Source of the DNA: Oscillospiraceae bacterium
GTDB taxonomy: Bacteria; Bacillota; Clostridia; Oscillospirales; Oscillospiraceae
Length of the DNA: 49,734 nt
NCBI GenBank assembly: GCA_015068365.1
Contig: SVKR01000035.1
Coordinates: 1-49,734 of the forward strand
Reading direction: 5' to 3'
Part shown: positions 1 to 49,734 of the stretch, in pieces
Layout: the number at the start of each line of letters is the position of its first letter
Position numbering within the stretch: position 1 is the stretch's first letter
Notes under the pieces: generated by a model
What the model was told of the DNA's origin: nothing
What the model saw: only the letters and a program-made list of their open reading frames with translations
Database searches by the model: none
Program-made: the position numbers and the translations under genes

Positions 1-1
1 C

Positions 2-1072
2 AAGCGCTTCCCCGAGATCGTCTTTTCCGACTTCCTCTGGACCATGCGCAGCATCTATCTGCCGCTGTTCCTGGTGCTGCAGGCCGAGCTGCCCCGGGCG
101 GATCTGTACCACTGCGTGGCCACGGGCTATGCCGGCGTGCTGGGCTGCATGGCGCAGCACCTCTACGGCAGCGAGCTTCTGGTGAGCGAGCACGGCATCT
201 ACACCCGCGAGCGCGAGGAGGAGCTGATCAAAGCGACCTGGGTGCAGAACACCTACAAAAATATCTGGATCAACCAGTTTTACCGCATGAGCCAGGTGGC
301 CTATGACCGGGCCTGGCTGGTCACCAGCCTTTACGGCCACGCGCGGGAGCTGCAGCTGGAGCTGGGCTGCCCGGCGGAGAAGACCCGCATCACCCCCAAC
401 GGCATCCGGGCGGAGCGCTTTCTGGACCTGCCGGGTAAGCGGGAGGAGGACGCGCCCTTCGTCAACGTCGGCGCCGTGCTGCGCGTGACCCCCATCAAGG
501 ACGTGAAGACCATGATCCAGGCCTTTTACGAGGCCAAGCAGCGCGTCGGCGCGCTGAAGCTGTGGATCATGGGCCCGACGGAGGAAAACCCGGAGTACGC
601 CGCGGAGTGCTTTGAGCTGGTGGAGCTTCTGGGCATCCGGGACGTGGTGTTCACCGGCACCGTGCAGGTGACGGAATACCTGGGCCGCATGGACTTCACC
701 ATCCTCACCAGCATCAGCGAGGGCCAGCCCCTCACCATTCTGGAGAGCTTTGCCGCCGGGAAGCCGGTCATTGCCACGGACGTGGGCAACTGCCGGGGCC
801 TGCTGTACGGCGAGGCGGGGGACACCCTGGGCGCGGCGGGGATTTTGACCCACATCATGAGCGTCAGCGAGCTGGCCCAGGCCATGGTGGACCTGGCCGC
901 CGACCCGGCGCGCACCCGCGCCATGGGCGAGATCGGCCGCCGCCGGGTATTGGAGCGGGGCTATCGCGCCGAGGACATGCGCAAGACCTATGAGCAGATC
1001 TACCGGGAATGCGCGGAAAGGCAGGCCATCCAGTGGCCGCAGCACCCCGTTTCCGTCACAGACAAGGCATAA
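2..1072 (+). CDS. pelF: GT4-family glycosyltransferase, PelF-like (5' end cut by window edge)
   Basis: The frame is open from nt 2 (KRFPEIVFSDFLW precedes the listed Met at 44). It has an SEHGIYTREREEE motif and a Glycos_transf_1-type C-terminal region (TSISEGQPLTILESFAAGKPVIATDVGNC). A PelG-like gene follows immediately. Confidence 0.7.
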   Translation, partial: KRFPEIVFSDFLWTMRSIYLPLFLVLQAELPRADLYHCVATGYAGVLGCMAQHLYGSELLVSEHGIYTREREEELIKATWVQNTYKNIWINQFYRMSQVAYDRAWLVTSLYGHARELQLELGCPAEKTRITPNGIRAERFLDLPGKREEDAPFVNVGAVLRVTPIKDVKTMIQAFYEAKQRVGALKLWIMGPTEENPEYAAECFELVELLGIRDVVFTGTVQVTEYLGRMDFTILTSISEGQPLTILESFAAGKPVIATDVGNCRGLLYGEAGDTLGAAGILTHIMSVSELAQAMVDLAADPARTRAMGEIGRRRVLERGYRAEDMRKTYEQIYRECAERQAIQWPQHPVSVTDKA

Positions 1073-1099
1073 CGCGAAAAAGAGAAGAGGCGAAGGTGC

Positions 1100-2605
1100 A
1101 TGGCCGGCGTAGGCATCACCCTCAACAAAATATTCGATAAGCGCTCCCTGGTGGCGCACGTCTATGGCTTCGGCTACAGCGCGCTCATCACCGTGGCCCC
1201 CATGTTCGTCATCATCGGCGCCATCCTCATCGCCCAGCTGCTGCTGGGCTATTCCGGCGTGGACTATTTCCGGCGGGAGCTGTTTGCCGACACGGTGCTG
1301 TATATCTTCATTTTCTCGCTTCTGGCGGCCTCGCCGTTCAACGCGGTGCTCAGCCGCTATCTCTCCGACACCATCTTTGAAGAGCGCTATGAGGACATCA
1401 TGCCCTGCTATTATGTCGGCCTCATCTGCTCCGTGGCGCTGGGGGCGCTGATGGCGATCCCCTTCTGCATCCACGAGCATATCGTGGGCGGCGTGCCGGC
1501 CTACTATGTCTTCACGGGCTACTGCGGCTTCATGGCGCTGCTGCTGGTGTTTTACTCCATGCTGTATCTGAGCATCACCAAGGACTACGGCAAGATCTCC
1601 CTCGCCTTCCTCCTCGGCATGCTTCTGACGCTGGGGATGAGCTTTCTGCTGGTGCGCGTGCTTGGCTGGGAGGTCACCTACGCGCTGCTGCTGTCGCTGG
1701 TCTGCGGCTTCATGCTGATCGGCTCGCTGGAGATCGCCATCATCCAGTCCTATTTCCGGCGCAATTCCCGCCGCTACCGCCCGGTGCTGCACTATTTCAA
1801 AAAATACTGGCAGCTCATCTTCATCAATTTTCTCTATACCCTGGGCCTGTATGTCCACAACTTCGTCTTCTGGACGACGGACCGGCACACGATCCTGGTC
1901 CACTCCTTTGTGACGATGATGAACTATGACATGGCAACCTGCCTTGCCATGTTCACCAACATCTCCGCCACCGTGATCTTCATCAGCCGGGTGGAGATGC
2001 GCTTCCACGACCGCTACAAGGCCTATTCCGAGGCCGTCATCGGCGGGCGGCGGCAGGACATCGTCAACACAAAGCAGCGCATGTTCCGCCAGCTCGGCGG
2101 CGAGATCATGAGCCTTGTGCGCACCCAGTTCATCATCACGGTGGTGCTGTTTCTGCTGCTCATCATCTTCCTGCCCTGGTTCGGCATCGGCGGCGAGATC
2201 CTGCGCATCTACCCCTGCCTGTGCGCGGGGTATTTCATCCTCTTTACCATGTACAGCGAAATCCTGTTTCTCTACTATTTCAACGACTTGAATGGCGCGC
2301 TTCTCACCGCCGCGGTCTTCTTCGCCGTGACGCTGCTGGGCAGCGGCACCGCCACGTTCCTGCCGGAGATCTGGTACGGCCTGGGACTCGTGATCGGGTC
2401 CTTCGCCGGCTTCAGCGCGGGCTACTTCCGCCTGCGCTGGGTGGAGCGGAATCTGGACGCGCACGTGTTCTGCACCGGCGCACTGATGAAAAAGGGCAGC
2501 GGTCCCAGGCCGTCCGGCAAGGTCTTTGACCGGCGGCGCGGCGACACGCCGGAATCGCTGAAAGCGGAGCTTGAGAAAAAGAAAGAAGGGGAAAACCATG
2601 GGTGA
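1100..2605 (+). CDS. pelG: Polytopic membrane protein, PelG-like exopolysaccharide exporter
   Basis: The N-terminus MAGVGITLNKIF..YGFGYSALITVAPMFVI resembles the PelG N-terminus as I recall it (MAGIGFELRKI..). About 12 hydrophobic segments and a charged C-terminal tail. An RBS (GAGAAGAGG) lies upstream of the ATG. Confidence 0.7.
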   Translation: MAGVGITLNKIFDKRSLVAHVYGFGYSALITVAPMFVIIGAILIAQLLLGYSGVDYFRRELFADTVLYIFIFSLLAASPFNAVLSRYLSDTIFEERYEDIMPCYYVGLICSVALGALMAIPFCIHEHIVGGVPAYYVFTGYCGFMALLLVFYSMLYLSITKDYGKISLAFLLGMLLTLGMSFLLVRVLGWEVTYALLLSLVCGFMLIGSLEIAIIQSYFRRNSRRYRPVLHYFKKYWQLIFINFLYTLGLYVHNFVFWTTDRHTILVHSFVTMMNYDMATCLAMFTNISATVIFISRVEMRFHDRYKAYSEAVIGGRRQDIVNTKQRMFRQLGGEIMSLVRTQFIITVVLFLLLIIFLPWFGIGGEILRIYPCLCAGYFILFTMYSEILFLYYFNDLNGALLTAAVFFAVTLLGSGTATFLPEIWYGLGLVIGSFAGFSAGYFRLRWVERNLDAHVFCTGALMKKGSGPRPSGKVFDRRRGDTPESLKAELEKKKEGENHG

Positions 2606-3005
2606 AGTAGTCAAATGGTGTGTCATTGCCATCGGCGCGGCGGTGTTCGTGCTGAATCTGTTCTCGCTGGCAAAGCGGCGGATGACGCCGGTGCTCAGCG
2701 TGGCGTGGAGCATTTTTGCCGTGCTGCTGCTGGTGCTGGGCTTCACGCTGCATCTCTCGGAGCTGAACGCCCTCATGAGCCCCCCGGTCGCGCTGCTGCT
2801 GATCATCGCCATGCTGGGCGTGATCTTCACCTTCTACCATGTCAGCACACAGATCTCCGAGCTGGTGGACAAGACCAATGAGCTGACCATGCAGGTGTCG
2901 CTGCTCAACTCAGAAAATGTGCGATTGATCCGCGAGCTGCGGCAGCGTGAGGCGGCCAAGGCGGCTGCGGAGGACGGGGAATGCGAAAAAAGCTCCTGTT
3001 CGTGA
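2598..3005 (+). CDS. Small membrane protein, DUF2304-like, with C-terminal coiled-coil tail
   Basis: I chose the ATG at 2598, preceded by AAGGGGA, over the TTG at 2571. It overlaps the pelG stop by 8 nt. Three to four TM segments then a charged helix. This type is typically found next to GT2 genes. Confidence 0.55.
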   Translation: MGEVVKWCVIAIGAAVFVLNLFSLAKRRMTPVLSVAWSIFAVLLLVLGFTLHLSELNALMSPPVALLLIIAMLGVIFTFYHVSTQISELVDKTNELTMQVSLLNSENVRLIRELRQREAAKAAAEDGECEKSSCS

Positions 3006-4174
3006 TCAACACCCTGGGCTGCGGCGGCACGGAAAAAGCGCTGCTGAACCTGCTTTCCAGCCCGGAGATCGCGGCGTGTGACTGCTCGCTTTACGTCCTG
3101 CTGGGCCAGGGAGAGCTGGTCAGCCGTCTGCCGGCGCATGTGAAGCTGCTGAACCGGGATTACTGCGCCGCCGACGTGCTCTCCGCCCGCGGCCGGCGCA
3201 CCGCCGCCAGCCGGGCGATCCGCCTGGGGATGCACCGGGGCGCGCTGCTGCGCAGCCTGCCCTACATCGCCGGAAACGGCATGCGGATGCTGCGCTCCGG
3301 GCGCTGGAAGGCGGAAAAGCTGCTGTGGCGCGCCGTGGCGGAGGGCACCGCGCCGCCGGAGGAGGAATACGACCTGGCCGTGGCCTATCTGGAGGGCGGG
3401 GCGACTTACTTCGTCAGCCGCGCCGTCCGGGCCCGGCGCAAGGTGGCCTTCGTCCATGTGGATTACCGCCGCGCCGGCTATACCCGGGAGCTGGACCGGG
3501 GCTGCTATGCCCGCTTCGACCGCGTCTTCTGCGTCTCCGACGAGGTGCGCAGCGCCTTTTTGCAGGTCTACCCGGAGCTGGAGGAGAAGGTGGGCGTGTT
3601 CCACAATCTCATCGACCGGCCCCGCATCCTGGCCATGGCGGAGATGGGCCCGGGCTTCACCGACGGCTATGACGGCCCGCGCATCCTCACCGTGGGGCGG
3701 CTGGTGGAGCAGAAGGCCATCGGCCTTTCCGTGGAGGCCATGCGCATCCTGCGCGAGCGGGGCGTGCGCGCCCGGTGGTACGTCCTGGGCGAGGGGGAAG
3801 AGCGCGCAGCGCTGGAAAAGCAGATCGCCGCGGCGGGCCTTTCGTCGGACTTTCTGCTGCCCGGCGTGGAGGAAAACCCCTATCCCTTCTTCCGGCAGGC
3901 GGCGCTGTATGTCCACTGCTCCCGCTTTGAGGGCTGCAGCATCGCCGTGCAGGAGGCCCAGACCCTGGGCAAATGCGTCATCGTGTCGGACTGCAGCGGC
4001 AACCGCGGGCAGGTGACCGACGGGGTGGACGGGCTGCTGTGCGCGCTGACGCCCGCCGCCATCGCCGACGCGGTGGAGCGCGCGCTGGCGGACGCAGCGC
4101 TGCGCCGCCGTCTGGGACAGGCCGCGGCGGCAAAGCAGTTTGCAAGCGAAGACATCGGACTGATATTTCAATAG
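2981..4174 (+). CDS. Glycosyltransferase family 4 (GT-B, Glycos_transf_1)
   Basis: N-terminal KLLFVINTLGCGGTEKALLNL and C-terminal E-x7-E-like region (FEGCSIAVQEAQTLGKCVIVSD). GGAGGA RBS. Confidence 0.8.
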   Translation: MRKKLLFVINTLGCGGTEKALLNLLSSPEIAACDCSLYVLLGQGELVSRLPAHVKLLNRDYCAADVLSARGRRTAASRAIRLGMHRGALLRSLPYIAGNGMRMLRSGRWKAEKLLWRAVAEGTAPPEEEYDLAVAYLEGGATYFVSRAVRARRKVAFVHVDYRRAGYTRELDRGCYARFDRVFCVSDEVRSAFLQVYPELEEKVGVFHNLIDRPRILAMAEMGPGFTDGYDGPRILTVGRLVEQKAIGLSVEAMRILRERGVRARWYVLGEGEERAALEKQIAAAGLSSDFLLPGVEENPYPFFRQAALYVHCSRFEGCSIAVQEAQTLGKCVIVSDCSGNRGQVTDGVDGLLCALTPAAIADAVERALADAALRRRLGQAAAAKQFASEDIGLIFQ

Positions 4175-4186
4175 ATTGATTGCAAG

Positions 4187-5029
4187 GTGAACAAGGTGTT
4201 AGACAGAAGAGACAGCGTAAACAAACCGGTCCTGGTCATCATTCCGGCATATAATGAGGAGAAGAGCATCGGCCCGGTGCTCCGGGCCCTGCACGCCCCG
4301 GAGATCGCCCGGATCGCCGATGTGCTGGTGATGAACGACGCGTCCACCGACGCCACGGCGGAGCTGGTGTGGGACAGCGGCGCGCACTGCGTGACGCATG
4401 TGTTCAACCTGGGCTACGGCGGCGGGCTGCAGGTGGGCTACAAGTACGCCGTGCGCCAGGGCTACCGCTATGTCATCCAGATGGACGCCGACGGCCAGCA
4501 TGACGTGTGCAATGTCATGGCGCTTTACCAGGCGCTGACCGGGCCGGAAAAGCCGGACATTGTCGTGGGCAGCCGCTATATGGAGGGCAGCGCGGAGTAT
4601 AACCCCGGCACGCTGCGCAACGTGGCCTACCGCTGGTTCCGCTGGATTTTGCGGCGGATGACCGGGAAAAACCTGGCCGACCCCACCAGCGGACTGCAGG
4701 GCCTGAGCCGCCGCGCCGTCCGCTTTTATGCCCGCTACCAGCATTTTGACGACCGCTATCCCGACGCCAACATGCTCGCGCAGATGCTGCTTCTGGGCTT
4801 TTCGGTGGAGCAGATCCCCGCCGTCATGCACTACCGCACCGAGGGGAAGAGCATGCACTCCGGCGTCATCAAGCCCGCCATCTATATGCTGCGCATGACG
4901 CTGAACCTCATCGCCGTGTGGATCCGCATCCGCGTGCTGAAGATCAACGTGAACGAGGCGGAGCTGCTGCTGCATGAGGGGGAGGAAGCCCCGATCGAGG
5001 AGGCGCACGATGCCCCGGTCACAGTGTGA
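4187..5029 (+). CDS. Glycosyltransferase family 2 (DPM1/polyprenol-phosphate GT-like)
   Basis: VLVIIPAYNEEKSIGPVL, MNDASTD and QMDADGQHD motifs, with a C-terminal TM helix. The start is uncertain (GTG 4187 or GTG 4196). Confidence 0.85.
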   Translation: MNKVLDRRDSVNKPVLVIIPAYNEEKSIGPVLRALHAPEIARIADVLVMNDASTDATAELVWDSGAHCVTHVFNLGYGGGLQVGYKYAVRQGYRYVIQMDADGQHDVCNVMALYQALTGPEKPDIVVGSRYMEGSAEYNPGTLRNVAYRWFRWILRRMTGKNLADPTSGLQGLSRRAVRFYARYQHFDDRYPDANMLAQMLLLGFSVEQIPAVMHYRTEGKSMHSGVIKPAIYMLRMTLNLIAVWIRIRVLKINVNEAELLLHEGEEAPIEEAHDAPVTV

Positions 5030-6023
5030 GATCGACTTTGTGCTGACCTGGGTCAACGGCGATGACCCGGACTGGCGCGCAGCGCGTGAGCGCTTCCCGG
5101 TGCCCGGCGGCGCGGACGTGCGCCCGGAGCGCTACCGCGACTGGGGCTGGCTGCGCTGGTGGCTGCGGGGGGTGGAGCGCTTTGCGCCCTGGGTGCGCTG
5201 TGTGCATCTGGTGGCGGCGGGAGCGCTGCCGGACTGGCTGGACACCGCCCACCCGAAACTGCACATCGTCCGCCACGAGGACATTCTGCCGCCGGAGGCG
5301 CTGCCCTGCTTCAACGGCAACGCCCTGGAGGTGAACCTGCACCGCATCCCCGGCCTGACGGAGCAGTTTGTCTATTTCAACGACGACATGCTTCTGCTGC
5401 GCCCGACGGCGCCGGAGGATTTCTTCCGCGACGGAAAGCCCCGTGACATGCTGGCGGCCCAGCCCGTCATCGCAAACCCGGACAACCCGGTGATGAGCAG
5501 CATTCTGCTGAACGACTCCCTGGTCATCAGCCGCCACTTCCGCAAGCGCGAGGTCATGCGCCGGAACACGGGGCGCTGGTGGCACGTCGGCTATCCGCTG
5601 AAGTATTTCGGCTATAACCTGCTGGAGACGGCCTTTCCGCAATATACCGGCTTCTATACCGTCCACGGCCCGTCGCCGCTGCTGCGCCGCAGCTTTGAAG
5701 AGCTGTGGGATCTGGAGCCGGAGCCGCTGCGGGCCACCACGGCGCGGCGCTTCCGCTCCGCCGCGGACGTGACGCAGTACCTTTTCCGCGAGTGGGAAAA
5801 GCAGCGGGGCAACTTCGTCCCCGCCAACGTGGAGCGTGACCTGCTCTATTTTGAGGCAGACGACGTATCCCGCGCCTGCGCCGCGGTGCGCGCGCGCAAA
5901 CGCAAGATGATCTGCATCAACGACACCGGACGCCTTTCGGATTTTGCCGCGGCGCGGACGGCGCTGGAGGGCGCCTTCGCCGCGGTTTTGCCGGAGGCTT
6001 CGTCCTTTGAGGCGGCGCCATGA
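5010..6023 (+). CDS. Stealth-family capsular polysaccharide phosphotransferase (hexose-1-phosphate transferase)
   Basis: IDFVLTWVNGDDPDW (Stealth CR1-like) and YFNDDMLL (CR2-like). ATG at 5010, 6 nt after GAGGAGG. Overlaps the GT2 stop by 20 nt. Confidence 0.8.
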   Translation: MPRSQCEIDFVLTWVNGDDPDWRAARERFPVPGGADVRPERYRDWGWLRWWLRGVERFAPWVRCVHLVAAGALPDWLDTAHPKLHIVRHEDILPPEALPCFNGNALEVNLHRIPGLTEQFVYFNDDMLLLRPTAPEDFFRDGKPRDMLAAQPVIANPDNPVMSSILLNDSLVISRHFRKREVMRRNTGRWWHVGYPLKYFGYNLLETAFPQYTGFYTVHGPSPLLRRSFEELWDLEPEPLRATTARRFRSAADVTQYLFREWEKQRGNFVPANVERDLLYFEADDVSRACAAVRARKRKMICINDTGRLSDFAAARTALEGAFAAVLPEASSFEAAP

Positions 6024-7222
6024 GCGACGTGCTTTCAAGGGAGGAGACCGCGCTGCTGGCCCTGGCGCGCGCGGCGCTGACCGGCGCTGCGGCAGAGGGT
6101 GTCAGCGCGGACACGGACTGGGAGGGCCTTTGCGCCCTGGCGGAAAAGCACGCGGTGCTGCCGCTGCTGTGCCCGGTGCTGCAGGGCCTTGCGCCGGAGC
6201 GGCTGTGGAAGCCGGCGGCGGAGAAGTGCACCGCGCAGTTTTACCGCTTGGCGGTGATGAGCCGCTATTATACCGCGCTTCTGGCGGAGGCCGGCGTGAA
6301 GACCGTGGTGCTCAAGGGCGCGGGCGCGGCGCGGTATTACCCCGTGCCGGAGCACCGCAAAAGCGGCGACATCGACCTGCTGCTGGCCGATCCCGGGCAG
6401 ATGGAGCAGGCCTGCCGTGTCCTGGAATCCGACGGCGCCGCGGCGCTTTCGGAGCAGCACGCCAACCACCACCGCGCGTTCCGCAGCCCGGAGGGCATCG
6501 AGCTGGAGGTGCACAGCACGCTGACGGAGGATTTTGACGACGGGCGCGTCAACGCCCTGTGCGCTTCGCTGCGCGATGAACTCGGCCGCAGCGCCGAGGT
6601 GCGCGAGGTGCTGCCGGGCCTGGCGCTGCCCGTGCCGGACGCGGCGGGGCAGGCGGTCTCGCTGCTGCTGCACATGCTGCAGCACTTTCTGCGGGCCGGC
6701 TTCGGGCTGAAGCTGCTGTGCGACTGGGCGGCGTTCTGGAACGCGCTGCCCCCGGGGACGGACATGGCGCGCTATGAGCGCTTCGTGGACGAGGCCGGGG
6801 TGCGCGGCTTTGCCGACATGGCGGGCGGCGTGTGCGTGCGGTATCTGGGCCTGCGCCCGGAGCAATTGACGATCACGCGCAGCTTTGAAGCGGACACTGT
6901 TTGCACTTTCCTGCGCGAGGTCTTTGACGCGGAGGAGTTCGGGCGCAGCAGCAGCCGGCGCATGGTGATGGTGCGCCGGGGCCTTGCCGGCTACGTCCGG
7001 GAATTTCACCATCAGATGCACCTGAATTTTCCCCGCGCGGGACGATGCCCGCTGCTCTGGCCGGCGCTCTGGTGCGCCACGCTCTGGCGCTTTCTGCGCA
7101 ATAACCGCACCGTGCGCGGCACCACGACGGGGGCCGTTCTGAAGGAGGCGCGGCGGCGCAGCCGGCTCATGGAGCCGCTGGCACTGTTTCAGAATCAGAA
7201 AGATGTCGGTGAATCCCGGTAA
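6020..7222 (+). CDS. Uncharacterised nucleotidyltransferase (NTP_transf_5 type)
   Basis: VVLKGAGAARYYPVPEHRKSGDIDLLL is the typical minimal nucleotidyltransferase motif of this family. The ATG overlaps the Stealth stop (ATGA). Confidence 0.7.
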   Translation: MSDVLSREETALLALARAALTGAAAEGVSADTDWEGLCALAEKHAVLPLLCPVLQGLAPERLWKPAAEKCTAQFYRLAVMSRYYTALLAEAGVKTVVLKGAGAARYYPVPEHRKSGDIDLLLADPGQMEQACRVLESDGAAALSEQHANHHRAFRSPEGIELEVHSTLTEDFDDGRVNALCASLRDELGRSAEVREVLPGLALPVPDAAGQAVSLLLHMLQHFLRAGFGLKLLCDWAAFWNALPPGTDMARYERFVDEAGVRGFADMAGGVCVRYLGLRPEQLTITRSFEADTVCTFLREVFDAEEFGRSSSRRMVMVRRGLAGYVREFHHQMHLNFPRAGRCPLLWPALWCATLWRFLRNNRTVRGTTTGAVLKEARRRSRLMEPLALFQNQKDVGESR

Positions 7223-7242
7223 ATCTTGTACATTATTTCCAA

Positions 7243-7271
7243 TTGTAATGTTGACCTTTCCATGCTATACT
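7243..7271 (+). promoter_or_regulatory. Sigma-A-like promoter for the 146-aa ORF
   Basis: TTGTAA, 17 nt, TATACT, with an extended -10 TGc, inside an AT-rich 89-nt intergenic island. Confidence 0.5.
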
Positions 7272-7311
7272 CTAAATGTGAAATTATTTCCTGTTTGAAA
7301 GGGGTAATCAT

Positions 7312-7752
7312 ATGTATTCCAAACCCATCGTTCTGACCCACAGCGACATGGCCGAGGGCGTTTATGCCGCCAGCGGCGCGGCCACCTGCTGGTCCGGCAG
7401 CTGTCCCAGCGTGCAGAACTGGAACGGCTCTCACAACGTTTTTGAAGTCCGCATTTCCCACAGTGCCGACGTGCAGCACATCTCCAACGCCGTGACCATC
7501 ACGATCCAGTTCAACAGCCCGCTGACGGATGTCTACGCCGAGAACGGCTGGAGCTGCACTGCCAACGGCAGCACCGTCACCGTGACCAGACCCAGCCATG
7601 CCAACGCCTACAACTCCGGCGACAACGTGACTTTCAAGATCTGGGCCAAGGCCGCGGATGAGACCACCACCAAGGCCCTGTATGCCAACATCACCGGCTT
7701 CAGCTGCGATTACAGCGCCAACGTCCAGGGCAACGGCGGCGACGGCAACTAA
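7312..7752 (+). CDS. Hypothetical 146-aa protein; candidate substrate or cargo of the flanking modification/export cassette
   Basis: AAAGGGG RBS 7 nt before the ATG, own promoter and terminator, and C-ending codon bias like the host genes. No hydrophobic signal peptide. N-terminus MYSKPIVLTHSDMAEGVYAASGAA, then C-x4-C, then a Thr/Ser/Asn-rich beta-type body. Confidence 0.75.
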   Translation: MYSKPIVLTHSDMAEGVYAASGAATCWSGSCPSVQNWNGSHNVFEVRISHSADVQHISNAVTITIQFNSPLTDVYAENGWSCTANGSTVTVTRPSHANAYNSGDNVTFKIWAKAADETTTKALYANITGFSCDYSANVQGNGGDGN

Positions 7753-7782
7753 GCCGCAGCGCAAACCCAACTCAGAAGCAAA

Positions 7783-7819
7783 AAGCACCGCAGACACACT
7801 GCGGTGCTTTTCCGTTTTT
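7783..7819. terminator. Shared (convergent) intrinsic terminator
   Basis: AAGCACCGCAG / CTGCGGTGCTT stem followed by TTCCGTTTTT, with an A-run on the other side. It sits between convergent genes. Confidence 0.7.
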
Positions 7820-7824
7820 ACCGT

Positions 7825-9600
7825 TCAAAACTCCCGGATGAGCTGCTCCACCTCGTCGCCGGAGAGCAGCGTGAGGCGCTTGTCGCGGATCTGATAGACC
7901 CGGGTGCACATGGTCAGCACCGTGGGGCGGTGGGTGGTGACGATGCACACGCGGGGGTACTCGTCGGCCATGATGCTGCGCAGCACCCGCCGCTCCGTGG
8001 CCACGTCCAGGGCGGAGGAGGCCTCGTCCAGCAGCAGGATCGGGCTGCGGCGCAGCAGCGCGCGCGCGATGGACAGGCGCTGGGCCTGCCCCTCGGAAAA
8101 GCCGCCGCCCCGCTCCTTGACGGCGCTGTCGATGCCGTCGGGCAGCTTGTCCACGAAATCCAGCGCGCAGGCCAGACGCAGCGCATCGCGGATCTCATCG
8201 TCCGTGGCGTCGGGGCAGACGGTGCGCATATTCTCGGCGATGGTGCCGGAGAACATGGTGTTGCCCTGGGGCACATAGGCGAAGGCGCTGCGCGCCGCCG
8301 GGGTCAGCGGCAGGGTTTCGCCGTCCGCGCCGCGCAGTGTGACGGTGCCGGCGTGAGGCTGCACCAGCGCCAGCAGCAGGCGCAGCATGGTGGTCTTGCC
8401 CTCGCCGCTGGGGCCGACCAGGCCGATGATCTCATGCGGCCGGGCCGTGAAGGAGGCGCCGGAGAAGACCTGGGTGCCGGTCTTGTAGCTGTAATCCACC
8501 GCGTCCACCTCCAGGCTGATGCCCTCGGTGCGGTGGGCTTCGATGAACTGCTCGGCGCGTTCGGTGCCGCTGTAATCCTCCTGGGGCATCTCCAGAATGT
8601 CCATGAGCCGCCCGGCGGAGGTGGTGAGGGAGATGGCGCTGGGCACGATGCCGGCCAGGGAGTTGACCGCGCCGGTCAGCGTGCCGCTGAGGGCCAGGAA
8701 CATGGTCATGGAGCCGTAGGTGATGGCGCCGCTCCAGACCCGGTAGATGCCCCAGCCGTAGGAGCTGTAGCTGACCAGCAGCCCCACAAAGCCCAGGATC
8801 ACGCTGGTGGCCATGGACATGCGGGAGAACTCCAGGCGCATGTTGATGTAGTCGTCCTGCAGCTGCCGCAGCCGCGCCACATAGAGCTTCACCAGTCCGA
8901 AGGCCTTGATGGTCTGGATGTTGGAAAAGGTCTCCTGGTTGAAGCCGGACATTCTCGCTGCCATCTGGGCGCTGCGCTGGTTGTTGCTCTGCATCCGGTT
9001 CAGCAGCCGCCGGGACATGACGAGGCTGAAGGGGATGCCCAGCAGGGCGAAGATGGCAAAGCTGGGGTCATGGTACAGCACCACGTACAGCGCGCTGAAA
9101 AAGCGGAACATATTGATGACCAGATTTGGCACAAAGCCCAGCACGCCGTTGGAGATGGCCGAGGCGTCGCTGCTCCAGCGGGTCAGCAGGTCGCCGGTGT
9201 GGTAGGCCGTGAGGCTCTCCCAGTCGGTGACGAGGATCTTGGAGAAGATGTCCTGCTTGATCTCCGCGTCCACCCGCATGCTGATGCGGGCGGAGACATA
9301 GCCGGTGATCTGGCTGACGACGATGTTGCCGACGGCCAGACCGATCATGATGGAAAAGGTGCGGATCAGCTCGCCGGTGCGGTGGCCGGTGATGATGTCC
9401 ACCAGATCGCGGCTGACCATGCTGGTGAGCAGCCCCACCAGCGAACCGGCCATGCCCAAAAGCGTGTAGAAGATCATGGCGCGGTGATAGCGCTTGGCAT
9501 AATTGTAGATCCACATGGCCTGGCGCCAGATCTCCCGGATGCGGCCGGACTTGACGCGCTCCCGGTAAAAGCGCAGGCGGTTTTTCAGACTGTCAGCCAT
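7825..9600 (-). CDS. ABC exporter, fused permease/ATPase (MsbA/type I exporter fold), no C39 peptidase domain
   Basis: Six TM segments. Walker A GPSGEGKTT, signature FSEGQAQRLSIARA, Walker B ILLLDEASSALD. Confidence 0.9.
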   Translation of the reverse strand: MADSLKNRLRFYRERVKSGRIREIWRQAMWIYNYAKRYHRAMIFYTLLGMAGSLVGLLTSMVSRDLVDIITGHRTGELIRTFSIMIGLAVGNIVVSQITGYVSARISMRVDAEIKQDIFSKILVTDWESLTAYHTGDLLTRWSSDASAISNGVLGFVPNLVINMFRFFSALYVVLYHDPSFAIFALLGIPFSLVMSRRLLNRMQSNNQRSAQMAARMSGFNQETFSNIQTIKAFGLVKLYVARLRQLQDDYINMRLEFSRMSMATSVILGFVGLLVSYSSYGWGIYRVWSGAITYGSMTMFLALSGTLTGAVNSLAGIVPSAISLTTSAGRLMDILEMPQEDYSGTERAEQFIEAHRTEGISLEVDAVDYSYKTGTQVFSGASFTARPHEIIGLVGPSGEGKTTMLRLLLALVQPHAGTVTLRGADGETLPLTPAARSAFAYVPQGNTMFSGTIAENMRTVCPDATDDEIRDALRLACALDFVDKLPDGIDSAVKERGGGFSEGQAQRLSIARALLRRSPILLLDEASSALDVATERRVLRSIMADEYPRVCIVTTHRPTVLTMCTRVYQIRDKRLTLLSGDEVEQLIREF

Positions 9601-10762
9601 GTCCGCCCTCCTCCAAAAACGCGTCGATGGCCCGCTTCAGCGTCTCCGCGGCCTGGGGCTGCGGGGTGCATTCCAGCTCCCACATGCCGCAGTGCCGGGC
9701 CAGAAGCGCGGCAAAGGTGAGGTTCTCCTGCAAAAGCGTTTCGGTCCACACCGGGGACACCAGCCGGTTGGCGCAGCGCAGTGGTCTCTCCTCCGGCGGC
9801 AGGGGGCGGGCGGCGTTTTCGCCCGCGCGGCGCAGGAAGGCAATGCCGCCCAGAGGATGGCGCTCCCGCCGGGCGATGCCGCTGGTGCCGCACCAGGGCA
9901 GGGGGTGGAACACGGCGCCGCCGCCCGTGACGGAGAGCAGCGCCAGGTCGCCGTTGAGCACCGGGACGCCGTACCCGGCCTGCCACAGGCGGGCGTGGGT
10001 GCTTTTGCCCGTCCCGGCGGAGGCGGAGAAGAGCCAGACGCGCTCCCGATAGAGGACGGAGGCGGCGTGCATGGCGAAAAAACCGCACTTCTGCGCGCGA
10101 AAAAGCGCCACATGGCGCAGCGCGTGAAAGAGGTCGTCCCTGGCGCGGGCCTCGTCATAGCCGGGGTGCAGGGTGATGACGGCCCGGTCCCCCGCCGGCG
10201 TCATTGCCGCGCCGGCGACGTCCGGCATGGTGGGAAAGCGCAGCAGCAGGCAGCTCTCGCCGGCGTAGACCTCCAGCTCACGGTTTGCCAGCAGGCAGCG
10301 CAGCCCCGCCGGGCCCGGCGCTGCGCCGGAGACGACGGCCACGCTCTGCCGGGGGCGCTGCGCGGCGTCCACAGGCTCGAGGTAGGGCGCAAAGTCGCCG
10401 TGCAGCAGCGCCTCGGCGCAGCAAAGCCGCACGCGCAGCGGCCCCACGGCCAGGTCGGCGCAAGGGCTGGCCAGGTCGAGCGGGTCGGGAAACGCCCCCT
10501 CCAGCACGCCGAGGGCGCGCATCTGCCCCACAAAGCCGGCGGCGTCGCCCGCGGCGCGGGCGCGCTCCGCCTCCGGCAGGGCGGCCAGAAAGGCCTCCTC
10601 CGCCGCGTCGGCGTCCGGGCAGGCCTCCAGAAGCTTCCACAGCGCCGCGCCGCCGCCTTCCAGGCGCAGGGCGGGGCGCTGCTCGGCCACAGCCTGGCCA
10701 AAGGGCAGGAGCCATGCGCCGTCCGGCAGGTTTTGCAGCGTATAAAACGGATTCTTTTTCAT
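9593..10762 (-). CDS. Fusion protein: N-terminal PqqD-like (RRE) domain + HPr-kinase-related kinase domain
   Basis: I chose the ATG at 10762 (MKKNPFYTLQNL), preceded by GAGGG. The N-terminal ~95 aa fit the PqqD pattern (..LPDGAWLLPF..ALRLEGGGAALWKLLE..). The C-terminal part has the P-loop SASAGTGKST and LNGDLALL, as in HprK-like kinases. The stop overlaps the ABC start by 8 nt. Confidence 0.65.
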   Translation of the reverse strand: MKKNPFYTLQNLPDGAWLLPFGQAVAEQRPALRLEGGGAALWKLLEACPDADAAEEAFLAALPEAERARAAGDAAGFVGQMRALGVLEGAFPDPLDLASPCADLAVGPLRVRLCCAEALLHGDFAPYLEPVDAAQRPRQSVAVVSGAAPGPAGLRCLLANRELEVYAGESCLLLRFPTMPDVAGAAMTPAGDRAVITLHPGYDEARARDDLFHALRHVALFRAQKCGFFAMHAASVLYRERVWLFSASAGTGKSTHARLWQAGYGVPVLNGDLALLSVTGGGAVFHPLPWCGTSGIARRERHPLGGIAFLRRAGENAARPLPPEERPLRCANRLVSPVWTETLLQENLTFAALLARHCGMWELECTPQPQAAETLKRAIDAFLEEGGHG

Positions 10763-10791
10763 AAGGACCCTCATTTGTGCGCAAATAGGAC

Positions 10792-10820
10792 TTGCCAAGC
10801 CTGCGCACTTGTCATAAAAT
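10792..10820 (+). promoter_or_regulatory. Sigma-A-like promoter for the peptidase gene
   Basis: TTGCCA, 17 nt, TAAAAT. This makes the track's TTG start at 10792 implausible. Confidence 0.55.
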
Positions 10821-10857
10821 ACTATTTATAACGCATGGAAAGCGGGAGGCGCCGCCC

Positions 10858-11295
10858 TTGGAGCGAAGCGGGGGAAAAGTGGACATCGAAGCCTGCCTCG
10901 CCGCAGGGGAGACGGTGCAGTTTCCCATCCGGGGCTGGAGCATGTATCCCTTCCTCGCCGACGGGCGGGACCAGGCGGTGGTCGCCCCGGCGGAGGGGAC
11001 GGCGCTGCGCCGCGGGGACGTGGCGCTTTACCGGCGGGACGGCGGCATACTGGTGCTGCACCGCGTCTGGCGGCACGACGCCGCGGGGCTGTGGTTCGTG
11101 GGCGACAACCAGACCGCGGTGGAAGGCCCGCTGCGGCCCGACCAGGTCCGCGGCAAGCTGACCGCCCTGTGCCGCAAGGGGCGGATGATCTCCGCCGACG
11201 ATGCGCGCTACCGGATCCTCAGCCGGCTGTGGCTTCTCGCGCGGCCGCTTCGGCCCGCGATCTCCCACGCGGTCCATGCGCTGCGAAATCTGTAA
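10858..11295 (+). CDS. S24/S26-family serine peptidase, SipW/ER-type (Ser-His) signature, no N-terminal TM anchor
   Basis: TTG at 10858 lies 8 nt after GGGAGG (GTG 10879 is an alternative). Motifs GWSMYPFL (Ser box), VLHRVW (His where P-type signal peptidases and LexA carry Lys) and GDNQTAVEGP. Confidence 0.65.
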   Translation: MERSGGKVDIEACLAAGETVQFPIRGWSMYPFLADGRDQAVVAPAEGTALRRGDVALYRRDGGILVLHRVWRHDAAGLWFVGDNQTAVEGPLRPDQVRGKLTALCRKGRMISADDARYRILSRLWLLARPLRPAISHAVHALRNL

Positions 11296-11373
11296 AATTC
11301 AGTATAGCATTCGGGAAAAACCTTGGCAAGGTTTGCCGGGGCGATTTTTCCGCGATCCAAGGAGGAAATGAAA

Positions 11374-12585
11374 ATGATACGCTGTTCTGACCGGCTGCAA
11401 TACGTCCATTCCGACATCCGCGGCCCGCTGTATCTGGAGGCCCTGCGCATGGAATCGGAGGGCACCAGCGTTCTGAAGCTGAACACCGGCAACCCCGGGC
11501 GCTTCGGCTTTGCCCTGCCCAACTCCGTGCGCCAGGCGCTGGCCCTGCACATCGACGAGGCCGTGCCCTACTGCGATGTGCGCGGCATGCCGGATGCGCG
11601 CAACGTCATCTGTACCTATCACATCGGCCGCGGGCTGCAGGGCATCATGCCCAGCGACGTCTTCATCTGCAACGGCGTCAGCGAGGCGGCCAGCATGATC
11701 CTGGACGCGCTGGTCGGCCCCGGCGACGAGATTCTGCTGCCCTCGCCGAACTACAGCCTCTGGAGCAACAACAGCTACCTCTCCGGCGGCCAGCCGGTCT
11801 TCTACCGCTGCGACCCGGACAACAACTGGAACCCCGACATCGAGGACATCCGCTCCAAGGTCAACGAGCGCACCAAGGCCATCCTGGTCATCAACCCCAA
11901 CAACCCCACCGGCGCCGTGTACAGCCACGAGACGCTGATGGCCATTGCCGACATCGCGCGGCAGAACCACCTTGTACTGCTGGCGGACGAGATCTATGAC
12001 CGCCTGGTCATGGACGGGCTGCGCCATGAGTCCCTGGGCGCCATCGCCCCGGACGTGCCCTGCGTCACCTTCAACGGCCTGAGCAAAAGCCACATCATCT
12101 GCGGCTTCCGCTGCGGCTGGATGGTGTTCAGCGGCCCGAAGGGCGAGCTGGACGACGTCAAGGCCGGCGTGATGAAGCTGGCCAGTATGCGCCTTTGCGG
12201 CAATGCGCTGACCCAGCTGGTGATCCCCGCCGCCCTGGTGGACAGCGAGTCCACCCGGGAGATGGTGCTGCCCGGCGGGCGGCTTTACGAGCAGCGCGAG
12301 GCCACCTGCGCGGGCCTGGACCGCATCGAGGGCGTTTCCTATGTGAAGTCCCGCGCGGCCTTCTACCTCTTCCCGAAGCTGGAGAAGGAGAAGTTCGACT
12401 TTACCTCCGACGAGGACTTTGCCATGAAGTTCCTGCATGAGCAGCACGTTCTGGTCATCCCCGGCAGCGGCTTTGACTGGCATGAGGACATCCGCTTCCG
12501 CATCGTCATGCTGCCGGAGGCCGACGTGCTGACCAAGGCCATGGACGACCTGAAGTACTTCCTCAGCCGCCATCGGGTGAAATAA
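11374..12585 (+). CDS. PLP-dependent aminotransferase class I/II (alanine aminotransferase AlaA-like)
   Basis: DIRGPLYLEALRMESEG..VLKLNTGNPG.FGF, NPNNPTGAVY and the Lys motif SKSHIICGFRCGW. AAGGAGG RBS. Confidence 0.85.
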   Translation: MIRCSDRLQYVHSDIRGPLYLEALRMESEGTSVLKLNTGNPGRFGFALPNSVRQALALHIDEAVPYCDVRGMPDARNVICTYHIGRGLQGIMPSDVFICNGVSEAASMILDALVGPGDEILLPSPNYSLWSNNSYLSGGQPVFYRCDPDNNWNPDIEDIRSKVNERTKAILVINPNNPTGAVYSHETLMAIADIARQNHLVLLADEIYDRLVMDGLRHESLGAIAPDVPCVTFNGLSKSHIICGFRCGWMVFSGPKGELDDVKAGVMKLASMRLCGNALTQLVIPAALVDSESTREMVLPGGRLYEQREATCAGLDRIEGVSYVKSRAAFYLFPKLEKEKFDFTSDEDFAMKFLHEQHVLVIPGSGFDWHEDIRFRIVMLPEADVLTKAMDDLKYFLSRHRVK

Positions 12586-12651
12586 GAACTGCGCCCTTCC
12601 CCCGCCCGACCCACGGCGGGGGAACACGCTATGTAAAGGGAGGAAACGCCG

Positions 12652-13896
12652 ATGCAGCGGACAAAACCGGGCGGAAGATTCTGGGCGGCGATGCTCATTT
12701 TCGGCCTCATGGGCCAGGTGGCCTGGGTCGTCGAGAATATGTATTTCAACGTCTTTATCTATAAAATGTTCCATGCCGGGCCGGGGGACATCTCCGCCAT
12801 GGTCATGGCAAGCGCCGTGGTCGCCGCGCTGACCACCATCGTCATGGGCGCGGTGTCGGACAGGGTGGGGCAGCGCAAGGCCTTTATGAGCGCGGGCTAT
12901 CTGATCTGGGGCGTCAGCATCGTGAGCTTTGCCTGGATCAAAAGCATCTGGCTCACGATTGTCATGGACTGCGTGATGACCTTCTTCGGCTCAACCGCCA
13001 ACGACGCGGCCTACAACGCCTGGCTGACCGACCGGGGCGACGAGACCAACCGCGGGCGGATCGAGGGGCTGAACTCCATGATGCCCCTCATCTCCATCCT
13101 GGTGGTCTTCGGCGGCTTCATGGGCTTTGATCTGGACAGCGCCTCGTCCTGGAAAACCATCTATTGCATCATCGGCGCGGCCACCGCCGTCATCGGCGTG
13201 CTGGGCTTTTTCCTCATCGAGGACGCGCCCTCCCTGCGCCCGGACAGGGCGGGCTTTTTCGAGACGCTGCGCTACAGCTTCCGGCCCTCCACCTGCCGGG
13301 CGAACCTGCGGCTGTACGGCGTGCTGGCGGCCTTTGCCGTGTTCGGCATCTCCATCCAGATCTTCATGCCCTATCTGCTGATCTACTATGAAAAGACCCT
13401 GGGGCTGACGAACTATGTGCTCATCCTGGCCCCGGCCATCCTGGCCGCCGCCGCCGTCACCGCGCTGTATGGCCGCGTGATCGACGCGCGGGGCTTCCGC
13501 TTCGCCGTCTGGCCGGCGCTGGGGATGCTGGCGCTGGGCTATGTCCTTCTGATCCTCACGCGCTCCGCCGCGCCGGTCTTCATCGGCTCGCTTCTGATGA
13601 TGAGCGGCTATCTCACGGGCATGAGCGTGTTCGGCGCGGAGATCCGCGCGCTGATCCCGGAAAACCGCTCCGGCCAGTTCCAGGGCGTGCGCATCATCGG
13701 CCAGGTCTTTATCCCCGGACTGATCGGCCCGGCCATCGGCGCGCTGGTGCTGAAAAACGCGGAGACCATTGTGAACAGTGACGGCACCGAGAGCTTTCTG
13801 CCCAATGCCAACATCTTCGTCGCGGCGCTGGCCGTCGCGGCGGTGCTGGCGCTGGTGCTGATCCCGGTGCTGCGAAGGAGAGGGAAGCGCGCGTGA
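12652..13896 (+). CDS. MFS transporter (glycoside/cation symporter-like)
   Basis: About 12 TM segments and a GGGAGG RBS. The stop overlaps the next start (GTGA). Confidence 0.75.
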   Translation: MQRTKPGGRFWAAMLIFGLMGQVAWVVENMYFNVFIYKMFHAGPGDISAMVMASAVVAALTTIVMGAVSDRVGQRKAFMSAGYLIWGVSIVSFAWIKSIWLTIVMDCVMTFFGSTANDAAYNAWLTDRGDETNRGRIEGLNSMMPLISILVVFGGFMGFDLDSASSWKTIYCIIGAATAVIGVLGFFLIEDAPSLRPDRAGFFETLRYSFRPSTCRANLRLYGVLAAFAVFGISIQIFMPYLLIYYEKTLGLTNYVLILAPAILAAAAVTALYGRVIDARGFRFAVWPALGMLALGYVLLILTRSAAPVFIGSLLMMSGYLTGMSVFGAEIRALIPENRSGQFQGVRIIGQVFIPGLIGPAIGALVLKNAETIVNSDGTESFLPNANIFVAALAVAAVLALVLIPVLRRRGKRA

Positions 13897-15152
13897 AAGA
13901 GAAGACCAAAGACATTGTCCGGCAGGCCGCGGCCTACGCCTTCGCCGCCGTGCGCTGGCTGCCCGCGGCGGTGCTGATCGGGCTGGTGTGCGGCGCCGTG
14001 GGCGCGGCCTTTCACCACGGCATCCGGCTGGCGAGCGCGTATCGCGCTGGGCACGACTGGGTGATCTTTCTGCTGCCCGTGGGCGCGGCGGTCATCACGC
14101 TGCTGTACCGGGCGCTGCGCCTGGCGCCGGACGTGGGCACCAACCTGGTGCTGGAGGCGGTGCGCTCGGAAAAGCAGGTGCCGCCGGCGCTGGCCCCGGC
14201 CATGTTCATCGCCACGGTGCTGACCCAGTTCGTGGGCGGCAGCGCCGGACGGGAGGGCGCCGCGCTGCAGATCGGCGGCAGCCTGGCCGGCGGCATCGCC
14301 CGGCTTCTGCGCATCCGGGAGGAAAACCGCCATCTGCTGATCCTGTGCGGCATGGCGGCGGTGTTCTCCGCGCTGTTCGGCACCCCCGTGGGGGCGGCCG
14401 TTTTCGTGCTGGAGGTGGCCTCCGTCGGCCGCTTCCTCTACAGCGCTCTGGTGCCCACCCTCTGCGCCTCGCTGACGGCGGCGGAGGTGGCGCGGCTTTT
14501 GCAGGGCGAGGTGATGCGCATGGCCCTGCCGCACGCCCCCATCACGGCGGTACTGACGCTGCAGACCGCGGCGCTGGCCATCGCCTGCGCGATTTTGAGC
14601 ATCGTGTTCTGCGTGGCGGTGCACCGGACAGGGCACCTGGCGGAGCGTTTCCTGAAAAACCCCTATCTCCGCGCCGTCGTGCTGGGCGCAGCGCTTTTGG
14701 GGCTGACGCTGCTCTCCGGCGGGCGCAGCTTCAACGGCGCGGGCATGGACTTTGTGGAGCGGGCCGTGGCCGGCGAAGCCGTGCCATGGTACGCCTTCGT
14801 GCTGAAGCTGGTCTTCACCGCCGTGACGCTGGCGGCGGGCTACAAGGGCGGCGAGATCGTCCCCACCTTCTTCGTCGGGGCGGCCTTCGGCGCCGTGGCC
14901 GGGCCGCTGGTGGGCCTGCCGGCGTCCTACGCCGCCGCCATCGGCATGGTGGGCATGTTCTGCGGCGTGGTGAACTGCCCCTTTGCCGCGCTGTTCCTGG
15001 CCATCGAGATCTTCGGCGGGGAGTATCTGCTGCCCTTCGCCGTCACCTGCGCGCTATGCTATGTCTTTTCCGGCTATTTCGGGCTGTACAGCAGCCAGCA
15101 GATCCTGCGCTCAAAAGTGGGCAGCGAGCTCATCGACCGCAATGCCATCTGA
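13893..15152 (+). CDS. ClC-family voltage-gated chloride channel / H+-Cl- antiporter
   Basis: GGSAGREGAALQIG and GYKGGEIVPTFFVGAAFG selectivity-filter motifs. Confidence 0.85.
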   Translation: MKEKTKDIVRQAAAYAFAAVRWLPAAVLIGLVCGAVGAAFHHGIRLASAYRAGHDWVIFLLPVGAAVITLLYRALRLAPDVGTNLVLEAVRSEKQVPPALAPAMFIATVLTQFVGGSAGREGAALQIGGSLAGGIARLLRIREENRHLLILCGMAAVFSALFGTPVGAAVFVLEVASVGRFLYSALVPTLCASLTAAEVARLLQGEVMRMALPHAPITAVLTLQTAALAIACAILSIVFCVAVHRTGHLAERFLKNPYLRAVVLGAALLGLTLLSGGRSFNGAGMDFVERAVAGEAVPWYAFVLKLVFTAVTLAAGYKGGEIVPTFFVGAAFGAVAGPLVGLPASYAAAIGMVGMFCGVVNCPFAALFLAIEIFGGEYLLPFAVTCALCYVFSGYFGLYSSQQILRSKVGSELIDRNAI

Positions 15153-15165
15153 AAGGAGACACACC

Positions 15166-17592
15166 ATGGAGCTTTTCGCATACGAAAAAGAGCATTTATC
15201 CGCCCTGCGTCCCCGCCTGGCAGAATGCGCGCTCTTCCTGCGGCGCAGCGGGGACTTCCCGCTGTCTGCGCCGGGGGAGATCGCCCTTTACGGCGCCGGG
15301 GTGCGCCACACCCTGCTGGGCGGCACCGGCTCCGGCGAGGTGAACGTCCGCTGCGCCGCGAGCGTGGAGGAGGCCTTCCGCGCCGCGGGCTTCACCGTCA
15401 CCACCGCCGACTGGCTGGACGGCTATGACCGCATCCTGGCCGCGGCAAAAAAGCGCTATTTTGCCCGGGTGCGGCGCGAAGCGCTGACGGGCGGCATGGC
15501 AGCCGTCTTCGGCGCCATGGGCCGGGTGATGCCGGAGCCGGACTACGAGCTGCCCCTCGGCTTCGGGGAGACGGCGGTCTACGTCCTCAGCCGCATCTCC
15601 GGCGAGGGCAGCGACCGCGCCGCCGTGAAGGGCGACATCTACCTGTCCGACACGGAACGGCGCGATATTCTGGCGCTGCGGCGCGCTTACCGGCGCTTTC
15701 TGCTGGTGCTGAACGTGGGCGGGCCGGTGGATCTGAGCGGGCTGGAGGCCGTGACGGACATTCTGCTGCTGGGCCAGCTCGGCACCGAGACCGCCGGGGC
15801 GCTGGCGGACATCGTGCTGGGCCGGGCCAATCCCTCCGGAAAGCTGGCCGCCACCTGGTGCGCCTGGGCCGACCGCTGCACGCTGGGCGATTTCGGCGAA
15901 GAAGAGGAGACGCGCTACCGCGAGGGCATCTACGTCGGCTACCGCTGGTTCGACACGGTGGGCAAGGCGCCCATGTTCCCCTTCGGCTTCGGCCTTTCCT
16001 ACTGCGATTTTGCCGTGGAAGCGCCCGAAATGAGCGTGACGGGGCGGCGGGTGCGCGTGCGCGCAGGGCTGCGCAATCTGGGCGCGCTGCCCGGACGGGA
16101 GACGCTGCAGGTCTATGTCTCCGTCCCCGCCGGGGCGCTGGACCAGCCCTGGCAGACCCTGGCCGCCTTCCGGAAAAGCGGCGGGATCGCCCCCGGCGAA
16201 GCGGGGGACGCGGAATGTGAATTTGACCTTGCCGACCTGGCATGCTATGACCCGGCAAAGCAGGCCTGGGTGCTGGAGCGCGGGGACTACGGCGTGCGGG
16301 CCGGGATCAGCTCCCGCGACACGGCGCTCATCGGCGTCGTCACCCTGGCGGAGACCGTGGTGCTGCGCCGCTGCGAACCCCTGTTCGGCGACCCCGGCTT
16401 TGCCGACTGGCAGCCGGAAGCGCGCCCGGCGGAGTACCCGGCGCACCTGCCGCGCTTCGCCGTCGCATCGGCGCAGTTCCCGCCCGCGGAGACGGCGGAG
16501 AACCCCGAGCGCTTCCCGGTGGAGCCGGAGTGCGCCGCGGCCTCGGACGAGGCATTGGCGCGCGTCTGCGTCGGCATGCACAGCGACGCCGGCGGCCTGG
16601 ACAGCATCATCGGCAACGCCGGCTTCACCGTGGCCGGCGCGGCGGGGGAGACCGTGCCCGCCCCGTGCGCAGTGCCCGTGCCCGGCCTTGCCATGGCCGA
16701 CGGCCCCGCGGGGCTGCGCCTGAGCCGGAAGTATTACCGGGACGCCGCCGGCGCCCACGCCATCAGCGACACCATCCCCGCCAGCATGGCGAAGATGCTG
16801 CCCGCGCCCGTGCGCTGGCTCCTGGCGCTGAAGGCCGGGCGGCCGGGGGAGAACGCTGTGCACTGTCAGTACTGCACGGCCATCCCCATCGGCACGGCCA
16901 TCGCCCAGTCCTGGGACAGGGACTTCGCGCGGCTCTGCGGCGACATCGTGGGGCACGAGATGGAGCGCTTCGGCGTGCGCATCTGGCTGGCCCCGGCCAT
17001 GAACATCCAGCGCGACATGCGCTGCGGGCGGAACTTTGAGTACTATTCCGAAGACCCGCTTCTGTGCGGCGCCATGGCCGCCGCCGTCACCGCCGGGGTG
17101 CAGTCCCATCCCGGGTGCGCGGCCACGGTGAAGCACTTTGCCGCCAACAACCAGGAGCGCAACCGCACGAACAACAACTCCCGCGTGTCCGAGCGGGCGC
17201 TGCGGGAGATCTATCTGCGCGCGTTCGGCATCTGCATCCGCGACGCGCAGCCAAAGTGCCTGATGACCAGCTATAACCTCATCAACGGCACCCACACCTC
17301 CTCGCACTATGGCCTGGTGACGCGCGCGCTGCGGGGCGAATTCGGCTTCCGCGGCGTGGTGATGAGCGACTGGATCATGCCGCCGCTCTATACCAGCAAG
17401 ACCTATCCCGGCCCCACGGCGGCCGAGAACGTGGCCGCCGGCGGCGATCTGTTCATGCCCGGCCGGGCGGAGGACGTGCGGAGCATCCTGGACGCGCTGG
17501 CCGCCGGAGGGCTCTCCCGCACCGCGCTGGAGGAGAGCGCCAGCCGCGTGCTGCGCCTGAGCCGGGAGCTGCACGCGCCCGCCGGGCGGTGA
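15166..17592 (+). CDS. Glycoside hydrolase family 3 (beta-glucosidase-like) with permuted domain order
   Basis: ATG at 15166 after AAAGGAG. GH3 C-terminal-type motifs come first (LGGTGSGEV, NVGGPVDLS, PSGKLAATW, YREGIYVGYRWFD). These are followed by an Fn3-like segment, then the catalytic barrel (KHFAANNQE, GFRGVVMSDW) at the C-terminus. No signal peptide. Confidence 0.85.
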   Translation: MELFAYEKEHLSALRPRLAECALFLRRSGDFPLSAPGEIALYGAGVRHTLLGGTGSGEVNVRCAASVEEAFRAAGFTVTTADWLDGYDRILAAAKKRYFARVRREALTGGMAAVFGAMGRVMPEPDYELPLGFGETAVYVLSRISGEGSDRAAVKGDIYLSDTERRDILALRRAYRRFLLVLNVGGPVDLSGLEAVTDILLLGQLGTETAGALADIVLGRANPSGKLAATWCAWADRCTLGDFGEEEETRYREGIYVGYRWFDTVGKAPMFPFGFGLSYCDFAVEAPEMSVTGRRVRVRAGLRNLGALPGRETLQVYVSVPAGALDQPWQTLAAFRKSGGIAPGEAGDAECEFDLADLACYDPAKQAWVLERGDYGVRAGISSRDTALIGVVTLAETVVLRRCEPLFGDPGFADWQPEARPAEYPAHLPRFAVASAQFPPAETAENPERFPVEPECAAASDEALARVCVGMHSDAGGLDSIIGNAGFTVAGAAGETVPAPCAVPVPGLAMADGPAGLRLSRKYYRDAAGAHAISDTIPASMAKMLPAPVRWLLALKAGRPGENAVHCQYCTAIPIGTAIAQSWDRDFARLCGDIVGHEMERFGVRIWLAPAMNIQRDMRCGRNFEYYSEDPLLCGAMAAAVTAGVQSHPGCAATVKHFAANNQERNRTNNNSRVSERALREIYLRAFGICIRDAQPKCLMTSYNLINGTHTSSHYGLVTRALRGEFGFRGVVMSDWIMPPLYTSKTYPGPTAAENVAAGGDLFMPGRAEDVRSILDALAAGGLSRTALEESASRVLRLSRELHAPAGR

Positions 17593-17661
17593 TGCAGGAA
17601 ACGCATCCGGTAAAAACTGCGGCGTAAAAATTATGCATACCGATGAATCTGATTCTTACGG

Positions 17662-17690
17662 TTGCAAGCGGCAGAGAATAATGTTAAACT
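17662..17690 (+). promoter_or_regulatory. Sigma-A-like promoter upstream of the ferredoxin/flavoprotein pair
   Basis: TTGCAA, 17 nt, TAAACT, with extended -10 TGt. It leaves a ~110-nt GC-rich leader. Confidence 0.5.
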
Positions 17691-17809
17691 GGTAACATCC
17701 CCAAAATATGGCTTACCCCAGGAGGGCGGCGCGCCGCTGACCTATGTCCCCGCCGCGCCGTGCCGACAGGATATTTCCCCCGCGAGAATACTGAAGGAGG
17801 TAGATACCC

Positions 17810-18055
17810 TTGATCAACACAAAGCACCGCATTGACTTTGACCCCGAAAAATGCGTGGGCTGCCAAATCTGCTACAAGTCCTGTTTCGTGGATGTCATCC
17901 GCTGGGACGCAGAGGCGAAAAAGCCCGTCTTCAAGTATGTGGAGGACTGCGAACACTGCTTCCTGTGCATGGCACTGTGCAAAAAAGAGGCCATCACCGT
18001 TGTCCCCAACTATGCCAGCGAGCACATGCTCCAGAACTTTGAGAAGTACAGGTGA
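17810..18055 (+). CDS. 2x[4Fe-4S] ferredoxin
   Basis: CVGCQICYKSC and CEHCFLCMALC cluster motifs. TTG start after GAAGGAGG. Confidence 0.8.
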   Translation: MINTKHRIDFDPEKCVGCQICYKSCFVDVIRWDAEAKKPVFKYVEDCEHCFLCMALCKKEAITVVPNYASEHMLQNFEKYR

Positions 18056-18066
18056 GGTGAGACGCT

Positions 18067-20526
18067 ATGACGAACTATAATCAGGCATCCTGTGACATTC
18101 TGATCCTCGGCGGCGGCATCGGCGGACTTTCCTGCGCCGTCTCCATCAAAGAGCGCAACCCCGACGCCGACGTGCTGGTGGTGGAAAAGAACTTTGCCGG
18201 TTACGCCGGCAAGGCCAACCGCGGCGGCGGCGTGCTGCAGTACTTCCCGGACCGCGTGGATCCCTGGGGCTTTGCCGTGTTCCACGCCAAGAACATCGGC
18301 GCGGACTTCACCGATCAGCCCCTCATGGCCCGCTATGTCTCCCAGAACAGCGCCATGATGGACAAGCTGGACGAGTGGGGCGTGAACATCCCCCGCAACC
18401 CGGACGGCAGCCTGAACGTCATGCCCACCGGCCCGATGACCGCCATGATCTGCGTGGACCTGGACATCACCGTCAAGGTGCGCCGCACGGCGGAGAAGAA
18501 GGGCGTCCGCTTCATGGACAAGACCGTCATGGCCGACCTGCTGGGTGATGAGAAAGGCGTCAAGGGCGCCGTGGTCTTCTCCGTGCTGGACGGCACCGTG
18601 ACCGCCATCAGCGCCAAGAAGGTCGTCCTCGCCACCGGCAGCCAGGACTATCGCGTGGGCTCCATGTGGGGCTCCGCCCGCGGCGACGGCATTCTGGCCG
18701 CCTACAAGCTGGGCGCGGAGATGCGCAACACCGAGTTCGGCAACTTCACCCAGATCGCCCGCTACCGCAGCCACAACGAGGTCGTGTTCGGCGAGAACTA
18801 TATGTACAACGCCAAGGGCGAGTTCATCACCGCCAACTTCCGCATCGGGCCGCGGGAGACGGACATCTCCTCCCGCACCATCCGCGAGTGGTACCTCCAG
18901 ATGATGGCCGGCAACGGCCCGATCCATCTGGATTACGGCGATGAGCGCGGCGACGGCGAGGACTCCATGGAGCGTATGTGGGCCCGCCCCTACGGCAAGA
19001 AGTTCCGCCAGCTCAATGACGAAACCGCCAAGAGCGTTGACACCGACCTGGAGGTCGCGCCGCTGTTCATCGGCGAGCAGAGCCCCATCAAGGTCGACCA
19101 CGATATGAAGACCACCGTCCCCGGCCTGTACGCCATCGGCGACTGCTCTTACTGCGGCTCCGGCCTGGCCGGCGCCGTGCCGGCACCTCCGGGCCGCAAC
19201 CGCGGCAGCGGCATCCTGAACGCCGTGTTCTCCGCCATTGAGGCCGCCAACGACCTGGGCAAGGCTGACCTGAGCGGCGCGCTGCCCGAGCTGAGCGAGC
19301 AGCAGATCGACGCTGCCGCCAAGCGCATCACCGGCTATATGGACCGCGCCGAGGGCGTGAAGCCCGAGGCCGTGGTGGAGCTGGTGCAGAAGGCCATGTG
19401 CCCGGTGGAGCAGTCCGTCTACATGAAGGCCGACCGCATGGAAAAGGCCATGGGCTTCGTCAAGGAGGCCAAGGCCCTGCTGCCCAGGATGGCCGCCAGG
19501 GACCTGCACGAGGCCATGAAGTGCCTGGAGGCCGAGGCCATGGTGCTGTCCGCCGAGATGCACTATCGCGCCAGCGAGATGCGCAAGGAGTCCCGCGGCT
19601 GGTTCCTGCGGGAGGATTATCCCGAGCAGGACAACGTCAACTGGCACAAGTACATCATCGTGAAGCGCGGTGCTGACGGCGAGATGACCCTGCACACCGA
19701 GCCCGTGGACACCACCGGCTGGATCTACACGCCGGAGCATCTGGTGGCCATCAGTGACGAGGTGAAGAACGGGCCGCTCTATAAGTATTATCAGATGCCC
19801 ATGACCCCGCCGGACCCGGCCCGCTATGCCGTGATGGCCGCCCCGGTGGACCCGGCGAAGATGATCACCCCCTTTGAGATGAACCGCCTGTTTGACCCGG
19901 GCTATCTGGACTGCGAGTGCGGCTATGCCCAGCTGCCCGACGGCGGCGCCATGCTGGCCAACCTGACCGACATGCCCAACGTCACGCCGGAGATGTTCGA
20001 CTTCTGGTTTGCCTGGCACGTCCTGGCCGACGGCCGCTATACCATCTGGAACCGCGAGGACCATTACAGCGCCGTCAGCGATTCCATCGAGAAGGGCAAC
20101 AACAAGGCCCTGTCCATGAAGGAGCGCTATTGGGACACCACCCACGCCGTGTTCGAGGACTGCGGCCTTGGGCCGGAGCGCATCGTCATCAACTTCCGCA
20201 ACCCCGCCGACATCGGCTTTGACCCGGAGAAGCTGAAGGACTTCAAGGGCACCATCGTCTGCTCCGGCAACGAGGAGAGCCCCTGCATCATGTGCCACTT
20301 CCTCCGCCCGAAGGCCGACGGCAAGGGCTATGAGCTGCGCTCCCGCTTCTGGTTCGGCTACCACATCGTCAACGGCAAGCCCGAGTGCCACCCGATGCTG
20401 CACGCCGGCCCGTTCCCGCTGATGCCCGTGATGGCCCTGCTGGCCCACAACATCAAGGAGTTCACCAACCTCGCCGACAAGCTGCCGCAGATCTATGCGG
20501 AGTTCCACGAGGACTTCGAGAAGTAA
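18067..20526 (+). CDS. Fusion: FAD-dependent oxidoreductase (fumarate reductase/AprA-like flavoprotein) + C-terminal DAPG/phloretin hydrolase (PhlG)-like domain
   Basis: N-terminal ILILGGGIGGLSCA dinucleotide fold and AIGDCS motif. From about nt 19790, NRLFDPGYLDCECGYAQLPDGGAMLANLTDMPNVTPEMFDFWFAWH and LLAHNIKEF (H-x3-E) match my recollection of PhlG-family C-C hydrolases. Confidence 0.75.
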   Translation: MTNYNQASCDILILGGGIGGLSCAVSIKERNPDADVLVVEKNFAGYAGKANRGGGVLQYFPDRVDPWGFAVFHAKNIGADFTDQPLMARYVSQNSAMMDKLDEWGVNIPRNPDGSLNVMPTGPMTAMICVDLDITVKVRRTAEKKGVRFMDKTVMADLLGDEKGVKGAVVFSVLDGTVTAISAKKVVLATGSQDYRVGSMWGSARGDGILAAYKLGAEMRNTEFGNFTQIARYRSHNEVVFGENYMYNAKGEFITANFRIGPRETDISSRTIREWYLQMMAGNGPIHLDYGDERGDGEDSMERMWARPYGKKFRQLNDETAKSVDTDLEVAPLFIGEQSPIKVDHDMKTTVPGLYAIGDCSYCGSGLAGAVPAPPGRNRGSGILNAVFSAIEAANDLGKADLSGALPELSEQQIDAAAKRITGYMDRAEGVKPEAVVELVQKAMCPVEQSVYMKADRMEKAMGFVKEAKALLPRMAARDLHEAMKCLEAEAMVLSAEMHYRASEMRKESRGWFLREDYPEQDNVNWHKYIIVKRGADGEMTLHTEPVDTTGWIYTPEHLVAISDEVKNGPLYKYYQMPMTPPDPARYAVMAAPVDPAKMITPFEMNRLFDPGYLDCECGYAQLPDGGAMLANLTDMPNVTPEMFDFWFAWHVLADGRYTIWNREDHYSAVSDSIEKGNNKALSMKERYWDTTHAVFEDCGLGPERIVINFRNPADIGFDPEKLKDFKGTIVCSGNEESPCIMCHFLRPKADGKGYELRSRFWFGYHIVNGKPECHPMLHAGPFPLMPVMALLAHNIKEFTNLADKLPQIYAEFHEDFEK

Positions 20527-20537
20527 GAGTTCCCACG

Positions 20538-20569
20538 AAAAACACCCCGGTTCGTGCCGGGGTGTTTTT
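20538..20569 (+). terminator. Intrinsic terminator
   Basis: AAAAACACCCCGG / CCGGGGTGTTTTT hairpin with a T-run. Confidence 0.8.
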
Positions 20570-20571
20570 CC

Positions 20572-20600
20572 TTGCCTTTTACAGAAGAGAGGGCTATAAT
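20572..20600 (+). promoter_or_regulatory. Sigma-A-like promoter for the GGDEF gene
   Basis: TTGCCT, 17 nt, TATAAT. Confidence 0.6.
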
Positions 20601-20620
20601 ATATAGTTAATGACTATGGT

Positions 20621-21520
20621 ATGAAGGAAGCGAGCACCTTGGCAAGCGAAGAGAAAATAGATGTGAAACTGCCGATGCGCCCGGCGCTGCCCGTTTGGGC
20701 CGATCTGCTGATCACGGCGGCGTGCATGGGGCTTCTGATCTTCATTGTCTATCAGTTCAAGATCCCCAACCCCAACATGATCCTGATCGCCGGACTGGTG
20801 ATCTGCTCGTCGCTGATGGGCTATCCCGGCGGCATCCTGGCCGGGCTCATCATGCTGGGCTACACCCTTTATTTCTTCTCTGAGGGCAACGACTTTGTCA
20901 CCTTCGGCCCCCAGAACACCCGGAAGGTCATCGTCTCCCTGGTCGGCATCGTGGTGGACCTCATCTTCGTCTGCGAGCTGAAGCGCCGCCGGGACGCGGC
21001 CTTTCGGGAGATCCGCGCGCTGACCGAGGCGCTGAGCGAGGACAACCGCCGGCTGCAGGAGGCCTCCGAGGTGGACGGGCTGACAAAGATCCACAACCGC
21101 CTGGCCCTGCGCCTGCGCTATCCCGGCTATAAGGACAAGGATGTCCACGTGATGATGCTGGACATCGACGATTTCAAGCAGATCAACGACCTGCACGGCC
21201 ACGGCACCGGCGACCGCGCCCTGGCGGAGACCGGCAGGCTTCTGGCGGAGACCTTCGGCCGCAGCCACTGCTACCGCTACGGCGGGGATGAGTTTCTGGT
21301 GATCGCGCCGGGGCTTTCCGACGCGGAGTTTGAGGACAAGCTCCGGAGCGTCACCGCCGAGCCGCTGGAGCTGCCGGTCAAGGACGGGAAGATCGACATC
21401 GTCTATTCCTACGGCTATGTCCAAGGGAAGGCGGACGCCGGCTGCCCCCTGCGGGATATGATCAGCCAGGCGGACGAGCGCATGTACGCCCACAAGCACG
21501 AAAAGGGCACCGGACGCTGA
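20621..21520 (+). CDS. Membrane-anchored diguanylate cyclase (GGDEF)
   Basis: Three to four N-terminal TM segments, a coiled linker, DIDDFKQINDLHGH and YRYGGDEFLV. The start is uncertain (weak RBS at 20621). Confidence 0.85.
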   Translation: MKEASTLASEEKIDVKLPMRPALPVWADLLITAACMGLLIFIVYQFKIPNPNMILIAGLVICSSLMGYPGGILAGLIMLGYTLYFFSEGNDFVTFGPQNTRKVIVSLVGIVVDLIFVCELKRRRDAAFREIRALTEALSEDNRRLQEASEVDGLTKIHNRLALRLRYPGYKDKDVHVMMLDIDDFKQINDLHGHGTGDRALAETGRLLAETFGRSHCYRYGGDEFLVIAPGLSDAEFEDKLRSVTAEPLELPVKDGKIDIVYSYGYVQGKADAGCPLRDMISQADERMYAHKHEKGTGR

Positions 21521-21530
21521 GAGGAAAAAA

Positions 21531-21563
21531 CTGCTGCACCCCGTTGGGGTGCAGCAGTTTTTT
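21531..21563. terminator. Bidirectional intrinsic terminator
   Basis: AAAAAACTGCTGCACCCC / GGGGTGCAGCAGTTTTTT between convergent genes. Confidence 0.8.
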
Positions 21564-21580
21564 CCTTGTGTGCGTCCGTG

Positions 21581-21922
21581 TCAGTCCTTGTGGAAGCTGT
21601 CCTTGATCTCGTCCACGACGGCGCTGCCCAGGTCAACGGCCTTCTGGCCCACGTCGCGGCTGAACAGCTCGGTGACGGTGCCGTCGGTCTTCTCCAGCTC
21701 GATGCGGCAGTCGAAGCCCAGCGTGGCGACCGCCGTGGCGATCAGCGCCCAGGGGGCGGCGGTCAGGCCCAGGACGGTGCCCACGATGCCCACGTTCAGC
21801 GGGATGTTCAGCACCGTGTCCTCCCCGCGCTTGACGAGGATGCGGGCGACGTTGCCCTTCTTTACCAGTTCCTTGATCTGCTCGACGATCTCGTCGGCCC
21901 GCTGTTTGTTTTCGTTGTCCAT
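21581..21922 (-). CDS. DUF4342 domain protein
   Basis: I chose the ATG at 21922, 9 nt after AAGGAGG. ELVKKGNVARILVKRGEDTVLNIPLNVGIVG is typical of DUF4342. Confidence 0.7.
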   Translation of the reverse strand: MDNENKQRADEIVEQIKELVKKGNVARILVKRGEDTVLNIPLNVGIVGTVLGLTAAPWALIATAVATLGFDCRIELEKTDGTVTELFSRDVGQKAVDLGSAVVDEIKDSFHKD

Positions 21923-21959
21923 GGCATGAAACCTCCTTATGAATATCAAAACGGGTTTT

Positions 21960-22745
21960 TTACGCCTGCTTTTTGCGCTTGCCCGCCCCGAATCGCTCCG
22001 CCAGGGCAAAGCCGGCGGTGATAACGCCGGCATAAACGCCCAGAATCACGATGCTGGGCAGCAGGAAGAGGAAGGGGACGGGGATCCAGCTGTGGAACAG
22101 CTCCAGCAAAGGGTTGCCCTCCGTCTCCACAGCGAAGAAATAGTTGGCCTTGGGGTGCAGCGCGCTGACGCGCAGGAGCATGTCGATGCAGAAAATGGCA
22201 AAGGCGATGACGAAAAGCGCCAGCATGGTCAGCGGCAGGTCGCGGAAGCGGGGGCGGTAAAGCCCGAAGGCGGCGATGGCCAGCGCCTCGATCATGACCA
22301 TGAAGTGAGTGCCGTAATAGCCCAGCATCCGGGGGAGGAAGATGGAATAGCCGTTGAAGCCGGTGCCCGGCATCACCAGGGCCATCAGCGCCCCCAGGGG
22401 ACCCACAAAGAAGCAGAAGCTGAGCAGGGGGCGATAGCGCTTCAGCACCGCCACGGGGATGAGCAGCATATTGATGTTGCAAAGCTGCAGCGGCAACTCG
22501 CCCCACCAGTTGAAGCCGCCCATCGACGCCGTCAGCTCGTTGAGCTCAGCGTCGATGGAGAGGAAGTATTTATACGCGATGAAGCCCAGAAGCGTCAGCC
22601 AGCAGGCGGCGGAGATCACCAGGGCCTTCGTGCGCTCGCTGCGTCCGCGCAGGAGCGCTGCCGCCGCGATCAGAATCAGCAGAAACAGAGCCAGCAGCAG
22701 AAAAAATACCGGAGAAAAGGGACGCATGATCCAGAAATCCGACAT
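21960..22745 (-). CDS. YwaF/TIGR02206-family integral membrane protein
   Basis: I chose the ATG at 22745 (MSDFWIM). Seven TM segments and an LPLQLCNI hallmark. Confidence 0.6.
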   Translation of the reverse strand: MSDFWIMRPFSPVFFLLLALFLLILIAAAALLRGRSERTKALVISAACWLTLLGFIAYKYFLSIDAELNELTASMGGFNWWGELPLQLCNINMLLIPVAVLKRYRPLLSFCFFVGPLGALMALVMPGTGFNGYSIFLPRMLGYYGTHFMVMIEALAIAAFGLYRPRFRDLPLTMLALFVIAFAIFCIDMLLRVSALHPKANYFFAVETEGNPLLELFHSWIPVPFLFLLPSIVILGVYAGVITAGFALAERFGAGKRKKQA

Positions 22746-22755
22746 TTTGCTTATT

Positions 22756-23424
22756 TTACTCCTTTCGGAAGTGCCCCTCCAGGGCGTTCCCGACGCGCTC
22801 CAGGCGCCCGATGCGGGCGATCTGGAGGCACAGCTCGCCCATAAGAAGCCCTGCCGGCACATCGATGAAGGTGTGCTGCTTCACGAAAAGGACGCTGCAG
22901 CACACCAGCAGGCAGAAAATCAGACTGAAGGCCTTGTACCAGCGGGGGATGCGCCGGGCAGCCAGTGCGCCGCGGGCGCAGAAATAGGAGATCAGCACAT
23001 GCAGCGAGGGGCAGAGGTTGGTGGGGGAGTCCAGGCGGTAAACCAGGCGTAGCATCCAGGCGAAAAGCCCGCTGCCGCGCACTTCCGGGCGGGCCATGGT
23101 GCCCGGCCAGAGGAGGAAGACTGCGCCGGACAGCGCCATCGCCAGCACATAGGCCGCGCCGACGCGGTAGGCAAGCGGCTTTCCGTCCGAGAGGATCCAG
23201 AGCGCGCTGACGATCCAGAAGGGGTAGGACAGGCAGTAGACCGACACCCAGGGGACGGACAGGGGGATGCGCGCGTCGATCGGCCCGGTCAGCACATGGC
23301 TGGGCAGAAAGGGCAGCAGCGCCCGCGTGCCCCAATAGGCCAGGATCTGGGCCGCGAGCATGAAGGACAGTGTGACGAAAACATAGGGCTGCAGACGCCT
23401 GGGGCGCGCAAGGCGATGGGGCAT
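22756..23424 (-). CDS. PAP2-superfamily membrane phosphatase/phosphotransferase (sphingomyelin-synthase-like subgroup)
   Basis: I chose the ATG at 23424 after GGAGGA. PSLH and KQHTFIDV (H-x3-D) motifs in a polytopic protein. Confidence 0.6.
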   Translation of the reverse strand: MPHRLARPRRLQPYVFVTLSFMLAAQILAYWGTRALLPFLPSHVLTGPIDARIPLSVPWVSVYCLSYPFWIVSALWILSDGKPLAYRVGAAYVLAMALSGAVFLLWPGTMARPEVRGSGLFAWMLRLVYRLDSPTNLCPSLHVLISYFCARGALAARRIPRWYKAFSLIFCLLVCCSVLFVKQHTFIDVPAGLLMGELCLQIARIGRLERVGNALEGHFRKE

Positions 23425-23464
23425 GGTGAATCCTCCGACAGGTACAGTGCAACAGACTTTGTTC

Positions 23465-23493
23465 AGTATAGCAGATTCCCTTCCAATATACAA
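23465..23493 (-). promoter_or_regulatory. Sigma-A-like promoter for the PAP2-YwaF-DUF4342 operon
   Basis: On the minus strand: TTGTAT, 17 nt, TATACT, with extended -10 TGc. Confidence 0.55.
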
Positions 23494-23510
23494 GTGCTGG
23501 AAATCAGAAC

Positions 23511-23540
23511 AGCGCCGCCCTCTCATGTGAGGGCGGCGCT
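23511..23540 (-). terminator. Hairpin terminator after the SpoIIE-type phosphatase gene
   Basis: AGCGCCGCCCTC / GAGGGCGGCGCT stem. The downstream T tract is only moderate. Confidence 0.5.
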
Positions 23541-23547
23541 GCTTCGC

Positions 23548-24894
23548 TCAGGCCTCCGGGTTCCAGCGGAAGCAGAGCATGGTCATGTCGTCGAACTGGC
23601 TGTTGCCGTCGATAAAGGTGTCGATCGTGGATTTCACGTCGGAGAGAATCTGCGCCGGGGCGCTGGCGCTTTTGTCCGCAAAGCACTGCAGCAGCCGCTC
23701 CTCGCCGAAGAGCCGGTGGTTCCGGTCGTCGGCCTCGGTCACGCCGTCGGTGTATAAGTACAGAATGTCGCCGGGGAGGAGCTGCATGCTCTGCTCCCGG
23801 TATTTCACGTCCTCCATGCCGGCCAGGACGAAGCCGTTTTTGAAGCGGAGATACTGCCCGGCGTTGTCCCGCAGCAGCACCGGCGGGTTGTGCCCGGCGC
23901 TGACGAAGCGCAGCGCGCCGCTGCCCAGATCCAGGATGCCCACCCACAGCGTCACGAACATCTCCGCCTCGTTGCGGGCGCAGAGGATGTTGTTCGCCGC
24001 CTCGATCGCCGTGGTGAGGTCGGGGATGTCGCGGATGCAGTTTTGCAGGGTGATCTTCGCCGACGCCATGAAGATCGCGGCGGGGACGCCCTTGCCGGAA
24101 ACGTCGCCGATCAGGAAAGCCAGATGGGTGGGGTCCACGTAAAACAGGTCGTAGAAATCGCCGCCGACGGTCTTTGCCGCCTCCATGGAGGCGCTGACGA
24201 CCAGCGATTTGCTGCCGGGATAGTCCTCGCTGATGGTGGGCAGGAGCGAATGCTGGATGACGTTCGCCACCTCCAGCTCCGACTGCAAGCGGCTGCGCTC
24301 CAGCGCCAGGTCGCGCTGGTGTTCCATATAGGTCATGATGACGATCATCAGCGCAAAGCCCAGGGCGTTGACCAGGATGAAGGGCAGCGCGATCTGCTTC
24401 ACGATGTCCAGCGCGGTCTCAAACGGGCGGACCATCAGCAGCACCAGGCCCAGGTGGAAGGCCTCCATCAGCGCGCTGAGCAGCAGGGCGAAGCCGGGCT
24501 TCGTGACCTGGCTGCGCCATTTGCTGGACACAAAGCCGCAGATGAGGCCGATGCAGCAGGTCGCCACCACGCAGGCCCGCGCCGTGATGCCGCCCATCGT
24601 CAGCCGGTGGACGCCGGCGATCAGCCCGGCGATCAGGCCGCCCAGCGGCCCGCCGGAAAAGCCCGCCAGCATGGGGCCGATGTCCCGCACGGAGACCACC
24701 GCGCCGTTCACGTCAAAGCCGGAGATGTTGCCGTAGATGCCGAAAACGCCGCCCAGAAGGCCGACAATGACGGAATACTTCCAGCGCTTGCCGGCCGTGA
24801 ACAGCTTGGCCAGGCTGTCGCTGCTGCTGATAAACGCCGCCACGACCAGCATCACGGCCACCGTGCCGATCATTCTTGAAAACAACATGCTCAT
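23548..24894 (-). CDS. PP2C/SpoIIE-family Ser/Thr phosphatase with N-terminal 5TM LytS-type sensor domain
   Basis: The N-terminal polytopic region is glycine-rich, as in 5TMR-LYT. The C-terminal part has GGDFYD, GDVSGKGVPAAIFMA, GHNPPVLL and LYLYTDGVTEA. Confidence 0.8.
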   Translation of the reverse strand: MSMLFSRMIGTVAVMLVVAAFISSSDSLAKLFTAGKRWKYSVIVGLLGGVFGIYGNISGFDVNGAVVSVRDIGPMLAGFSGGPLGGLIAGLIAGVHRLTMGGITARACVVATCCIGLICGFVSSKWRSQVTKPGFALLLSALMEAFHLGLVLLMVRPFETALDIVKQIALPFILVNALGFALMIVIMTYMEHQRDLALERSRLQSELEVANVIQHSLLPTISEDYPGSKSLVVSASMEAAKTVGGDFYDLFYVDPTHLAFLIGDVSGKGVPAAIFMASAKITLQNCIRDIPDLTTAIEAANNILCARNEAEMFVTLWVGILDLGSGALRFVSAGHNPPVLLRDNAGQYLRFKNGFVLAGMEDVKYREQSMQLLPGDILYLYTDGVTEADDRNHRLFGEERLLQCFADKSASAPAQILSDVKSTIDTFIDGNSQFDDMTMLCFRWNPEA

Positions 24895-25093
24895 AGGGCA
24901 AACCCTCTTTATGTCGATAGTGACTGTATTTTACTATATCCAGGGAAAACATACAACGAAAAGATTGCATCTTTGGCACAGAACCTATTGTCATACGGGT
25001 ATGGGTGTGGTACAGTGAGAGCAGAAAATGAAAAAATCTGGAAGCATGCCGCCGCTTCCGGGTTTCAAATACAAATCAGAAAGGAAAATGCGT

Positions 25094-25468
25094 ATGAAAA
25101 TCACGGCGTTCAACCCTCTGATCCTGTCCCCCAACCAGGAAGCGGTCATTCAACTGTTTGAAGCACTCGGTTTTACCACCAGCCATTCCCTGAAGACCGA
25201 TGTGGACGGCTTCGGCCTCAACGTTGCCCGCATGAAAAACGAGGACGGCTTCCGCGTGGACATCGCGGACGTCAAGGCCGTTCCGCAGGATTTCTCGCTC
25301 ATCCGCATGAACGTGGATGACTTTGACGAGGCGTATGCGCTGCTCAAGGCGCACGGCTTCGTCAACCTCGCCGGAGAGGACAGCACCGCCGGCACCGGCA
25401 CCGCAAAGGCGGCGACCCTGGCCTCCCCGACCGGACTTCAGATCACGCTGATCGAGCACATCAAGTAA
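25094..25468 (+). CDS. VOC/glyoxalase-fold family protein
   Basis: I chose the ATG at 25094. Small beta-alpha-beta-beta-beta type sequence (..ALGF..HS..; ..AHGF..). The assignment is weak. Confidence 0.5.
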   Translation: MKITAFNPLILSPNQEAVIQLFEALGFTTSHSLKTDVDGFGLNVARMKNEDGFRVDIADVKAVPQDFSLIRMNVDDFDEAYALLKAHGFVNLAGEDSTAGTGTAKAATLASPTGLQITLIEHIK

Positions 25469-25513
25469 GCGCGACAGGGCCCCGGCGGCAATGTCGAGGC
25501 AATCCACCAAAAA

Positions 25514-25542
25514 AGACAGCCCCATCTGGGGCTGTCTTTTTT
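25514..25542. terminator. Bidirectional intrinsic terminator
   Basis: AAAAAAGACAGCCCC / GGGGCTGTCTTTTTT. Confidence 0.75.
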
Positions 25543-25788
25543 GGAAGAAGGTTGCTATCTTAACAAGGATATCCAAATCGTTAGTTTTCACCATCTACGA
25601 AAAACGTTTTTTATCGTGGCTACCCAATTTCATAGAAAGCAGGCTGAATCACCTTCCGAAAACCTGAGTTATATGATGTATTCAGGAGCAACCTGGAGTT
25701 GCGAAAAATGCAGATTCAGGTTGGTGGAAGTTTTCAGAATATAACAATATAACTGGATGAAGAGTTGGCTTTAGGCACTGTACGGATT

Positions 25789-26199
25789 TCACTGATTGGA
25801 ATTAATCTGATTGTTTCGCTTGAAAAAATGATTTGCTGCCGCAACATATGCAATCAGGCCAAGTATTGAAAGACTAAATCCGATTGTCCAGTATACGATG
25901 CTCAGGTGGCTCGTGGTTCCATAGATTTCAAGGATACCCTGAAAAATACTCCCTGCTGTCAAAGTGGCAAGTCCTGAGTTATATAAACACTGTGCCAAGA
26001 TGCCCGGTTTCTTACTTCGCTGACTACCCGACAGAAGACTGTATGGCAGCACTCCGCCAAAGAGTGGGATCAAAAAGGCGAAAATGAGGAAACGGGAATA
26101 AACCTGGTGACTGAACAATTCATAAATTGCCGCAAAAGCTGCAACGCCAACGGTCGCGCCAAGAAAAGCATTTCGTGTTCTGGATAAAACTCTGTTCAT
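25789..26199 (-). CDS. Hypothetical 4-TM membrane protein (low-GC islet)
   Basis: ATG at 26199, 5 nt after AAGGAGG. Four hydrophobic segments and AT-rich codon usage unlike the neighbouring genes. Confidence 0.55.
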   Translation of the reverse strand: MNRVLSRTRNAFLGATVGVAAFAAIYELFSHQVYSRFLIFAFLIPLFGGVLPYSLLSGSQRSKKPGILAQCLYNSGLATLTAGSIFQGILEIYGTTSHLSIVYWTIGFSLSILGLIAYVAAANHFFKRNNQINSNQ

Positions 26200-26209
26200 A
26201 ATGTCCTCC

Positions 26210-27130
26210 TTAATACCCAATGTAAACAATGTCTGTTACGGCGCGTTCCCCGTTGTTGTGCCCACTTGTGGGATTATTGATTACCTCATCGAGAAACACC
26301 ATTGTTGAGGATCCACCGCCGTCCAGATTATAGGCATACTGTACGCCGAGACGCTGCATGAAGAGTGCCAATTCTTTGAGAGTCAGCCCTTCGCTCTCGT
26401 TGCTGCGCCCATCTGAAACCACAAACACATAGTGGTTCTCATCCAGAATTCCGATTGCCGTCCGAGGATTGCTGGCCTTTGCTCGATCCACCTCATCGTC
26501 TGCGTCGACGCTGATTTCACCATCTTCAATCAGTCCGGGGCCAAAAGAGAAAACATGTACCGCACCGCTGTCAATCAGTTCCTGTGCGCTTATCTCGGAT
26601 TCGTTGATGACTTCAAAGCTTCCGTCTGCATAGATTACAAGATCTTCCTGTCCCTTTGAGGCCGTGTCACGGTAAAGCACGCCATTTCGAATCACATAAC
26701 CTTTTTCTCGCGAACCGTAATTATCGCCGTTGATGGCAAGGATGGCATCAACGTTTGCAGCCGTGTCTGAAGTTGCGGCGGTCACGTTTCGGCCGTAGCT
26801 GTTTCGGGAGAGTGCAGTCTTCAGCAATTCCGGTGAATCGACCTGAATGTCTGCCACATAAACAGTCGTATCGTTTTCGTAATAGGTGCTAAGAGAGATG
26901 CTCATATTTTCATCGCGGTACGCTGTTTCGTCACTCTCTGCTACTTCAACTGACAAAGATTGAGGTGTGGCTGCAGTTTCAACTGCCGCGGTGTTTGTAC
27001 CGCTGTTTGTACTCTGTTCAACAGAACTGTAAACTCGCGTTATAACAAAAGTATCCAAAAGAGCATAGGCGGAAAATGCTATAAGTGCGAAAGTGAAAAC
27101 AAGCGTATAGAGTTTACCGAATCGCTTCAT
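26210..27130 (-). CDS. Phosphodiester glycosidase (NAGPA/DUF2233) family protein with signal anchor
   Basis: ATG at 27130 after GGAGTGAG. N-terminal TM, then AINGDNYG, PRTAIG and YNLDGGGSSTMVF motifs. Confidence 0.75.
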   Translation of the reverse strand: MKRFGKLYTLVFTFALIAFSAYALLDTFVITRVYSSVEQSTNSGTNTAAVETAATPQSLSVEVAESDETAYRDENMSISLSTYYENDTTVYVADIQVDSPELLKTALSRNSYGRNVTAATSDTAANVDAILAINGDNYGSREKGYVIRNGVLYRDTASKGQEDLVIYADGSFEVINESEISAQELIDSGAVHVFSFGPGLIEDGEISVDADDEVDRAKASNPRTAIGILDENHYVFVVSDGRSNESEGLTLKELALFMQRLGVQYAYNLDGGGSSTMVFLDEVINNPTSGHNNGERAVTDIVYIGY

Positions 27131-27376
27131 ATAACTCACTCCAATCATTAGGAATGAGTTTAGGATACATATGCAACCTTAACATAGGCTTAAAACGGTT
27201 TTGAACAAACAGTAAACTTGGTGTGTTATGGTAATGTTCTTACATTCATTCGGATGTTTTATCTAACAATAAAACACTGAGCTAAAAGTGCGCAAAAAGG
27301 TGGGACACCCCCGTTATTCACGGGGATGCCCCATGCTTTGCGCCGCTATGCGATATCCATAGACGACGTCTTAATT

Positions 27377-27723
27377 TGGTGGAGGCGAGGGGAGTCGAAC
27401 CCCTGTCCGAAAGCACTTCCTCGGGACCTTCTCCGGGCGCAGACGATTCTTTACATTCCCTCCTCCGGCCGTGAGTCGTCACACTGTCGGATTCAGTAGC
27501 TTCATGATGCATGGTGCGCGCAAAGCTTAGCGCACGCACGTTCTCCGCTGATCGACGCCCCATCCCGGGCCGCGGAACTCCCGGGTGGGACGGCCGCTAA
27601 TTAAGCAGCGGCAAGAACAGTACGATTGTTGTTCTTTAATTTATAATTGCCCGTTTTAAGGATGCCAGGCGCATCCGCCCGCTGATCCCGGCTCCACACC
27701 CCCGTCGAAACCGAAACGCCCCC
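27377..27723 (-). ncRNA. ssrA: tmRNA (SsrA)
   Basis: On the minus strand, the 5' end reads GGGGGCGTTTCGGTTTCGACGGGGGTG and the 3' end GGACAGGGGTTCGACTCCCCTCGCCTCCACCA. The internal tag frame GGC AAT TAT AAA TTA AAG AAC AAC AAT CGT ACT GTT CTT GCC GCT GCT TAA gives ..NNNRTVLAAA. Confidence 0.92.
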
Positions 27724-27731
27724 GTGTTCCG

Positions 27732-27762
27732 CCCGGAAGCGGCTTGATGCGCCGCTTCCGGG
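27732..27762 (-). terminator. GC-rich hairpin between ppiB and ssrA
   Basis: CCCGGAAGCGGC / GCCGCTTCCGGG. There is no clear T-run, so it may be a terminator or a processing structure. Confidence 0.4.
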
Positions 27763-27786
27763 CACTTGTACGGATTTAGGGATAAC

Positions 27787-28302
27787 TCAGACCTTGACCG
27801 GCTCGGGGTAGTCGGTGCCGAAACAGTCGACCGTGACCTTTTTCATGACCTGGGGGGTCTCGGGCCGGTCGTTATAATCGCACTTCACCTTGGCGATGGC
27901 GTCCACCACCTCCAGCCCCTCGATGACCTTGCCGAAGGCGGCATACTGGTTGTCCAGGTGCGGCGCAGCATCGTGCATGATGAAAAACTGGCTGCCGGCG
28001 CTGTTGGGCATCATGGTGCGGGCCATGGACAGCACGCCGCGCTTGTGGCGCAGCTCGTTTTTGAAGCCGTTGCCGGTGAACTCGCCCTTGATGGAATAGC
28101 CCGGGCCGCCCATGCCGGTGCCCTCCGGGTCACCGCCCTGGATCATAAAGCCGGGGATGACGCGGTGGAAGATGACGCCGTCATAAAAGCCCTTTTTGAC
28201 CAGAGAAATGAAGTTGTTGACGGTATTGGGCGCGATTTCGGGATACAGCTCCGCTTTGATGACACCGCCGTTTTCCATTTCAATGGTGACGACTGGATTC
28301 AT
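27787..28302 (-). CDS. ppiB: Cyclophilin-type peptidyl-prolyl cis-trans isomerase
   Basis: FHRVIPGFMIQGGDP, SMARTMMPNSAGSQFFI and HLDNQYAAFGKV. Confidence 0.92.
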   Translation of the reverse strand: MNPVVTIEMENGGVIKAELYPEIAPNTVNNFISLVKKGFYDGVIFHRVIPGFMIQGGDPEGTGMGGPGYSIKGEFTGNGFKNELRHKRGVLSMARTMMPNSAGSQFFIMHDAAPHLDNQYAAFGKVIEGLEVVDAIAKVKCDYNDRPETPQVMKKVTVDCFGTDYPEPVKV

Positions 28303-28320
28303 GCTATGTTCCTCCTTGCT

Positions 28321-28782
28321 TCATCTGTTCTTCATTTGGCGGTCGATGTCGCGGTCAGCCTGGCGCTTGGCGTCGGCATCCCGCTTGTCGTACAGCTTCT
28401 TGCCCTTGCACAGGCCCACCTCCACCTTCACGCGGCTGTCCTTGAAATAGACGGACAGGGGCACCAGGGCCACGCCCTCCTGCATCACCTTGGCGTTGAG
28501 CTTCAGGATCTCCTTCTTGTGCATCAGAAGCCGCCGGATGCGGTCCGGGTCCCGGTTGAAGATGTTGCCCTTTTCGTAGGGGCTGATGTGCATGCCGCGG
28601 ACGAAAAGCTCGCCGTTTTTGATGGTGCAGTAGGCGTCCTTGAGGTTCAGCGTGCCGGCGCGGATGGACTTGACCTCCGTGCCGCTCAGCTCGATGCCCG
28701 CCTCGTAGCGGTCCAGGACGAAGTAGTCATGGAACGCCTTGCGGTTTGCCGCCGCCTGTTTGATTCCGGTCTGCCTGGGCAT
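28321..28782 (-). CDS. smpB: SsrA-binding protein SmpB
   Basis: I chose the ATG at 28782. NRKAFHDYF, AGIEL.GTEVKS.R and RRLLMHKKEI. Confidence 0.92.
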   Translation of the reverse strand: MPRQTGIKQAAANRKAFHDYFVLDRYEAGIELSGTEVKSIRAGTLNLKDAYCTIKNGELFVRGMHISPYEKGNIFNRDPDRIRRLLMHKKEILKLNAKVMQEGVALVPLSVYFKDSRVKVEVGLCKGKKLYDKRDADAKRQADRDIDRQMKNR

Positions 28783-28850
28783 CGGTCCGACGCCTCCTTT
28801 CGCCATACTGCTCAAATGAATTATACCACAACGGCGAAAGAAAAAAAGGT

Positions 28851-29102
28851 CTAATCTTTGAAATATTTGTGAATAAAGGGCAGGGCATACTCCGCCAGGC
28901 GCGCGTCGCAGCGCACCTCACGCAGGATCAGCAGCGTGCCGCCCCGGCCGCTGAAGACGTCCGCCGCCGCCCCAGCCCAGACGGGCGCGCCGCAGCGGCG
29001 CCGCGCCAGGGCCAGAATCTGCCCGGCGGCGCCCGCCGTCAGTCCGACGCCGCTGGGCAGCAGGACGGTCACGCAGCGCCCGGCGGGGAGGGGAGAATCC
29101 AT
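28851..29102 (-). CDS. Hypothetical 83-aa protein
   Basis: GC3-rich codon usage consistent with coding and a weak GGTGA RBS. I recognise no family. Confidence 0.35.
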   Translation of the reverse strand: MDSPLPAGRCVTVLLPSGVGLTAGAAGQILALARRRCGAPVWAGAAADVFSGRGGTLLILREVRCDARLAEYALPFIHKYFKD

Positions 29103-29227
29103 CTATGTATCACCTCGCCCACCATTATATCTGCACCGCGCTTTGCGTTCCAGTGAAAAGATATGGCAATTCCGGGAATATTGTGTTATAGTTTAACTTT
29201 AGAATACTATGCACTGGAGCTTTTGCC

Positions 29228-29770
29228 ATGGATTATACGGAAAAAACGCTGAGTTGTGAGGAGAAATACCGGGGCAAGATCATCTATGTCCACCGGGACA
29301 CGGTGCGCCTGCCCGACGGGGCCGAGGCCGTGCGCGAGGTGGTGGAGCACAGCGGCGGCGTGGGCGTCATCCCCGTGGACGAAAACGGCGACGTGTGGTG
29401 CGTGCGCCAGTTCCGCTATCCCTTCGCAGCGCACCTGCTGGAGATCCCCGCCGGGAAGCTGGAGCCGGGCGAGGCGCCGCTGGAGTGCGCCGTGCGGGAG
29501 CTGAGCGAGGAGACCGGCTTCACCGCCGCACACTACACCGACCTGGGGCGGCTGTACCCCTCGCCGGGCTATTGCCGGGAGACGCTGTACATCTACATGG
29601 CCACCGGGCTGACCCGGGGGCAGGCCCATCTGGACAAGGGCGAATTCCTGGACGTGGAGAAGCACAGCCTGGACGAGCTTTACCGCATGGCGATGGCCGG
29701 CGATCTGCCCGACGCCAAGACCGCCATGGCGGTCATCAAGGCCTGGCTGCTGCAAAGGGGAAAGGACTGA
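29228..29770 (+). CDS. NUDIX hydrolase (ADP-ribose pyrophosphatase-like)
   Basis: Nudix box GKLEPGEAPLECAVRELSEETGF. Confidence 0.85.
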   Translation: MDYTEKTLSCEEKYRGKIIYVHRDTVRLPDGAEAVREVVEHSGGVGVIPVDENGDVWCVRQFRYPFAAHLLEIPAGKLEPGEAPLECAVRELSEETGFTAAHYTDLGRLYPSPGYCRETLYIYMATGLTRGQAHLDKGEFLDVEKHSLDELYRMAMAGDLPDAKTAMAVIKAWLLQRGKD

Positions 29771-29774
29771 GAAC

Positions 29775-30473
29775 ATGGGCAAAAAGGTTTTGATCGTGGA
29801 CGATGAAAAGGCCATCGTCGACATTCTGGATTACAATCTGCGCAAATCGGACTATGAGACCATCTGCGCCTACGACGGCAATGAGGGGCTGCGCATGGCG
29901 CGGGAGGAAAACCCCGATCTGATGCTGCTGGACGTGATGCTGCCGGGCATGGACGGCTTCGCCGTCTGCCGTACGCTGCGCAGCGAGGGCAGCGACCTGC
30001 CCATCATCATGATCACCGCCCGCGAGGAGGAGACCGACAAGGTCTTCGGCCTGGAAAACGGCGCCGACGACTATATCACCAAGCCCTTTTCCATGCGGGA
30101 GCTTCTGGCCCGGGTGCGGGCCAATATGCGCCGCAGCGCCGCGGCGCCCGCCGCTCCGGCGGAGGCGGAGGGCGACGTGCTGACGATCCGGGCGCTGCGC
30201 ATCGACCTGGGGCGCCACACCGTGTCGAAAAACGGCGCGGAGCTGGACCTGACCCAGCGGGAGTATGAGCTGGTGAAGTTCCTGGCCCAGAACCCCGGCA
30301 AGATCGTCTCGCGCCAGGAGCTGATGAGCGAGGTGTGGCAGTATGAATACTTCGGCGATCTGCGGGCCGTGGACGTGGCGGTGCGCCGCCTGCGCGAAAA
30401 GCTGGAGGACAACCCCGCCGAGCCGGAGTATGTGCTGACCAAGCGCGGCGTGGGCTATTATCTGGCGGAGTGA
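29775..30473 (+). CDS. OmpR-family response regulator (WalR/YycF-like)
   Basis: Receiver domain (VLIVDDE, LMLLDVMLPGMDG, KPF) plus a winged-helix output domain (LTQREYELVKFL, RGVGY). Confidence 0.9.
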   Translation: MGKKVLIVDDEKAIVDILDYNLRKSDYETICAYDGNEGLRMAREENPDLMLLDVMLPGMDGFAVCRTLRSEGSDLPIIMITAREEETDKVFGLENGADDYITKPFSMRELLARVRANMRRSAAAPAAPAEAEGDVLTIRALRIDLGRHTVSKNGAELDLTQREYELVKFLAQNPGKIVSRQELMSEVWQYEYFGDLRAVDVAVRRLREKLEDNPAEPEYVLTKRGVGYYLAE

Positions 30474-30504
30474 AGCGTATCCTTAGATTCGGGAGTGGCC
30501 AAGC

Positions 30505-31953
30505 ATGACCAAGAGCATCTATACAAAACTGGTTGCGATCTTCCTGGTGCTGATCCTGGCCCTGATGGCCGTGGTGGGCGCCTTCCTGATGCGCGGCGTG
30601 CGGAACTTTTACATCAATCAGTTCTACACCCAGATGCAGGAGGCCTTTTCCGGCGCGGTCATGGCCGGCGACCTGCGCGCCGCGGCGGACGAGCCGGACG
30701 CGGCTGCGCGCATGGCGGACATTCTGCGCGCCAACTCCGGCCAGCTGGGCATCAGCGCCGGCACCCGCAACTATTTCATCCTGGACGGGGAGAGCGGGGC
30801 CTATCTCACCGGCTCTGACCCGGCCATGGGCGCGCATCTGGCCGTCACCCGCAACATTCTGACCGCCATGAGCGGCAGCGAGGGCTACGCCTCCAACAGC
30901 GGCGACGACTATATGGACGTCGCCCTGCCCATCCGGGGGGAGAGCGGCAGCTATATCATCTACATCATCGACAACAAGGACACGGTGACGGATCTGAACG
31001 CGGAGCTGTTCCGCATCATCTCTGAGGCGCTGGCCATCGGATTGCTGATCGCCGTGCTGCTGAGCCTGCTGCTGGCAAAGACCATGGTGACCCCCATCCA
31101 GAGCCTGACCCGCGCCGCGGAGAAGGTGGCCGCCGGGGACTTTTCCGAGTCCGTGGAGAACGATTCACGCGATGAGATCGGCGTGCTGACCCGCACCTTC
31201 AACGACATGGCGGGCCAGCTGGAGAGCAACATCGAGGATCTGAAAAACGCCGAGCAGATGCGGAAAGAATTCGTGGCCAACGTCTCCCACGAGCTGCGCA
31301 CCCCCGTCACCAGCATCCGCAGCTATGCCGAGACCCTCTGCGACGCCGGCGAGAGCATGGACCCCGCCACCGAGCAGCGCTTTCTGGAGGTCATCCTGGG
31401 CGAGAGCGACCGGATGACCAAGATCGTGCAGGATCTGCTGACCCTTTCAAAGTTCGATGCCGGCAGCATCGACTTCGACTTCGGCCAGTTTTCCTTTGAA
31501 AAGTCCGTTCAGGACGTGTACAACGCCCAGGTGCTGGAGGCGCAGAAGCACCACCACAACTTCGGCCTGGAGTTTGAAAGCGAGCTGCCGCTGATCCGGG
31601 GCGACCGGGCCAGAATCGAGCAGGTGCTCATCAACATGCTCTCCAACGCCATCAAATACACCCCCGACGGCGGGCGCATCCGCATGACCGCCGGGGCGAA
31701 GGACGACAGCGTGTGGTGCACGGTGCGCGACAACGGCATCGGCATCCCGAAAAACGACCTCTCCCATGTGTTCGAGCGCTTTTACCGCGTGGACAAGGCC
31801 CGCTCGCGCGAGTCCGGCGGCACGGGATTGGGGCTTTCCATCGCCTATGAGATCGTCCAGCGCCACGACGGCAAAATGGAGATCCACAGCCAGAAGGGGA
31901 AGGGCACCGCCATCACGGTGACCCTGCCCGTGGGAGGGCCGGCCCATGACTAA
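30505..31953 (+). CDS. Sensor histidine kinase (2 TM, extracytoplasmic loop, HAMP, HisKA, HATPase_c)
   Basis: H-box FVANVSHELRTP, N-box LSNAIKYTP, and DNGIGIP / GGTGLGLSI. Confidence 0.9.
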   Translation: MTKSIYTKLVAIFLVLILALMAVVGAFLMRGVRNFYINQFYTQMQEAFSGAVMAGDLRAAADEPDAAARMADILRANSGQLGISAGTRNYFILDGESGAYLTGSDPAMGAHLAVTRNILTAMSGSEGYASNSGDDYMDVALPIRGESGSYIIYIIDNKDTVTDLNAELFRIISEALAIGLLIAVLLSLLLAKTMVTPIQSLTRAAEKVAAGDFSESVENDSRDEIGVLTRTFNDMAGQLESNIEDLKNAEQMRKEFVANVSHELRTPVTSIRSYAETLCDAGESMDPATEQRFLEVILGESDRMTKIVQDLLTLSKFDAGSIDFDFGQFSFEKSVQDVYNAQVLEAQKHHHNFGLEFESELPLIRGDRARIEQVLINMLSNAIKYTPDGGRIRMTAGAKDDSVWCTVRDNGIGIPKNDLSHVFERFYRVDKARSRESGGTGLGLSIAYEIVQRHDGKMEIHSQKGKGTAITVTLPVGGPAHD

Positions 31954-33211
31954 GCAGCGACTGCGCGACTGGGGCAGGCGGGCGCTGATCGTGCTGCTGC
32001 TGGTCTCGGCGCTGCTGCTGCTGCGCCGCACCGGGTACGCTTCCGGCATCCGCCAGATGCTGTCCGGTGCGCAGCAGGGCAGCGAGCAGACCGAGGCGCT
32101 GCCCGGCGACATGGCCGGTGCCGACATCACCGTGCTGCCCCTGGCCGTGACCGTCTGCGCCGGGGAGAGCGCCGGGCGCTTCGGCGCGGCCTTTGACGAG
32201 ACGGCGGGCGAGGTGTTCCGCCGCTTTTCCCTGGAGCTGGGCGAGGCCTTGGGCAGCGCCGACAGCCCCGCGCCGATGACAGCGGAGGACCTTCACGCGG
32301 CCATGAGCACCTGCGGCGTCTGCTTCCGCTTCGCCACGCCGCTGCCGCTGCAGCTTCTGGCCGGCTGGCTTGGCACGGACATGAGCGGCGGCGCCACCGC
32401 GCACAGCGCCGTCCTGGTATGCCTGAGCGCCACGGAGACGGAGACCGTTCTGAGCTATCAGACGCCGGAGGGTGATACCTACCGCTGCGCCACCGCCGCG
32501 AAGCCCGACGGACTGCGGACGAAAACGGCGGAGTATCCCCCCAATGATGCCATCTATTCCTGGGAGAGCGAAGCCCTCGGCGAAGGTGAGAGCTTGCTGC
32601 TGCCCCAGGCGCCCGTGTGCGCGGACACGAAAAGCGCCGTGGTGCTGCCGGCGGGCACGGAGCGGGACGCGCTGCTGCGCGCCGTGGGCATGAACAGCTT
32701 CGTCGCCAGCTCCTACACCGAATCCGACGGCACCGTGGTCTATGTCAACGAGGAGACCACGCTGCGCCTCAACCCGACGGGGACCGTGTTCTTCCGCCGG
32801 GCAGCCAGCCCGGAGGGGCGCACGGAGGGGACGCTGCGCGCCGCGGTGAACAGCGCCTGGCGTGTCGCCGAGGGCAGCATCGGCCTTTATTGCGGCGACG
32901 GCAGGCTGTACTTCTCCGGGGCGGAATACAACGAGTCCCAACAGACCTGTACCGTGCTGCTGGATTACATGGTCCGGGGCATCCCGGTGCGCCTTGCCGA
33001 CGGGCACGCGGCGGAGATCGTTTTGCGGGGCGAGGGCGTCATCCAGGCGCGGCTGCAGTACCGGCAGTTCCAGTGCGCCGAGACGCAGACGGAGCTTCTG
33101 CCCTATCTGCAGGCCGCTGCCATTGCCGCAGCGCGCGGCAGGACGGCGGAGATCGTCTGCGTTGACGCCGGAGACGCCACGCAGTGTATGTGGGTGATTG
33201 CAGATGGATAG
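31946..33211 (+). CDS. Membrane-anchored extracytoplasmic protein at the YycH (WalH) position
   Basis: Overlaps the kinase stop by 8 nt, with a single N-terminal TM. The assignment rests only on operon position and topology. Confidence 0.4.
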   Translation: MTKQRLRDWGRRALIVLLLVSALLLLRRTGYASGIRQMLSGAQQGSEQTEALPGDMAGADITVLPLAVTVCAGESAGRFGAAFDETAGEVFRRFSLELGEALGSADSPAPMTAEDLHAAMSTCGVCFRFATPLPLQLLAGWLGTDMSGGATAHSAVLVCLSATETETVLSYQTPEGDTYRCATAAKPDGLRTKTAEYPPNDAIYSWESEALGEGESLLLPQAPVCADTKSAVVLPAGTERDALLRAVGMNSFVASSYTESDGTVVYVNEETTLRLNPTGTVFFRRAASPEGRTEGTLRAAVNSAWRVAEGSIGLYCGDGRLYFSGAEYNESQQTCTVLLDYMVRGIPVRLADGHAAEIVLRGEGVIQARLQYRQFQCAETQTELLPYLQAAAIAAARGRTAEIVCVDAGDATQCMWVIADG

Positions 33212-34016
33212 ACGGAACCTGGAGCGCATCGTTCTGATCATTCTGGCGCTGCTCAATGTTTTCTTGCTGAGCGTGGTGCTCTCCGACACCGCCGAGGCCC
33301 GCCGCAGCGCGAAAGAGACCGTCGCCTCCGTCACGGCGCTGCTGGAAGACAGCGGCATCTCTGTTGCGGACGGGGCCATCACACTGCAAAGCGCCCCGGC
33401 GCCCTGCGCGCTGGCGCGCGACGTGCAGCGGGAGAGCGAAAAGGTGCAGAAGCTCATCGGGGCCTACACGCCGGAGGACCTTGGCGGCAACATCATCCTG
33501 TACCAGGGAGAACAAGGCAAAGCGCTGCTGCGCGGCAGCGGCGAGCTGGACGTGCTGCTGTCAAGCAGCGCCGTGCCCCTGCGCCGGGGCGCAGCGCGCA
33601 CTGCCCAGCGCGCGCTGCGGCAGATCGGCGTCACCGCCCTGCCCGCCTCGGAGGAGGGCAGGAACATGGACTTTTACTGCACGCTGGAAGGCATCCCCGT
33701 GTACAATGCCGTGCTCCATTTTGAATTTTCGGAGAGCAGCCTCGTTATCCTCACCGGGACAAGGCTGTTCGACAGTGTGACGAAAAGCGCCCGCAGCACG
33801 GGCATGGACAGCGTTTCGGCGCTGCTGCGCTTTGTGGAGATCGTCCGCAGCGAGGGCTTTATCTGCTCCCGGCTGGACGACGTGCAGCCGGGCTATCTCC
33901 TCTCGCCCACCCGTTCCGGCGAGGCGGAGCTCATCCCCGTCTGGCGCATCGAGACCGACGCCGGCCCGCTGATGATCGACGCGGACAGCGGCCAGGTGGA
34001 GAGCAGATTTACATAA
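33198..34016 (+). CDS. Membrane-anchored protein, YycI (WalI)-like
   Basis: The N-terminal LERIVLIILALLNVFLLSVVL resembles the YycH/YycI anchor (..LN.FLL..). It overlaps the upstream gene by 14 nt. Confidence 0.45.
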   Translation: MQMDRRNLERIVLIILALLNVFLLSVVLSDTAEARRSAKETVASVTALLEDSGISVADGAITLQSAPAPCALARDVQRESEKVQKLIGAYTPEDLGGNIILYQGEQGKALLRGSGELDVLLSSSAVPLRRGAARTAQRALRQIGVTALPASEEGRNMDFYCTLEGIPVYNAVLHFEFSESSLVILTGTRLFDSVTKSARSTGMDSVSALLRFVEIVRSEGFICSRLDDVQPGYLLSPTRSGEAELIPVWRIETDAGPLMIDADSGQVESRFT

Positions 34017-34155
34017 GAACAAATCGGTTGTCATAAAATTGCGCTTGGTTGCAGAATTATGTTGCATCTTTCTGTATTTCGTGTTAATCTTAGGTGCGGA
34101 AGCATAGATTTTCCACAGGCCAGAGCGCAAATCACACCGCACGGAGGCTTGCATC

Positions 34156-35460
34156 GTGGATAAGTACATCATAAAGGGCGGAAAAAAACTCTACGGCGAG
34201 GTGGAGATTTCCGGCGCGAAAAACGCGGCGGTCGCCATCATCCCCGCGGCGCTGATGGTCAGCGGCGTGTGCCGGATCGAGAATCTGCCCCAGATCAGCG
34301 ATACGGACAAGCTTTTGGACATTCTGGCGCTGATGGGCGCGAAGGTGAATCTGGTCAACAAGACCACCGTCGACGTGGACTGCACCGACGTGTATTTCAA
34401 CGACAAGATCTTTGAGCTGACCCGGGACATCCGGGCGTCCTATTACCTCATCGGCTCCATGCTGGGCCGCTTCGGCGCGGCGCGCACCACCATGCCCGGC
34501 GGCTGCAACTTCGGCGTGCGGCCCATCGACCAGCACATCAAGGGCATGAAGGCCCTGGGCGCCACCATGAACATCGGCAAGGGTCTCATCCGTGCCGAGG
34601 CGAAGGACGGGCGGCTGAAGGGCGCGCGCATCTATCTGGACAAGGTTTCCGTGGGCGCCACGGTCAACATCATGATCGCCGCCACCCTGGCCAAGGGCCA
34701 GACCATCATCGAAAACGCCGCCAGAGAGCCGCACATCGTCGATCTGGCGAACTTCCTGAACTCCATGGGCGCGGACGTCCGCGGCGCCGGTACCGACGTC
34801 ATCAAGGTCCGGGGCGTGGACAGCCTGCACAGCGGTACATACACCCTGATCCCCGACCAGATCGAGGCCGGCACCTATATGGCCGCCGTGGCCGGCGCGG
34901 GCGGGGAGATCCGCATCAACAACGTCATCCCCAAGCACTTGGACTGCATCAGCGCCAAGCTGGCCGAGATGGGCGTGGAGATCGAGGAGGGGGACGACTT
35001 CGTCACCGTGCGCCGGGAGGGCGCGCTGCACCACACCAACATCAAGACCCTGCCGTACCCCGGCTTTCCCACGGATATGCAGCCCCAGATCAGCACCGTG
35101 CTGTCCCTGGCGGAGGGCACCAGCGTGGTGACCGAGGGCGTGTGGGACAACCGCTATAAATACGTCAACGAGCTGCGGAAAATGGGCGCGGAGATCCAGG
35201 TGGACGGCAAGATCGCCGTCATCGAGGGCGTGCCCAACCTCACCGGCGCCCCCGTCGCCGCCTGCGATCTGCGGGCCGGCGCGGCAATGGTAATCGCCGG
35301 ACTGTGTGCCGAGGGCACCACCGTGGTGGAGGACGTGGAGTTCATCGAGCGCGGCTATCAGGACATCGTGGGCAAGCTGCGGGGCCTGGGCGCGGACATC
35401 ATCGCCGTCAGCGAACCGGACGGCCCGGCGGAGAAGCTCACCGCGGTCAGCGCCGGATGA
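34156..35460 (+). CDS. murA: UDP-N-acetylglucosamine 1-carboxyvinyltransferase
   Basis: GTG start. MDKYIIKGGKKLYGEVEISGAKNAAVAIIPAAL, the active-site loop CNFGVRPIDQH and YPGFPTDMQ. Confidence 0.93.
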   Translation: MDKYIIKGGKKLYGEVEISGAKNAAVAIIPAALMVSGVCRIENLPQISDTDKLLDILALMGAKVNLVNKTTVDVDCTDVYFNDKIFELTRDIRASYYLIGSMLGRFGAARTTMPGGCNFGVRPIDQHIKGMKALGATMNIGKGLIRAEAKDGRLKGARIYLDKVSVGATVNIMIAATLAKGQTIIENAAREPHIVDLANFLNSMGADVRGAGTDVIKVRGVDSLHSGTYTLIPDQIEAGTYMAAVAGAGGEIRINNVIPKHLDCISAKLAEMGVEIEEGDDFVTVRREGALHHTNIKTLPYPGFPTDMQPQISTVLSLAEGTSVVTEGVWDNRYKYVNELRKMGAEIQVDGKIAVIEGVPNLTGAPVAACDLRAGAAMVIAGLCAEGTTVVEDVEFIERGYQDIVGKLRGLGADIIAVSEPDGPAEKLTAVSAG

Positions 35461-36227
35461 TGCGCCTGACCACCTTTGCCAGCGGCAGCAGCGGAAACTG
35501 CGCGCTTTTGAGCATGGACGGCGTGCACATCCTGCTGGACGCCGGCATCTCCTGCCGCCGCATCTGCGAGCATCTGCGTCTGACCGGCATAAATTGCGAG
35601 GACCTTGCCGCCATCCTCATCACCCATGAACACAGCGATCATATCGCGGGGCTGGCTACGCTTGCAAAGCGCTGCGCCGCCCCGATCTGCGCCCCCCGTG
35701 CCGTGGCCGGTTATCTGGACCGGACCATCGCGGGGGTTTCCTTGCGTCTGCGCGTCACCGCGCCGGAGGAGCATCTGCGCTTCGGCGATGTGACGGTGCG
35801 CAGCTTCCGCACCAGCCACGACAGCGCGGAAAGCGTCGGCTGGCGGGCCGACGGCCCGTCCGGCAGCTTTGCCCTGGCCACGGACAGCGGCTGCGTCACG
35901 CCGGAGATGCGCGAAGGGCTGCGCGGCGCCCGGTGCGTGCTCATCGAGGCCAACCACGACGTGGACATGCTCCTGTCCGGCCCCTATCCGCCCTATCTCA
36001 AGCGGCGCATCCTCTCCGAGCGCGGCCACCTCTCCAATGACGACTGCGCGGCCCTGGCCGCCGACCTGGCAAGGGAGGGCACCCGGCAGATTTTGCTCGG
36101 CCACCTGAGCCGGGAGAACAACAGCCCCGCCCGCGCGCTTCAGACCGTTTCCGCGGCGCTTTCCGGCAGCGGCGCGGCGGTTTATGTCGCCCCGGCGGAC
36201 GGGCGCATCACCCTGGAGGACGGTTAA
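35457..36227 (+). CDS. MBL-fold metallo-hydrolase (WalJ/YycJ-like)
   Basis: The ATG overlaps the murA stop (ATGA). FASGSSGNCALL and ITHEHSDH motifs. Confidence 0.8.
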   Translation: MMRLTTFASGSSGNCALLSMDGVHILLDAGISCRRICEHLRLTGINCEDLAAILITHEHSDHIAGLATLAKRCAAPICAPRAVAGYLDRTIAGVSLRLRVTAPEEHLRFGDVTVRSFRTSHDSAESVGWRADGPSGSFALATDSGCVTPEMREGLRGARCVLIEANHDVDMLLSGPYPPYLKRRILSERGHLSNDDCAALAADLAREGTRQILLGHLSRENNSPARALQTVSAALSGSGAAVYVAPADGRITLEDG

Positions 36228-36710
36228 ATGCTGACAGTCAGCTTTCTGTGCGTCGGAAAAATGAAGGAGCCCTACCTCATCGCCGCTTTTGAGGAATACC
36301 GCAAGCGGCTGGGCGCATATTGCCGCTTTTCGCTGACGGAGATCCCGGAGCAGCACCTGCCCGAAGCGCCGTCGGAGCGGGAGATCGGCGCGGCGCTGGA
36401 AAAGGAGGCCGACGAGCTGGAAAAGCGCATCCCTGCCTCGGCCGCGCTGATCGCGCTTTGCGTGGAGGGGGAGCAGATGTCCTCCCCGGCCTTCGCCCGG
36501 CGCATCGCGGACTGGCAGAGCGCCGGATGCAGCCAGCTCTGCTTCGTCGTGGGCGGCTCCTGCGGGCTTTCCCCGCGCATCAAGCGCCGGGCCGATCTGC
36601 GCCTTTCCTTCTCGGAGATGACCTTCCCGCACCACCTGTTCCGGGTGATGCTGTGCGAGCAGGTCTACCGCGCGCTGAACATTCTGGGCGGGGGGAAATA
36701 TCATAAATAA
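36228..36710 (+). CDS. rlmH: 23S rRNA (pseudouridine1915-N3)-methyltransferase
   Basis: SPOUT-type sequence: VGKMKEPYL..EYRKRL, FVVGGSCGLS and MTFPHHLFRVMLCEQVYRA. Confidence 0.9.
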   Translation: MLTVSFLCVGKMKEPYLIAAFEEYRKRLGAYCRFSLTEIPEQHLPEAPSEREIGAALEKEADELEKRIPASAALIALCVEGEQMSSPAFARRIADWQSAGCSQLCFVVGGSCGLSPRIKRRADLRLSFSEMTFPHHLFRVMLCEQVYRALNILGGGKYHK

Positions 36711-36716
36711 AAACGC

Positions 36717-36753
36717 GGCGCTCTGTCCAGAAGAGCGCCGATTTTCTGTTTTT
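36717..36753 (+). terminator. Intrinsic terminator after rlmH
   Basis: GGCGCTCT / AGAGCGCC stem followed by GATTTTCTGTTTTT. Confidence 0.65.
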
Positions 36754-36833
36754 CGCTATTCACAAGCGGGAAAAACTGTGATAGAATTATCTTTACGAAT
36801 CCATATTAATAAGAAAAGGGAGAAGCGAGCGCC

Positions 36834-37151
36834 ATGTTTGGTGAATTCGGCCGGAACATGCCCGGCAAGCTGTACCGGCAGTGGCCCAGAGACGCCCGGG
36901 GCGAGATCGTGCCGCCGAAATTCCTCACCCACTGTTCCAGCCGGGACGTGGAAGACGAGATGCTGGTGGCCTTTCTGAAATCCTATGGCATCCCCGCGGT
37001 CGTGCTGCACCCGGGGGACGGCTCCTTCGGCAAGGTGGTGCTGGGGCTTTCCGGCACCGGCAGCAGCATCTATGTCCCGGAGACCATGTATGACATGGCA
37101 AAAGAACTGATGGAGGCAACGCCCGATGACGACTTACAGAGCGGAATATGA
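36834..37151 (+). CDS. Hypothetical 105-aa protein
   Basis: GGGAGAAG RBS region and host-like codon usage. It overlaps the next gene by 26 nt. I recognise no family. Confidence 0.45.
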   Translation: MFGEFGRNMPGKLYRQWPRDARGEIVPPKFLTHCSSRDVEDEMLVAFLKSYGIPAVVLHPGDGSFGKVVLGLSGTGSSIYVPETMYDMAKELMEATPDDDLQSGI

Positions 37152-38856
37152 AAAATGGCTGGATTGTCCGGCTTTGAGCGAGACTGAGTGGAAAGAGCTG
37201 CACGACATCCGGCGGGATGACAAGGAGATCGAAAGCCGCTTTTTCGCGCCGCTGGAATTCGGCACCGCCGGACTGCGCGGCACCATGAAGCTGGGGCTGC
37301 ACCACATGAACGTCCACGTCATCCGCCACGCCACGCAGGCCTTTGCCGACGTGGTGGCGGCCGAAGGGCCGGAGGCCATGGCCCGCGGCGTCGTGGTGTG
37401 CTATGACTGCCGCATCAACAGCGACCTGTTCGCCCGGGAGGCGGCCTGCGTCATGGCGGCCAACGGCATCCACGTCCGCATCTTTGACGCGCTGCGCCCC
37501 ACCCCGGAGCTGAGCTTTGCCATCCGCTATTACGGCGCGCAGGCGGGCATCAACATCACCGCCAGCCACAACCCCAAGGAGTACAACGGCTACAAGGTCT
37601 ACTGGTCCGACGGCGCCCAGCTGCCCCCGCAGCACGCCGCCGCCATCGCCGCGGAGATGGAGCGCATCGACATCTTCTCCGGCTTCAAGACCGTGGACTT
37701 TGACGAGGCAAAGGCCGACGGGCGCATCGAGGTCATCGGCGCGCAGTGCGACGAGGCCTTTCTGGAGCGCGTGCTGGGCCAGGCCATCGACCGCGAGGCC
37801 GTGGCGAAGGCCGCCGACACGCTGAAGATCGTCTACACCCCCTTCCACGGCGCCGGCCACAAGCTGGTGCCCGAGGCGCTGAAGCGCCTGGGGATCAAGC
37901 ACCTCACCCCCGTGCCGCAGCAGATGGTCATCGACGGGGCCTTCCCCACGGTGGAAAGCCCCAACCCGGAGAACCCGGAGGGCTTTTATCTGGCGGTGGA
38001 CCTGGCAAAGGAGGTCGGCAGCGACCTCATCATCGGCACCGACCCGGACTCTGACCGCATCGGCACCATGGTGCGCCGGGGGGACGGCTTCGTGCCCATC
38101 ACCGGCAACCAGCTGGGCGTGCTGCTGCTGGACTATGTCATCGGCGCGAAAAAGCGCACCGGCACCTTGCCGGAAAACGCCGGCGCGCTGAAGACCATCG
38201 TCTCCACCGAGATGGCACGCGAGGTCGCCAAGCGCAACGGCGTGTACATTGAGGACACCTTCACCGGCTTCAAATTCATGGCCGAGAAGATCGCCGAATG
38301 GGACGCGAGCGGCGCGCATCAGTATATTTTCGCCTTTGAAGAGAGCTATGGCTATATGATGGGCGACTATGTCCGGGACAAGGACGCGGTGACCGCCTCG
38401 CTGATGGTGGCGGAGATGGCGGCCTATTACTGGAACCAGGGCAAGACCCTGCTGGACGCCATGGAGGACCTGTACGCCGCCTACGGCCGCTATCAGGAGA
38501 AGACCATCAACCTGGTGATGCCGGGGCTGGACGGCCTGCGCCGGATGCAGGAGATCATGGCAAAGCTGCGCAGCGAGCACCCGGTCGCGGTGGGCGGCAC
38601 CCCCGTCGCCAAGGTGCGGGACTATCTGACCGGCGAGCTGAGCGTCGGCGGCCTGGGCGTGGTGGGGCAGACCCACATCTCCGGCAGCAACGTGCTCTAT
38701 TTCGAGCTGGCGGACGGCAGCAGCTTCATCATCCGCCCCTCCGGCACCGAGCCGAAGATCAAGGTCTATCTCATGGTGCACGACGCCGACAAGGCGAAGT
38801 GCGACGAGAAGCTGGCCCTCTACGCCGCCTGGGCCGAGACCATCAAGGAACTGTAA
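37126..38856 (+). CDS. Phospho-sugar mutase (phosphoglucomutase/phosphomannomutase, PgcA-like)
   Basis: Active-site TASHNPKEYNGYKVY, metal loop GTDPDSDR, and sugar loop FEESYGY. Confidence 0.88.
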   Translation: MTTYRAEYEKWLDCPALSETEWKELHDIRRDDKEIESRFFAPLEFGTAGLRGTMKLGLHHMNVHVIRHATQAFADVVAAEGPEAMARGVVVCYDCRINSDLFAREAACVMAANGIHVRIFDALRPTPELSFAIRYYGAQAGINITASHNPKEYNGYKVYWSDGAQLPPQHAAAIAAEMERIDIFSGFKTVDFDEAKADGRIEVIGAQCDEAFLERVLGQAIDREAVAKAADTLKIVYTPFHGAGHKLVPEALKRLGIKHLTPVPQQMVIDGAFPTVESPNPENPEGFYLAVDLAKEVGSDLIIGTDPDSDRIGTMVRRGDGFVPITGNQLGVLLLDYVIGAKKRTGTLPENAGALKTIVSTEMAREVAKRNGVYIEDTFTGFKFMAEKIAEWDASGAHQYIFAFEESYGYMMGDYVRDKDAVTASLMVAEMAAYYWNQGKTLLDAMEDLYAAYGRYQEKTINLVMPGLDGLRRMQEIMAKLRSEHPVAVGGTPVAKVRDYLTGELSVGGLGVVGQTHISGSNVLYFELADGSSFIIRPSGTEPKIKVYLMVHDADKAKCDEKLALYAAWAETIKEL

Positions 38857-38864
38857 AAAGATAA

Positions 38865-38903
38865 AACAAGGAGCGCCCTTGAAAGGACGCTCCTTGTTTT
38901 TTT
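38865..38903. terminator. Bidirectional intrinsic terminator
   Basis: AACAAGGAGCG / CGCTCCTTGTT stem followed by TTTTTT, between convergent genes. Confidence 0.8.
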
Positions 38904-39433
38904 CAGCCAAACAGGCCGGAGATCTGCTGCGCGATCCAGTCGGCGGCGGAGCTGACGGCCTGCACCACGCTGTCCCAGATCCCCCGCAGCCCGCCGCGGG
39001 AATTGAGCTGGCGGCCCAGGGCGTCGGTGCGCTCGCGCAGGGTGGCGGGGTCCAGCTTCTCCAGCGCGCGGCACAGGTCCATCAGCTGCTGCACCTGGCT
39101 TTCCACCAGATGCACGCCGTGCTCCGCCGCGACGGCTTCGATCTTTGCGCGCAGCGCCGCGTCATCCAGCCCGGCGGTGTCGCCCAGCAGGTCCCGCAGG
39201 TCGGAAAAGAGCGAGTCGGTGTCCACGTCCCGCAGCGTTTCCCGCAGCTCCGGGGCCAGGTCCGCCGTCTGCTTTTCCAGCCAGTCGGTCAGGGAATCCA
39301 TCCCGTCGCCCAGCAGGGAGCCGTAGCGGTCGAGGAAGCTGTCCAGCGCCGGCTCCGCGGCAAAGGCGGGCGATGCAGGCACGGCAAGCAGGCAAAGGCA
39401 CAGCACGATGATGCAGATTTTTTTCATATTCAT
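38903..39433 (-). CDS. Secreted helical protein of unknown function
   Basis: Signal peptide MNMKKICIIVLCLCLLAVPASPAFA|AEP. The mature part is acidic and Leu/Asp-rich. Confidence 0.6.
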   Translation of the reverse strand: MNMKKICIIVLCLCLLAVPASPAFAAEPALDSFLDRYGSLLGDGMDSLTDWLEKQTADLAPELRETLRDVDTDSLFSDLRDLLGDTAGLDDAALRAKIEAVAAEHGVHLVESQVQQLMDLCRALEKLDPATLRERTDALGRQLNSRGGLRGIWDSVVQAVSSAADWIAQQISGLFG

Positions 39434-39599
39434 GGCAAAACGCTCCTGTCCTACAGACGATTGTATGCCCTATATGTACACCCAAATTGCAAACTTTCTG
39501 TAAATAAACACAAGCCTGCCCAAAATTCCGCAGAAAAAACTATGGAAAAATACACTTGCAACGCGGGAAAAACTATGCTAACCTAAACACATCTATATA

Positions 39600-39740
39600 G
39601 ATTGCGAGTGGAACTCCGCAGAAGGGCACGGGCCTGACCGCGGAGGGATCGCGCTCTGGAGAAGCTCACATTCGCTGTGAGGGCCGAAGGTGCAAGGTGC
39701 CGGGCAAGGCGCCAAATCTCTCAGGCAAAAGGACAGGGCT
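39600..39740 (+). promoter_or_regulatory. Glycine riboswitch (one complete aptamer preceded by a degenerate ghost-like stem)
   Basis: CTCTGGAGAAGCTC..GGGCCGAAGGTGCAAGG..AATCTCTCAGGCAAAAGGACAGGG closely matches the glycine aptamer core (GGAGA / CCGAAGG.GCAA / CTCAGGCAAAAGGAC). Confidence 0.88.
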
Positions 39741-39783
39741 GCTGCCTGCATTTTTTGCAGGCAAAGGGTTTGCCGTTTTTGCC

Positions 39784-39820
39784 GGGCTTCTCCAGACACG
39801 GGGAAGCCCGTTTGTTTTTG
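39784..39820 (+). terminator. Riboswitch expression-platform terminator
   Basis: GGGCTTCTCC / GGGGAAGCCC stem followed by GTTTGTTTTT, 47 nt before the symporter ATG. Confidence 0.7.
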
Positions 39821-39866
39821 GTTCTTATTTTTATTTAAGAAGAGAGCAAAGAAGGAGGAACCATCT

Positions 39867-41303
39867 ATGACAGTCAGCGAGTTTATCACCAAAATGGACG
39901 ACATCGCGTGGGGCAGCGTCGTGCTGTGCCTGCTCGTGGGTGTCGGCCTGATCCTCAGCATCAGCACCCGCTTCCTGCAGTTCCGTAAGTTCGGCCATGC
40001 CATGAAGAACACCATCGGCAAGGTCTTCAAAAAGCAGAAGGCCGGCAAGGGCGAGGTCACCCCGCTCCAGGCCCTGACCACCGCCCTGGCGGCCACCGTC
40101 GGCACCGGCAACATCGCCGGCGTCACCGGCGCCATCGTCATCGGCGGCCCCGGCGCCGTCTTCTGGATGTGGCTGTCCGCCCTGGTGGGCATGTGCACCA
40201 AGTTTGCCGAGGTCACGCTGGCGGTCCATTACCGCGAGCGCAACGACCAGGGCGACTGGGTCGGCGGCCCGATGTACTACATCAAGAACGGCCTGGGCAA
40301 GGGCTTCGGCTGGCTGAGCGTGCTGTTCTGCATCTTCGGCTGCCTGGCCGCCTTCGGCATCGGCAACGCCACCCAGGTGCAGTCCATCGGCGAGTCCATC
40401 GGCTCCGCCATCGACGCGCTGGGCGGCAACGTCGGCGCGAGCACCATCAGCTTCCTGGGCTCTGAGTTCACCCTGTGCAACCTCATCGTCGGCATCGTCG
40501 TGGCCGTCGTCGTGGCCCTGGTGCTGTTCGGCGGCATCAAGCGCATCGGCTCCGTCACCGAGAAGATCGTCCCGGTCATGGCCGTGGTCTACATCCTCGC
40601 CTCCCTGATCGTCATCCTCGCCAACATCAGCCACATCGGCCAGGTGTTCGGCATGATCTTCAAGGGCGCGTTCAACGCGGAGGCTGCCCTGGGCGGCGCC
40701 TTCGGCATCACCGTGTCCACCTCCATCACCAAGGGCATCGCCCGCGGCTGCTTCTCCAACGAGGCCGGCCTCGGCTCCGCCCCCATGGCCCACGCCGCCA
40801 CCAGCGAGACCAACGCGGTCAAGCAGGGCTTCTTCGGCATCTTCGAGGTGTTCATGGACACCATCGTCATCTGCACCCTCACCGCCCTCACCGTGCTGAC
40901 CAGCGCCTGCGCCGGCAACGTGGAGATCGCCTGGGGCACCAGCGGCGGCGCCGCCATCGTCTCCGCCGCGCTCAGCAGCATCCTCGGCCGCGGCTTCGGC
41001 AGCGTCATCCTGGCGCTGTGCCTGGCCCTGTTCGCCCTGTCCACCATCCTGAGCTGGAGCCTGTACGGCACCCGCTGCTTCGAGTATCTGTTCGGCACCA
41101 AGGCCAGCATCGGCTACAAGCTCGTGTTCATCCTGTTCGCCATCGTCGGCGCCACCATGAGCCTGTCCGACGCCTGGAACCTGGCCGACGCGCTCAACGG
41201 CTTCATGGCCATCCCCAACCTCATCGCCATCCTGACCCTCAGCCCCGTCATCATCAAGCTGGTGCGGGAGTACTTCCACGAGGACAAGAACCTGGCGAAG
41301 TGA
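39867..41303 (+). CDS. Alanine/glycine:cation symporter (AGCS family)
   Basis: ATG at 39867 after GAAGGAGGA. LQFRKFGH.., GEVTPLQALTTALAATVGTGNIAGV and NEAGLGSAPMAHA. Confidence 0.9.
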   Translation: MTVSEFITKMDDIAWGSVVLCLLVGVGLILSISTRFLQFRKFGHAMKNTIGKVFKKQKAGKGEVTPLQALTTALAATVGTGNIAGVTGAIVIGGPGAVFWMWLSALVGMCTKFAEVTLAVHYRERNDQGDWVGGPMYYIKNGLGKGFGWLSVLFCIFGCLAAFGIGNATQVQSIGESIGSAIDALGGNVGASTISFLGSEFTLCNLIVGIVVAVVVALVLFGGIKRIGSVTEKIVPVMAVVYILASLIVILANISHIGQVFGMIFKGAFNAEAALGGAFGITVSTSITKGIARGCFSNEAGLGSAPMAHAATSETNAVKQGFFGIFEVFMDTIVICTLTALTVLTSACAGNVEIAWGTSGGAAIVSAALSSILGRGFGSVILALCLALFALSTILSWSLYGTRCFEYLFGTKASIGYKLVFILFAIVGATMSLSDAWNLADALNGFMAIPNLIAILTLSPVIIKLVREYFHEDKNLAK

Positions 41304-41324
41304 TCTTAACCGAAACCCCAAAAA

Positions 41325-41355
41325 AGCGACACGGCAAAGGCCGTGTCGCTTTTTT
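41325..41355. terminator. Bidirectional intrinsic terminator
   Basis: AAAAAAGCGACACGG / CCGTGTCGCTTTTTT between convergent genes. Confidence 0.8.
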
Positions 41356-42436
41356 ATGGTTCTATGTCCATGTGCATCGCCATGAGTCCGGAGCGCATCA
41401 CCAGCCGCCGCAGCCAGGGGATATACATGAAAAGCCGCTTATAGCATTTCAGCCGCAGCTTCCACTTCAGGGGGAGCACCGCCCGGCGATAGTCCCGCTC
41501 GGCTTTGTGCAGATCGCCGCCGCGCAGGGCGCGGGCGAGGCATTTTCCGCTCAGGATCGCGCTGCTGATGCCCTCAAAGGAACTGGGGCTGATGAAGCCC
41601 GCCGCCTCGCCGATGAGGAAGGCGCCGTCCCTGCCGGTGATGAAATCCCGCCAGCGGGCAGGACGGAAAACCTCGCAGGCCTCGGTGCGCAGCGGTTCAG
41701 TGAAGCGAAAGCCGTATTTGCCCGCGATGCGCTGCTTTTGCTTTTCAAAATTTTCCCGACAGTGCTCCGGCAGGAAAGAGCCTCCATAGAGAAAACAGCC
41801 GTCCTTGTGAATCGACCAGGAGCAGCTTTCGCTGGTGGCGGGGTCGAAGATGCAGGAATAAAAGGGACTGACGCGCTCATCGGCAGCAAACCATTGCTGG
41901 ATGGCGACATAGCGCCGGATGTCGCAGCGGTAAAAGCTGCGGCGGACGATGGAAGCGGCCCCGTCCGCGCCGACCACGCATCGGGCGCGGAGGGCGTGAA
42001 TCCCGCCGCCGGGCAGATGCACCTCGGCGACAAAGCCGCCGTCCGATGCGCGCTGCAAAGCGGCGCAGCGACCGGAGAGCTTGTCCACGCCGTCCGGAAC
42101 CAGGGAGCGCAGCCAGTCGTCAAATCGGCCGCGGTCGGCATTGATATAAAAGCGGGAATAGTAGCGCACCAGGTCTGCTTCCAGATCGATGGTCTTGACA
42201 GAGAAGATCTGCGGGTCCACCAGCACGGACTTCGGCAGCGTCAGATCAAAGGCAGCCAGGACCTTTTGAGCGTCCGGCGCCAGAAGCCCGCCGCAGACCT
42301 TGGCCTTGCCGGGGGTGCGGCCATTCAGAAGCGCGATCCGCTGCCCGCTGCCGGCGAGCATACGCGCCAGGGTGCTTCCGGCCGGCCCGGCCCCGATAAT
42401 CAGCACGTCATAGGGCAGAGAGAGATCAAAGTCCAT
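41354..42436 (-). CDS. FAD-dependent oxidoreductase (geranylgeranyl-reductase-like fold)
   Basis: YDVLIIGAGPAGSTLARML, KVCGGLL and GEAAGFISP. Confidence 0.75.
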   Translation of the reverse strand: MDFDLSLPYDVLIIGAGPAGSTLARMLAGSGQRIALLNGRTPGKAKVCGGLLAPDAQKVLAAFDLTLPKSVLVDPQIFSVKTIDLEADLVRYYSRFYINADRGRFDDWLRSLVPDGVDKLSGRCAALQRASDGGFVAEVHLPGGGIHALRARCVVGADGAASIVRRSFYRCDIRRYVAIQQWFAADERVSPFYSCIFDPATSESCSWSIHKDGCFLYGGSFLPEHCRENFEKQKQRIAGKYGFRFTEPLRTEACEVFRPARWRDFITGRDGAFLIGEAAGFISPSSFEGISSAILSGKCLARALRGGDLHKAERDYRRAVLPLKWKLRLKCYKRLFMYIPWLRRLVMRSGLMAMHMDIEP

Positions 42437-42439
42437 GGC

Positions 42440-43177
42440 TTACAGGTTGCCCGTGGCGTACATCAGCGCGGTCAGCGCCGCCAGGGGCGCGGTCTCGCAG
42501 CGGAGGATGCGCGGGCCCATGGAGCAGATGCGGAAGCCCAGCGCCCGCGCAAGGTCCGCCTCAAAGGGCTCAAAGCCCCCCTCCGGCCCGGTGAGGATGG
42601 CGGCGGAGGCGATCTTCCCGGCGGATTCGATGGCGCTGCGCAGCTCCACGCGCTCGCCGGTCTCGTAGAGGAAGAGGGGCAGGTCGGTCTTGACGGCGAT
42701 GTCCAGCGCGCCGGCAAAATCCGGCACGGCGGACACCGTGGGGATCACGCCCCGGCCGGACTGCTTGGCCGCCTCCTCGGCGATGCGCTGCCAGCGCACC
42801 AGCTTCTTCTCCATGCCCTTCGGGTCGGGCTTGGCCACGCAGCGGTGACTGACGAAAAAGACGATCTCGCTGGCGCCGCCCTCGGTGCATTTCTGCACCA
42901 CATAGTCGCTGCGCTCGCCCTGCTTGGGCAGCCCGGCCAGCACCACGGCGCGCACGTCCGGCTCGGCGGGGCAGGGGACGGACTCGACGACCTCCGCTTC
43001 CACCTCCTCGGGGGTGATGCGCGTGACGGTGCAGTGGTGGTCGGTCCGCTCCCCGTCGCAGACGACGATCCGGTCGCCGATCTTGAGGCGCAGGACCTTC
43101 GCGTGCTCCGCGTCCGCGCCGGTGATGAAGACGGTGCCGCCGGCAATGTTGCTGCCGGCCATGAAGAATCGGGCCAT
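42440..43177 (-). CDS. rsmE: 16S rRNA (uracil1498-N3)-methyltransferase
   Basis: MARFF..AEHAKVLRLKIGD, QRWQRIAEEAAKQSGR, GPEGGF and LGPRILRCETA. Confidence 0.87.
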   Translation of the reverse strand: MARFFMAGSNIAGGTVFITGADAEHAKVLRLKIGDRIVVCDGERTDHHCTVTRITPEEVEAEVVESVPCPAEPDVRAVVLAGLPKQGERSDYVVQKCTEGGASEIVFFVSHRCVAKPDPKGMEKKLVRWQRIAEEAAKQSGRGVIPTVSAVPDFAGALDIAVKTDLPLFLYETGERVELRSAIESAGKIASAAILTGPEGGFEPFEADLARALGFRICSMGPRILRCETAPLAALTALMYATGNL

Positions 43178-43221
43178 GTCGGTCCCTCCCGTGGGTGAAG
43201 GATGATGGGTATATTATGGCA

Positions 43222-43256
43222 CAAAAAAGATGCAGACGCAACCGCGTCTGCATCTT
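43222..43256 (-). terminator. Intrinsic terminator after rplL
   Basis: On the minus strand: AAGATGCAGACGC / GCGTCTGCATCTT stem followed by TTTTTT. Confidence 0.8.
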
Positions 43257-43274
43257 TTCGTTCGGTTTGAGCGA

Positions 43275-43646
43275 TTACTTGAGCTCGACCTTGGCGCCGA
43301 CGGCCTCCAGCTTGGCCTTGAGCTCTTCGGCCTCTTCCTTGGAAGCGCCTTCCTTGATCTTGGCGGGGACGCCTTCGACCATCGCCTTCGCCTCAGCCAG
43401 GCCGAGACCGGTGATGCCGCGGACTTCCTTGATGACCTTGATCTTCTCAGCACCGAAGTCGGTCATGACGACGTCGAACTCGGTCTTCTCTTCCACAGCG
43501 GCGGCAGCCACGGGAGCGGCGGCGACAGCAGCGGCGGCGGCGGACACGCCGAAGGCCTCCTCCAGAGCGTGCACGAGCTCAGACAGCTCCAGAACGCTGA
43601 GGGCCTTGACTTCTTCGATCATAGCAGTAACTTTTTCGCTAGCCAT
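43275..43646 (-). CDS. rplL: 50S ribosomal protein L7/L12
   Basis: [34 protein letters not shown] and VGAKVELK. Confidence 0.96.
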
Positions 43647-43729
43647 TGTAATTTCCTCCTAAAATAATCTTTGTTGCGGCGGGGCAGCAATCCTCTGCCC
43701 GCCTTTCGGTGGGTTGCAGCCGGTCAGTC

Positions 43730-44260
43730 TTACTCGGCTGCGGGGGCTTCCGCGGCGGGCGCGCCGCCCTTTTGCTCCAGGATCTGGTTCAGCACGACGG
43801 CCAGGCTGGTGATGGGCGCCAGCAGGGTACCGAAGACCTGAGAATACAGCGCTTCCTTGCTGGGCAGCGCGGAGATCTCGGCGATCTCGGCATCGCTCAG
43901 GACTTTGCCGTCCATGAACGCGGCCTTGATGTTGAACACGTCATTCAGCTTCTTGGAATAGTCGCTGATGATCCGGAAGGGGGCGATGGGGTCGCCGGCA
44001 CTGGTCGCGAGAGAAGTCGTCCCGTTCAGGATGGGATCGATCTCCTTCAGCCCGCAGTCATCTAGCGCGAAACGAGTCAGGGTATTCTTGATGACGGAAT
44101 ACTCCACATCATTCTTGCGCAGCTCGGTACGCAGTTCGGTGTCCTGGGCGACGGTGATGCCCTTGTAGTCCACGAACACGCCGGAGTTGGCATTCTTGAT
44201 GCGCTCGATCAGCGCCGCAACGATTGCCTGCTTCTCGCTGAGGATTTTTGCGTTCGGCAT
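43730..44260 (-). CDS. rplJ: 50S ribosomal protein L10
   Basis: ATG at 44260 after GGAGGTGA. VFVDYKGITVAQDTELR..LR and VIKNTL motifs. Confidence 0.93.
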   Translation of the reverse strand: MPNAKILSEKQAIVAALIERIKNANSGVFVDYKGITVAQDTELRTELRKNDVEYSVIKNTLTRFALDDCGLKEIDPILNGTTSLATSAGDPIAPFRIISDYSKKLNDVFNIKAAFMDGKVLSDAEIAEISALPSKEALYSQVFGTLLAPITSLAVVLNQILEQKGGAPAAEAPAAE

Positions 44261-44403
44261 GGTTTCACCTCCGATGAGATTTGCGCCCGGAAAAGAAAAA
44301 TCCCTGTGCCCGGAAAGACACAAGGACAGAAAGCAACAATGAATCTTGATGCCGTCCTCGGCAGGACTTACGGCCCGGGGGCCACCTGCTGTCTTTGGAG
44401 CGC
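44261..44403 (-). promoter_or_regulatory. Probable ribosomal protein L10 leader (autoregulatory 5' UTR)
   Basis: The ~140-nt leader contains AAGACAGCAGGTG..GTAAGTCCTGCCGAGGAC, which resembles the L10-leader/23S mimic as I recall it. A hairpin CCGGGCACAGGG..TTTTCTTTTCCGGGCG follows. Confidence 0.5.
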
Positions 44404-44409
44404 TATGAC

Positions 44410-45580
<1,171 letters not shown>

Positions 45581-45596
45581 GCATCAGCAAAAGTAT

Positions 45597-45624
45597 TCGC
45601 CCCCGGAAGGCCTTCCGGGGGCGA
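45597..45624 (+). terminator. GC-rich palindromic hairpin after gap (copy 1)
   Basis: TCGCCCCCGGAAGG / CCTTCCGGGGGCGA. The downstream tract is weakly T-rich (TTCAGAC). Confidence 0.45.
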
Positions 45625-45714
45625 TTCAGACTGTCAAAAAACTATGCTTCAGCGTATCGATCACTGAGCAGCAGGGGAGTCCGAGGGGGCAAGGCCCCAT
45701 CGGGTTGAATCAAT

Positions 45715-45746
45715 GAGCTTGTCAAAAAGACTTTTTTGACAAGCTC
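45715..45746. repeat. AT-centred perfect inverted repeat
   Basis: GAGCTTGTCAAAAA..TTTTTGACAAGCTC. Confidence 0.6.
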
Positions 45747-45781
45747 AATCGCCCCCGGAACGCTTCCGGGGGCGATTTTTT
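45747..45781 (+). terminator. Hairpin copy 2 with full T-run
   Basis: AATCGCCCCCGGAA / TTCCGGGGGCGATT stem followed by TTTTTT. Near-identical to copy 1. Confidence 0.65.
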
Positions 45782-45800
45782 GCGCTTTCAGGCGATGCGC

Positions 45801-46226
45801 TCACGAGGAGAAATGGTGGCAGCTGCCGCAGCCCTGCTGCTGGCCGTGGCAGCCGTGGGCGGCGCAGTCGTGCGCCTGGCCGGCGTCATGATGATGGCAG
45901 TGCACGTCCGGGTCATAGCCCAGCGTGCCGGCCAGAAAGCTGTCCACCGCCGCGTCCGCGTCCCCGGTCACGCCGCCGTAGAGCAGCACGCCCACGTCCT
46001 CCAGCGCCGCCCGCGCCCCGCCGCCGATGCCGCCGCAGATGAGGGCGTTGACGCGCATCTGCGCCAGAAAGTCCGCCAGGGCGTCATGCCCCTGCTCCGG
46101 CGCGGCGATGACGAGGGAGCTGACGATTTTGCCGTCCTCCACATTGTAGAGCTTGAAGCACTCGGTATGGCCGAAGTGCTGGAACACCCGGCCGCTGTCC
46201 TTTTCATAGCTGACTGCGATTCGCAT
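45801..46226 (-). CDS. NifB/NifX-family (dinitrogenase FeMo-cofactor-binding fold) protein with His/Cys-rich tail
   Basis: MRIAVSYEKDSGRVFQHFGHTECFKLY and ALICGGIGGGA. Tail: DVHCHHHDAGQAHDCAAHGCHGQQQGCGSCHH. Confidence 0.8.
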   Translation of the reverse strand: MRIAVSYEKDSGRVFQHFGHTECFKLYNVEDGKIVSSLVIAAPEQGHDALADFLAQMRVNALICGGIGGGARAALEDVGVLLYGGVTGDADAAVDSFLAGTLGYDPDVHCHHHDAGQAHDCAAHGCHGQQQGCGSCHHFSS

Positions 46227-46381
46227 AACGAAACCTCACTTTAACGGTCTTTGTCTCCAGTATACCCTGCCTGTCAAGCGGGCATAAGTTCGCGCCGCGC
46301 CTCATATACATGGGAGTATCCGCCGCTGGGGGCTTGTCTGCCCCGCGCGGGGGAGAAACCACAAACGGAGGGATGCGAACT

Positions 46382-46978
46382 ATGAAACGGATGGCTTTGC
46401 TGCTGGCCGCGGGGGCGCTGGCGCTTTCGGCGCTGGCCGGGCCCGCCGCGGCGGCCTATGTGCCGGAGCGGGACTATATGGCCGAGATGGCCGAGGCGGT
46501 GATGGCGGGGGACTATGCCGCCGGGGCCGCCGCCGCGGCGCAGCGGGAGGAGAAGATCGCCGACCTGGCGCTGGACTACCCCGCCATTGAGTTTGAGGAG
46601 CTCTGGCTGCTGTCGAAGATCATCTATGCCGAGGCCGGCAGCGTCTGGCTGCCGATGGACTGGAAGATGGCGGTGGGGGAGGTGGTGCTGAACCGCATGG
46701 CCTCCCCGGAGTTCCCGGACACCATGCGCGAGGTGCTGGAGCAGCCGGGGCAGTATTACGGCAAGGGCAGCGGCTACTTCAACGGCATCAAGCCCTCGGC
46801 GGAGTGCGTGGAGGCTGCGCGGCGGCTGCTGGAGGGCGAGCGGGTGCTGGGCGAGCCGGGGGTGGTGTTCCAGTCCAATTACCGGCTGGGCAGCGCCGTG
46901 TACCTGGAGATGCAGGACCGGCTTCTGGGCAGCACCTACTTCTGCCTGTCCAGCCACCCGGAGCTGTATCAGGCGTGA
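46382..46978 (+). CDS. Secreted cell-wall hydrolase (SleB/Hydrolase_2 family)
   Basis: ATG at 46382, 9 nt after GGAGGG. Signal peptide MKRMALLLAAGALALSALAGPAAA. LLSKIIYAEAG, VGEVVLNRM and QPGQY. Confidence 0.8.
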   Translation: MKRMALLLAAGALALSALAGPAAAAYVPERDYMAEMAEAVMAGDYAAGAAAAAQREEKIADLALDYPAIEFEELWLLSKIIYAEAGSVWLPMDWKMAVGEVVLNRMASPEFPDTMREVLEQPGQYYGKGSGYFNGIKPSAECVEAARRLLEGERVLGEPGVVFQSNYRLGSAVYLEMQDRLLGSTYFCLSSHPELYQA

Positions 46979-47049
46979 TCTGAAAACCGCGGCCGCCGCC
47001 GCGTGACGGCGGCTTGAAAAACTCCATGGGCGCATGCTATACTGTGCCC

Positions 47050-47709
47050 ATGGAGATTTTATATTCTGACAGATTTCTCATCGTATGCGTCAAGCCCGCC
47101 GGGGTGCTGAGCACCGACGAGCCCGGCGGCGTGCCGTCCCTGGCGCGCCAGGCGCTGGGGGACGAGCGCGCCGACGTGCGCACCGTCCACCGGCTGGACC
47201 GGGTGGTGGGCGGCGTGATGCTGCTGGCCCGCGGCGCCGACGCCGCTGCCGCCTTGGGGCGGCAGGTGATGGACGGGAGCTTTCAAAAGCGCTATCTCGC
47301 CGTGGTGCACGGCGCGCCGGAGGCGGGCGCGGGCACATTCACGGACCTGCTGCGCCGGGACCGGCGGGAGTGCCGGACCTATGTGACCGACACGCCGGGC
47401 AAGGATGCGCGCGAGGCCATCTCGGACTACACGCTTCTGGAGCGGGCCGGGGCGCTGTCGCTGCTGCGCATCTCCCTGCGCACCGGGCGCACCCACCAGA
47501 TCCGCGCCCAGTTCGCCCACCACGGCCTGCCGCTGGTGGGGGACCGGAAGTACGGCACCCTGGCCGACGGGGAGACGCCCATCGCCCTGTGGTCCCACGC
47601 CATCGCCTTTGCCCATCCGGACACCGGCGCGGCCATGGCCTTTCGCCTGCCGCCGCCGCGCATTGATCCTTGGACGGAATTTTCAGCCTGGGAGGAGACC
47701 GCGCCATGA
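47050..47709 (+). CDS. RluA-family pseudouridine synthase (no S4 domain)
   Basis: VKPAGVLS, HRLDRVVGGVMLLAR and RTGRTHQIRAQFAHHGLPLVGDRKYG. The start is uncertain (47050 chosen). Confidence 0.85.
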   Translation: MEILYSDRFLIVCVKPAGVLSTDEPGGVPSLARQALGDERADVRTVHRLDRVVGGVMLLARGADAAAALGRQVMDGSFQKRYLAVVHGAPEAGAGTFTDLLRRDRRECRTYVTDTPGKDAREAISDYTLLERAGALSLLRISLRTGRTHQIRAQFAHHGLPLVGDRKYGTLADGETPIALWSHAIAFAHPDTGAAMAFRLPPPRIDPWTEFSAWEETAP

Positions 47710-48869
47710 CAGAACAAACGACATTCGCCCCCTGCCCGAAGCGGAAGCAGTGCGGTGGCTGCCAGCTGATGCACCTGCCCTATGCCCGGCAGCTGGAGCG
47801 CAAGCAGGCCCGGCTGGAGGGGCTTCTGGGCCGCTTCGGCCCTGTGGCGCCCATCGCGGGCATGGCCCGGCCTTACCACTATCGCGGCAAGGTGCAGGCC
47901 GCCTTCGGCGTGGACGGGCGCGGGCGCATCATCTCCGGGGTCTACCAGTCCGGGAGCCACCGCATCGTCTGCGTGGACGACTGCCTGCTGGAGGACGAGA
48001 CGGCCGACGCCATCATCGTTTCCATCCGGCGGATGATGCCGAAGTTCAAGATGACCGCCTATGACGAGCGGCGGGGGCGGGGCTTTCTGCGCCACGTGCT
48101 GGTGCGCCGCAGCGCCTCCACCGGCGAGGTCATGGTGGTGCTGGTGGCGACGGAGGCGCGCTTTCCGCTGCAAAAGCCCTTCCTGGCGGCGCTTCTGGAT
48201 GCGCACCCGGAGATCACCACCGTGGTGCTGAACATCAACGACGCCTTTACGCCCCTGGTGCTGGGCAAGCGGGAAAAGACGCTGTTCGGCCCCGGCTTCA
48301 TCGAGGACGAGCTGTGCGCCCTGCGCTTTCGCATCAGTCCGGCCAGCTTTTATCAGGTCAACCCCGCCCAGACCGAGCTGCTGTACCGCACGGCCATCGG
48401 CTTCGCCGCGCTCACGGGGCGGGAGCGGGTGCTGGACGCCTATTGCGGCACGGGCACCATCGGCCTGGCGGCCGCCGGCAGCGCGGAGAGCGTGGCCGGG
48501 GTGGAGCTGAACCGCGACGCGGTGCGCGACGCCATCGCCAACGCCCGGCGCAACGGCATCCGCAACGCCTGGTTCACCTGCGCCGACGCCGGGCAGTTCA
48601 TGGCCCAATGCGCCCGGGAAGGCGAGCGCTGCGACGTGGTGTTCATGGACCCGCCGCGCGCCGGAGCCAGCGCAGAGTTTCTGGAGAGCCTGCTGCTGCT
48701 CGGCCCGCAGCGCGTGGTCTATGTCTCCTGCAACCCGGAGACCCTGGCCCGGGACCTGGGGCGGCTGACGCGCGGCGGCTACCGCGCCGAGCGCATCCAG
48801 CCCGTGGACATGTTCCCGCACACGGAGCATGTCGAGACGGTAGTATTGATGTCAAGAGTCAAAGAATAA
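47706..48869 (+). CDS. rlmD: 23S rRNA (uracil-C5)-methyltransferase, RlmD/RumA family
   Basis: The ATG overlaps the upstream stop (ATGA). Fe-S Cys motif CPKRKQCGGCQL..C, FYQVNP, DAYCGTGTIGL, DPPRAG and VYVSCNP. Confidence 0.87.
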   Translation: MTEQTTFAPCPKRKQCGGCQLMHLPYARQLERKQARLEGLLGRFGPVAPIAGMARPYHYRGKVQAAFGVDGRGRIISGVYQSGSHRIVCVDDCLLEDETADAIIVSIRRMMPKFKMTAYDERRGRGFLRHVLVRRSASTGEVMVVLVATEARFPLQKPFLAALLDAHPEITTVVLNINDAFTPLVLGKREKTLFGPGFIEDELCALRFRISPASFYQVNPAQTELLYRTAIGFAALTGRERVLDAYCGTGTIGLAAAGSAESVAGVELNRDAVRDAIANARRNGIRNAWFTCADAGQFMAQCAREGERCDVVFMDPPRAGASAEFLESLLLLGPQRVVYVSCNPETLARDLGRLTRGGYRAERIQPVDMFPHTEHVETVVLMSRVKE

Positions 48870-48988
48870 TAGGCGCGAAAGCCCAGTAATACTGCGGTTT
48901 TCGGACAATCGGGCAAATTTGGCATCAGGCAGGGCGAACGCTTCTCGGTAACTTATCCACGGGCAAATCGGCTCGAAAAGTGTGAGAG

Positions 48989-49069
48989 TTGAGTTGCCTC
49001 GATAGATGTCACTATGTTGAGTTGCCGAGTTAGATGTTGGGAAGTTGTGGCTGTGAGATAGATGTCAGG
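48989..49069 (+). repeat. Three imperfect direct repeats, 24-28 bp period
   Basis: TTGAGTTGCCTCGATAGATGTCAC (48989), TTGAGTTGCCGAGTTAGATGTTGG (49017) and AGTTGTGGCTGTGAGATAGATGTCAGG (49043). A second pair, GGGCAAAT.(T/G)GGC, lies at about 48911 and 48961. Confidence 0.55.
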
Positions 49070-49218
49070 GAAAAAGGCTCCCACACTGCCATCATCGGCG
49101 GCGGGGAGCGCACTTTACCGGACACAACCAGCGGTAGAGTTGCAGGAAATCAACCTACGGTTCGTGTAAAAATATGATGATACCGGCTATGCTTTAGTCA
49201 TGAAAGGAGGTGCCCGAT

Positions 49219-49734
49219 ATGGATCAAATCAAAATTGGAAAATTCATAGCATCCTGCAGAAAGGAACAGGGCATGACTCAGACAGTCCTTGCCGAGAAGC
49301 TCGGAATCAGTGACCGGGCGATATCAAAATGGGAGACTGGAAAGTCTATGCCGGATTCTGGGATTATGTTGGAGCTGTGTGAACTTCTAAAAATTAACGT
49401 CAACGAACTCCTGTCGGGCGAAAGAGTTATGGCAGAAGCATATGACAAGCGGGCAGAAGAAAACCTGCTGGCAATGAGACGAGAGGTTGAAGAAAAGAAC
49501 AGGCAGATGCTTCAGACGGAATACTGGATTGCGATTCCTGCCGTCATTGCCGGACTGATCATGGTGTTTGTGGCTTCATTTATAGAGATGCCAGTCTGGC
49601 TACGAATTGCACTTATCGTGTTTGCGCTCATAATGCTTTTTACGGTCGCTTTTATCGCCGTGGGTATTGAGCAAAAGGCCGGATACTATGAATGCCAGAA
49701 TTGCCACCACAGATATGTTCCTACATACTGGCAG
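49219..49734 (+). CDS. XRE-family HTH regulator with C-terminal TM segments (3' end beyond window)
   Basis: ATG at 49219 after AAAGGAGG. The frame is open to the window end, so it is absent from the ORF track. IGKFIASCRKEQGMTQTVLAEKLGISDRAISKWETGKSMP is a classic HTH_3. Two TM helices follow, then CQNCHH. Confidence 0.8.
   Translation, partial: MDQIKIGKFIASCRKEQGMTQTVLAEKLGISDRAISKWETGKSMPDSGIMLELCELLKINVNELLSGERVMAEAYDKRAEENLLAMRREVEEKNRQMLQTEYWIAIPAVIAGLIMVFVASFIEMPVWLRIALIVFALIMLFTVAFIAVGIEQKAGYYECQNCHHRYVPTYWQ

Follow-up and report, generated by a model that had tools for sequence, protein, structure and literature searches.

Organization of the locus

The window (the whole stretch of DNA analysed here, 49,734 nucleotides, from a Lachnospiraceae-like host) contains a 146-aa ORF that is a real precursor gene and the substrate of the cassette around it (Table 1). 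The ORF has its own promoter-like site and a ribosome-binding site (AGGGG, 8 nt upstream), and a terminator-like hairpin separates it from the convergent gene of an ABC exporter, whose start is overlapped by 8 nt by the stop of a gene for an RRE-kinase fusion protein. A peptidase gene, which starts with TTG 7 nt past GGAGG, lies across a divergent intergenic region from the fusion gene. On the other side of the ORF, the stop of a Stealth-family gene overlaps the start of an NTP_transf_5 gene by 4 nt, so that the two are translationally coupled. The first-pass annotation placed the five genes and the small ORF correctly, and the overlaps and signals that it described are likewise present.

Table 1. 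Genes, protein regions and signals of the cassette and its glycan neighbours, in window coordinates
Feature	Position	Strand	Remarks
GT4 glycosyltransferase	2981-4174	+	Pfam Glycos_transf_1 8.6e-29
GT2 polyprenyl-phosphate-sugar-synthase-like gene	4187-5029	+	Glycos_transf_2 6.3e-16; NCBIfam PpgS-like 7.5e-27, under cut-off
Stealth-family gene (hexose-1-phosphate transferase type)	4974-6023	+	Stealth_CR1-4; CR2 1.1e-39
NTP_transf_5 nucleotidyltransferase-fold enzyme (LppN/PsmN-like)	6020-7222	+	PF14907 1.8e-35, 123 bits vs cut-off 31
Promoter-like site, precursor gene	7243-7271	+	TTGTAA-17-TATACT with extended TG
146-aa precursor ORF	7312-7752	+	GC3 0.86, like neighbouring genes
Leader, residues 1-18, MYSKPIVLTHSDMAEGVY	7312-7365	+	contains YxxPxVL, predicted RRE-binding motif
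AASG box, A19-A20-S21-G22	7366-7377	+	predicted new N-terminus after cleavage
Cargo domain, residues 26-135	7387-7716	+	beta-sandwich, CBM2-like by fold; conserved C26, C132
C-terminal tail, YSANVQGNGGDGN + stop	7717-7752	+	conserved yet disordered; pLDDT ~48
Intrinsic-terminator-like hairpin	7781-7811	+	13-bp stem, 7 GC pairs, then T-run; between convergent precursor and ABC genes
MsbA-like ABC exporter (LppD-like; transmembrane + nucleotide-binding domains)	7825-9600	-	ABC_membrane 9.1e-34, ABC_tran 6.1e-26
RRE-kinase fusion gene	9593-10762	-	389 aa from the ATG start, equal in length to 99%-identical P0084
HprK/PEPCK-like kinase part (beta domain + P-loop domain)	9593-10486	-	AF2 pLDDT 90.8
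RRE, PqqD-like winged-helix domain	10490-10762	-	PqqD match in 40/40 family members, best 2e-12
Promoter-like site, peptidase gene	10792-10820	+	TTGCCA-17-TAAAAT, divergent intergenic region
SipW/archaeal-type signal-peptidase-I-like peptidase (LppS-like)	10858-11295	+	Ser in GWSMYP, His in LVLHRV

A conserved leader precedes unrelated cargo domains

In the AF2 model of the precursor, residues 1-22 are disordered (pLDDT <50 over the leader), whereas residues 26-135 are confidently folded (pLDDT mostly 88-96). Foldseek matches of the folded domain comprise the CBM2 of C. fimi (6qfs and 1exg, TM 0.5-0.56) and an adhesin CLIPPER domain (1.5e-4). The tail carries a near-invariant NVQG motif, with N137, V138, Q139 and G140 invariant or conserved at >90%. 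The consensus of residues 1-22 is M-x-x-YEKPxVLxNEELAEGVY-AASG, and the window copy reads YSKPIVL...EGVY-AAS; inspection of the leader sequence found no Sec-like hydrophobic core.

The same N-terminus of ~22 residues occurs on at least five unrelated cores in genome loci and on at least eight unrelated ~100-aa core clusters in gut metagenomes, where a leader-pattern search returned >600 matches, 453 of which were confirmed. Over the unrelated cargo types the leader Tyr is conserved in 64/66 and the Pro in 65/66 sequences, and at some loci several divergent cargo genes stand in tandem. A type-2 cargo gave a weak CBM_2 match.

This arrangement corresponds to that of the linear polyphosphorylated peptides (LPP), a RiPP family of Bacilli whose precursors are 35-200 aa long, with a conserved N-terminal YxxPxVL...xxS and a variable C-terminus (Popov et al., Nat Commun 2026;17:6633, PMC13381572). 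Ser21 and Gly22 are invariant in 47/47 homologues, and in every cargo type an invariant Ser-Gly directly follows the leader, for which a modification site is the best explanation. The position of Ser21 (codon 7372-7374) matches Ser3 of the LppA cores (AQS, VVS), and by homology only this residue is the predicted (poly)phosphorylation site. LPP leaders end in ...HQxIxFET before xxS, whereas here ...NEELAEGVY precedes AASG. Because Tyr and Ser stand one residue further apart than in LppA, and the residues before the predicted cut differ (G-V-Y here, F-E-T in LPP), the exact position of cleavage is uncertain.

The leader accompanies the cassette in other genomes and metagenomes

Comparison of the neighbourhoods of ORF homologues in genome loci shows the ABC exporter in 41/44, the NTP_transf_5 gene in 28/44, the RRE-kinase in 21/44 and the peptidase in 16/44. 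In metagenome loci of at least 12 kb that were found with the leader alone, the corresponding frequencies were 25/26 for the ABC exporter, 25/26 for the RRE-kinase, 24/26 for the peptidase and 14/26 for NTP_transf_5. That this gene set recurs around homologues at 43 genome loci and at 26 long metagenome loci far exceeds what chance would produce. The exporter is the most constant partner, with orthologues at E ~1e-250 beside leader ORFs; one genome clade keeps the leader ORF, the ABC exporter and NTP_transf_5, with the RRE-kinase and peptidase not within 10 kb.

The substrate role that the first-pass annotation had proposed for the ORF is thus borne out by this co-localization and by the leader, which a PqqD-type RRE should bind. 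Its expectation that the association extends across Clostridia was too broad; the taxa that carry the cassette are mainly Lachnospiraceae gut bacteria.

The fusion protein combines an RRE with a kinase fold

Both folds anticipated for the 9593-10762 product, an RRE and an HprK/PEPCK-like kinase, were found by Foldseek, AF2 and profile searches, and the architecture, with the RRE N-terminal to the kinase, is common to >140 homologue clusters. The window RRE scores 23.3 bits against a Pfam PqqD gathering cut-off of 23.4 (0.1 bit short); its top sequence matches in the PDB are the lasso and LPP RREs TbiB1 (3e-5) and LppB (9x8z, 0.012), and hhalign to LppB gives a probability of 93% (E 2.5e-7). 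In the alignment, its D85 (at least 90% conserved) and F89 correspond to D70 and F74, the LppB residues that hold the Tyr and Pro of the leader, and in LPP the YxxP motif is essential to RRE binding (PMC13381572). The domain is assigned to the PqqD type, and we predict that it should bind the YxxP leader.

The P-loop of the fusion reads FSASAGTGKST (ASAGTGKST at 9998-10024), and H244, K265 and D284 are invariant in the kinase part, a pattern equivalent to the His, GxGKS/T and Asp of HprK-type catalysis. Foldseek matched this part to ATP-PEPCK (8e-7) and to HprK/P (1kkl, 2e-5). Matches to HprK-related profile models are weak: the window protein reaches 12-13 bits where the cut-offs are 125-200, and in the family TIGR04352 (36/40 members) and TIGR04249 (28/40 members) match far under cut-off. 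Since these models match weakly, we infer kinase activity from the fold and the conserved residues.

The peptidase and the exporter resemble LppS and LppD

The peptidase shows weak profile matches to Peptidase_S24 (1.2e-3) and TIGR02228 (4e-7, under its cut-off). By BLASTP it is 33% identical to LppS (WP_029196374.1) over 100 aa (E 1e-14), with S29 and H68 conserved and the third catalytic residue of LppS, D93, aligned with a Glu of the window protein. It is also 39% identical (E 3e-23) to a Lachnoclostridium SpI in the dataset of PMC13381572; the related Lachnoclostridium peptidase lies outside SSN cluster 1 analysed there and is marked ND. The protein has no obvious membrane anchor. Sequence similarity thus supports its earlier assignment as the probable leader peptidase.

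The view of the ABC protein as a dedicated exporter is likewise supported. Its best NCBIfam models are the MsbA-type TIGR02203 and TIGR02204, both under cut-off, and Pfam found no C39 peptidase domain on it, the membrane domain beginning at residue 42. A double-glycine/PCAT type of export was considered and rejected: the ABC protein is without C39, and the leader departs from the LSxxELxxIxGG pattern save for a Glu at -8. We assume that an MsbA-like pump exports a domain that folds into a sandwich of 12 kDa.

The cassette lies among polysaccharide genes

The 6020-7222 product contains the nucleotidyltransferase motif GAG...SGDIDLLL, and its gene is often the last in a Stealth/GT2/GT4 glycan operon. 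In 18/44 genome loci and 11/26 metagenome loci a Stealth homologue stands no more than 10 kb from the precursor, and homologues of the GT4 and GT2 genes lie near the precursor in many loci. The cassette sits within Pel/Stealth/GT loci, a link to polysaccharide genes that is consistent.

Discussion

The first-pass annotation had presented this pathway as undescribed and without a known product, but the same kind of cluster is that of the LPP family (PMC13381572). Gene content, folds, homology to Lpp proteins, sharing of the leader and co-occurrence are established directly, and we consider the cassette to be, with good probability, a Lachnospiraceae-type variant of the LPP pathway whose substrates are small folded proteins. 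Homology is the basis on which we propose the sites of phosphorylation and cleavage, the sequence of steps and the export. The 146-aa precursor would be made with a disordered leader of ~18 residues, whose YxxPxVL motif would be bound by the PqqD-type RRE at the N-terminus of the fusion protein (389 aa). The fused HprK/PEPCK-like domain would then phosphorylate the invariant Ser21 of AASG, probably repeatedly, after which the soluble SipW-type Ser/His peptidase would dock on the RRE-leader complex and cut at or next to the junction of EGVY and AASG. The NTP_transf_5 enzyme may afterwards decorate the phosphate, and the MsbA-like transporter would export the ~125-residue CBM2-like beta-sandwich.

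It is possible, at a rather low probability, that the cargo consists of polymorphic, antagonistic effector proteins, akin to large bacteriocins, which the cassette matures and exports; such a function is compatible with an LPP-type mechanism. Divergent cargo genes in tandem, many unrelated cargo families on one leader, a patchy distribution and a dedicated ABC exporter agree with this explanation, as does the remark of Popov et al. on dynamics typical of conflict genes (PMC13381572). However, the neighbourhoods of genome loci revealed no conserved immunity-like small membrane protein adjoining the cargo genes, the cargo folds resemble binding modules and not known toxins, and the linkage to polysaccharide genes is consistent.

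We think it improbable that the system primarily serves leader-dependent secretion of matrix- or capsule-associated carbohydrate-binding proteins, with phosphorylation not central, the RRE-P-loop protein acting as an ATP-driven targeting chaperone that passes cargo to the ABC protein, and the peptidase trimming an export signal (compare SipW/TasA beside eps in Bacillus). The CBM2-like cargo, the CBM_2 match in the type-2 cargo, the position inside Pel/Stealth/GT loci, the SipW-type peptidase, the constancy of the ABC partner and the clade that keeps leader and ABC with neither kinase nor peptidase nearby could all be read in this way. Against it, kinase activity on the equivalent Ser has been demonstrated for the homologue LppK (PMC13381572), the Ser-Gly after the leader is invariant in all cargo types, the HprK-type His, P-loop and Asp are invariant, and the leader is without a Sec-like hydrophobic core. 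A degenerate or split lasso cluster, or an HPr-rel-A system, with its core enzyme elsewhere and the ORF not its substrate, is very improbable: TbiB1, a lasso B1 protein, is the top PDB sequence match of the RRE, the kinase and NTP_transf_5 are enzymes known from the tailoring of lasso peptides and TIGR04352 matches weakly, but neither a cyclase nor a B2 protease turned up in the 49.7 kb, the RRE-binding motif is present in the ORF, which accompanies the cassette in dozens of loci, TIGR04352 and TIGR04353 are far under cut-off, and a SipW-type peptidase replaces B2, as in LPP.

The LPP family was defined just in 2026, in Bacilli and on a 45-residue disordered core; under the preferred reading, the window and its >450 metagenomic relatives represent a sister form that is common among Lachnospiraceae of the human and animal gut. 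RRE and kinase can be joined there in one protein, and a single leader stands before many unrelated cargo families of ~100 residues, the window cargo being a confidently modelled beta-sandwich. RiPP logic would thereby be stretched to whole protein domains, and Ser21 in the AASG box offers a concrete testable site. The recurrent coupling of NTP_transf_5 to Stealth and glycosyltransferase genes hints where the missing LppN partner might be found. More speculatively, and with a rather low chance of being correct, the machinery in gut Lachnospiraceae may perform leader-guided protein phosphoglycosylation, the phospho-Ser at the new N-terminus anchoring via a phosphodiester a glycan built or attached by NTP_transf_5 and the co-transcribed Stealth/GT2/GT4 enzymes. 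If this were true, the products would be covalent protein-polysaccharide conjugates organising capsule or matrix, and not a peptide natural product.

Comparison with known systems

In Bacillus subtilis, SipW, encoded with TasA/TapA beside the eps operon, is a dedicated archaeal/ER-type Ser/His signal peptidase that processes small beta-sandwich proteins encoded alongside it, in a polysaccharide and biofilm setting. In contrast, the substrates in the window have no Sec signal peptide and the peptidase no obvious membrane anchor, and the proposed routes are recognition via the RRE and export via the ABC pump. The HPr-rel-A system (TIGR04352 kinase, TIGR04353 PqqD-like chaperone and nucleotidyltransferase) shares the trio of domain types. 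The earlier use of that label does not hold, as the window protein reaches 12.1 bits with TIGR04352, whose cut-off is 200, which indicates remote homology only; TIGR04353 gave weak matches in just 5/40 members of the fusion family, and neither model matched in the window at E <=0.01.

The paeninodin and pseudomycoidin lasso clusters of Firmicutes have in common with the window a PqqD-type RRE, there recognising [Y/W]xxPx[L/V], an ABC exporter and an HprK-like kinase, there phosphorylating a Ser of the linear precursor; in pseudomycoidin an NTP_transf_5 enzyme, of the family also present in the window, adds hexose to the phosphate. Their product is a threaded peptide of 20 aa, whereas here it is a protein domain. 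A lasso cluster was rejected: the macrolactam cyclase and the transglutaminase-like B2 cysteine protease are not among the 40 ORFs scanned. The absence of a lasso cyclase had been noted before, and Pfam searches of these ORFs across the window found no asparagine-synthase-type cyclase, transglutaminase, radical SAM, YcaO or lanthionine enzyme.

The closest likeness is to LPP, whose type cluster is lppA-K-B-S-D-N of Paenibacillus alginolyticus DSM5050 and in which LppK polyphosphorylates Ser3 of the core, as determined by experiment, and the SipW-like LppS removes the leader only if the RRE LppB presents it (PMC13381572). The differences are that the RRE is a discrete protein there and fused to the kinase here, that the window kinase falls short of the TIGR04249 score, that a 45-aa Gly/Asn/Pro-rich peptide is replaced by a folded beta-sandwich or Cys-rich domain of ~100-125 aa, and that the hosts are Bacilli there and Lachnospiraceae gut bacteria here; the window leader type is absent from the tables of PMC13381572. 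Shared by both are the SipW-type peptidase, the PqqD RRE, the HprK-like kinase, the MsbA-like exporter and NTP_transf_5, the Pfam family counted there as the putative NTP transferase. Both also have several precursors with one leader and variable C-termini, no cyclase, and a place in polysaccharide loci (capsule loci in LPP; PMC13381572), and a Bacilli precursor, with MYEKPVVLNHRPIQFET before VVSG, parallels that of the window, with YEKPVVLANEELAEGVY before AASG.

Organisation of the cassette

The cassette, taken in the first-pass annotation for an undescribed pathway, is of a kind since published as the family of linear polyphosphorylated peptides (LPPs; Popov et al., Nat Commun 2026;17:6633, PMC13381572). 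ORF listing and translation recovered all genes where that annotation had placed them and confirmed that the fusion and ABC genes overlap by 8 nt; the promoter-like site, ribosome-binding site and strong terminator hairpin reported for the 146-aa ORF are likewise present, and its codon bias is gene-like (GC3 of 0.86; window G+C about 65%). The fusion probably starts at the ATG at 10762, to judge from the resulting length of 389 aa, the same as that of P0084, a relative with 99% identity. In the peptidase ORF, the TTG at 10858 is preceded by GGAGG. The NTP_transf_5 gene, which overlaps the Stealth gene by 4 nt, sits at the end of a Stealth/glycosyltransferase operon and is translationally coupled to it, both in the window and in several other loci. 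In the window, this glycan operon is immediately preceded by Pel-like exopolysaccharide genes.

Pfam searches of 40 ORFs spread over the full length of the window gave no match to a lasso cyclase, B2 protease, radical SAM, YcaO or lanthionine enzyme, in agreement with the first-pass annotation, and a degenerate-lasso reading was rejected on the absence of the first two. Also rejected was a double-glycine/PCAT reading, the exporter having no C39 domain.

Features of the window
Feature	Coordinates	Strand	Evidence
Pel-like genes	44-2605		PelF-like glycosyltransferase (DUF3492 + GT1, cut by window start); PelG (E = 9 × 10−145)
Stealth gene	4974-6023
NTP_transf_5	6020-7222	+	PF14907, E = 1.8 × 10−35
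146-aa ORF	7312-7752	+
Codon of Ser21	7372-7374	+
C-terminal tail with NVQG(G) motif	7717-7749	+	alignments A1 and A3
ABC exporter	7825-9600	-	ABC_membrane + ABC_tran; C39 domain absent
RRE-kinase fusion ORF	9593-10798	-	PqqD borderline, 23.3 bits vs. gathering score of 23.4, residues 44-99
Peptidase ORF	10792-11295	+	weak: Peptidase_S24, 1.2 × 10−3; TIGR02228 archaeal-type signal peptidase I, 4 × 10−7
Flavoprotein-DAPG_hydrolase (819 aa)	18067-20526	+	DAPG_hydrolase (PhiG), E = 7 × 10−61
tmRNA gene	27377-27723	-	Rfam, 157.8 bits
SmpB	28321-28815
Glycine riboswitch	39646-39746	+
Sodium:alanine symporter gene	39690-41303
ORF downstream of L10 leader	43730-44323
Ribosomal protein L10 leader	44286-44416	-

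A common leader on unrelated cargos

The 146-aa ORF encodes a precursor that carries a leader. Its homologues form 83 clusters, all of about 145-150 aa and without a Pfam domain, and a precursor HMM run without an index over 1.84 billion representatives (E ≤ 0.001) identified 443 relatives, nearly all of them short, free-standing proteins whose alignment begins at profile position 1. The sole large protein among the best 150 of these 443 matches is P0283 (1666 aa), in which eight stretches match profile positions 59-96. The leader is almost invariant in the alignments (M-x-x-Y-E-K-P-x-V-L-x-N-E-E-L-A-E-G-V-Y-A-A-S-G) and beyond it the linker varies and the core is conserved; within the YxxP motif of the leader, Tyr is present in 64 of 66 leaders and Pro in 65 of 66, neither residue being part of the search pattern used. 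A Sec-signal reading of the leader was rejected. The AlphaFold2 model of the precursor has residues 1-22 disordered and residues 26-135 folded as a confident beta-sandwich. The solved folds nearest to this sandwich, with modest TM-scores (about 0.5), belong to CBM2 cellulose/chitin-binding modules and to an adhesin domain.

At least five unrelated cores share the one leader in related genome loci, with the window type, a CBM2-like type and a Cys-rich type among them, often in tandem and just upstream of the ABC gene. A metagenome scan seeded by the leader alone yielded more than 600 pattern matches, of which 453 were confirmed, mostly in gut samples; 89 distinct complete cores, about 90-115 residues long, fell into at least eight unrelated clusters. 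At its C-terminus the window-type cargo carries an invariant NVQG(G) motif, located in a tail that AlphaFold leaves disordered and found in no other cargo type. Its C26 and C132 are conserved and could form a disulfide.

The RRE-kinase fusion and the probable leader peptidase

The fusion architecture is common to more than 140 clusters, named 'PqqD family protein' by PGAP, and its AlphaFold2 model is confident (pLDDT 90.8). PqqD was matched by all 40 aligned members. When the fusion profile was compared to PDB sequences, the RRE part alone was matched, the best matches being the lasso and LPP leader-binding proteins TbiB1, LppB (9x8z), PbaB1 and TfuB1; hhalign of the RRE profile against LppB gave a probability of 93%. 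In the alignment, D70 and F74 of LppB have D85 and F89 as their counterparts in the window protein, and D85 is at least 90% conserved in the fusion family.

Residues of about 105-400 match ATP-dependent PEP carboxykinase (8 × 10−7) and HprK/P (2 × 10−5), which have one P-loop kinase fold, and the family shows no variation at His244, at the P-loop G262-x-G-K-S/T or at Asp284. In an hhalign comparison with an approximate B. subtilis HprK sequence, the His and P-loop block alone was aligned (probability 29%), to the His...GxSGxGKS block of HprK, which is supportive but weak evidence of a relation to HprK. Pfam Hpr_kinase_C had no match among fusion family members, and PF27840 is precomputed on relatives. 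The first-pass annotation had named the HPr-rel-A system; we rejected membership because NCBIfam matches were either absent or below threshold. At E ≤ 0.01 three of the window proteins (NTP_transf_5, precursor and fusion) had no match, and at E ≤ 1 the 40 relatives had sub-threshold HprK_rel_A/ScmC matches and nothing else. Weak matches to TIGR04352 (36 of 40 members) and TIGR04249 (28 of 40) were far under the cut-offs.

The peptidase carries the motifs GWSMYP (Ser) and LVLHRV (His), the Ser/His signature of ER/archaeal/SipW-type signal peptidases. Its identity to the LPP peptidase LppS is 33% (E = 1 × 10−14), with Ser and His retained and Glu in place of D93, and it is closer to a Lachnoclostridium peptidase (39%, 3 × 10−23) that lies outside the analysed SSN cluster and is marked 'ND' in PMC13381572.

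Co-occurrence across genomes and metagenomes

In 43-44 species-representative genome loci around precursor homologues, nearly all from Lachnospiraceae MAGs, a dedicated ABC gene is present in 41 of 44, NTP_transf_5 in 28, the RRE-kinase fusion in 21, Stealth in 18 and the peptidase in 16; GT2, GT4, Wzx-like flippase and DUF4874/DUF4832 genes are frequent too. Among 26 metagenome loci of at least 12 kb, recovered via the leader only, ABC and RRE-kinase genes each occur in 25, the peptidase in 24, GT2 in 15, NTP_transf_5 in 14 and Stealth in 11. Given these counts in both sets, the homologues clearly co-localise with the cassette, and the case in which they never do so, which the first-pass annotation had named as fatal to its reading, does not apply.

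A clade of mouse-gut Lachnospiraceae MAGs (loci L012-L018, L020, L023-L025, L030, L033 and L035) has a fully conserved leader and the gene order leader ORF, ABC, NTP_transf_5, Wzx, Stealth, two DUF4874/DUF4832 genes, GT2 and GT4, with no RRE-kinase or SipW-like peptidase within 10 kb. In some loci (L051, L052 and L009), leader ORFs and ABC gene are about 1-3 kb apart, and the genes in between may be additional conserved components.

Predicted pathway

Sequence, predicted fold, homology and co-occurrence together show an RRE with its Tyr-binding residues, a kinase fold with invariant catalytic residues, an LppS-like peptidase, a dedicated ABC pump and one leader for many cargos. For LPPs in a heterologous host, LppK attaches between one and four phosphates to core Ser3, and LppS (S29/H68/D93) cleaves after T-1 only when the leader is presented by LppB; RRE binding requires leader Y-16 and P-13, and D70 and F74 of LppB hold the leader Tyr and Pro (PMC13381572). 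By homology to these experiments, the RRE would bind the leader, Ser21 would be phosphorylated, probably more than once, the leader would be cut at or near the bond between Y18 and A19 in an RRE-dependent step favoured by phosphorylation, and export would follow. A Bacilli precursor reads MYEKPVVLNHRPIQFET followed by VVSG, and that of the window YEKPVVLANEELAEGVY followed by AASG; since the spacing is one residue longer in the window and the residues at -3 to -1 differ, the predicted cut site may be off by one or two residues.

The NTP_transf_5 enzyme LppN was inactive, and its authors suggested that it depends on a partner whose gene lies elsewhere than in the core cluster; a link to biofilms was put forward as speculation (PMC13381572). 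The position of NTP_transf_5 in the Stealth/glycosyltransferase operon fits a partner of this kind and points to glycosylation linked through phosphate. A bolder reading, in which the neighbouring genes supply a glycan that is attached to the phospho-Ser to form protein-polysaccharide conjugates, appears unlikely.

Other features of the window

The tmRNA gene, found with Rfam and missed by ARAGORN, adjoins SmpB and lies within the sole low-GC stretch of the window (24-28 kb, GC of 0.51-0.55 vs. about 0.65). Integration at tmRNA genes is frequent, so a remnant of a mobile element may lie there. The glycine riboswitch is just 5' of the symporter gene, and the ribosomal protein L10 leader is upstream of an ORF. 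An FAD-binding fumarate-reductase-like flavoprotein is fused to a C-terminal DAPG_hydrolase, an unusual pairing.

Comparison with known systems

The first-pass annotation was right on paeninodin and pseudomycoidin: an HprK-like kinase phosphorylates Ser of the linear precursor, and the nucleotidyltransferase places one or two hexoses on the phosphate. The LPP family, defined starting from SipW-like peptidases, has a conserved set of SpI-like peptidase, discrete RRE, HprK-like kinase, NTP_transf_5 and MsbA-like pump, lies within capsular polysaccharide loci and has one to three precursors of 35-200 aa, all sharing a YxxPxVLxHQxIxFETxxS N-terminus but variable at the C-terminus (PMC13381572). 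The kind of cassette is already known (2026), but the RRE, discrete in LPPs, is here fused to the kinase, which is itself too divergent for the usual models, and the leader consensus is distinct, the EGVYAASG type of the window being absent from the tables of PMC13381572. LPPs occur in Bacillota, mainly Bacilli, whereas the hosts here are Lachnospiraceae, abundant in gut metagenomes, and the cargo is domain-sized (about 100 residues) and drawn from many unrelated families, that of the window being modelled as a confident beta-sandwich.

Follow-up and report, generated by a model that had tools for sequence, protein, structure and literature searches.

A folded protein with a transferable leader as probable precursor of an LPP-type pathway in gut Clostridia

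The window, the whole 49,734-nucleotide stretch of DNA analysed here, encodes at 7312-7752 a protein of 146 aa that begins like a leader peptide and is flanked by genes for peptide modification and export. What kind of protein is this, and what would its neighbours do to it? Our preferred answer, to which we give a probability of roughly three in four, is that the open reading frame (ORF) is the precursor (A protein) of a RiPP-like pathway of the type described for linear polyphosphorylated peptides (LPP; Popov et al., Nat Commun 2026;17:6633, PMC13381572, May 2026).

The gene and its expression signals are arranged as follows.

7243..7271, plus strand: sigma-70-like promoter, TTGTAA-17-TG-TATACT, within an AT-rich island
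7298..7304, plus strand: ribosome-binding site AAAGGGG, 7 nt 5' of the ATG, read from the sequence
7312..7752, plus strand: precursor protein, 146 aa, ATG start, made up of the leader, a putative phospho-acceptor tag, a short linker, the beta-sandwich core and a C-terminal tail
7781..7811, plus strand: hairpin resembling an intrinsic terminator, where the precursor and ABC genes converge

The promoter-like site, ribosome-binding site, terminator, AT-rich island and C-ending codon bias described in the first-pass annotation were all confirmed. The island upstream of the ORF had a GC content of 0.47-0.50, and its flanks 0.65-0.75. One promoter-like site with the TG extension was found, compared with 0.3 expected from shuffles, and the hairpin consists of a 13-bp stem followed by a T-run. 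C-ending codons made up 66% of the ORF, versus 37-58% in nine neighbouring genes.

The N-terminus behaves as a transferable, modular leader. The same ~24 residues precede at least six unrelated bodies (body clusters) in the same loci, sharing the motif M-K-x-Y-E-K-P-x-V-..-L-A-E-G-V-Y-A-A-S-G, and so the leader-like character first read from a single sequence is borne out by the family. Conservation was 90-100% through S-G and fell abruptly to about 1 bit per column beyond, as revealed when the N-terminus and the AASG region were checked across homologues; the linkers that follow S-G are 0 to 70 residues long. Two to four leader-bearing ORFs were present in 31/80 loci, often in tandem and 5' of the ABC gene. 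In the window, a leader HMM applied to all six frames detected none besides 7312-7752. Two elements of the leader, which in this ORF is RiPP-style and 16-22 residues long, stand out (RRE denotes the RiPP recognition element, a domain that binds leaders).

7315..7338, plus strand: predicted RRE-binding motif Y2-S-K-P5-I-V7-L-T-H, matching Y-x-x-P-x-V-L-x-H
7354..7377, plus strand: conserved module end E15-G-V-Y-A-A-S21-G22, with the predicted cleavage zone G16-A19 and the invariant Ser21

The first element contains Y-x-x-P-x-V, to which RREs of the lasso type bind. Its Tyr and Pro were 98% conserved across all body families, and the Ser of the second element was present in 118/119 leaders. The leader is hydrophilic, in agreement with the original reading that it holds no hydrophobic signal: 0/115 leader-bearing proteins reached a Kyte-Doolittle value of ≥1.6 over 19 residues, and the 10-residue maximum within the first 26 residues had a median of 0.79 (highest 1.5).

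Behind the leader, AlphaFold2 predicted a beta-sandwich at residues 25-140 with a pLDDT around 90, consistent with the beta-rich body proposed earlier, while residues 1-21 and 141-146 scored below 50. By this model, the architecture is a disordered leader followed by a folded core.

7387..7731, plus strand: beta-sandwich core, residues 26-140 (AlphaFold2 pLDDT about 90; alignment)

Foldseek searches of the core against the PDB gave at best generic sandwiches (CBM2, cohesin, adhesin and BslA-type, TM 0.35-0.45), and for this reason no function was assigned to it. The bodies that share the leader include a CBM2-like family, Ig/cohesin/BslA-like sandwiches and Cys-rich domains; they resemble binding modules more than toxins. 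Pfam and NCBIfam scans assigned no family to the ORF or to five other leader-bearing bodies, with sub-threshold matches among the six to Cadherin-like, Lum_binding and CBM_2. This missing annotation would suit a structural protein of the ordinary kind, cytoplasmic or Sec-independent, whose N-terminus serves folding or oligomerisation and whose RiPP-like neighbours are coincidental. We regard such a protein as most improbable, given one N-terminus on so many unrelated bodies, its predicted disorder, the variable linker before the body, and a neighbourhood that is conserved over 80 loci.

The precursor family is conserved in Lachnospiraceae, with 429 clusters at 50% identity in 198 species genomes. 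Homologues of the ORF itself formed 82 clusters at 90% identity, reaching down to 35% identity; those of the NVQG type number roughly 70. Two 1600-residue matches from the representative search were rejected as relatives; they reflect generic Ig-repeat similarity to the T-V-T-V strand region. Invariant positions in the core alignment were C26, W27, H50, H56-I-S58, R93, Y100, G103-D104 and N137-V-Q-G140. The four Cys noted initially are present (26, 31, 82 and 132), but C26 is the sole invariant one, with C132 at least 90% conserved. C26-x4-C31 does not stand up as a family motif, because C31 is missing even in the nearest relative (90% identical). In the NVQGNGGDGN tail, described as flexible, invariance is restricted to N-V-Q-G.

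Coding conservation, which had been set beforehand as a test of the ORF, was evident: most species pairs had a dN/dS of 0.03-0.33, that is, purifying selection (pairs with locus L010 were left out as artefacts of an unrelated ABC gene). Against the nearest strain, the ORF had a dN/dS of 1.73 and the flanks 0.0-0.41 (Fisher p=2e-6), with 15 differing residues, 18 nonsynonymous changes in the core and no change of any kind in the leader. Cargo cassettes are also variable, and related loci exchange them, the dS of the ORF far exceeding that of the ABC gene. Both patterns would fit an antimicrobial or conflict effector, a large bacteriocin-like toxin directed at competitors, with the cargo families as a toxin repertoire; and Popov et al. 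described the LPP distribution as patchy, HGT-driven and typical of conflict systems (PMC13381572). We nevertheless consider a toxin distinctly unlikely. The nearest-strain value was not significantly above 1 (p=0.29) and the other pairs are under purifying selection, no immunity-like small membrane protein was found in the cluster, the bodies look like binding modules, and exopolysaccharide genes form the context throughout.

The genes around the precursor are the following.

44..6023, plus strand: flanking Pel-like exopolysaccharide genes (GT4 fragment, PelG, DUF2304, GT4, GT2, Stealth), context rather than core parts
6020..7222, plus strand: PF14907 (NTP_transf_5) nucleotidyltransferase, LppN/PsmN equivalent (E=1.8e-35)
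7825..9600, minus strand: MsbA-like ABC exporter, 591 aa, LppD equivalent (best NCBIfam match TIGR02204 MsbA_rel)
9593..10762, minus strand: RRE (PqqD, residues about 1-100) fused to a P-loop kinase of HprK/PEPCK fold, corresponding to LppB plus LppK
10858..11295, plus strand: SipW-like (archaeal/ER-type) signal-peptidase-I homologue, 145 aa, LppS equivalent (TTG start, GGGAGG ribosome-binding site)

Sequence and structure comparison showed what the four partner proteins are and how they fold; for the RRE-kinase and the peptidase, single-sequence searches of the PDB gave no match and profiles were required. PF05402 was found in 14/14 RRE-kinase members, and RRE profiles matched TbiB1 (5v1u, E=2.9e-5) and LppB (9x8z, 2e-3 to 9e-3). 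In D-A-A-G-F, the D and F are conserved and correspond in the alignment to D70 and F74 of LppB, the Tyr-binding Asp and the Pro-stacking Phe. On these matches, the PqqD domain recognised earlier beside the ORF is a lasso/LPP-type RRE, predicted to bind YxxP leaders. The AlphaFold2 model of the fusion (pLDDT 90; its start, giving 389 aa, was taken from the gene call in near-identical contigs) matched PEPCK and HprK/P (1kkl, 1jb1, 3tqf) in Foldseek at E=1e-5 to 1e-6. The Walker A motif G-x-G-K-[ST], within S-G-T-G-K-S-T-H, is invariant, and Pfam Hpr_kinase_C was not matched by the family. RRE-kinase fusions occur throughout the clade: of 142 homologues, the 120 listed all have the fusion, with a few fragments or outliers excepted.

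The neighbouring S24/S26-like peptidase, first put forward as a candidate leader peptidase, is by its sequence homologous to LppS (family profile E=1.5e-18), with TIGR02228 as best NCBIfam match, below its cutoff. Its S28 (GWSMYP), H68 (LVLHR) and E89 (EGP) align with S29, H68 and D93, the Ser/His/Asp triad of LppS, and D83 sits in GDN. The ABC exporter matched TIGR02204 at 1.7e-74, below the equivalog cutoff.

The partner genes co-occur with the precursor. Around 80 precursor loci, the ABC gene was by far the most constant neighbour (adjacent in 76/80), which upholds the early pairing of the ORF with a dedicated exporter; the nucleotidyltransferase (51/80), RRE-kinase (45/80) and peptidase (41/80) were counted within 10 kb, and their numbers are partly lowered by contig ends. 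ABC exporters beside precursor homologues were 60-69% identical, and exopolysaccharide genes recurred nearby. A macrolactam cyclase or transglutaminase-like B2 peptidase was absent among all ORFs at 6020-11295.

This gene set corresponds to the LPP clusters, for which LppA/K/B/S/D/N of Paenibacillus alginolyticus, a member of the Bacilli, is the reference (PMC13381572). There, the RRE LppB binds the YxxP of the leader, LppK polyphosphorylates a core Ser of the precursor, and LppS was shown experimentally to be an RRE-dependent, SpI-like leader peptidase (PMC13381572). The cut follows F-E-T and the Ser at +3 is phosphorylated; the unphosphorylated precursor is cleaved poorly (PMC13381572). LPP clusters also lie in polysaccharide loci (PMC13381572). 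Common to both systems are a SipW-type Ser/His peptidase, a lasso-type RRE, an HprK-like kinase, PF14907, an MsbA-like exporter and the polysaccharide-locus setting without lasso cyclase or B2 peptidase. At the precursor level, they share the leader start [K]-x-Y-x-[KR]-P-x-V-L-x-H, a Ser conserved directly past the leader, and clusters of one to three or more precursors whose N-terminus is constant and whose C-terminus varies.

The two systems also differ. The LPP RRE is a discrete protein, whereas the window RRE is the N-terminal domain of the kinase fusion. Compared with the LPP logo YxxPxVLxHQxIxFETxxS, Y-S-K-P-I-V-L-T-H fits the first half of the leader, while F-E-T-x-x-S is replaced by A-E-G-V-Y-A-A-S (family leader end L-A-E-G-V-Y-A-A-S-G), and the spacings of E and S from the Tyr are each one residue off. 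Leader HMM cross-matches between the two families were accordingly confined to the first half and weak (E 3e-4 to 0.09, in small databases). With the HMM of Bacilli LPP leaders, 7315..7338 was the best of 938 six-frame segments, at a weak E of 0.09. In the window family, the cores are predicted with confidence to be folded domains (beta-sandwich, CBM2-like, Cys-rich) and measure 90-130 residues, whereas the LPP precursors sampled from Supplementary Data 1 are mostly 40-75 residues long and Gly/Pro-rich (PMC13381572). The hosts are Lachnospiraceae (Clostridia) rather than Bacilli. The window RRE and peptidase are closer to clusters 4 and 20 of the SpI network (SSN) than to LppB/LppS, and these two clusters were left uncharacterised by Popov et al. 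(PMC13381572). The window cluster appears to be an undescribed sister variant of LPP in gut Clostridia that handles folded domains instead of short peptides. The architecture had been called unusual; its gene set has been published since May 2026, though not for this clade, not with the RRE-kinase fusion and not with folded cores.

Transferred by analogy to the window, the pathway would run in five steps. The unstructured leader would dock via Y2-x-x-P5-x-V7 onto the PqqD-like RRE, and the kinase fused to it would phosphorylate the invariant Ser21, the putative phospho-acceptor, probably several times. The PF14907 nucleotidyltransferase may then attach a group derived from a sugar or nucleotide to the Ser21 phosphate; our literature search on PF14907 gave nothing relevant. 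With the RRE presenting the substrate, the soluble SipW-type peptidase would remove the leader a few residues 5' of Ser21, between G16 and A19, by analogy to the cut after F-E-T in F-E-T-x-x-S of LppA, and S21 would stay on the mature protein. Cleavage within AASGAA, as originally suggested, would therefore probably lie a few residues too far downstream. Both the cut site and the acceptor Ser are extrapolated, because the second half of the leader differs from the published logo; we infer likewise that RRE binding, polyphosphorylation and RRE-dependent cleavage carry over from LPP to the window variant. Finally, the MsbA-like exporter would secrete the product, on the assumption that a 13-kDa domain can pass through an exporter of this type. 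The secreted protein would fold into a 115-residue beta-sandwich whose N-terminal tag, V/Y-A-A-S(P)-G in modified form, sits on a flexible linker. One machinery would serve several unrelated leader-sharing cargo domains, with the cell surface or the exopolysaccharide matrix as likely destination.

A rival scheme would be leader-dependent, bacteriocin-like export alone: the N-terminus would be read by the ABC transporter and trimmed by the peptidase, and the substrate of the kinase-like protein and of the nucleotidyltransferase would be the neighbouring exopolysaccharide instead of the protein. The constancy of the ABC gene relative to its partners, the position of the cluster inside a Pel-like/Stealth polysaccharide locus, and the inactivity of LppN on peptide in a heterologous system (PMC13381572) speak for it. 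We find it unlikely, since in this clade the kinase and a peptide-binding RRE form one polypeptide, an arrangement that makes sense only if the kinase substrate carries the leader. It also conflicts with the action of LppK on its precursor and the poor cleavage of the unphosphorylated form, and leaves the invariant Ser-Gly at the module end without a role.

The LPP-type pathway can also be set against three other known systems. Phosphorylated lasso peptides of Bacillota (paeninodin PadeK; pseudomycoidin PsmK/PsmN) share the HprK-like kinase and PF14907 tailoring enzymes, a PqqD-like B1 RRE that binds [Y/W]xxP leaders, and an ABC exporter. Their acceptor Ser lies at the C-terminus, in contrast to the inferred position near the core N-terminus in the window protein, and their product is a threaded peptide of 15-25 residues instead of a folded protein. 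We rejected a lasso peptide because the asparagine-synthetase-like macrolactam cyclase and the B2 cysteine peptidase are absent from the cluster. SipW-dependent TasA/TapA of Bacillus subtilis likewise combine an archaeal/ER-type signal peptidase, dedicated to few matrix-associated proteins and encoded alongside them, with a biofilm/exopolysaccharide gene context. They have hydrophobic Sec signal peptides and a membrane-anchored SipW, whereas the window system has a hydrophilic leader, a peptidase without any transmembrane segment and predicted export by an ABC transporter. A Sec/SipW substrate was rejected because the leader has no h-region and the peptidase no transmembrane segment. PCATs with double-glycine cargo resemble the proposed window system in the leader-dependent, Sec-independent secretion of small proteins via a dedicated ABC exporter, and the transmembrane and nucleotide-binding regions of PCAT1 are homologous to the window exporter (E=1.6e-49). 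The latter lacks the C39 peptidase domain, its transmembrane domain beginning at residue 42, and is accompanied by a separate serine peptidase and an RRE instead. A GG/GA cleavage motif is absent, the leader ending in S-G.

Folded cores and many unrelated cargos per leader move the question from a peptide antibiotic to tagging and matrix assembly. An LPP-type core can be an entire domain with the fold of a binding module, linked flexibly to a presumably modified Ser, and the 22-residue module is a candidate portable tag with which folded-domain cargo could be modified by the kinase and exported independently of Sec. A bolder idea, which we offer as speculative and not probable, is that the Lachnospiraceae machinery is a general route for protein tagging and export: any small domain with the 22-residue module would receive an N-terminal phospho- or phosphoglycosyl-serine handle, which then joins a phosphoglycan made by the Pel-like/Stealth enzymes, covalently or by tight binding. 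If true, gut anaerobes would have a hitherto unrecognised means of assembling an exopolysaccharide matrix decorated with proteins; the carriers, gut and rumen Lachnospiraceae, are an abundant clade, with Lachnospiraceae bacterium 47-T17 and 48-33 (loci L007, L031) as cultured examples. Gene fusions suggest which components act together: besides the RRE-kinase, the nucleotidyltransferase is fused to the peptidase in one of the related loci (L002).

The N-terminus of the 146-residue precursor ORF is a module common to several cargo proteins and transferable between them, which is the key result. The 80 fetched loci with ORF homologues were translated in all six frames; in them, 115 ORFs with the same N-terminus were found by motif scan and 119 by HMM scan. 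Two to four leader-bearing ORFs occurred in 31 of the 80 loci, often in tandem and directly upstream of the ABC gene; the window holds only one. Without the module, the bodies fell into at least six clusters unlinked by BLAST:

84 ORFs: the query family and a diverged C-Y-T-V...C-G-Q-H subfamily
17 ORFs: a Cys-rich family of ~115 aa
9 ORFs: a CBM2-like family (Pfam CBM_2, E=1.4e-4, below threshold)
Three smaller groups

Column information was ~4 bits at Y, P, E, G, Y, A, S and G of the module and ~1 bit right after S-G. The search pattern itself fixed E, G, Y, S and G; M, Y, P and A were not part of it and were 90-98% conserved. The alignment of homologues, proposed in the first-pass annotation as a check on the N-terminus, showed this module as one of three conserved parts. 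The other leader-bearing cargo families (L003, L028, L037, L063, L064, L066 and others) lack a Pfam or NCBIfam model. Cargo types beside the query's include CBM2-like and …CNxxCGQH proteins, and the signature of the Cys-rich family is …PKCDSxYMxGVWQAPDYSDW…GCGL…DPVTDWxM.

A word-indexed search for ORF relatives returned 82 clusters at 90% identity, all of ~141-180 aa and none with a Pfam domain or name. An exhaustive profile search (E <= 1e-3) extended this to 429 clusters at 50% identity, nearly all of 100-180 aa and with the match beginning at residue 1. The relatives are encoded in 198 genomes (one per species), nearly all of them from Lachnospiraceae (Acetatifactor, Roseburia and Lachnospira among them) of gut and rumen. 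Species pairs had dN/dS values of 0.03-0.33, and a lack of coding conservation, which the first-pass annotation had named as counting against its reading, is therefore not what was found.

The expression signals described from the sequence were all present:

7243-7271: sigma-70-like site TTGTAA-17-(TG)TATACT (1 site vs 0.3 expected in shuffles)
7 nt 5' of the ORF ATG: AAAGGGG
7312-7752 (+): precursor ORF, 146 residues
7781-7811: 13-bp hairpin followed by a T-run

The AT-rich island has a GC content of 0.47-0.50, and the surrounding genome region 65-75%. The bias to C-ending codons was borne out as well, with 66% in the ORF vs 37-58% in nine neighbouring genes. No 19-residue window reached a Kyte-Doolittle value of 1.6 in the ORF protein or 114 relatives; a Sec-type h-region is therefore absent, in line with the proposed lack of a hydrophobic core.

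The homologue alignment (A1) has three conserved parts. The N-terminal module has the consensus M-K-x-Y-E-K-P-x-V-x-x-N-E-E-L-A-E-G-V-Y-A-A-S-G, which in the window reads M-Y-S-K-P-I-V-L-T-H-S-D-M-A-E-G-V-Y-A-A-S-G. The body begins at the invariant C26-W27, further invariants including H50, H56-I-S58, R93, Y100 and G103-D104, and the C-terminal end carries an invariant N-V-Q-G. The spacer from S-G to the body varies from zero to a Pro/Thr/Glu-rich linker of 30-70 residues. AlphaFold2 modelled residues 25-140 as a beta-sandwich (pLDDT ~90), as expected for the beta-rich folded body suggested before, with pLDDT <50 at residues 1-21 and 141-146. Foldseek gave only weak matches to the core (TM 0.35-0.45; CBM2, cohesin, adhesin CLIPPER and BslA-type sandwiches). 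Four Cys are indeed present, at 26, 31, 82 and 132, but the C-x4-C motif read from the first two did not stand: only C26 (invariant) and C132 (>=90%) are conserved, and C31 is absent even from the nearest relative.

The neighbouring genes are:

6020-7222 (+): PF14907 nucleotidyltransferase
7825-9600 (-): ABC exporter, 591 aa, without a C39 domain, best NCBIfam match MsbA_rel
9593-10762 (-): RRE-kinase protein, 389 aa
10858-11295 (+): S24/S26-like protein, 145 aa, with G-W-S-M-Y-P, L-V-L-H-R, G-D-N and E-G-P

The first 100 residues of the RRE-kinase are a PqqD-type RRE (RiPP recognition element), whose family profile matches the lasso B1 protein TbiB1 (5v1u, E=2.9e-5), 9x8z chain B and TfuB1. 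The rest was modelled as a PEPCK/HprK-fold P-loop kinase (pLDDT 90; Foldseek matches PEPCK at 1e-6 and HprK/P 1kkl, 1jb1 and 3tqf at ~2-4e-5) with an invariant S-G-T-G-K-S-T-H. Many RRE-kinase homologues (P0084-P0202) carry a precomputed Pfam match, PF27840.1, on the kinase part. Judged by its motifs, the 145-aa protein follows the Ser/His scheme of the ER/archaeal-type signal peptidases, and it lacks a transmembrane segment; among NCBIfam models, TIGR02228 matched it best. Of the 80 loci, scored to 10 kb around the homologues, 76 carried the ABC gene (60-69% identity, mostly immediately downstream), 51 the nucleotidyltransferase, 45 the RRE-kinase and 41 the peptidase; genes for Stealth, GT2, GT4 and PelG were also common. 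One locus (L002, ~12.6-14.3 kb, minus strand) has a PF14907 nucleotidyltransferase and a SipW-type peptidase in one 577-aa ORF, which would tie the two functionally; it was read from a MAG and is possibly a frameshift artefact.

Linear polyphosphorylated peptides (LPP) were described in Bacillota by Popov et al. (Nat Commun 2026;17:6633; PMC13381572), from clusters inside capsular-polysaccharide loci. Each cluster has 1-3 precursors of 35-200 aa, with variable C-termini and a conserved N-terminus containing YxxPxVLxHQxIxFETxxS. The kinase LppK adds several phosphates onto core Ser3, the peptidase LppS (S29, H68, D93) cuts after T-1 and requires the RRE protein LppB, and the nucleotidyltransferase LppN had no activity in a heterologous host. 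In the LppB-leader crystal structure 9x8z, D70 forms an H-bond with Tyr-16 and F74 stacks against Pro-13; the 9x8z_B chain matched by our RRE profile is LppB itself. A biofilm role is speculation only in that paper, and its main text has no discussion of folded cores. Entries in its Supplementary Data 1 list SSN clusters 4 and 20 with "RRE others" and precursors "ND"; these comprise a small number of SpI-like peptidases from Clostridia (Dehalobacter, Anaerocolumna, Lachnoclostridium An76) with discrete 'other' RREs. The Bacilli precursors read there are mostly of 40-75 residues and Gly/Pro-rich.

The system in the window belongs to the LPP kind. Its peptidase can be aligned with LppS residue by residue (S28/H68/E89 at S29/H68/D93), and a profile of the peptidase family matches LppS at E=1.5e-18. 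In the RRE, D and F of the D-A-A-G-F motif fall on D70 and F74 of LppB, and the leader Y-S-K-P-I-V-L-T-H agrees with the opening half of the LPP logo. With an HMM of Bacilli LPP leaders, the ORF was the best of 938 six-frame window segments, though weakly (E=0.09); the reciprocal leader HMM aligned only over K-x-Y-x-K-P-x-V-L. However, it is an undescribed variant, marked by the RRE-kinase fusion, a changed leader end, folded cargo of several families and a Lachnospiraceae host. The fusion occurs in the 120 homologues listed of 142, a few fragments or outliers excepted. The second half of the leader is L-A-E-G-V-Y-A-A-S-G instead of F-E-T-x-x-S, with Tyr-to-E spacing of 13 vs 14 and Tyr-to-Ser of 19 vs 18, and the cores are folded domains, unlike those mostly short, Gly/Pro-rich Bacilli precursors. 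The peptidase (5e-44 to 8e-31) and RRE (~1e-17) are much nearer to SSN clusters 4 and 20, which are their closest published relatives.

By homology with LPP, the leader would dock on the RRE domain via YxxPxV and the fused kinase would phosphorylate the invariant Ser21. The SipW-type peptidase would cleave somewhere between G16 and A19; candidate cuts from the LPP alignment are G16/V17 (E at -2), V17/Y18 (Tyr spacing) and Y18/A19 (Ser at +3). Further elaboration of the phosphate may fall to the nucleotidyltransferase, a reaction reported for PsmN in pseudomycoidin, and the ABC exporter would secrete the product. On this model, conservation runs through S-G, past the predicted cut, because the last residues would be a modification tag kept on every cargo. 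The earlier interpretation of an exported cargo with a RiPP-style leader was essentially right, save for the C-x4-C motif and the precise point of cleavage.

The ORF and its nearest relative, in identical synteny with flanking dS of 0.02-0.04, differ by 3 synonymous and 18 nonsynonymous changes. The resulting dN/dS of 1.73 is not significantly >1 (p=0.29), but exceeds the 0.0-0.41 of eight neighbouring genes of the same dS (Fisher p=2e-6). All changes lie in one segment (window 7402-7713, residues 31-134, vs locus L081 6091-6402), and the first 30 codons are unchanged (p ~0.008). In several species pairs (L003/L028, L029/L066, L017/L038), the cargo is far more diverged (dS 1.7-2.7) than the adjacent ABC gene (0.4-0.9), which suggests that cargo cassettes were swapped and the machinery retained. 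This pattern fits a surface-exposed or conflict-related product. The raised dN/dS and cassette divergence would also suit a bacteriocin-like product, which we consider improbable. A role at the surface or in the matrix, and not as an antibiotic, is suggested by the binding-module folds, by the linkers, which are flexible, and by the Pel-like/Stealth context.

The window also encodes the following genes:

4974-6023 (+): Stealth hexose-1-phosphotransferase
20621-21520 (+): GGDEF diguanylate cyclase
23548-24894 (-): 5TMR-LYT/SpoIIE phosphatase
26210-27148 (-): NAGPA-type phosphodiester glycosidase (PF09992)
30505-31953 (+): HAMP histidine kinase

The cyclase, phosphatase and histidine kinase, all located downstream, could be regulators of the Pel-like polysaccharide locus. 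The Stealth and NAGPA-type proteins are bacterial counterparts of both eukaryotic mannose-6-phosphate tagging enzymes, here encoded near a system that, by homology, would make phospho-serine proteins.

Follow-up and report, generated by a model that had tools for sequence, protein, structure and literature searches.

A ferredoxin gene and the flavoprotein-hydrolase fusion gene that follows it would together encode one enzyme, which performs a redox step on an acylphloroglucinol-type polyphenol and then cleaves a C-C bond to give phloroglucinol for fermentation. We put the probability of this reading at about 0.5, and our best guess for the reaction order is reduction of an enone followed by C-C hydrolysis. 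Both genes lie in the window, i.e., the whole stretch of 49,734 nucleotides that was analyzed (Table 1). According to the Pfam matches, an AprA/FrdA-type FAD module comes first in the fusion, followed by a domain of the PhlG/phloretin hydrolase family. Judged from gene content and neighborhood, the ferredoxin, the flavoprotein, and the hydrolase, together called the module here, most likely release phloroglucinol from plant polyphenols without oxygen.

Table 1. Features in and around the ferredoxin-fusion unit (positions in the window)
Feature	Position	Strand	Details
MFS - ClC - GH3 genes upstream	12652..17592	+	Pfam MFS_1, Voltage_CLC, GH3 with Fn3-like domain
GH3-ferredoxin intergenic leader	17593..17809	+	RNA-library contig starts
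2x[4Fe-4S] ferredoxin, 81 aa	17810..18055	+	TTG start behind GAAGGAGG; Fer4 Pfam matches
FAD-hydrolase fusion ORF	18067..20526	+	Open throughout, 819 aa, ATG at 18067
FAD module of fusion (residues 1 to about 563)	18067..19755	+	AprA/FrdA-superfamily flavoprotein, Pfam
Zn C-C hydrolase domain of the PhlG/phloretin hydrolase family (from about residue 564 to 819), with stop codon	19756..20526	+	PF18089
Intrinsic terminator closing the ferredoxin-fusion unit	20537..20570	+	15-bp stem (8 G-C pairs) and T-tract

The first-pass annotation of this DNA had the flavoprotein running into the hydrolase without a stop, and the ORF was indeed found intact. Contigs from independent RNA libraries, X1 (18420-20215) and X3 (19280-20237), span the junction without gaps, as does a contig from a DNA run, X7 (19587-19963), and no indel or stop separates two genes. 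The fused architecture is also widespread, being shared by at least 75 clusters (90% identity). Because of these clusters and of the RNA and DNA contigs across the junction, a frameshift or an assembly artifact is ruled out. In the Pfam search, FAD_binding_2 matched residues 10-221 (4.7e-21), Succ_DH_flav_C matched residues 451-556 (6.5e-14), and DAPG_hydrolase (PF18089) matched residues 604-811 (7e-61, 206 bits against a cut-off of 22.7), the last aligning over profile positions 6-223 of 223. The domain boundary falls at about residues 564-575, or about nt 19756-19790, in agreement with the position near nt 19790 proposed before. The motifs on which the hydrolase had been recognized, RLFDPGYLDCECGYAQLPDGG, TDMPNVTPEMFDFWFAWH, and LLAHNIKEF, were all located in the translation.

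The assignment of the C-terminal part to the PhlG/phloretin hydrolase family was borne out by PF18089 and by matches to phloretin hydrolase 5xe5 (1.1e-32) and to PhlG 3hwp (2e-24). Residues H666, E697, H794, and E798 align with the ligand positions of PhlG and are invariant in 53 homologues. The Zn ligands of PhlG, which we take to be His129, Glu160, His270, and Glu274, correspond to H137, E168, H278, and E282 of chain 3hwp_A, with an offset of 8 residues from a tag. The four putative Zn ligands thus appear to be kept. With the PhlG equivalog model of NCBIfam, NF047887, the score of 84.3 bits fell far below the required 600, so that the domain is not PhlG sensu stricto. Phy (Eubacterium ramulus; Mycobacterium abscessus 5xe5) and PhlG (Pseudomonas fluorescens 3hwp) share PF18089 and the His/Glu/His/Glu set with it, and phloroglucinol is the product of Phy, as it would be for the module. 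However, Phy and PhlG stand alone, with about 280-300 aa, whereas the window domain is the C terminus of a flavoprotein and its relatives otherwise lie adjacent to one. A quick tree with SH-aLRT support, limited to hydrolases other than characterized Phy enzymes, grouped those of fused and FAD-HYD loci together (SH-aLRT 100), and 14 stand-alone hydrolases from this bacterial family formed a separate group (95). Module-linked and stand-alone hydrolases coexist in some genomes, each in its own clade.

The earlier description of the flavoprotein as fumarate reductase/AprA-like held for the fold but not for the FrdA catalytic and flavinylation residues, which are missing. With Foldseek, the best structural neighbor of the FAD module was the alpha subunit of PAPS reductase (8a8o, TM 0.81), followed by AprA and FrdA. 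Against Escherichia coli FrdA, the TM-score was 0.76-0.80, and the FrdA/SdhA fold was recovered with its FAD-binding, capping, and C-terminal helical parts. In the alignment (E. coli FrdA numbering), His44, the residue for covalent 8-alpha-FAD, is replaced by G48, and the substrate-binding His232 and His355 are replaced by T228 and I335. G48 is invariant, the position of T228 is Ala in most homologues, and a loop from G369 to F388 is invariant, including its Arg residues. FAD is probably held noncovalently. The FrdA/SdhA models of NCBIfam all scored far under their cut-offs for the fusion, as did the aprA model TIGR02061 (54 against 642) and PRK06854 (107 against 557). The Fcr/EnoR type is defined by an OYE TIM-barrel FMN domain and an NADH/FAD domain with a [4Fe-4S] cluster; no Oxidored_FMN domain was found in the fusion by Pfam, and by domains and fold the fusion is not a member of this type, although it may function in a similar way to Fcr.

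AprAB and the PAPS reductase alpha and beta subunits of Methanothermococcus thermolithotrophicus (1jnr, 2fja, 8a8o; TM 0.69-0.81) also share with the module a noncovalent FAD alpha subunit and a small 2x[4Fe-4S] beta subunit. They differ from it in that identity is only about 21%, the module ferredoxin has just 81 aa, and sulfate activation and Qmo genes are absent from the module locus. Two features of the FAD module speak against the main proposal: the FrdA substrate-binding residues are absent, and the proteins closest to it in structure are PAPS and APS reductases, which carry out sulfur chemistry and not ene-reduction.

The ferredoxin gene had been placed 11 nt upstream of the fusion, and this spacing, from its stop to the fusion ATG, is exact. 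The product carries two CxxCxxCxxxC motifs; among 31 loci, its length is constant, its 8 Cys are invariant, and the mean identity is 79%. The claimed partnership with the flavoprotein is kept in 59 of 75 loci, where the two genes adjoin. A complex of the ferredoxin and the FAD module was predicted with an ipSAE of 0.85, compared with 0.00 for the best control; 58 of 80 solved complexes attained this mark, as did 2 of 110 mismatched pairs, and the score may stem partly from solved AprAB-type complexes. The runs agreed in at least 93% of contacts, the partner pLDDT was at least 91, and the predicted contacts of the ferredoxin were all on the FAD module. The ferredoxin is therefore predicted to be a dedicated electron transfer subunit with an AprB-like role, docking as AprB does on AprA. 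By sequence, its matches in the PDB were generic di-cluster proteins only, with AprB at an E value of 0.003 among many others.

In uncultured Clostridia of herbivore-gut and biogas origin, about 75 loci combine the ferredoxin, the flavoprotein, and the hydrolase, and the herbivore-gut habitat favors the main proposal. Some match to the module was present in 62 of 301 genomes of the bacterial family, about 20 of which had the fused form; the module is common in Oscillospiraceae-type bacteria of the rumen and hindgut. Three arrangements were seen, namely, fused, Fd-FAD-HYD, and HYD-Fd-FAD, and well-supported tree branches force at least three fusion or fission events. The coupling of flavoprotein and hydrolase claimed at the outset is supported as a functional one by gene order, since the two parts are fused or adjacent in all three arrangements, and the fused form provides "Rosetta stone" evidence that the parts of the module work together. 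The genome from which the window comes holds a second fusion (locus L010, 11473-13968), 60% identical to the first. An MFS transporter often follows members of the window-type lineage, and a TRAP transporter or a cupin-PGR pair follows members of the second one. The two paralogue lineages are old and probably differ in their substrates. The TRAP transporters near one of them suggest an anionic substrate, a point against the main proposal.

Metatranscriptome assemblies contain the locus. RNA-library contigs from three runs start at 17712, 17732, and 17747 in the intergenic leader, through which a DNA contig (17188-18235) reads. This is a weak hint that the leader contains a promoter and 5′ UTR belonging to the ferredoxin-fusion unit itself; a stringent promoter scan gave nothing within the leader. 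At the other end, RNA-library contigs stop at 20485-20533, and the terminator starts 10 nt past the fusion stop codon. RNA-contig depth was higher over the ferredoxin-fusion unit than over its flanks, although contig depth cannot rank genes and is no measure of expression level. The MFS, ClC, and GH3 genes upstream possibly serve glycoside import and deglycosylation. GH3 was ruled out as a partner of the module, being missing among the 30 recurrent neighbor families of 75 related loci.

A census of neighbors was made at 75 loci, with codon usage scoring used against antisense ORFs in high-GC DNA. The families counted were LysR (28), PGR-type SDR (18), 3HCDH (15), cyclase (15), BKACE (12), cupin (11), and CoA-transferases (9 and 6). 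Most commonly, the module has the PGR and DPGC-, TfD-, and TAL-type enzymes of anaerobic phloroglucinol breakdown as neighbors, often in a single operon, and whole co-oriented operons that include the module were found (e.g., loci L083 and L027). This co-operonic arrangement lent weight to the acylphloroglucinol theme of the first-pass annotation. The neighbor families agree with the published phloroglucinol cluster of Clostridium scatologenes (PMC10470551), whose four enzyme families, PGR, DPGC, TfD, and TAL, also occur in the genome of the window; module clusters differ in often including an extra cupin. In that report, DAPG_hydrolase next to the phloroglucinol cluster is mentioned for some bacteria only (Mycobacterium), and a ferredoxin-flavoprotein partner is absent from the cluster description (PMC10470551). 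Genes for sat, qmo, and dsr were not among the module neighbors in the census, nor was a 2-oxoacid oxidoreductase seen as a conserved one. A D-2-hydroxyacid dehydrogenase and TRAP (carboxylate-type) transporters recur near one module lineage.

In the genome of the window, a cupin gene comes directly after the second fusion, and the next gene encodes an SDR that is 83% identical to 5g4l, a crystallized Clostridium sp. enzyme with the Foldseek entry title "Phloroglucinol reductase." Cyclase and 3HCDH genes on contig C161 and a BKACE gene on C115 represent the DPGC-, TfD-, and TAL-type genes, assigned, unlike PGR, at the family level only. On these assignments, this genome has the anaerobic phloroglucinol pathway. 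Because the pathway enzymes are the commonest neighbors, the pathway occurs in the same genome, and the paralogue lies near PGR, the module is very probably a supplier of phloroglucinol. The same genome encodes four classical EnoR-type reductases, and an enzyme of this type adjoins the module in some related loci; an additional chalcone reductase may be redundant beside them, which counts against the main proposal. The idea that the module replaces a missing Fcr was dropped in view of these four enzymes, any of which may be a true Fcr. By their PDB matches, two neighbor families, c19 and c16, are FabK-like and dienoyl-CoA-reductase/NCR-like, respectively, and not known flavonoid enzymes.

In the main proposal, the products of the ferredoxin and fusion genes would form a single enzyme acting on a flavonoid-derived ketone with a 2,4,6-trihydroxyphenyl ring, of the plant acylphloroglucinol type. 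Electrons from the low-potential pool would pass through the two [4Fe-4S] clusters to the noncovalent FAD. In a two-electron step, the FAD module would reduce a C=C bond in conjugation with the aryl ketone; possible substrates include chalcones and flavanones or isoflavanones whose ring has been opened. C=C reduction beside a carbonyl is canonical chemistry of the FrdA superfamily. The attached Zn hydrolase would then cleave the aryl-acyl C-C bond in a retro-Claisen reaction, making the sequence irreversible and yielding phloroglucinol and an arylpropionic-type acid. The cell would ferment the phloroglucinol via the PGR-DPGC-TfD-TAL route. The known pathway, Fcr and then Phy, follows the same logic (PMC11572103, PMC13515148). 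In E. ramulus and Flavonifractor plautii, the flavanone- and flavanonol-cleaving reductase Fcr/EnoR gives a dihydrochalcone-type ketone from which the hydrolase Phy gives phloroglucinol, two steps also proposed for the module, and the ecological setting, anaerobic polyphenol breakdown, is the same. In the module, the redox partner of the hydrolase is an AprA/FrdA-fold FAD protein fed by a 2x[4Fe-4S] subunit of its own, whereas Fcr, of the OYE type, depends on NADH, contains FMN, FAD, and [4Fe-4S], and is not fused to Phy. Since Fcr needs NADH alone, the ferredoxin-type donor has no explanation, and this too stands against the main proposal.

The order of the two steps may also be the reverse, although we consider this unlikely. 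The Zn domain would cleave an unsaturated acylphloroglucinol, such as a chalcone, to phloroglucinol and a 2-enoate, such as p-coumarate, which the FAD module would reduce as a ferredoxin-fed electron sink. Carboxylate-bearing 2-enoates are the usual substrates of soluble FrdA-family enzymes, and the invariant Arg residues of the loop G369-F388 fit such a substrate, but the carboxylate-binding His232 and His355 of FrdA are missing. The TRAP transporters and the 2-hydroxyacid dehydrogenase near one lineage, as well as the VprA/flavocytochrome-c-like enoate-type reductases that adjoin the paralogue fusion, also point this way. Nevertheless, an enoate reductase that works on its own would have no need to remain fused or adjacent to the hydrolase, as is seen in each of the three arrangements; moreover, chalcones would cyclize fast, and a conjugated carbonyl should make a poorer retro-Claisen substrate.

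Quite unlikely, in our estimate, is an oxidative flavoprotein that dehydrogenates a reduced intermediate, with electrons leaving via the ferredoxin. It would convert taxifolin dihydrochalcone (an alpha-hydroxy-dihydrochalcone), for instance, to a 1,2-diketone or auronol, or make an aryl ketone, and the hydrolase would release phloroglucinol and an arylpyruvate or an arylacetate precursor, thus filling the unassigned flavonol branch. The chemistry of FrdA/Sdh/L-aspartate oxidase and of AprA runs both ways, but oxidation of C-H or C-OH against a low-potential ferredoxin would be thermodynamically unfavorable. The conversion of hydroxyaurone to phloroglucinol and hydroxyphenylacetate has a blank enzyme entry in a 2024 review table, and Clostridium butyricum accumulates taxifolin dihydrochalcone despite having Phy. 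The separate clades of module-linked and stand-alone hydrolases, both kinds of which share some genomes, and the recurrent D-2-hydroxyacid dehydrogenase would suit an oxidative role, whereas the lack of a 2-oxoacid oxidoreductase among the conserved neighbors would not. In the same family, a complete 4.3-Mb genome (G094) has a stand-alone hydrolase only; should this organism degrade flavonols in the classical way, the flavonol branch can do without the module.

In another reading, the FAD module, driven by ferredoxin, would reduce the ring itself, with the acylphloroglucinol in its keto form or the released phloroglucinol as substrate. Cleavage of the C-C bond would become easier, dihydrophloroglucinol would result directly, and the product would be channeled owing to the physical coupling. 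Formally, the reduction of phloroglucinol amounts to an ene-reduction of a keto tautomer (PMC10470551). However, a dedicated NADPH-type PGR, whose gene lies in the same operons and, at the paralogue, two genes further downstream, would make the step redundant, and we regard this reading as very improbable. That the fusion is an artifact or a functionless accident joining two domains with unrelated roles can practically be dismissed: no supporting point was found, and against it stand the more than 75 fused clusters, the RNA and DNA contigs across the junction, the split forms that stay adjacent in two gene orders, and the invariant catalytic positions in both domains.

The current annotation of the module is "FAD-dependent oxidoreductase" only, and the ESM Atlas gave nothing beyond generic names. 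In the literature searched (phloretin hydrolase, DAPG hydrolase/PhlG, alphitonin), no description of the module was found, in line with the earlier statement that no example of this fusion had been characterized. Reviews list steps leading to phloroglucinol that are still without an enzyme (PMC11572103, PMC13515148). A bolder and less likely reading is that the module catalyzes such an enzyme-less step of anaerobic polyphenol breakdown. An AprA-like flavoenzyme driven by low-potential ferredoxin would then have moved from sulfur to carbon chemistry, and the two paralogue lineages would make up a new enzyme family, with a substrate class for each. Candidate steps are the conversion of flavonol-derived auronols, alpha-hydroxy-dihydrochalcones, or genistein-type isoflavanones to phloroglucinol and an aryl acid.

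Among plant polyphenols, flavonoids and tannins are the most abundant, and phloroglucinol is the hub of their mineralization by anaerobes. The fused form links the flavoprotein directly to the hydrolase and offers a two-polypeptide construct (81 aa and 819 aa) for expression. Once the reaction is assigned, a ferredoxin-dependent route would be added to polyphenol catabolism, gut metagenomes from herbivores and humans would be better annotated, and the AprAB scaffold would be seen to serve a chemistry new to it.

The first-pass annotation had described a flavoprotein that continued into a C-terminal hydrolase domain, with a ferredoxin gene 11 nt upstream. Both genes were found, the fusion frame stayed open into the C-terminal domain, and the three motifs quoted in that annotation were all present in the translation. 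A Pfam search matched both FAD_binding_2 and DAPG_hydrolase. The same architecture occurred in at least 75 protein clusters (90% identity), which were 55 to 99% identical to the query; the database label was only "FAD-dependent oxidoreductase". The fusion is real. RNA and DNA contigs assembled from public runs of independent studies spanned the domain junction (about nt 19750-19800) without insertion or deletion, and no frameshift or stop separated two genes.

The exact locus was present in 20 runs, which came from 15 studies of the gut or faeces of cattle, sheep and other animals; half of the runs (10/20) were metatranscriptomic libraries. RNA-library contigs from three runs started at 17712-17747 and ended at 20485-20533, whereas a DNA contig was continuous from the GH3 gene through the region where the RNA contigs begin. 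This gives a weak hint that the ferredoxin and the fusion form a separate transcript of their own. The next gene 3' of the terminator encodes a GGDEF protein and has its own promoter-like sites. The upstream GH3 gene is preceded by overlapping MFS and ClC genes, and its adjacency to the module was not kept elsewhere.

Features of the locus and contigs spanning the domain junction
Feature	Position	Strand	Details
GH3 glycosidase	14983-17592		permuted domain order GH3_C, Fn3-like, GH3_N
Ferredoxin	17810..18055	+	81 aa; TTG start behind GAAGGAGG; two CxxCxxCxxxC motifs; several Fer4 families
Fusion gene	18067..20526	+	open reading frame, 819 codons
FAD_binding_2	fusion residues 10-221	+	Pfam
Succ_DH_flav_C	fusion residues 451-556	+	Pfam
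DAPG_hydrolase (PF18089)	fusion residues 604-811	+	Pfam E 7e-61, 206 bits vs cut-off 22.7
Intrinsic terminator	20537-20570	+	15-bp stem, 3' of fusion stop codon
Contig X1	18420-20215		RNA library
Contig X3	19280-20237		RNA library
Contig X7	19587-19963		DNA run

In a sequence search, the hydrolase domain matched the phloretin hydrolase (Phy) of M. abscessus (5xe5, 1.1e-32) and PhlG (3hwp, 2e-24). It is a PhlG/Phy family member but not PhlG proper, because its score with the NCBIfam PhlG equivalog model (84 bits) was far under the cut-off of 600. We take the Zn ligands of PhlG to be His129, Glu160, His270 and Glu274. With an 8-residue offset, these are H137, E168, H278 and E282 in chain 3hwp_A and align to H666, E697, H794 and E798 of the fusion. 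These putative ligands, expected if the domain belonged to a Zn-dependent hydrolase family as first proposed, were unchanged in 53 fused homologues, as were H651 and H744.

The AlphaFold model of the whole fusion was confident (mean pLDDT 86.5, pTM 0.83). The closest solved structures to the FAD module were PAPS reductase alpha (8a8o, TM 0.81 on target), AprA and E. coli FrdA, at about 21% sequence identity. The module has an AprA/FrdA fold with non-covalent FAD. It shares the fold of FrdA but lacks its key histidines: His44, which attaches FAD covalently, is an invariant G48 here, and the substrate-binding His232 and His355 correspond to T228 (Ala in most homologues) and I335. A fumarate reductase identity was rejected on these replacements, and an APS reductase identity on score and gene context. 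At the FAD site, the GD motif and the glycines that bind the dinucleotide were invariant. A loop from G369 to F388 (GAVPAPPGRNRGSGILNAVF) was strictly invariant and without counterpart in FrdA; it was also the lowest-confidence part of the model. Some fused homologues reach 850-915 aa (loci L070, L071, L075 and L058, and G245:C4:2065-4710 in a sampled family genome). Their extra length is an insertion of at least about 67 residues after residue 295, in a surface loop of low pLDDT (293-298).

The ferredoxin was exactly 81 aa long in all 31 loci compared, with eight invariant Cys, a mean column identity of 79% and the signature CYKxCFVDVIRWD. It adjoined the flavoprotein gene in 59/75 loci, and several of the remaining loci were interrupted by contig ends. 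Complex prediction with the fusion gave an ipSAE of 0.85 in three runs, whereas the highest-scoring of three controls gave 0.00; the mark of 0.85 was reached by 58/80 solved complexes and 2/110 mismatched pairs. At least 93% of contacts agreed between runs, with a partner pLDDT of at least 91. All confident contacts lay on the FAD module (residues 41-52, 196-203, 231-236, 309-334, 434-448 and 481-485), and none involved the hydrolase domain in the three runs. The predicted docking resembles that in AprAB and PAPS-reductase alpha/beta; these complexes are already solved, so the result means likeness to them, not proof of binding. The ferredoxin would thus be a subunit rather than a free carrier.

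We then surveyed gene arrangements at 78 loci taken from named genome records. About 38 loci were fused, three of them with two tandem copies and one ferredoxin per copy. About 17 had the order ferredoxin-flavoprotein-hydrolase, with a separate hydrolase gene (254-259 aa) 10-50 nt downstream, and about 18 had the hydrolase gene first, followed by ferredoxin and flavoprotein. Unfused homologues showed the same arrangement pattern, mostly with a divergent LysR regulator. A quick maximum-likelihood tree was built from the hydrolase part. In it, 14 stand-alone hydrolases from the same family of bacteria formed one clade (SH-aLRT 95), hydrolase-first loci a second (93), and the fused and hydrolase-last forms a third (100). 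The two states were mixed within the third clade, and well-supported branches forced at least three changes. The three arrangements are one module, a conserved three-part enzyme. In a survey of 301 family genomes, 62 had some match and about 20 a full-length fusion; several carried the module together with a stand-alone hydrolase.

A census of 75 loci (within 7 kb, gene calls scored by codon usage) gave the most frequent families beside the ferredoxin: LysR regulators (28 loci), short-chain dehydrogenases (SDR; 18), 3-hydroxyacyl-CoA-dehydrogenase-like (3HCDH) proteins (15), "Cyclase"-family proteins (15), BKACE enzymes (12), cupins (11), MFS transporters (10), CoA-transferase subunits A and B (9 and 6) and the TRAP transporter DctM (7). 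SDR, cyclase, 3HCDH-like and BKACE are precisely the families to which PGR, DPGC, TfD and TAL belong, the enzymes encoded by the phloroglucinol cluster in Clostridium scatologenes (PMC10470551). Many loci were wholly co-oriented; locus L083 reads LysR, hydrolase, ferredoxin, flavoprotein, cupin, SDR, 3HCDH, cyclase, BKACE and CoA-transferase A and B. In these operons, the PGR gene was regularly preceded by a gene for a small Cupin_2 protein of about 116-135 aa (L027:899-1306, L083:9784-10137, L010:14023-14373 and 8 others); no mention of it was found in the C. scatologenes paper (PMC10470551).

The window's genome is a 2.25-Mb MAG, 86% complete. It had exactly two PF18089 matches, both within fusions, which are the sole PhlG/Phy-type hydrolases found in it. 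The second fusion (contig C178) was 60% identical to that of the window, and the two belong to different old sub-lineages of the tree. Its pair (L010:11150-15186), with its own ferredoxin, lies behind a divergent LysR gene and is followed by a cupin and then an SDR that shares 83% identity with "Phloroglucinol reductase from Clostridium sp." (5g4l/5g4k). Upstream are three more FAD enzymes, two resembling VprA/flavocytochrome c. Contig C161 carried a MerR-cyclase-3HCDH-transporter cluster. Contig C115 (L016:1447-6721) encoded a molybdopterin oxidoreductase of at least 706 aa, truncated at the end of the contig. It was paired with a Fer4_11/CarboxypepD_reg subunit, an architecture like that of pyrogallol-phloroglucinol transhydroxylase, and a thiolase and a TAL-type BKACE followed directly. 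From the PGR-like SDR and these pathway genes, the organism is equipped to ferment phloroglucinol; the gene content also suggests that it channels gallate/pyrogallol into phloroglucinol.

On the computational evidence, the hydrolase part of this enzyme very probably liberates phloroglucinol. The FAD module would reduce a C=C conjugated to an aryl ketone before retro-Claisen hydrolysis; the substrate would be a chalcone, or else a flavanone or isoflavanone whose ring has been opened. C=C reduction beside a carbonyl is the canonical carbon chemistry of the FrdA superfamily. Reduction before hydrolysis is favoured because of this chemistry and because it would mirror the known Fcr-then-Phy sequence. 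In that flavonoid route, the reductase Fcr acts first and Phy second (PMC11572103, PMC13515148). Against it, the FAD module is without the FrdA substrate residues, its nearest structural relatives perform sulfur chemistry, and Fcr needs only NADH. The genome also encodes four EnoR-type enzymes, and one lies beside the module in some related loci. A rival but unlikely reading is the reverse order, in which hydrolysis comes first and the released enoate is then reduced. Slightly more doubtful still is an oxidative role of the flavoprotein in the unassigned flavonol/auronol branch, for which a 2024 review leaves the enzyme cell blank; taxifolin dihydrochalcone accumulates in C. butyricum although Phy is present. 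Reduction of the phloroglucinol ring itself by the FAD module is improbable. A TRAP transporter after one paralogue lineage also counts against reduction before hydrolysis and suggests an anionic substrate.

Tandem pairs (L027-L029 7001-12422, L034 and L039) hold one copy per paralogue lineage. Immediately after the second lineage come genes for a complete TRAP transporter (DctQ, DctM, DctP) and for a D-2-hydroxyacid dehydrogenase, a hint that the substrate or product is a carboxylate. In L072, L073, L077, L080 and L095, an FMN protein of about 325 aa that resembles FabK/nitronate monooxygenase directly adjoins the module and may provide the pathway with another ene-reductase. The four EnoR-type enzymes (OYE plus Pyr_redox_2, 668-770-aa frames; contigs C2, C17, C123 and C163) are an unusually rich set of oxygen-sensitive ene-reductases for a 2.25-Mb genome, consistent with a polyphenol-reducing lifestyle.

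Our literature search found no published description of the ferredoxin-flavoprotein-hydrolase module and no characterised example of the fusion, in line with the first-pass annotation. The window contributes a fused version of the module that originated repeatedly, two paralogue lineages that are both conserved, the prediction that the ferredoxin docks in an AprAB-like manner, and the finding of the locus in metatranscriptome assemblies from animal gut.
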